Source: Candidatus Hodarchaeota archaeon
GTDB taxonomy: Archaea; Asgardarchaeota; Heimdallarchaeia; Hodarchaeales; Hodarchaeaceae
Direction: 5' to 3'
Length of the DNA: 22,574 bases
Assembly: GCA_016839815.1 (NCBI GenBank)
Contig: JAEOTM010000078.1
Span: 1-22,574, forward strand
Positions 1 to 22,574 of this stretch are shown here, one piece after another (position 1 is the stretch's first letter; each line of letters opens with the position of its first letter). Both the position numbers and the translations under genes were made by a program. The notes beneath the pieces were generated by a model. It saw only the letters and a list, made by a program, of their open reading frames with translations, was not told the origin of the DNA and ran no database searches.

Positions 1-2
1 GA

Positions 3-149
3 ATCCCTGAGCATCTCTATGATCGTGGTTTAAAACATCTTTATGCTGAGTTAGAAAAACATAACGTTGATCTTTCTAAAAGGGTGGAATTACCAGCATA
101 TGCCCATTTCTTGGTTTTTACTCCCCCAACGGGATCAACACTTTGTTAA
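3..149 (+). CDS. 3' end of a CDS entering from outside the window (product unknown)
   Basis: Frame +3 is open from the window edge to TAA at 147-149: IPEHLYDRGLKHLYAELEKHNVDLSKRVELPAYAHFLVFTPPTGSTLC*. It stops 7 nt from the convergent next gene. Too short to assign a function. Confidence 0.6.
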   Translation: MPEHLYDRGLKHLYAELEKHNVDLSKRVELPAYAHFLVFTPPTGSTLC

Positions 150-156
150 CTAACGT

Positions 157-900
157 TTAGGTCTCATCAGAGGGTTTTTGAGGAGAATAAAGAAAGGTTT
201 TTTCATATAGAGTCCAGGTAGCTGCAAAAATAGCACCGAGTGTATAAATAACAATTGTCCAACTGAAAATATTTAGAATAGGTAATAGAATCGGGTACAG
301 TACAAGGATAATCCAGAAGATATACACATTTCCAAAAGAAACTACTCTGGGTTCATCGAGAATATAGTTTCCCCATACAGCCATCAATGCCACCCATCGT
401 TCAGCTCCATACATTAGGAATAACATAAACCAAATATTTAGTGGGCCAAATTCCCAAGAATCGAATGTGAGAGTAAATTGCATACTGCCTGCAGAAGCTT
501 GAATATGCAATCCAAGTGCCAAGAAGAAGATATACCCTTTTCCTTCTTCGAGAACACTATCTAACCATTCTCCATTCTTAGTGGAGGCATTCCGTAAACG
601 TGCCAGCATTCCATCTAATGAATCGACATATGCTGCAAACCAGTAGCTAAATCCAACTAGAAAGAGCAAAATTATATTATTTTCTGCCACAATCAGTAAT
701 CCTGCACCAAGAATAACAAATGCAAATCCAAACCACGTTAATCGGTTTGGTGTGATAAATGCATAGGGTTCAAGTCGAGATACAACAGGCCTAGCGAGTG
801 CTCGATAGAATCTAACTGTAATATCTTCTTTTTTGTAATCTTGTGATGAATCTTTCTCATCAAATGACTGTCCACGAGCTAAAATGCGTTGAAGTGACAT
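157..900 (-). CDS. CDP-alcohol phosphatidyltransferase family protein
   Basis: TPNxLT motif (ITPNRLT) and the signature DxxDGxxAR...GxxxDxxx(D/E) as DSLDGMLARLRNASTKNGEWLDSVLE. Several TM helices. GAGGAG RBS upstream. Confidence 0.9.
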   Translation of the reverse strand: MSLQRILARGQSFDEKDSSQDYKKEDITVRFYRALARPVVSRLEPYAFITPNRLTWFGFAFVILGAGLLIVAENNIILLFLVGFSYWFAAYVDSLDGMLARLRNASTKNGEWLDSVLEEGKGYIFFLALGLHIQASAGSMQFTLTFDSWEFGPLNIWFMLFLMYGAERWVALMAVWGNYILDEPRVVSFGNVYIFWIILVLYPILLPILNIFSWTIVIYTLGAIFAATWTLYEKTFLYSPQKPSDET

Positions 901-907
901 GGGATTC

Positions 908-928
908 TCCTCTTTCGACGAAAGAGGA
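908..928. promoter_or_regulatory. Perfect 10-bp inverted repeat overlapping the RBS of the CDP-alcohol phosphotransferase gene
   Basis: TCCTCTTTCG-A-CGAAAGAGGA in the divergent intergenic region, 7 nt upstream of the minus-strand ATG at 900. Confidence 0.55.
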
Positions 929-992
929 AATAAAATGGAATAATAAATAATACTTGTGAAGACTTGAATTTCACATAAAGAATAACAACATA

Positions 993-2222
993 ATGAGTAC
1001 CAGAATCTTTGATGGTATCAGTATGTTAGAAGAGGATATTCAGTCTAATAACGAAGAATCGGATTCTGAAGTCGAATCTACCCCCCCTCAGCTAGTGAGT
1101 GAGTTTGATAAAGAGCGGAGAGAATTAGCATTGTCTTATACAAGAGCTTCAAGACGATTTGGTTTTAAGATGACGATAGTTTCTCTTTTCGTATCATTTA
1201 TTCTTCTTATTTCCAAGATCACGGTTGAACTAGAGCGAGTTATTAGTCTCCATGTTTCAGACAATCCTTTCGTTATTGTTGGACTTTTCTTCCTGATTTC
1301 TTTCCTTGTTATTACCATTGTGGAACTTCCCATCGCTTATTACACTTTTTCACAATATTCACGCAAGTATGGACTCGTAATACTATCAAATAGACGTTGG
1401 ATAAAACGTCAGATTAAGGGAGATTTTATCAGCATTCTACTTGGACTTATCCTCATTGAAGGTTTTTATTGGATTTTAAGAGCATTTCCTGATTCTTGGT
1501 GGATCCTAGGAACTGTGGCACTATTATTGTTTTCTTTGATCTTAGGGAGTATTGTACCGATATTGATTCTCCCAAGATTTTACAAATTCACAGCATTACA
1601 TGATTCTCACCCCGAGTTAGCAACCGAAGTTCTTCAGATGGTCGAAACTCTGGAAGTTAAAACCACTAAAGTATTAAACTGGCATCTAGGGGAAGTAGCA
1701 ACTGTTGGAAATGCGGGGTTAATGGGATTTGGATCAACACGAAGAATAGTGATTGCTGATACAATGCTTGAACGATATACTCCAGAAGAAATCAAATGGG
1801 TATTATTACATGAAATCGCTCATTTCAAACATCGTGATTTATGGAGACAAATTTTTCTTAGTATTCTCACCACAATTGGATTATTTTTTCTGACTCATAA
1901 TCTTTTCTCACCTATTGCCGAACTCTTCGGCTATCCACTAGACATTTCATCTATTGGAACTTTACCTGTACTTGGATTCATCTTCTTCATAATTAATTCA
2001 ATATTATTCAATGTTCCTTCACTTGCTTATTCTCGTAAACGAGAAGCGGCAGCAGATGCGTTTGCATCGGCTTATATGAATGACCCTTCCATTACCACAA
2101 GTCTGTTCATCAAGATGGCTGATCAAAATCTCGCAGATATCGATCCTCCGTGGTGGGAGAAATATTTCTTTTTATCACACCCTCCTATCATAGAAAGAAT
2201 GGGACAAAGTGACGATCAGTAA
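993..2222 (+). CDS. M48 family zinc metalloprotease, Ste24/CAAX prenyl protease-like
   Basis: HEIAH (HExxH), SRKREAAADAFA, SHPPIIER and NAGLMGFGSTRRIVIADTML motifs, with a multi-TM N-terminal M48_N-like region. The start could be the ATG at 1023. Confidence 0.92.
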   Translation: MSTRIFDGISMLEEDIQSNNEESDSEVESTPPQLVSEFDKERRELALSYTRASRRFGFKMTIVSLFVSFILLISKITVELERVISLHVSDNPFVIVGLFFLISFLVITIVELPIAYYTFSQYSRKYGLVILSNRRWIKRQIKGDFISILLGLILIEGFYWILRAFPDSWWILGTVALLLFSLILGSIVPILILPRFYKFTALHDSHPELATEVLQMVETLEVKTTKVLNWHLGEVATVGNAGLMGFGSTRRIVIADTMLERYTPEEIKWVLLHEIAHFKHRDLWRQIFLSILTTIGLFFLTHNLFSPIAELFGYPLDISSIGTLPVLGFIFFIINSILFNVPSLAYSRKREAAADAFASAYMNDPSITTSLFIKMADQNLADIDPPWWEKYFFLSHPPIIERMGQSDDQ

Positions 2223-2277
2223 AAATAGCAGTGAAGACGAAACAGGAACGTTTGTGAAAGAAAATACATATTAGATT

Positions 2278-3414
2278 TTATGAAATCTGTTCAAAAAACT
2301 TACGGAGAGAGGTTTGTGTGAATGCTCGTGGGTTATTTTTGAGACGATCTATGTTTATATGTTTATTAATACGTTCCCAATTGGTGTTTAAATCAATGTT
2401 TAGATCACCTAAAGAACTCATTAGATTTAAGCTTGACATTAAATCAGTTATTACATCCTTCGCTGATGTTTCATTCTTGGCTCCAAGAAGGCCATAAAGT
2501 GCTTTAAGAGTATCTTGGACGTATTGAATCCCTCTTGGATCATTAAGATCTTCATCTGATACTTTACTATTAAAAAGTAATAATTCACCAATGGAGAGAC
2601 TTACAGCATGGCCATGGGGGATTCCAAAATAAGTAGTAAAAGGATAAGAGAATGCATGAGCAGCTGTTGTTTTCGTAAAATTAATAGCTTTTCCAGCAAG
2701 ATGAGCTGCTTGGGCTAATCCAAAGCGTCCCTCGGGTTTAGGACTAATAAAAGTTGTTTGTAAATACTCTAGCACTAGTTTGATAGCTTTAGACGCATAT
2801 TTTTTAGACTCGGGAGTTGAATGGATACTCCAATAGGATTCAATGGCTTGACATAATGCATCCATTCCAGAAGATGCGGTAATCGATGGAGGTAATCCCA
2901 GAGTCAAGTTGGGGTCAACAATTGAGACCGAGGGAAGTATGTTCTTATCAGCTAGGGAATATTTTATTTTATCGATGTAAACAACCGCAAAATGAGTCGC
3001 TTCACTTCCAGAACCTGCTGTAGTAGGTATAGCTACTAGAGGAATAGGTTTTTTCTGGAAAGATAAATTTTCTTGTATGTATTTCTCTGGGGATTCTGGT
3101 TGAGGGGCTAAGCTAGTAATTAACTTTGCCATATCAATAACACTACCTCCGCCGATTGCTAATGATACATCAATTGATTGTTGATGATATAATTCAATAC
3201 CGTTATTGACATCCTCAAGCTGGGGGTTTTGTTGAAAGTCCTGAAATTGAATAAACGAATAAGAATCCTTCAGTTTGGAAATATAGTCTTTTGCACCTGA
3301 AGACTGAAAGGATTGTTTACCTGTAACCAGAAAAACATTTTTTGCATGAAATGATTTCAGAATCGGATCTAGCTGGGAAAGCGTCTCAAACCCCATAATT
3401 TCTTGCTGCTTCAT
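2278..3414 (-). CDS. Phosphonoacetaldehyde reductase (iron-containing alcohol dehydrogenase, PhpC/FomC-like)
   Basis: GGGSVIDMAK, PTTAGSGSEATHFAV, DALCQAIESYWS, TTAAHAFSYP and PHGHA motifs. Last gene of the pepM-ppd operon, 1 nt from the upstream stop. Confidence 0.88.
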   Translation of the reverse strand: MKQQEIMGFETLSQLDPILKSFHAKNVFLVTGKQSFQSSGAKDYISKLKDSYSFIQFQDFQQNPQLEDVNNGIELYHQQSIDVSLAIGGGSVIDMAKLITSLAPQPESPEKYIQENLSFQKKPIPLVAIPTTAGSGSEATHFAVVYIDKIKYSLADKNILPSVSIVDPNLTLGLPPSITASSGMDALCQAIESYWSIHSTPESKKYASKAIKLVLEYLQTTFISPKPEGRFGLAQAAHLAGKAINFTKTTAAHAFSYPFTTYFGIPHGHAVSLSIGELLLFNSKVSDEDLNDPRGIQYVQDTLKALYGLLGAKNETSAKDVITDLMSSLNLMSSLGDLNIDLNTNWERINKHINIDRLKNNPRAFTQTSLRKFFEQIS

Positions 3415-3415
3415 A

Positions 3416-4138
3416 TCATTTCCTCGTGGAAATCCAAGTTCGGGCGACTTCTAGATCTTCAGGAGTGTCAATCTCCATACAAAACTCTTGGGTATAATAA
3501 AATGGGAATAAAAGTAATTCGTTCGCAATTTTATTGAAGGCATCTTCCGCATACACTGAGGTAATCCCTACATCAATGAATGCTCTGATTTCGTGTTTCC
3601 ACTGCAGGAAGGAGTTCTCTGACAGTTTATATAAGGGCATCAGAGTAAAACAATTTGAATCGAAGATATTTACTCCAATTTCTGTGATCCGGTCATCAAT
3701 AACGCGGCCCTTGAAATCTTTTTCAGATTGAGGTAGTTCTTTATTTAAAAGAACACAATTTTCGAATTGCGAAGAAAGGAGTTCACTAAATAAACTCTCT
3801 TCAACAATTAAATCACCATGTAGAAGAAGGAGATTGCCTTCAATCTCTCGGTTAGGAATTAAATAAATCGAATAAATATAATTAGTGGTTGAATATTGAG
3901 GATTATAGAAAAAATTCACTTTTAGATCGGGATACTGTTTTTTAATGTGTTCTTTAATTTGATCTGGGAAAGGACCCGTTGTAACTATTAATTCATCAAT
4001 ATTGTATTTAAGAAGGAGCTTGATTTGAAAATCCAAAATAGTTTCAGTCTTGGTTAATGGTACCATGCATTTTGGGGAGTGCAGAGTAAACTCACCCATC
4101 CGATTTCCAATTCCTGAATTCAGGATGATTGCTTTCAT
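3416..4138 (-). CDS. NTP transferase, LicC/PntC-like phosphocholine/phosphonate cytidylyltransferase
   Basis: MKAIILNSGIGNRM...PKC, NPQYSTTNYIYS, LHGDL and MEIDTPEDL motifs. Embedded in the phosphonate operon. Confidence 0.85.
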   Translation of the reverse strand: MKAIILNSGIGNRMGEFTLHSPKCMVPLTKTETILDFQIKLLLKYNIDELIVTTGPFPDQIKEHIKKQYPDLKVNFFYNPQYSTTNYIYSIYLIPNREIEGNLLLLHGDLIVEESLFSELLSSQFENCVLLNKELPQSEKDFKGRVIDDRITEIGVNIFDSNCFTLMPLYKLSENSFLQWKHEIRAFIDVGITSVYAEDAFNKIANELLLFPFYYTQEFCMEIDTPEDLEVARTWISTRK

Positions 4139-4143
4139 AGTAT

Positions 4144-5268
4144 TTACGACCGAATGTAATCCATAAATTCCCGTTTATTCTGAACTGGAGATGTTGTTGG
4201 CCTTCCTAATTCGGATCTTGATCCTTGATTAACTTTTATGGAGAAGAAATGGGGTCCATCTTCTTTTAACAACTTTTCTAATGTATCTTTAATCTCCTCT
4301 TGTGAAGAAACTTCATTTACTGTCGCATATCCACACGCTTGAGCAACTTGGGAAAAAGAGACATTTGAAGATACAGTGGGCTGACCCCCTGTTGACTCAT
4401 GACTTTCATTATCAAATAAAACATGAATAAGATTTTTAGGTTTGTAAAATCCAATTGTAGCTAGTGTACCCATTTGCATTAGGAGAGATCCATCCCCATC
4501 CAGGACTATAAATTGTTTAGATGGTTTTTGAATAGATGCACCAAGAGCAATAGCTGAAGCACAGCCCATCCCTCCCACCGTGTAAAAATCATGTGGGGTT
4601 TCTCCAAGAGCAACCCGATATTCAAATAGCTCCCGTGAAGTTTTTCCTGTTGTAGAAATAATAACTTCTGAATTTGATAAATTCTCTACAATTGTTTTTA
4701 ATGCATCTTCTCTCCTTATAGTATACTGAGGTTCTATTACTTGTTGATAGTTTGGATCGTTAATTATCCCTCTAGGGACAATTAATGCGACTGGACGCTG
4801 TTGTCTAGTAGCTTTTAAAATTAAAGAGCCAATTAAATGCTTAGAATCCTTGATACTTGTCGTGAGTATTTCATATGGTATTCCCAATAATTCTAGTAAA
4901 GAAAGAGTAATTTTTCCCATTTTCTTATGCTGTGGTTCATCACTTTTTCCAGGTTGGCCTCTCCAACCAATCATCAACAACATTGGGATTGAATAGACTT
5001 CAGGATCACATAAAGATGTTAGAGGATTCACTGTTTTTCCTTCCCCTGCATTCTGCATATAGACAACTCCGATCTTAGTTGTTGCTAGATGATATCCTGT
5101 TGCTATTGCAATAGCTTCACACTCATTGCTAGCAATTACGTTCGATAGCTCAGAATCTGGTGAGCGATCAAGAAAGACCATCCAATCTTTGAATGTGGAA
5201 TCAGGAATACCTGTAAAAAATGTAAGATCTTCTGCCTTGAAAAGATTCCAGAGATCCTCACAGTCCAT
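4144..5268 (-). CDS. aepY: Phosphonopyruvate decarboxylase (ThDP-dependent)
   Basis: FFTGIPDS, IGWRGQPGKSDEPQH, STTGKTSRELFE, DGDGSLLM...N and HESTGGQPT motifs. The ATG at 5268 overlaps the pepM TGA (TGATG) with a GGAGGAG RBS; the ORF track's TTG start at 5271 is less likely. Confidence 0.93.
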   Translation of the reverse strand: MDCEDLWNLFKAEDLTFFTGIPDSTFKDWMVFLDRSPDSELSNVIASNECEAIAIATGYHLATTKIGVVYMQNAGEGKTVNPLTSLCDPEVYSIPMLLMIGWRGQPGKSDEPQHKKMGKITLSLLELLGIPYEILTTSIKDSKHLIGSLILKATRQQRPVALIVPRGIINDPNYQQVIEPQYTIRREDALKTIVENLSNSEVIISTTGKTSRELFEYRVALGETPHDFYTVGGMGCASAIALGASIQKPSKQFIVLDGDGSLLMQMGTLATIGFYKPKNLIHVLFDNESHESTGGQPTVSSNVSFSQVAQACGYATVNEVSSQEEIKDTLEKLLKEDGPHFFSIKVNQGSRSELGRPTTSPVQNKREFMDYIRS

Positions 5269-6581
5269 CAAGTATCTCCTCCAGGAATTAAATGCAATAT
5301 TTCACTAATTGGCATACAATCCTCATTGGTTTCATAGGATCGTTCATTAGATAGAATTGATTTAGCCGTTTTAACCATTGAAGGATAACTACTACGTAAG
5401 AGATGGTTGGCATAGATTACGATCCTGACTCCTGCGTCGGATAATTCCTTTTCAGTGATTTGATTATACGTTGTGGGTACTACGACTAATGGTACCTTCG
5501 TTTCAAACTTTGAATAAAGGTTACAAAATTCCAATATTTCTTGCGGACTTTTTTGCTTACTATGTATCATTATTGCGTCAGAACCCGCTTCAATATAGGC
5601 TTTGGCTCGTGTAATGGCATCTTCCATTCCCGCCTCCAAAATCAGACTTTCAATCCGAGCAATGATCATGAAAAAACGTGTTACCTGTGCTTTCTTGCCT
5701 TTAGAAATCTTCGTACAGAAGTGCTCAATAGTATCTTGGGTTTGGACAACTTCAGTTCCCAGTAAGGAATTCTTTTTGAGTCCAGTTTTATCCTCTATGA
5801 TTATTGCAGAGACTCCTAATCGTTCAAGAGTCTTAACCATAAAGATAAAATGTTCAATATGACCTCCAGAATCTCCATCGATAATCACAGGCTTTGTGGT
5901 AACATCTAATATCTCATTAATGGTCGTTAGCCGAGATGTAAAATCTACATAACCAATATCAGGTTTTCCTTTAGCTATAGAATCTGTAAGACTACTTATC
6001 CAAGTAGCATCAAATTCTCTTATCTGTTTTCCTTTCGGGACGGAGGTATTTTCCACGATAAGGCCTGTTAGTCCATTATGGGCTTCTAATACCCGAATCA
6101 GAGGTTTAACTTCAAGAAGTCGACACATAAGTTGCATTCGCATTTCAGGGGTGGTTCCAAGTTCCTGAATCCGCAATCTTAGAGAAGATGATGATAATCC
6201 TTGAGTATAAGGAGGTTCAATCAGCTCTCCCCCATAACTTGCGAGAAAATCCACTACTTCTTGCCTTATTCCTTGCAGTGGGCCCATTTTCCAATCATCC
6301 CCGTGCACTACATAATCAGGGCAAATTTTCTTTAAATTGGTAAGATATCCCACCTCATTTTGGGTTATGACTTTCTTTACACCTTTAATATTTTCTGCAA
6401 TAACTTTTCTTTGTTCAAATGTCAGAATTGGTAATCGTTTATATTTCACGATAGCCTCATCAGTCATCAGGCCAATAATTACATCTCCAAGTTCACGAGC
6501 CTTATTAATTATATTTAAGTGACCTGGATGGATAAAATCTGCACTTAATCCAACATATACGGTTTTTTTCGAGACTACCAT
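5268..6581 (-). CDS. pepM: Phosphoenolpyruvate mutase with N-terminal HxGH cytidylyltransferase domain (Fom1-like architecture)
   Basis: Diagnostic EDKx5NS motif (EDKTGLKKNS), plus EAHNGL, DGDSGG, IARIES and IYANH. N-terminal ADFIHPGH...VHGDDW...SSS CyTase domain. Confidence 0.96.
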   Translation of the reverse strand: MVVSKKTVYVGLSADFIHPGHLNIINKARELGDVIIGLMTDEAIVKYKRLPILTFEQRKVIAENIKGVKKVITQNEVGYLTNLKKICPDYVVHGDDWKMGPLQGIRQEVVDFLASYGGELIEPPYTQGLSSSSLRLRIQELGTTPEMRMQLMCRLLEVKPLIRVLEAHNGLTGLIVENTSVPKGKQIREFDATWISSLTDSIAKGKPDIGYVDFTSRLTTINEILDVTTKPVIIDGDSGGHIEHFIFMVKTLERLGVSAIIIEDKTGLKKNSLLGTEVVQTQDTIEHFCTKISKGKKAQVTRFFMIIARIESLILEAGMEDAITRAKAYIEAGSDAIMIHSKQKSPQEILEFCNLYSKFETKVPLVVVPTTYNQITEKELSDAGVRIVIYANHLLRSSYPSMVKTAKSILSNERSYETNEDCMPISEILHLIPGGDT

Positions 6582-6723
6582 TTTTTTTCCTACTCAAAAT
6601 TCACTTTTTCCCAGTTAAAAGAGAATTCAGTTTAAATTGTTAATTTTTCTCTCTCAGAATAAATTACATCTTGAAATGTATTGGTATCTAAGAAGTCGAT
6701 CTGATTTGAAGTGAATTCTGATT

Positions 6724-7491
6724 TTAACTTAGAATATTCATTACATATAAAATATCAGCATCCTCAATCATAACAAAAATCCTCCTGATGTAAAATAAAA
6801 CGAAAATTGCCATAGGGGGGCCTAAAGTTCCAGAAATGGGGATGAGTAGAGGCCAGAAGTCAATTTCTGTAATTACTAATAAGATGAAGAATGAAGCATC
6901 AAATATGGAACCAAAAAACATCACTATAGCTAAAATTGTGAAGGCAAAAATAAAGCTTCTATCTTTATCTGTCAGATCTGATTCATTTAATACTGTATAA
7001 CTACGTAAACAGATTCGAAATAAAAGGATACTTGCAAGTACAATGGGTACCCCATAGGCAATTAGGGCAAGTATCCCGAAATGTGGATCAGATGCAGGGA
7101 GAGTTGCCAGAAGAAAAGAAATTCCAACCATGATCCCAAAAACAAAAGGGATATATTTCTCCCACAAGTTCCTGCGATTAATGTAGGTGGTAAGATAATA
7201 CAGACTAATTTCAAGGTATAATGGGGTAAATATAAGTCCAAGAAAATGCTCTATCATGAAATCAACTGTTTGTTTATCTTCTAACACAAGTACTAGCCAA
7301 CTAATAAAAATTAAATAAGCTATCAGTCCGAAACAGAGCATAGATAAATGAAATAATGCTTCCTCCCTAAGGTTAATCCAAATTCTAAAAAACTTAATTC
7401 CTCCCGCAAGGAAAATACCTGTAAAAATGAGTAAGGAAATGAAAGTGGAAATTCTTAAGACGGGGTTTATGAGACCAAATATATCAGTCAT
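6724..7491 (-). CDS. Uncharacterised 7-transmembrane protein
   Basis: Seven hydrophobic segments by eye (about aa 15-36, 45-70, 83-103, 113-131, 138-162, 180-207, 212-235). ATGA overlap with the upstream RHH gene. Confidence 0.8.
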   Translation of the reverse strand: MTDIFGLINPVLRISTFISLLIFTGIFLAGGIKFFRIWINLREEALFHLSMLCFGLIAYLIFISWLVLVLEDKQTVDFMIEHFLGLIFTPLYLEISLYYLTTYINRRNLWEKYIPFVFGIMVGISFLLATLPASDPHFGILALIAYGVPIVLASILLFRICLRSYTVLNESDLTDKDRSFIFAFTILAIVMFFGSIFDASFFILLVITEIDFWPLLIPISGTLGPPMAIFVLFYIRRIFVMIEDADILYVMNILS

Positions 7492-7670
7492 ATTTCTTCA
7501 CCAAATTCCTCCGTAATCTTTCTTCCATATTCTTTTACCCATTCGTGAATTTTTTCTTGAAGCACATAGGAACAGAGAACCGAAGGCCGTAATTTAGTCA
7601 ATTTGGACAATCGCTCAATCTCATGGAGTACTTCCAATGGAAGTCGAATTGTAATTGTTGAAGTCTTCAA
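7488..7670 (-). CDS. Ribbon-helix-helix (CopG-like) DNA-binding protein
   Basis: N-terminal alternating beta-strand TSTITIRLP, then helix (EVLHEIERLSK), turn and helix (PSVLCSYVLQEKI). TTG start preceded by AGGT. Confidence 0.7.
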   Translation of the reverse strand: MKTSTITIRLPLEVLHEIERLSKLTKLRPSVLCSYVLQEKIHEWVKEYGRKITEEFGEEI

Positions 7671-7704
7671 TAAGGATTACCTACCAAGAACGATAAATAG
7701 CTGA

Positions 7705-7736
7705 GTATACAGTGTGCACAGGGATTTTTAATTAAA
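7705..7736 (-). promoter_or_regulatory. Putative TATA box with tandem palindromic operator boxes upstream of the RHH gene
   Basis: TTTAATTAAA at 7727-7736, GTATAC at 7705-7710 and TGTGCACA at 7713-7720. Confidence 0.4.
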
Positions 7737-7825
7737 TTTGTATGTGATACTCTCATCCTTCCTTTCTGTACAGACAGTATTTTGGTGTTAAAATGACGAT
7801 CCGACGTACTCCATCAATCATCACT

Positions 7826-9844
7826 ATGAATAAATTATTCTTAATTCTTCTTTGTCTTTCAATACTTGTACCACTACAGATAAATGAAAACCAGCTTTCA
7901 GAATTATCTTCCAATGTCTTCTCTGAAGTGAATGTAAATTCAAAGATGGAAAGTACGACTGGACGTGTGGTCATCGAAGATACTATCCTCCCAAAGACAA
8001 ACTTAACCGTATCACAGTATATTTCGGGTCAAGGACAGGTAAATACGTATAGTACATCGGTGCTATCCCTGAATAATACGCATTGGTTTACTCGTTCGTA
8101 TTATGCAAACACAAGTGCAATTACTTCACCTTTTGATTCACTAATCCAAAGAGATAGTGTAAATCACAGTTATTCCACATCAAATTATTGGAATTGGGAT
8201 GAACTTCCAGATGGACCATTTGATTTTTGGATTGATCCTACTGGTTTTTCAATTGATTATATTTATTCAGTATACATCCAGGGGTATGGATATCGTGATG
8301 CCACAATCGTTGGGTTAGAAAACATCACCATGACTGGAGTAGGAACCTTTGAAGCTTGGAATATCACCATTGATTTTCCAGGTTTTCCAAATTTTGCGTT
8401 TTATGAAAAAAATACTGGATTTGCTTTGTGTACTTATTTGGAGTTTATTGGCGATATCTGGTATAACCTAACGTTAGCAGAGATAGCTGTTCTCTCTGGT
8501 GGATACGATGGTCCTGTTTTAGACAATTTCTCTCCTGTTAATTCTTCAATACTAGCGTCTGGGTCAGTGGTCTCAGTATCAATGGCTTCTCCTTATGGAG
8601 TTTTCCAGATTCAATATTCATGGGATGGAGGTACAGTGACCGCTTTGAGTGCTACTGATTTTCAAACGTTTTTACCTGAACTAGATGGTTTGCACAACCT
8701 ATCTGTTATAGTAACAGATAATATTGGTTATTCGATCTCCTTCTTACTTGAGTATACTACGGATAACACATTACCTGGAATAATTCTGAACGATCCTCAA
8801 AATAATAGTAGAATTCAAGGCACAAGAGAACTGAATTTTTCAATAGTATCAGGAAATGGAACCTTTACTTATAACTGGGATTATGGTCCTGTCAATGTAA
8901 GTTTTCTAATGAGTGGAGAAAATGCTGTTTTATCCATTCCTTCACCAGAGGTGGAGTCTGAGCGAAGTCTGAGAATATACATCAAGAGTAACGTAACTGA
9001 TATATGGATAACCAGTATTTATAAGTTTATCATTGATAATACTCCACCAGATATTACTATCTACAGTTTTGAGAATAATTCAGTAATAAAAGGGGATTTT
9101 TGGGTGATTTTTTCTCCAACAGAGAATGTGAACGCATCGTACTTCCTGAATGGAGTTTTTGTAGATTCTTCGATTGTTGAAGAGAATACAAATTCCTCGC
9201 TAATTTTCAATGATCTTGATAATGGAACTTATGGAGTAGAACTTATTCTAGAAGATGAAGCGGGGAATACATATAGCATCACATTAAAATTTTCTATATA
9301 TACAAGTGCTTTTAATTGGAATTGGCATCTTAATGCAAATCAAGCACATTCTTACGATTTCATTGATGATACTGGGGCTCAATGGTTCTCATTTGTGATT
9401 GTTTCAGCGAGTGAACAGTCGTTTAATATTTCGCTACTCCCAAATCCTGGTTCTCCTTCGTTAACAACACAGATGGAGTTTGGAATCGATCTTCTGTGTG
9501 AGGTTCCAGAAGACATCGTCTATGTTACTTTCACATATCTCTTATCCGAACCTTTACTTGATGAGAATCAGAGTTTTCCAGTTTTCCATTGGAATGTCTG
9601 GGATGATCAAAACCTAAAATGGTCTGAATCAGATACAATCTATAATCAGGTTCTTCACGCATGGGTAACCACTTCAATTGGTTATCATCAGTATTTTGCG
9701 CTTGTTGATGCTGATAAGAGTACTCATCTAAAATCTGTTGTAGTAGGGGGAGGTCAATTACCCTCATTTGACGTAATATTAGTTCTTTTATCAATAAGTA
9801 TCGTTTATGTATATAATCGTAAAAGAAAACAAAAGAATAAGTGA
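7826..9844 (+). CDS. Cell-surface glycoprotein with Ig-like repeats and a C-terminal membrane anchor/sorting signal
   Basis: Signal peptide MNKLFLILLCLSILV (start at 7826 preferred over 7793). Ig-like repeats with YSWD/YNWD, V..TD..G and DNTLP/DNTPP. About 21 N-x-S/T sequons. Ends LPSFD-hydrophobic helix-RKRKQKNK. Confidence 0.8.
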   Translation: MNKLFLILLCLSILVPLQINENQLSELSSNVFSEVNVNSKMESTTGRVVIEDTILPKTNLTVSQYISGQGQVNTYSTSVLSLNNTHWFTRSYYANTSAITSPFDSLIQRDSVNHSYSTSNYWNWDELPDGPFDFWIDPTGFSIDYIYSVYIQGYGYRDATIVGLENITMTGVGTFEAWNITIDFPGFPNFAFYEKNTGFALCTYLEFIGDIWYNLTLAEIAVLSGGYDGPVLDNFSPVNSSILASGSVVSVSMASPYGVFQIQYSWDGGTVTALSATDFQTFLPELDGLHNLSVIVTDNIGYSISFLLEYTTDNTLPGIILNDPQNNSRIQGTRELNFSIVSGNGTFTYNWDYGPVNVSFLMSGENAVLSIPSPEVESERSLRIYIKSNVTDIWITSIYKFIIDNTPPDITIYSFENNSVIKGDFWVIFSPTENVNASYFLNGVFVDSSIVEENTNSSLIFNDLDNGTYGVELILEDEAGNTYSITLKFSIYTSAFNWNWHLNANQAHSYDFIDDTGAQWFSFVIVSASEQSFNISLLPNPGSPSLTTQMEFGIDLLCEVPEDIVYVTFTYLLSEPLLDENQSFPVFHWNVWDDQNLKWSESDTIYNQVLHAWVTTSIGYHQYFALVDADKSTHLKSVVVGGGQLPSFDVILVLLSISIVYVYNRKRKQKNK

Positions 9845-10251
9845 AAAAAATGTCTATGAAACGAATCGAATATGAAGATGCAACAATTGTACTTCGCCTA
9901 ATCGCATTACTAGTTGATATTGTGATTGGAGTCATTCTTGCATTTTTAATGGATTTTGGATGGAGACTTGAATATGATATTTTTTGGTCGAAAATATTTA
10001 ACTTAGAAGGAGAAGCAATGTCTTTAGTTGTCCTCTGGTTCATTATTGCCCTTCCGATATATCATATCTTAATATCTAGCTTGACGAATGGTCAATCTGC
10101 TGGTAAACTAATTCTTGGTATTAGAGTTGTCACCGACTCGAATGAATCGACCAAGAGGATGTTTATTATTCACTTTAAACGCTTTTTCTTCCTTAAAGGA
10201 GGTACAAAAGTCGTTAAAGAAATTGATCCATCCGTAAAAGGGTTAGTATAA
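9841..10251 (+). CDS. RDD family membrane protein (short form)
   Basis: RLIALLVD, GQSAGKLILGIRVV and GTKVV motifs. GTGA overlap with the upstream stop; alternative ATG starts lie a few codons later. Confidence 0.85.
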   Translation: MKKMSMKRIEYEDATIVLRLIALLVDIVIGVILAFLMDFGWRLEYDIFWSKIFNLEGEAMSLVVLWFIIALPIYHILISSLTNGQSAGKLILGIRVVTDSNESTKRMFIIHFKRFFFLKGGTKVVKEIDPSVKGLV

Positions 10252-10286
10252 CCCTAGAAGTTCTGTAAACGAGAGATGAATCTACA

Positions 10287-11039
10287 GTGGAAATAGCGGA
10301 ACAGAAAAATCGAGTTTCACTTGAAGGGATGGTTACCCTTGAAAACGTCAGTCGTGTGTATAAGATGGGAGATCACAATATCCAAGCCTTAAAGGATATT
10401 AATTTATCGTTAGAGACTGGAAAACTAATTATAGTCTTAGGGCCATCTGGATCGGGTAAAACAACCCTTCTAAATGTGCTTGGGGCAATTGATAAATGTG
10501 ATGGGATTATTAAAATTGGTAATTTAGAAATTACACGGCTGAATAAGAAACAGTTAACTAAATATCGACGACAAAAATGTGGATTCATCTTTCAATTTTT
10601 TAACCTGCTTCCTGTATTTAATGCACTCGAAAACGTTGAATATGCCCTAGAATTAGCCTCTAAATTATCTCGAAAAGAGGTAACAAATCGTGCGACAGAA
10701 TATTTACGCAAAGTAGGACTCTATGAAAAACGTTTCCATTTTCCTTCTCAATTATCTGGTGGAGAACAACAACGAGTTGCAGCAGCTCGAGCTATGGCGA
10801 AAAATCCTGAGTTACTTCTTTGTGATGAACCGACAGGAGAATTATCTGTTAAAGAGGGAAAACAGGTGTTAACTGCTATCCAAAATATAGTAAAGGAGCG
10901 ATCTGATGTAATGACAGTACTAGTTACTCATAATCAAAAAATCGCACAAATTGGGGATGTAGTTATCCGTTTACGTTCTGGTGAGGTTGATTCGATAGAG
11001 GAGCAAATTCCGATCCCAGCAGAGCAATTATCATGGTAA
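10287..11039 (+). CDS. ABC transporter ATP-binding protein, LolD/MacB type (variant D-loop)
   Basis: [37 protein letters not shown] and VTHN motifs. Confidence 0.95.
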   Translation: MEIAEQKNRVSLEGMVTLENVSRVYKMGDHNIQALKDINLSLETGKLIIVLGPSGSGKTTLLNVLGAIDKCDGIIKIGNLEITRLNKKQLTKYRRQKCGFIFQFFNLLPVFNALENVEYALELASKLSRKEVTNRATEYLRKVGLYEKRFHFPSQLSGGEQQRVAAARAMAKNPELLLCDEPTGELSVKEGKQVLTAIQNIVKERSDVMTVLVTHNQKIAQIGDVVIRLRSGEVDSIEEQIPIPAEQLSW

Positions 11040-11052
11040 AAAGTGAATAAGA

Positions 11053-13587
11053 ATGGCAAAAACAGTTAAGAACATTTATAGGGCAATTAACGCAAACAAA
11101 ATTCGCTTATTAACCATCGCAATGGTTATCGCAATTGGTATTACCTCATTCAATGGGATGATAACAGCTTTTGTCCATATGACACGGACGTACGATACCG
11201 CGTTTGATGAGCATAATATGGCTTCCTTTACACTACAAACTGCGAATCCTGGAGGAACTGGAGAAGATGCATGGATTGATTATAACAATTTAACAAGTTT
11301 TCTTAAAGAATTTCAAGAGCAGGAGACGCGGGTTAGAGCGTTTGAACTTAGAATTGTTTATAACACAATCTTTGAGATACGTGGTGAACAACAAAATGGC
11401 CAAATCGTAGCTATGAATACTCTCGATTCTCAGGGTAATCATCGTGAACAGCCTGACGTGAATGGGTATAGAATTCTCTCTGGAATGCCATTCTCTCCCT
11501 TAAGTCAATACCAAAATGTATGCCTTGTGGAAGCTCATCTCGCAGAATACTGGAAATTAGATCCCAAAGAGTTTATTGCGATTGGGGATTCCAAAATACC
11601 ATTTGAAATTGTTGGTGTAATCGGTTCTCCTGAATATTTAATCAATCAAGGTTCATATGCAGACATCATGCCCAGTCCACGCCGTTTTGGAGTGGTATTT
11701 TTACCTTTAACAGCGGCACAGAATATATTGGGTGTTTATGGAAAAGTAAATGAGATTTCAGTTTTACTTGAGGATGGGCTATCCAAAAACAGTCGTGAGA
11801 AAATTGCTGATGAGCTGAAACAGTTCCTTGAGGCCACACACGATCTCAAAATGGGTGCCCCAGTAGATATTGACAATCAACCATCTTATTGGTTGTTACG
11901 ATTAGATATTGAGGAAGCTAGAGAGTTTGGAATTGTGCTTCCAATCATTATTTTAGGTATGGCAATTGGAGGATTATATGTATTACTAAGTAGAATGGTT
12001 GTCGCTGAAAGAAAAGATATTGGTGTTGCTCAAGCCCTTGGATATGATAGAAGAACTATTATCCTGCAGTATCTAGGTATTTCTATGGTCATTGCTATTG
12101 TTGGAACGATTATAGGTACGCTACTAGGACTGTGGTTCTTAAGTTATTTCAGTCCTCTTTATGTTGACATGCTTACGATACCATTCGACCCTGAAGTTAC
12201 TATAGAATGGCCCATAGTTATTGCTGGTGTTATTATAGGAATTTTAACCGGTTTAGTAGGTGGGTACTTCCCAGTTCGAGGATCTATTCAACCTCTTCCA
12301 GCTGAGAGTCTTCGTTTTGATCCTTCACTTCATATTACAACAGGAAAAGTCCCCCTGATTGAACGAGTCCTGAATAAGCTTAGAATTACCCCACGTGTTA
12401 CAGGTTTGAGACTTCCCTTACGCAATTTCTTCCGAAGCAAACGAAGAACTTTTTCCTCTGTATTCGCTATTATTGTTTCAGTCTCTCTAATTTCCATGGC
12501 CTTTGGTATGATAGAGTCCATGGATGAATCCTTAACTTTTTATTATGAGGTTTCAGAAGATTGGGATCTTCGGGTCGATTTTTCAGAAATACCAACAAAT
12601 GCATCACAGATTGCTCGTGCGATTAAACATAATATTGCAGGTGTCACAGATGTGACTTATCACCTATTATCTGGGGCGAGTGTTACTTCTTCTGAATCAA
12701 CTGAGAGTAAACAAGTCAGTGTAATTGGAATGAATGATTCAGATGGGTATTTAGGCCATACTTTCGACTTTGAGTCTGGAGGGTGGGATCCAGATGGAAT
12801 CATCATTTCTGTTCCAGTTGCAGAGGCCTTGAACGTCGGATTAAATGATGAAGTATCTTTAGAACTTCCAAAACTGACAAAATTGGTTTCTACTACACCA
12901 TTACGAGCTCATTTTGAACTTGTGAATGTTTCGTTCCAAATTTCTGGCATTATTGATGAATTTAACGGATTAAATGCGTTTGTTGGTTTGGAGAATTTAG
13001 TCAAGGAAAGTAATTTTCCTGGAGAACCTGCAAATACCATTCTAATAAAAGTTGAGAATCCCACTCCTGAGCGTTTAGAGCTAATACGAGAACAAATTAA
13101 AGAAAATTACAGTTATAATATTCGAAATATTGCCACAAAAGCTGAACAGAAGAATGAATTACTAGAGTTAATGGATTTATTGTATAATATTATATATTTC
13201 GTTGCTATTTTTGCTGTTATTCTCTCTTGTGCCATTGTTTACAATACTATCTATATTAGTTTGCAGGAACAACAACGAGAAATTGCTACTTTGCTTACAA
13301 TCGGAACTAATAATAGAAAGTTAATACGAAATATCACAGTGGAAAATTTCGTTATTACACTCGTTGGGACTATTTTTGGATTAATTTTAGGGTGGATTAT
13401 GTTATGGTTCTTCATGAGAGTTATACTCGACATGGAATTTTTCCGGATTAAGCTTTTCATTAGTAATAATACAATTATTACCAGTTTTGTCTTGACCTAC
13501 ATTGGGGTTCTAGTTGCACAATTCTTTCCTTTACGTAAAGCCTTGAATCTGAATCTTGCTGAAGCTACAAAGGAGCGTGTAGTGTAG
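11053..13587 (+). CDS. ABC transporter permease, duplicated FtsX/MacB (type VII) architecture
   Basis: Two halves, each TM - large extracytoplasmic domain - three TMs, with coupling motifs ERKDIGVAQALG and EQQREIATLLTIG. Confidence 0.93.
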   Translation: MAKTVKNIYRAINANKIRLLTIAMVIAIGITSFNGMITAFVHMTRTYDTAFDEHNMASFTLQTANPGGTGEDAWIDYNNLTSFLKEFQEQETRVRAFELRIVYNTIFEIRGEQQNGQIVAMNTLDSQGNHREQPDVNGYRILSGMPFSPLSQYQNVCLVEAHLAEYWKLDPKEFIAIGDSKIPFEIVGVIGSPEYLINQGSYADIMPSPRRFGVVFLPLTAAQNILGVYGKVNEISVLLEDGLSKNSREKIADELKQFLEATHDLKMGAPVDIDNQPSYWLLRLDIEEAREFGIVLPIIILGMAIGGLYVLLSRMVVAERKDIGVAQALGYDRRTIILQYLGISMVIAIVGTIIGTLLGLWFLSYFSPLYVDMLTIPFDPEVTIEWPIVIAGVIIGILTGLVGGYFPVRGSIQPLPAESLRFDPSLHITTGKVPLIERVLNKLRITPRVTGLRLPLRNFFRSKRRTFSSVFAIIVSVSLISMAFGMIESMDESLTFYYEVSEDWDLRVDFSEIPTNASQIARAIKHNIAGVTDVTYHLLSGASVTSSESTESKQVSVIGMNDSDGYLGHTFDFESGGWDPDGIIISVPVAEALNVGLNDEVSLELPKLTKLVSTTPLRAHFELVNVSFQISGIIDEFNGLNAFVGLENLVKESNFPGEPANTILIKVENPTPERLELIREQIKENYSYNIRNIATKAEQKNELLELMDLLYNIIYFVAIFAVILSCAIVYNTIYISLQEQQREIATLLTIGTNNRKLIRNITVENFVITLVGTIFGLILGWIMLWFFMRVILDMEFFRIKLFISNNTIITSFVLTYIGVLVAQFFPLRKALNLNLAEATKERVV

Positions 13588-13598
13588 GAGGAACAATC

Positions 13599-14342
13599 AT
13601 GGCATTTATTGAGATTTCAAATTTATCGAAAGTGTATTCGTTAGGGGAAACAAAGACTCTAGCACTCAATGGTGTTGATTTAGAAATTGATAAAGGAGAA
13701 TTAGTCATTTTTTATGGTCCATCAGGTGCTGGTAAAACAACTCTTCTGAATATGATTGGGGGATTAGATATCCCCAATTCAGGCACCGTTGTGGTTGATG
13801 AAATTCCTGTTTCAACTCTTTCTGCAAAATGGTTAACTACTTATAGAAGGAAAAAGATTGGAGTGGTTTTTCAATTCTTCAATCTAATTTCTAGATTGAA
13901 TGCGCTTGAGAATATTGAGTATGCTATTGATCTTATTGGTGTTAAACAATCGAACGGGAAACCGTCTTTCAATAGCAAGATTATACGACAGAAAGCTCAG
14001 GAATATCTTGAAAAAGTTGGATTAAAGGATCGGATGCATCACTTCCCTGCGCAGCTTAGTGGAGGTGAGCAACAACGCGTTTCAATTGCGCGTGCTCTCG
14101 CTAAAGAACCAGAAATATTACTAGCAGATGAACCGACAGGAAACCTGGACTATGCGATTGGACGCGAGGTTCTTGAAATAATGGAGGCTATGACTGGAAA
14201 AGCGCAGAATCGCACCGTAATAATTGTGACACATAATCCAGCTATTTGTCCCCTTGGTGACCGAGTGGTACGACTATCTGATGGAAAAGTTGTAGAGAAC
14301 TATACACAAAAATACACTTCTGCTAAGGAACTCTATTGGTGA
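13599..14342 (+). CDS. ABC transporter ATP-binding protein, LolD/MacB type
   Basis: [28 protein letters not shown] and VTHN motifs. AGGAGG RBS. Confidence 0.95.
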
Positions 14343-14408
14343 TTTTCGTATCAAAATCATCTAAAATGAAGGAGAAAAATTCTTCTTAAAGAGCTATAAG
14401 TGTTAATT

Positions 14409-15077
14409 ATGGCAAGAAGATCAATAAAGATTACACCAAAGGATGCAGGAAGCGAAAATTCTACAAATCTTGAGAAGTACGACGATGTACTAAATTCTTT
14501 GGAATCAATCCAGACAAAACGTAAAGTAGCTGCATCTACAAATGGTGTTGCTGGACCTGCAGTCAAACCTACTACCCTGATTATGGCTATTGTGGTAGTT
14601 GGGATTGCAGCAACGTTGCTACTTACTTTTGGAGCAGATCCTTCCACATTTGGCCCTACTGTGGAAACCTCGGATCTCGATGATTTAGATTTTGAAATTC
14701 AACTTTTGGATTCTACACGGTTGATGCTTTCAGACTATGCAGGTCAACCAATTATTTTGGATTTATTTGCCACATGGTGCCAACCATGTATAACTCAAAT
14801 TGCTGAGTTGCAGAAACTACAGGCTAAACATCCAAATGTTCATATTCTGTCAGTTTCGATTGAATCTGATGACACTATCCCCGTTTTACAATTATTTTCC
14901 TCACAACATGGCATGGATTGGGTAGTCGGACGTGATGTAACAGAAAAAGGTACCTCACTCTTCCAAGTGACATCAATTCCCACTATGGCATTCTTCAATA
15001 GTCAGGGTATCTTAAAACATCATGATTCGGGGATTCAGACTGAAGAAACTATGAGTAACTGGATTAAAGAAAATTAA
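14409..15077 (+). CDS. Membrane-anchored TlpA/ResA-like thiol-disulfide oxidoreductase
   Basis: Single TM, then LSDYAGQPIILDLFATWCQPC (CxxC) and cis-Pro SIPT. The ATG at 14409 is preferred over the GTG at 14400. Confidence 0.9.
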   Translation: MARRSIKITPKDAGSENSTNLEKYDDVLNSLESIQTKRKVAASTNGVAGPAVKPTTLIMAIVVVGIAATLLLTFGADPSTFGPTVETSDLDDLDFEIQLLDSTRLMLSDYAGQPIILDLFATWCQPCITQIAELQKLQAKHPNVHILSVSIESDDTIPVLQLFSSQHGMDWVVGRDVTEKGTSLFQVTSIPTMAFFNSQGILKHHDSGIQTEETMSNWIKEN

Positions 15078-15102
15078 TAACACCAAATACAAAGGGACTT
15101 TC

Positions 15103-15867
15103 ATGTATATTTTCGGTATAGAACTTGATAATTCCCTTGGCTTGCCTTTATTTTTCCTAGCAGGAATCTATGTAGCTTTATCTCCGTGTTTATTCCCTAT
15201 TATGCCAATGACCATATTTCGTATCATGAGTAAGGATATAATAGATTCAGAGGGAAAGGAAACTCATCCTTCACGCCAACTTGCTTTACGCTGGGTAAGT
15301 ATTTTAGTAAGTGGAATACTTATTACATTTATTTCAGTGGCACTCATCCTAATGTATCTTTGGAGCGGGATTGGAACGGAAATTCTTTTGCTTTATGGGG
15401 AATTTACATTCATACTGGGATTAGTCTTGATTGCAATGGGAATCTTCATCATTTTTCCAGCTTTATCAGAAAGAACTTTTGCCCGTATTCCTATCCCCAT
15501 GCAGATTTCAAATCTGATGGCTCGTGAAGAGTATAAACAATTAGATCTATTTCTTATTGGTTTTGGGTATTCTTTTATTGCCTTACCATGTGCGTTTCCC
15601 GTTTTTCTGGCCTTATTGACGATAATAATTTCAACCGCAAATCCAATTTTTACATTGATTGGATTATCACTTTTTGGGATTGGTTTGTTTATCCCCTACT
15701 TGATTCTTGTTTTTGTTACAGCTGAAGCAAGAATACGAGCAGCCCGTGTGTTAGCTGAACGATTTAGAATAGTAGAAATCATTACTGGAGTAGTAATAAT
15801 ACTATTTGGCATTTTGTTCCTTTTACCTGCTTTTGGGGGTCCACGCTTGTTCGTGTTATCAGGTTAG
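15103..15867 (+). CDS. ccdA: CcdA/DsbD transmembrane electron transporter
   Basis: Two PC motifs (LSPCLFPIMP, LPCAFP), six TMs, GIGLFIPY. Adjacent to TlpA. Confidence 0.9.
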   Translation: MYIFGIELDNSLGLPLFFLAGIYVALSPCLFPIMPMTIFRIMSKDIIDSEGKETHPSRQLALRWVSILVSGILITFISVALILMYLWSGIGTEILLLYGEFTFILGLVLIAMGIFIIFPALSERTFARIPIPMQISNLMAREEYKQLDLFLIGFGYSFIALPCAFPVFLALLTIIISTANPIFTLIGLSLFGIGLFIPYLILVFVTAEARIRAARVLAERFRIVEIITGVVIILFGILFLLPAFGGPRLFVLSG

Positions 15868-15878
15868 TTCTTAGTAGC

Positions 15879-17039
15879 TTAAGAATTATCAGAAAAATCC
15901 ATTTTTAATAATAACAGAGGCTTTGGGAGATCTTCCATATTCTGTTGAAGAAAGTTATCAAAATCCATGATTGTGATTGGTTTCTCAAATTTCATGACGA
16001 TATCGAGAAATTTTTCAATTCCTCGTAACTCTGTTCCCGCTAAACCGATTTCACGGGTTACAATTTCGTTTGTGAGTGCTAAAAGGAGGGCTTCGAAGCG
16101 TGGAGTAAGGTCTAAGGTACGTCCAAACTCTTGGTAGGTTTTTCGCATACCAGTCCATAGATTGACACGATCATTAAGTTCATTTTCTTTTGCTTTTCCC
16201 CATTGGTGAAGTTCTGAAGATAACCAAGATTCTTGTTGAATTAATTCTGTAAAAGCTGCTAATGGGGAAATACTTGCTAGGATTACATAAGGAGTATGAT
16301 ACAGGTAGCGAAAAACTTGAAAAACAACTTTGGAATTAAATTTCAGTGAGTGATACTCCTTTAGTTCAACCCACCATTCTTGATTCTTCCATTTCCCTAC
16401 AAGATCAGGGGCAAGGATGACTCCATATAGATCCTCCAATTCCCCTTCTTCCAAATCTGAAGCTTCGTTCAAATCTTCAAATCCTAACTCTGTCAGGAAG
16501 GATCTTAAAACGTTTATACTTTCTTCAGAATGATCACTTTCAGGCGCTTCTATAAGGTCTTCAGCGTATTTTCGTCGTTTTGCTCTCTCGATATAATTAT
16601 TTAGAGTGGGAAGTAATGATTTATATTCAGATTTAGGCTTTAAATTAATTTTTTCTTGAATAGATTCAAGATCCTCAATTCTTGGACGTAATTGTCTTTC
16701 TACAGCTTCATTCCGGTAAAATATTGAAGAGTATCTCCCCTTTTTTCGATCAGTGCGTGTTGGCATACCAAAGCATGCTCGAAGTGAATTAGGGGTGTGA
16801 TATAAGAATGGATACTGACGGACAAACTGAACTCCCGCAGCTAAGGCGATTTCTCTGAATAATTTTCTATCTGGAACATTCCATGGTAGTGATTCAATTA
16901 AAGCAAATTCATTTAATCGTTGAATTAGTCCTTCTAGTCGATTTTTGTGAAAACCACGAACTCCCTTTAATTCGTTAGGGTTTTGTCGTAGGTATTTGCG
17001 TACTCTGTTTAAAATTGTTTTTCGTGTTTGTGGAGGCAT
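15879..17039 (-). CDS. Hypothetical protein with putative PD-(D/E)XK nuclease domain
   Basis: 386-aa ORF with GGAGAG RBS. Motif order E...FLTELGF - APDLVG - WWVELK - FQVFRY. Confidence 0.65.
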   Translation of the reverse strand: MPPQTRKTILNRVRKYLRQNPNELKGVRGFHKNRLEGLIQRLNEFALIESLPWNVPDRKLFREIALAAGVQFVRQYPFLYHTPNSLRACFGMPTRTDRKKGRYSSIFYRNEAVERQLRPRIEDLESIQEKINLKPKSEYKSLLPTLNNYIERAKRRKYAEDLIEAPESDHSEESINVLRSFLTELGFEDLNEASDLEEGELEDLYGVILAPDLVGKWKNQEWWVELKEYHSLKFNSKVVFQVFRYLYHTPYVILASISPLAAFTELIQQESWLSSELHQWGKAKENELNDRVNLWTGMRKTYQEFGRTLDLTPRFEALLLALTNEIVTREIGLAGTELRGIEKFLDIVMKFEKPITIMDFDNFLQQNMEDLPKPLLLLKMDFSDNS

Positions 17040-17490
17040 TAAAAAGGTCTCTCTCCAGCAATAGTAAAATTAAGTTCATAATGATTTGTTATACGAATTA
17101 AGTGGTAGTAGACAGTGCTATCAATGACTTGACAATTATTTTTTATTTCAATTATAGTATAGCTTATAGCCTGAATATCGTTTCTTGGGCCGTATTTTTT
17201 CCTATGCTTAATCTTATCTTAGGCTTTATATACTCCTCCTTATCACTGATAAAAAAGGTTTTTGTGATTTTCATCCAGGTCTCGACCTATATTTTTGCAC
17301 ACCGATTAAATTCAATATATGGCCAACTGTAAAGAGAGTCTTAAAGTCCAAATAGCATCTTCTCCTCACTATTCAGTAGAATAATGATTTAACAGAACAA
17401 AAATTCCAAATTCTCTGGATCAGTTAAATTTATCCACCCATGAATAAGTTGATTTCTGACTTTTAGAACAAATTTAACGGTGGGATTCTG

Positions 17491-18426
17491 ATGGTAAGTG
17501 AAAAAGACGATATTCGTATCCTTGTAATTGGCGGAACAGGGCATTATGGCCGTCATATTGTTCAAGCGTTAATAAAAAAGAATATTCCTGTACGAGTCCT
17601 TTCAAGAAACAAAAATAAGGCACAATCATTTTTTAATGACCAACAGGCCTTAGAAATTATGGAAGGAAATGTTTTAGATAGCCAAATCTTAGAGAAATGT
17701 ATATCCAAGGTTACAGGTATAATCATTGCTATATCAGCATTCAATCGGAAGACTATTCGTAGATTACGAAAGATAGAACGAGATGCAGTGCTAAAACTAC
17801 TTCACCAAGCATCTCAACAAAAAATTAATCGAGTAGTCTATGTATCAGTTTATGAAAAACCTCTCCCAGATGTTCCAATGAAGACTGGGAAAATCAAGTA
17901 CGAGGTTGAAGAAGCGTTGGAGAAATCCTCATTCGATTATACAATTCTGGGAGCACCCCCCTCAATTGAAATCTTTTTTTCTATGATACGTGGAGGAAAG
18001 ATGCGAGTACCAGGAGGAGGGCCATCTTCTCTACCTAATATTTCTCCAATTGATCTTGGTGAAATTGCTGCTCAAGCGATTTTACGATCAAATTTACCCC
18101 AAAAGCGATATCGATTAGCAGGACCGTCAGCACCTTCATTCCCTGAAGCAGCTGCTCGAATTTCAGACGTGGTCGGGAAGGATATATCATTTACAAAAAT
18201 TCCCCTCTTCCCATTGAGAGTAGCTGCAAAAATTGCAGGAGGATTAAGTCTTATTATGCCTTATATTGCTCAATTACTTCCGTTTATCCTCTTACTGAAT
18301 AGTTTTGAATCAGAGATTGCATTACAGGTTGCAGAGGACTATAAAATCCTCCAAGATACCTTCACTTATTCCTCACATACACTTGAAGATCATGCTCAGA
18401 TGTGGATTAACCGAGAAGAAAAGTAG
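17491..18426 (+). CDS. NmrA-like/atypical SDR NAD(P)-binding protein
   Basis: ILVIGGTGHYGRHIV...VRVLSR, RVVYVS, K...EEAL, ISPIDLG and LAGP motifs. Confidence 0.88.
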   Translation: MVSEKDDIRILVIGGTGHYGRHIVQALIKKNIPVRVLSRNKNKAQSFFNDQQALEIMEGNVLDSQILEKCISKVTGIIIAISAFNRKTIRRLRKIERDAVLKLLHQASQQKINRVVYVSVYEKPLPDVPMKTGKIKYEVEEALEKSSFDYTILGAPPSIEIFFSMIRGGKMRVPGGGPSSLPNISPIDLGEIAAQAILRSNLPQKRYRLAGPSAPSFPEAAARISDVVGKDISFTKIPLFPLRVAAKIAGGLSLIMPYIAQLLPFILLLNSFESEIALQVAEDYKILQDTFTYSSHTLEDHAQMWINREEK

Positions 18427-18464
18427 TATACTCGTAATATACATAACATTTGCGGATGGTAAAG

Positions 18465-18695
18465 ATGCAAAATCAAAGAACGTTATTGTTTGTAATCACA
18501 CTTTTGATCAGCATTTTTAGTCTAATTCTATTTTTATTCTTTGATTTTCCTTTTTTGTTTTTCTTTCTTCTCTTTCCACCAATATTCCTTCGTTCTCGAC
18601 CCCCTACTCGTCCTTCCTTAGTATGTAGTACGTGTAATGCCGTTCTACATCCAGAGTGGAGGGTTTGTCCATATTGCGAGACTAAAGTTGCATAA
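18465..18695 (+). CDS. Small membrane protein with C-terminal zinc ribbon
   Basis: Phe/Leu-rich hydrophobic N-terminus, then CSTC-x10-CPYC. Start uncertain (18450, 18456 or 18465). Confidence 0.8.
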   Translation: MQNQRTLLFVITLLISIFSLILFLFFDFPFLFFFLLFPPIFLRSRPPTRPSLVCSTCNAVLHPEWRVCPYCETKVA

Positions 18696-18788
18696 GTTTA
18701 TATATTTCAAAGCATAGCAAACGCATTTGTATTCGTAATTAGAGTTTTCCAAACTCTAACAGAATGGAGAGAACCATGGTGGTTTATA

Positions 18789-20213
18789 GTGATAAAGTGG
18801 TATAAAATCGGAAAAAATCAAAGAAACTTAATTTTGACTTGTATTAATATTTCCTTAATTCTGAGCTTAGTAATGCTGTTTACACCACATTCAATAAGAG
18901 GTGATGAAAATTCTCAGTCATTACAGTATAAGCAAGTGAATTCGAGTGATTTCAAACCATATTACTTTATTGCATTTGGTGATACTAGGTCAGACAAACA
19001 GGGAGGAATTGATGACAATTCTGGATTAGAGGCTCTCGCACCCCTTATTGATGATTTAGTTGAAGAATATAATGTAACATTTATGCTCCATGTAGGTGAT
19101 GTTGTGGAAAATGGGGGTGACCAAGACTGGTGGGATTCTTTTTGGTGGCCTTTAATGGGTGATGGTGCTGAAGATGTCCAAATTTATTATGCTGTCGGGA
19201 ATCATGAATATCAAAGTGAATCTGGGATTTTTGATCTTGATCTGATCACATTCAAAGCTAATGTAGAGAATCCTGGAAATGAGATCTATTTTTCTTTCAA
19301 TTCTCCTCAGAATGATACTCATTTTGTGTTCTTCAATTCTGAGTATCGGGTTAGCCCATTTCCGAATTTTCAGTTTGCAACAAATAATGCTACTTTATGG
19401 GATGAACAGGAGGCTTGGTTAATTCAGGATCTCTCAGAAAATACTATTGAACGTGTAATAGCAGTTTTTCATAGACCAATTTTTGGTGTAAATCCTACAA
19501 AATTTGACGATTATCTTGTCATGGAAGAGTTGTTGCAGGAGATTTTGATCACTGGAGGTGTAGATCAGGTGTTTGTAGGTCATGATCATTATTTCTACCA
19601 CACAGTAAGAGATGGAATTCATAACACCGTAACCGCTGGGGGATGTGTAAATATGATTATGTATGATCCATTTGCCCACTTAGGTTTAGAATCTGACTAT
19701 GGTTTCTCCGAATTTGAATTATGTCTTGTGAAAGCCACTCAAGAAGGTTTCGAAGTTGATGTAATTCATCCCAATGGCTCAATATTGTATGAGTATAATA
19801 TCGAAGAACCGATCCCAGATACTTCTCCCCCTACAGTTTCATCAGCAGCTGATATTGTCATAATAGAGGGAACTCTTGGATATTCTATTACATGGAGTGC
19901 CTCAGATGCCAACCCAGGACAGTATACAATTTCCCAAGATGGGGTGGAAGTCGATTCTGGATCATGGGTTACTGGAACACCAATAAGCTATTCGTTAGAT
20001 GGCTTAGAAATAGGAGATTATGTATTTAATCTACTGGTTCAGGATTTATCAGGGAATAGTGTCTCTGATACTGTTTTGGTGAGTGTGAAGGCATATATAT
20101 CAGAAATCCCTACTTCTTCAACAACAACTACAACAGAGCAAACTACAGTTTTTTCATTAATACTACTTGGTTTGATCCCTTTAATGTATTATAGAAAGAA
20201 GAGAACAGGATAG
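18789..20213 (+). CDS. Extracellular calcineurin-like metallophosphoesterase (purple acid phosphatase-like) with Ig-like domain and C-terminal anchor
   Basis: FGDTR, VGDVV, GNHE, VFH and GHDH motifs. N-terminal signal helix, DTSPP Ig-like domain, Thr-rich linker, TM and RKKR tail. Confidence 0.9.
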   Translation: MIKWYKIGKNQRNLILTCINISLILSLVMLFTPHSIRGDENSQSLQYKQVNSSDFKPYYFIAFGDTRSDKQGGIDDNSGLEALAPLIDDLVEEYNVTFMLHVGDVVENGGDQDWWDSFWWPLMGDGAEDVQIYYAVGNHEYQSESGIFDLDLITFKANVENPGNEIYFSFNSPQNDTHFVFFNSEYRVSPFPNFQFATNNATLWDEQEAWLIQDLSENTIERVIAVFHRPIFGVNPTKFDDYLVMEELLQEILITGGVDQVFVGHDHYFYHTVRDGIHNTVTAGGCVNMIMYDPFAHLGLESDYGFSEFELCLVKATQEGFEVDVIHPNGSILYEYNIEEPIPDTSPPTVSSAADIVIIEGTLGYSITWSASDANPGQYTISQDGVEVDSGSWVTGTPISYSLDGLEIGDYVFNLLVQDLSGNSVSDTVLVSVKAYISEIPTSSTTTTTEQTTVFSLILLGLIPLMYYRKKRTG

Positions 20214-20250
20214 CTGAATCCACTTAGAATATGACGTAAGAGTGGTTCAG
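20214..20250. terminator. Imperfect hairpin between convergent genes
   Basis: CTGAA(T)CCACT...AGTGGTTCAG pair with a one-base bulge and span the whole gap between the two stop codons. No U-tract. Confidence 0.25.
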
Positions 20251-22574
20251 TGCGTAAGAATGTCTTCCTCTAAAATCGAACTTAATGTTTGAAGAAATTG
20301 ATTGGCATTTTCTTTGGTAAATACTAGAGGGGGTTTAATTTTTATAACATTATGCAAAGGACCATCAATACTAACCAGAATTCCCTTCTCTTTCATTCGT
20401 TCAACAATATAGGTTGCTTGAGCTGAAGCCGGTTCAAGAGTATCATGGTCTAATACGAGTTCAATTCCTAGAAACAATCCTAATCCTCTTACATCCCCGA
20501 TTAGTGAAAATTTATTCATCAGCTCTATCAGACCATTTTTCAGATATGTACCGACATCTAAAGCTTTATTCTGAAGGTCTTCTTTTTCCATAACATCTAA
20601 TACAGCCATACCAACTGCACAAGAGACCGGATTACCACCAAAAGTGTTAAAGAATTCCATTCCAGTATCGAAGGATTGAGCAATTTCAGGTGTAGTGACA
20701 ACTGCAGCAAGCGGGTGGCCATTTCCTATAGGTTTACCCATGGTGACAATATCAGGAATTACATTTTGACTCTGAAATCCCCAGAAATGAGTTCCGATTC
20801 TTCCAAAACCGACTTGAACCTCATCCACGATACAGATTCCTCCCTTCTCTCGTACATAAGTGAAAACATTTGCTAAGTAATCATCTGGGAGGACAATCTG
20901 ACCTCCACATCCAAGTACTGGTTCACACATAAATGCAGCAACAGATTTTTTCTCTTTCTCTAGTTTATCGAGAATTTCCCTTACATCCTCTGCATATCTT
21001 TTGCCCGCAACCGTATCATCAATTTTATACCTTCCTCGATAAATATCGGGCATAGGAACCTTATGCACATATGGAGGAGCTCCTTTTCCTCCTGGGCCAT
21101 CGAATTTGTATGGACTGATATTGATAAGCTCACCTGTATTCCCATGATATGCATTATCAATAATTAGAATATCGTGTCTGTTTGTATGTGCTCGAGCTAA
21201 CCTTAAAGCAAGTTCGTTTGCTTCACTACCACTGTTAACGAAAAAACACACTCTTAAGGGTTCAGGTAAAGTGGCACACAATCGTTCTGCATATTTTACT
21301 AGATTATCGTGCAAATATCGGGTATTAGTATTGAGTACTGCTGCTTGTTTCTGCATTGCTCTTACAACTATAGGATGGCAATGTCCCACATGAGGCACAT
21401 TATTTACTGCATCAAGATAATTTTGTCCTGTATGGTCATATAAATATTGTTTATACCCTCGGACAATTTTGAGGGGAGAGCTATAGGCTATACTCAAAGA
21501 CTTACTAATGCTCTTTGCTCTAGTACTTAAAATAGCTTTAGTAGTTAAAGTATCCTCAGGATATGAGGTCTTAGGAACTTTTACTATTAAATTAGGATCC
21601 GGACATAAATTTAACCATAATTCTCTATGCTGTTCATCAATTACTCCTGGATATGTATCTGAATAATTAAACATATGCGTAATTAGCTGAAAGTGAAGAT
21701 GAGGGGGCCAATTTCCGTTCACTTGAAACTCTCCTACATACCCTAAAAGCTCCCCTGGTTTCATTTCTCGGCCTTTATACATACCTTTAAGCGATTCTCG
21801 CGATAAATGTCCGTAAAGAGTGTAAAACTTAATATTCTCTTCCTCGATTGAGTGTTCCAAGATTATTGTGGGTCCGTAATCAAGAGACGTTGAATTATCA
21901 ACAAACGAGTAAACTTTTCCTGAAAGAGGTGTATAGATAGGTGTTTGACTATAAGTAAAGATGTCTAGTCCAAGATGAATTGTTCGGTTCTTCACTCTCT
22001 CATTACTCTCAACTTCAAACTCCCTTCTTAGATACTGAAATCTTGCTTCATTATATTTTCCAATGGCCACTTTAACTTCTGCCTGCTTCATTTTCTCAAA
22101 TATCAGTTTCTCAAGAGATTTATTATCGAGAAAGTTGTTTAAGGTTGAATAGTCGGTTGAATCGACACTTAAATCAAGGAATATATACGGGATTTTTTCA
22201 AAACTCTGGTTTAAAATAGGATATATTTGCTCTGAAGTAGTTTGTAACCAATGTGAAACCTTTTGTCCGTTTTTATCTGGTGCTAAACCACAGGTCTGAC
22301 GAAATGCACAGTGAGCGAATTCAGGATGGGTGTGCTGTAGAATTTTTAATGTATTCCAGGCTGATGCTTCTGAAATTCGAAGATATTTGTTTTCTGGTTC
22401 AAGAGACTGCTGATACGCAGAAATACACACACTTAATGCCAATCGTGCACATACAAGAATATACAATACCTGAAGTTCTTCCTCCTTTAGAGGAAAAATT
22501 GAATTATACCCTCTAACCACACTCATGGCTGCCGTAAGAGGATCAGGCTTATTTAGAATAGCATACGCAATTCC
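20247..22574 (-). CDS. 5'-truncated fusion: APH/hydroxylysine-kinase-like C-lobe, M23 peptidase-like domain, class-III PLP aminotransferase/phospho-lyase (AGXT2L-like)
   Basis: The frame stays open to the window edge (GIAYAILNKPDPLTAA precedes the track's Met). Kinase C-lobe GYNSIFPLKEEE. M23 motifs HLGLD, YGHLS and PHLHFQ. AT-III motifs NNVPHVGH, NSGSEAN, AYHG, DEVQVGFGR, GKPIGNG and NTFGGNP. Confidence 0.9.
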   Translation of the reverse strand, partial: GIAYAILNKPDPLTAAMSVVRGYNSIFPLKEEELQVLYILVCARLALSVCISAYQQSLEPENKYLRISEASAWNTLKILQHTHPEFAHCAFRQTCGLAPDKNGQKVSHWLQTTSEQIYPILNQSFEKIPYIFLDLSVDSTDYSTLNNFLDNKSLEKLIFEKMKQAEVKVAIGKYNEARFQYLRREFEVESNERVKNRTIHLGLDIFTYSQTPIYTPLSGKVYSFVDNSTSLDYGPTIILEHSIEEENIKFYTLYGHLSRESLKGMYKGREMKPGELLGYVGEFQVNGNWPPHLHFQLITHMFNYSDTYPGVIDEQHRELWLNLCPDPNLIVKVPKTSYPEDTLTTKAILSTRAKSISKSLSIAYSSPLKIVRGYKQYLYDHTGQNYLDAVNNVPHVGHCHPIVVRAMQKQAAVLNTNTRYLHDNLVKYAERLCATLPEPLRVCFFVNSGSEANELALRLARAHTNRHDILIIDNAYHGNTGELINISPYKFDGPGGKGAPPYVHKVPMPDIYRGRYKIDDTVAGKRYAEDVREILDKLEKEKKSVAAFMCEPVLGCGGQIVLPDDYLANVFTYVREKGGICIVDEVQVGFGRIGTHFWGFQSQNVIPDIVTMGKPIGNGHPLAAVVTTPEIAQSFDTGMEFFNTFGGNPVSCAVGMAVLDVMEKEDLQNKALDVGTYLKNGLIELMNKFSLIGDVRGLGLFLGIELVLDHDTLEPASAQATYIVERMKEKGILVSIDGPLHNVIKIKPPLVFTKENANQFLQTLSSILEEDILTH

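Follow-up and report, generated by a model that had tools for sequence, protein, structure and literature searches.

A four-gene operon with a predicted route to CMP-2-hydroxyethylphosphonate on a small island in the chromosome of a Heimdall-class Asgard archaeon

Four adjacent genes on a contig assigned to Candidatus Hodarchaeota raise the question of whether an Asgard archaeon makes a carbon-phosphorus compound and, if so, which one. An earlier note, made from the sequence alone, had read them as an operon for 2-hydroxyethylphosphonate (HEP) in an Asgard-like host. We analyzed the whole contig stretch of 22,574 nucleotides, here called the window, together with related genomes and loci. In our best explanation, which we consider probable, the operon occupies a small island on the chromosome of a Heimdall-class Asgard archaeon and leads from phosphoenolpyruvate (PEP) to CMP-HEP, which would serve as a donor for a transferase.

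Results

Layout of the operon

Four intact, co-directional genes encode PEP mutase (PepM), phosphonopyruvate decarboxylase (Ppd), a LicC/PntC-like nucleotidyltransferase, and an iron-type alcohol dehydrogenase (Fe-ADH) at 2278-6581 (Table 1). The junctions between them measure -1, 5, and 1 nt; both the open reading frame list and the junction sequence bear out the arrangement described earlier. The PepM-Ppd junction reads TTGATGG: the last letter of the PepM stop TGA (5270-5268) is also the first letter of an in-frame ATG (5268-5266), a 1-nt overlap, with GGAGGAG immediately 5' of this ATG. Because of this overlap, we take Ppd to be the 374-aa frame. The same Ppd length and PepM overlap recur in two homologous loci (L027 and L028). 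The operon leader contains an A/T-rich TTTAAA box approximately 50 nt before the ATG and matches no Rfam family.

Table 1. Features of the window that bear on the phosphonate operon
Feature	Coordinates	Strand	Basis or remark
CDP-alcohol phosphatidyltransferase paralogue	157..900	(-)	PF01066, 32.5 bits; 1.4 kb from island
Island limits versus same-genus genomes	2203..6722	.	Flanks contiguous in G002, G020, G018
Iron-type alcohol dehydrogenase, 378 aa, predicted phosphonoacetaldehyde reductase	2278..3414	(-)	PF00465 + PF25137
LicC/PntC-like nucleotidyltransferase, 240 aa	3416..4138	(-)	PF00483 + PF12804 matches
Phosphonopyruvate decarboxylase, 374 aa	4144..5268	(-)	TIGR03297
Bifunctional Fom1-type protein, 437 aa	5268..6581	(-)	Cytidylyltransferase + PEP mutase domains
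Leader, putative archaeal promoter	6582..6723	(-)	142 nt 5' of operon, read from sequence
Open reading frames as listed	5268-6581, 4144-5271, 3416-4138, 2278-3414	(-)	

Identity of the encoded proteins

The PepM protein has two domains. At its N terminus, a PF01467 cytidylyltransferase domain (residues 5-140; HPGH at residue 18) matches the Fom1 cytidylyltransferase structure 5x3d over 136 residues (E 6e-48, 165 bits). The PEP mutase domain occupies residues 154-434 and scores 396 bits against TIGR02320 (cutoff 319.6). It retains the PepM-specific EDKxxxxxNS motif as EDKTGLKKNS at residues 263-272, as well as the equivalents of D58, D85, D87, E114, K120, N122, S123, R159, and H190 when aligned to Mytilus PepM (1m1b). 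Ppd matches TIGR03297 over its full length with 446 bits (cutoff 312.5), and its ThDP motif, GDG-x26-DNE, begins at residue 258. Given these scores, together with matches to the NTP_transferase/NTP_transf_3 and Fe-ADH/ADH_Fe_C domains in the remaining two proteins, the names first given to all four proteins hold. Sequence tests thus establish the identities of the PepM, Ppd, and cytidylyltransferase domains, and they do the same for the genomic setting and evolutionary history described below; we infer the substrates of the dehydrogenase and the nucleotidyltransferase, as well as the final acceptor.

The best NCBIfam model for the dehydrogenase, TIGR03405, gives 178 bits, far below its cutoff of 423.7, and other Fe-ADH models score nearly equally; its substrate assignment therefore depends on gene context and on the names of homologues. 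The protein carries GGGS at residue 88 and a metal site composed of D185, Q189, H253, and H267, in which the His-to-Gln change (DxxxQ) is common to almost all PepM-linked dehydrogenases. Of 53 bacterial, DPANN, and Asgard loci, approximately 35 have a member of this subfamily beside PepM-Ppd, and in Nanoarchaeota (P0190) the dehydrogenase is fused to a PF01467 cytidylyltransferase domain. Homologues with 48-49% identity from Hodarchaeales, Promethearchaeota, and DPANN bear the NCBI name phosphonoacetaldehyde reductase. These observations point to phosphonoacetaldehyde as the likely substrate and HEP as the likely product.

The stand-alone nucleotidyltransferase has the N-terminal motif NSGIGNRMG, and its best solved relatives, LicC (1jyk, E 9e-10) and PntC (6pd1, E 1.4e-5), match its N-terminal half only. 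Homologues with 45-63% identity are variously named as PepM-domain proteins, members of the phosphocholine cytidylyltransferase family, or sugar-phosphate nucleotidyltransferases. A homologue occurs in all examined Asgard PepM loci except a few, mostly short or truncated, and in three Firmicutes PepM loci, whereas the remaining bacterial loci and the DPANN PepM loci examined have no homologue. The enzyme would be a second cytidylyltransferase, which may act on HEP or on a different head group. The presence in one cassette of two unrelated cytidylyltransferases, the Fom1-type domain and the LicC/PntC-like enzyme, counts against our best explanation.

Host and history of the island

An actin from the genome scores 440 bits. 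Genomes of the same genus are syntenic with the sequence on either side of the island at 73-78% DNA identity. The 4.5-kb island is missing from these genomes, and the two flanks (window 37-2202 and 6723 onward) lie only 720, 336, and 46 bp apart in G002, G020, and G018, respectively. At the empty site, G002 retains a broken relic of the dehydrogenase, composed of residues 233-288 (80% amino acid identity) and 349-378 in two different frames. On a separate metagenome contig, P0002, whose PepM is 83% identical, the cassette lies directly downstream of a 255-aa gene that is likened to window 6724-7491 by length and position only. GC content is 0.370 in the island and 0.369 in the flanks, GC3 is 0.278 in both, and codon use is the same. 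The earlier note had called for PepM and Ppd phylogenies, and in our trees Ppd belongs to a 13-sequence clade made up solely of Asgard proteins (SH-aLRT 97) and PepM to a clade whose named members are all Asgard (SH-aLRT 95).

We considered whether the contig could be bacterial contamination or an assembly chimera, with a cassette foreign to the Asgard genome. The metagenome-assembled genome (MAG; 89.5% complete) has 7.8% estimated contamination, no PepM in the genus's 21 further genomes exceeds the cutoff, and the PepM of the operon shares 62-69% identity with sequences from bacteria and DPANN. However, the syntenic flanks, the relic of the same gene at the same site, the independent contig P0002, the matching composition, and the Asgard affinity of the nearest PepM and Ppd relatives all contradict this explanation, leaving it scarcely credible. 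Because the flanks are syntenic, relatives without the island exist, and the G002 relic sits at the site, a bacterial or chimeric origin of the contig is ruled out; the host is indeed a Heimdall-class Asgard archaeon, in line with what the actin, the flanks, and the relic indicate for the Asgard-like host first proposed.

The common ancestor of the host species and at least one sister species already had the island, which was later deleted in the sister, and its closest relatives are found in other Asgard genomes. Given its loss in a sister species, the island is dispensable, which counts against our best explanation. This loss from G002, the absence of the island from G020 and G018, and the fact that no LicD or TagF-like gene, as a cognate transferase, was found in the 89.5%-complete genome would fit a decaying remnant whose function is gone in the host species. 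Such decay is nevertheless very unlikely, because the four frames are intact with their catalytic motifs, translational coupling is retained, and several other species retain the same four genes, with identities of 49-83%.

Predicted pathway and product

The PepM domain would convert PEP to phosphonopyruvate, which Ppd would decarboxylate to phosphonoacetaldehyde, drawing the unfavorable PepM step forward; the Fe-ADH would then reduce phosphonoacetaldehyde to HEP. This much agrees with the pathway proposed earlier, given that the equivalog cutoffs are passed, the catalytic motifs are kept, and the dehydrogenase belongs to a PepM-Ppd-linked subfamily. The absence of a 2-aminoethylphosphonate (AEP) transaminase and of an MpnS/HEPD dioxygenase, also claimed earlier, is upheld: neither a class-V aminotransferase nor a cupin dioxygenase is among the window's open reading frames, and no protein in the whole 89.5%-complete genome exceeds the AepZ/PhnW cutoff (best 152 bits versus 360.8). 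Because the window lacks an MpnS/HEPD-type dioxygenase, HEP and not methylphosphonate is the predicted end phosphonate.

The fused domain, which the earlier note overlooked, would combine HEP with CTP to give CMP-HEP. Cho et al. 2017, as cited in PMC6697681, found that the Fom1 cytidylyltransferase domain produces CMP-HEP. Because a Fom1-type domain is fused to PepM here, the predicted end product is CMP-HEP, and the HEP proposed earlier stands as an intermediate and not as the endpoint.

Alternatively, the dehydrogenase may act on another substrate, with AEP or a different phosphonoacetaldehyde derivative made by an enzyme encoded elsewhere and the LicC-like enzyme acting as a true PntC on AEP. 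The dehydrogenase does fall far below the cutoff of the sole phosphonate-linked NCBIfam model, characterized PntC-type enzymes favor AEP (PMC6697681), and the 152-bit match to the AepZ model is a class-V aminotransferase encoded on another contig. We regard this outcome as unlikely, because that aminotransferase is unlinked and far below the cutoff, the dehydrogenase subfamily is tied to PepM-Ppd across phyla, and the fused cytidylyltransferase domain is very near the HEP-specific Fom1 domain.

Destination of the phosphonate

A phosphonyl transferase whose gene lies elsewhere would use CMP-HEP as activated donor and attach HEP to a glycan, lipid, or protein at the cell surface. The island itself encodes no transferase, so the envelope is a destination that we only infer. 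Among 53 PepM loci, some have transferases for CDP-activated head groups nearby: TagF-like in 12, CDP-alcohol phosphotransferase in 11, and LicD-like in 7. The genome has four CDP-alcohol phosphatidyltransferase paralogues, and the one near the island is kept in relatives without the island. Its product shares 46% identity with that of a gene located 4 kb away from the cassette in L029, from a Hodarchaeales MAG, and in our tree it does not cluster with cassette-linked transferases of other phyla. At most it is a candidate CMP-HEP user.

The cassette could instead yield a free, possibly exported small phosphonate with no surface decoration, cytidylylation being transient as it is for Fom1 in fosfomycin biosynthesis (PMC6697681). 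The lack of a transferase in the island would suit this outcome, as would the MFS transporter gene that adjoins the cassette in Ca. Lokiarchaeum ossiferum and in one Hodarchaeales MAG. Yet the window has no Fom3, Fom4, FomD type, or other tailoring gene, and many related cassettes are embedded in loci of glycan or teichoic type that carry transferases of the LicD, TagF-like, or CDP-alcohol kind, which makes a free product improbable.

Discussion

Surface donor synthesis via CMP-HEP, the reading we prefer, can be set beside several known systems. The methylphosphonate cluster of Nitrosopumilus maritimus (Metcalf et al. 2012) reportedly leads from PEP to HEP via PepM, Ppd, and an alcohol dehydrogenase. 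Both clusters are archaeal, and the predicted Asgard route from PEP to HEP is the same, whereas the Asgard window lacks an MpnS/HEPD-type dioxygenase. The early fosfomycin steps of Streptomyces wedmorensis involve Fom1 (cytidylyltransferase-PepM), Fom2 (Ppd), and FomC (Fe-ADH). The first Asgard protein has the same domain architecture, with the 5x3d match in its N-terminal domain, and the predicted order of chemistry is alike (PEP, phosphonopyruvate, phosphonoacetaldehyde, HEP, CMP-HEP). In contrast, the Asgard cassette adds a LicC-like nucleotidyltransferase, its host is archaeal, and fosfomycin is not expected from it because the Fom3, Fom4, and FomD type genes are absent.

In the survey of Rice et al. 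2019 (PMC6697681), 23.6% of Ppm proteins carry a fused PF01467 domain, and nucleotidyltransferases of the LicC type are common neighbors. The phosphonyl-tailoring (Pnt) clusters with the cytidylyltransferase PntC described there likewise activate a phosphonate with a nucleotide before its transfer to a surface molecule; however, characterized PntC acts on AEP made by a transaminase, in whose place the Asgard cassette has an alcohol dehydrogenase, and the island lacks a LicD-type or other transferase. Like the HEP branch of Li and Horsman 2022 (PMC8942020), the Asgard cassette is a Ppm-Ppd-PhpC-like Fe-ADH neighborhood, a class that makes up 8.5% of their catalogued Ppm neighborhoods. Their inventory covers RefSeq genomes with only 12 archaeal neighborhoods and does not discuss Asgard archaea.

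A survey of pepM across Asgard genomes, also called for earlier, placed PepM above the curated cutoff in 42 of the 400 genomes searched, including cultured Ca. Lokiarchaeum ossiferum. L027 and L028, the latter from a Hodarchaeales MAG, contain the same four genes in the same order at 73/64/56/61% and 69/58/49/49% identity, respectively. Ca. Lokiarchaeum ossiferum B35 (G137) has the same four functions at L088 6296-10656 in the order PepM (again fused to a cytidylyltransferase), Ppd, dehydrogenase, nucleotidyltransferase; its dehydrogenase is of a different lineage (32% identity), and its cassette additionally has a divergent second nucleotidyltransferase along with the MFS gene. NCBI annotation already names cassette homologues in Asgard MAGs. 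The earlier view that such a system had not been characterized is accurate at the bench, but the kind of cassette is catalogued and common. Because this type is widespread, already catalogued (Rice 2019; Li and Horsman 2022), and present in approximately one-tenth of Asgard genomes, the operon is an ordinary new member of it and not a new system.

Genomic context and history of the island

The host MAG (4.24 Mb, 89.5% complete, 7.8% contamination) encodes an actin that scores 440 bits on the Pfam Actin model, together with two paralogues; the host is a Heimdall-class Asgard archaeon. The window is the whole of contig C19 of this assembly (22,574 bp), which is typical of the bin in GC content and tetranucleotide composition. 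We searched 21 same-genus genomes at the DNA level and found the flanks of the phosphonate island to be syntenic with five of them. In G002, a same-genus genome without the island, the regions corresponding to window positions 37 to 2202 and 6723 to 17107 are contiguous and syntenic at 75 to 76% DNA identity; the same arrangement is found in G020 and G018, which also lack the island. At the island site, these genomes hold only 720 bp (G002), 336 bp (G020), and 46 bp (G018), compared with 4.5 kb here. The synteny is the decisive evidence on the integrity of the contig.

The gap in G002 retains a relic of the iron-type alcohol dehydrogenase (Fe-ADH) gene of the island, covering residues 233 to 288 at 80% amino acid identity and residues 349 to 378 in another frame, with the remainder missing. 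In an independent JGI contig, whose PepM is 83% identical to the one studied here, the cassette lies directly downstream of a 255-aa gene that matches window positions 6724 to 7491 in length and position. The island and its flanks have nearly the same GC content (0.370 and 0.369) and the same GC3 (0.278), and their codon use is correlated at 0.92. Given the same-genus synteny, the G002 relic, and the matching composition and codon use, a bacterial or chimeric contig is ruled out, and the Asgard-like host proposed in the earlier note is upheld. The synteny, the relic, the independent contig, and the equal composition together indicate that the island has long been resident in this Asgard lineage. 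The common ancestor of this species and G002 already carried it, and G002 then lost it by deletion. No meaningful direct or inverted repeats flank the island borders, and we found no tRNA at the borders, no Rfam match, and no integrase among the window open reading frames (ORFs).

Several other genes on the contig were recorded. Between the island and a CDP-alcohol phosphotransferase gene lies a Ste24-like CAAX prenyl protease (993 to 2222, plus strand; Peptidase_M48_N and M48 domains), which same-genus genomes retain. In a Hodarchaeales MAG, genes for an Rce1-like CAAX protease and a Ras/Arf GTPase lie close to the cassette. Conservation along the contig is highest for a MacB-type ABC exporter (10287 to 14342, plus strand), which occurs in all 21 same-genus genomes at 65 to 77% DNA identity and is composed of an ATPase, an 844-aa FtsX/MacB_PCD permease, and a second ATPase. 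Two proteins match no Pfam or NCBIfam family: one of 683 aa (7793 to 9844, plus strand), with 61 to 65% identity across same-genus genomes, and one of 386 aa (15879 to 17039, minus strand). An unusual 759-aa fusion (20247 to 22526, minus strand), located 14 kb from the cassette, combines an M23 peptidase (residues 183 to 282) with an aminotransferase (residues 352 to 752) of class III, not a class-V 2-aminoethylphosphonate (AEP) transaminase.

Layout of the operon

The four island ORFs are all codirectional (see table). Both the ORF coordinates and the junction sequence agree with the earlier reading of a four-gene minus-strand operon with gaps of -1, 5, and 1 nt. The first gap is -1, with a Ppd of 374 aa, because the TGA stop codon of PepM shares one base with an in-frame ATG (TTGATGG), with a GGAGGAG box ahead; this Ppd length and the 1-nt overlap are identical in homologous loci. 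A scan for sigma-70 promoters and terminators performed no better than on shuffled sequence, and such a scan is not applicable to archaea.

Open reading frames of the phosphonate cassette
Feature	Position	Strand	Source and remarks
PepM ORF	5268-6581	minus	ORF listing
Ppd ORF	4144-5271	minus	ORF listing; start at the ATG overlapping the PepM stop gives 374 aa
Nucleotidyltransferase (NT) ORF	3416-4138	minus	ORF listing; 240 aa
Fe-ADH ORF	2278-3414	minus	ORF listing

PepM carries a fused cytidylyltransferase domain

PepM (437 aa) scored 396.1 bits on TIGR02320, above the equivalog cutoff of 319.55. Its second-best model, phosphonopyruvate hydrolase, gave only 142 bits against a cutoff of 374, and its score on the methylisocitrate lyase model was also far below that on TIGR02320. 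The motif EDKxxxxxNS, which is specific to PEP mutase (Ppm), is present as EDKTGLKKNS at residues 263 to 272, and alignment to the Mytilus structure 1m1b showed that the Mg-binding and catalytic Asp, Glu, Lys, Asn, Ser, Arg, and His positions are retained. These results place the protein with the PEP mutases rather than with non-mutase lyases of the isocitrate lyase (ICL) family.

The mutase call was sound, but it overlooked an N-terminal cytidylyltransferase (CyTase) domain. A PF01467 match covers residues 14 to 135, with the HxGH motif present as HPGH at residue 18, and residues 5 to 140 align with the Fom1 CyTase structure 5x3d (E = 6e-48, 165 bits, 136 residues). According to the summary of Cho et al. 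2017 in PMC6697681, the Fom1 CyTase domain turns 2-hydroxyethylphosphonate (HEP) into CMP-HEP in fosfomycin biosynthesis. Given the close similarity to this characterized domain, the fused CyTase is predicted to cytidylylate HEP as well. Fusions of PF01467 occur in 23.6% of Ppm proteins, and nucleotidyltransferases are found in two-thirds of phosphonate clusters (Rice et al. 2019, PMC6697681).

Two PepM architectures were found in the phylum. The first is a Fom1-like fusion of 435 to 442 aa, and the second, seen in the Asgard family f20 (31 of 135 genomes), is a protein of 566 to 585 aa with a C-terminal NTP_transf_3 domain instead of the N-terminal PF01467. In the f20 loci L093 to L097 (for example, positions 826 to 2544 of L096), this C-terminal domain on PepM is accompanied by a free NT.

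Ppd matched TIGR03297 over its full length at 446.2 bits (equivalog cutoff 312.5), and its ThDP-binding motif, GDG-x26-DNE, starts at residue 258.

Fe-ADH is a predicted phosphonoacetaldehyde reductase

The fourth enzyme is a group III Fe-ADH that matches PF00465 and PF25137. It has a GGGS motif at residue 88 and metal-site residues D185, H253, and H267; Q189 replaces His as the second metal ligand, a change shared with almost all PepM-linked ADHs and with structure 6jko. TIGR03405 (PsrA), the curated model for phosphonate ADHs, was the best-scoring model, though Fe-ADH failed it with 178 bits versus 423.7, and its scores on other ADH models were nearly equal. Because the score is far under the cutoff and the other ADH models are so close, Fe-ADH is not a TIGR03405 equivalog. 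This failure is compatible with a reductase function, since TIGR03405 models a related but different equivalog.

We compared homologous loci, drawing bacterial and DPANN loci (≤65% identity) from a contig scan and Asgard loci from a separate genome search. Of 53 loci compared from bacteria, DPANN, and Asgard archaea, about 35 have a homologue of Fe-ADH (32 to 61% identity) next to PepM-Ppd, and these homologues share the DxxxQ variant at the metal site. NCBI applies the name "phosphonoacetaldehyde reductase" to homologues of 48 to 49% identity in Hodarchaeales, Promethearchaeota, Pacearchaeota, and Woesearchaeota. In addition, a 522-aa protein from Nanoarchaeota (P0190) is a fusion of a PF01467 CyTase domain with a PepM-linked Fe-ADH, which links HEP formation with HEP cytidylylation. 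Based on the PepM-Ppd linkage with the DxxxQ variant, the names of the homologues, and this fusion, we predict that Fe-ADH is a phosphonoacetaldehyde reductase of the PhpC/FomC type.

A second, unrelated nucleotidyltransferase

The stand-alone NT matched PF00483 and PF12804, and its GxGxR nucleotide loop (NSGIGNRMG) lies near the N terminus, at residues 7 to 15. Its matches to the solved enzymes LicC (1jyk, E = 9e-10) and PntC (6pd1, E = 1.4e-5) cover only the N-terminal 120 to 130 residues, and its substrate-binding half is too divergent from both for the pocket to be assigned to AEP or phosphocholine. The public gene call (P0241) is 227 aa long and lacks the nucleotide loop; homologues span the full 240-aa frame from position 4138. 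The names of homologues vary, and JGI often labels them "PEP phosphomutase," presumably because similar NT domains form part of PepM fusion proteins elsewhere.

NT nearly always adjoins ADH in Asgard loci, and a homologue is missing from the bacterial and DPANN loci examined, except for three Firmicutes. In family f20, a free NT persists even though the domain fused to PepM is itself of the LicC type; this suggests that the two unrelated CyTases serve distinct activation steps.

Distribution and relationships of the cassette

Among 41 relatives, PepM scored above the cutoff only in this genome; matches of about 120 bits to the PepM model in other relatives are ICL-family paralogues. Across the phylum, 42 of 400 genomes, in 11 of 85 genera, had a PepM above the cutoff. 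Most of the Asgard loci examined also contain Ppd and ADH, and the majority contain an NT homologue as well, in varying order. The cultured Candidatus Lokiarchaeum ossiferum B35 has all four cassette functions (locus L088, positions 6296 to 10656). Positions 6296 to 13277 of this locus (G137:C1:4923500-4943000) hold the cassette, an MFS transporter, and a second, divergently transcribed NTP_transf_3 protein that is extended at its N terminus; in L028, a locus of a Hodarchaeales MAG, an MFS gene likewise lies ahead of the cassette.

In a quick maximum likelihood (ML) tree, Ppd falls within an Asgard-only clade (n = 13, SH-aLRT 97), beside L027 (GCA_004196315.1, assigned by its place in the tree) and a Hodarchaeales MAG. 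All named members of the clade that holds PepM (SH-aLRT 95) are Asgard, and this clade is nested among DPANN sequences; a second Asgard PepM clade stands apart. Because these trees contain 39 to 58 sequences and were built with short searches, they show affinity, not the direction of transfer.

Proposed pathway and fate of CMP-HEP

The best-supported pathway, as read from these protein families, would begin with conversion of PEP to phosphonopyruvate by PepM, followed by conversion to phosphonoacetaldehyde by Ppd. Fe-ADH would then produce HEP, and the fused CyTase would activate it to CMP-HEP. As the earlier note maintained, the cluster contains neither AepZ nor an MpnS/HEPD-type dioxygenase. 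The window ORFs include no class-V aminotransferase. They also lack tailoring genes of the methylphosphonate (MpnS) and fosfomycin (Fom3, Fom4, FomD) routes, with neither a cupin dioxygenase nor a radical-SAM gene among them. An AEP route was considered and is improbable, with no AepZ or PhnW above the cutoff in the 89.5%-complete genome.

We infer what may follow CMP-HEP from the glycan- or teichoic-type setting of other cassette loci, which contain UDP-sugar dehydrogenases, glycosyltransferases, and flippases. Of 53 loci, 12 contain TagF-like proteins, 11 contain CDP-alcohol phosphotransferases, and 7 contain LicD-like proteins, all of them transferases for CDP-activated head groups. No transferase lies inside the island, and LicD- or TagF-like genes (PF04991, PF04464) had no match in the 89.5%-complete assembly. 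The genome does encode four paralogues of CDP-alcohol phosphotransferase (PF01066), one of them at positions 157 to 900, 1.4 kb from the island.

In eukaryotes, a PF01467 cytidylyltransferase is paired with a CDP-alcohol phosphotransferase for phosphoethanolamine in the Kennedy pathway. By a similar route, a CDP-alcohol phosphotransferase of Hodarchaeales might take CMP-HEP to form a phosphonate lipid head group instead of a glycan, with the LicC-like CyTase activating a different partner. A Hodarchaeales MAG has a 46% identical counterpart of the gene at 157 to 900 at a distance of 4 kb from its cassette, and a CDP-alcohol phosphotransferase gene immediately follows ADH in several bacterial and DPANN loci. 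The gene at 157 to 900 is, however, kept in relatives without the island, and in a tree it falls outside the cassette-linked transferases of other phyla, beside a same-genome paralogue and a Hodarchaeales gene. We consider the lipid route improbable. If it were true, archaea closely related to eukaryotes would carry a phosphonate as a lipid head group.

Discussion

The window holds a real and intact cassette, predicted to make HEP and CMP-HEP, in a real Asgard chromosome. The chemistry of the cassette is not new in itself. PhpC-type HEP neighborhoods account for 8.5% of all neighborhoods, and Ppm is found in 1.6% of RefSeq archaea (Li and Horsman 2022, PMC8942020). A cold-seep survey (PMC11051675) reported that six archaeal phyla have phosphonate clusters, phnWX catabolism has been described in Asgardarchaeota (PMC12106651), and NCBI pipeline names for the cassette genes are already present in Asgard MAGs. 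Our literature search on Asgard archaea and phosphonates found general surveys only and no study of Asgard phosphonate synthesis; the genome paper of Ca. L. ossiferum does not mention phosphonates.

Three features set this window apart: it is securely anchored in the Heimdall class, its island was gained and then lost in a sister species that keeps a relic, and the cassette consists of just the four genes, with no transferase. The HEP prediction is open to bench tests in the cultured Ca. L. ossiferum, which has the same cassette. The window adds a securely anchored Heimdall-class case to a pattern undescribed in the papers we found: approximately one in ten Asgard genomes encodes C-P bond synthesis, mostly by the predicted HEP cassette with an Asgard-specific lineage of Ppd.
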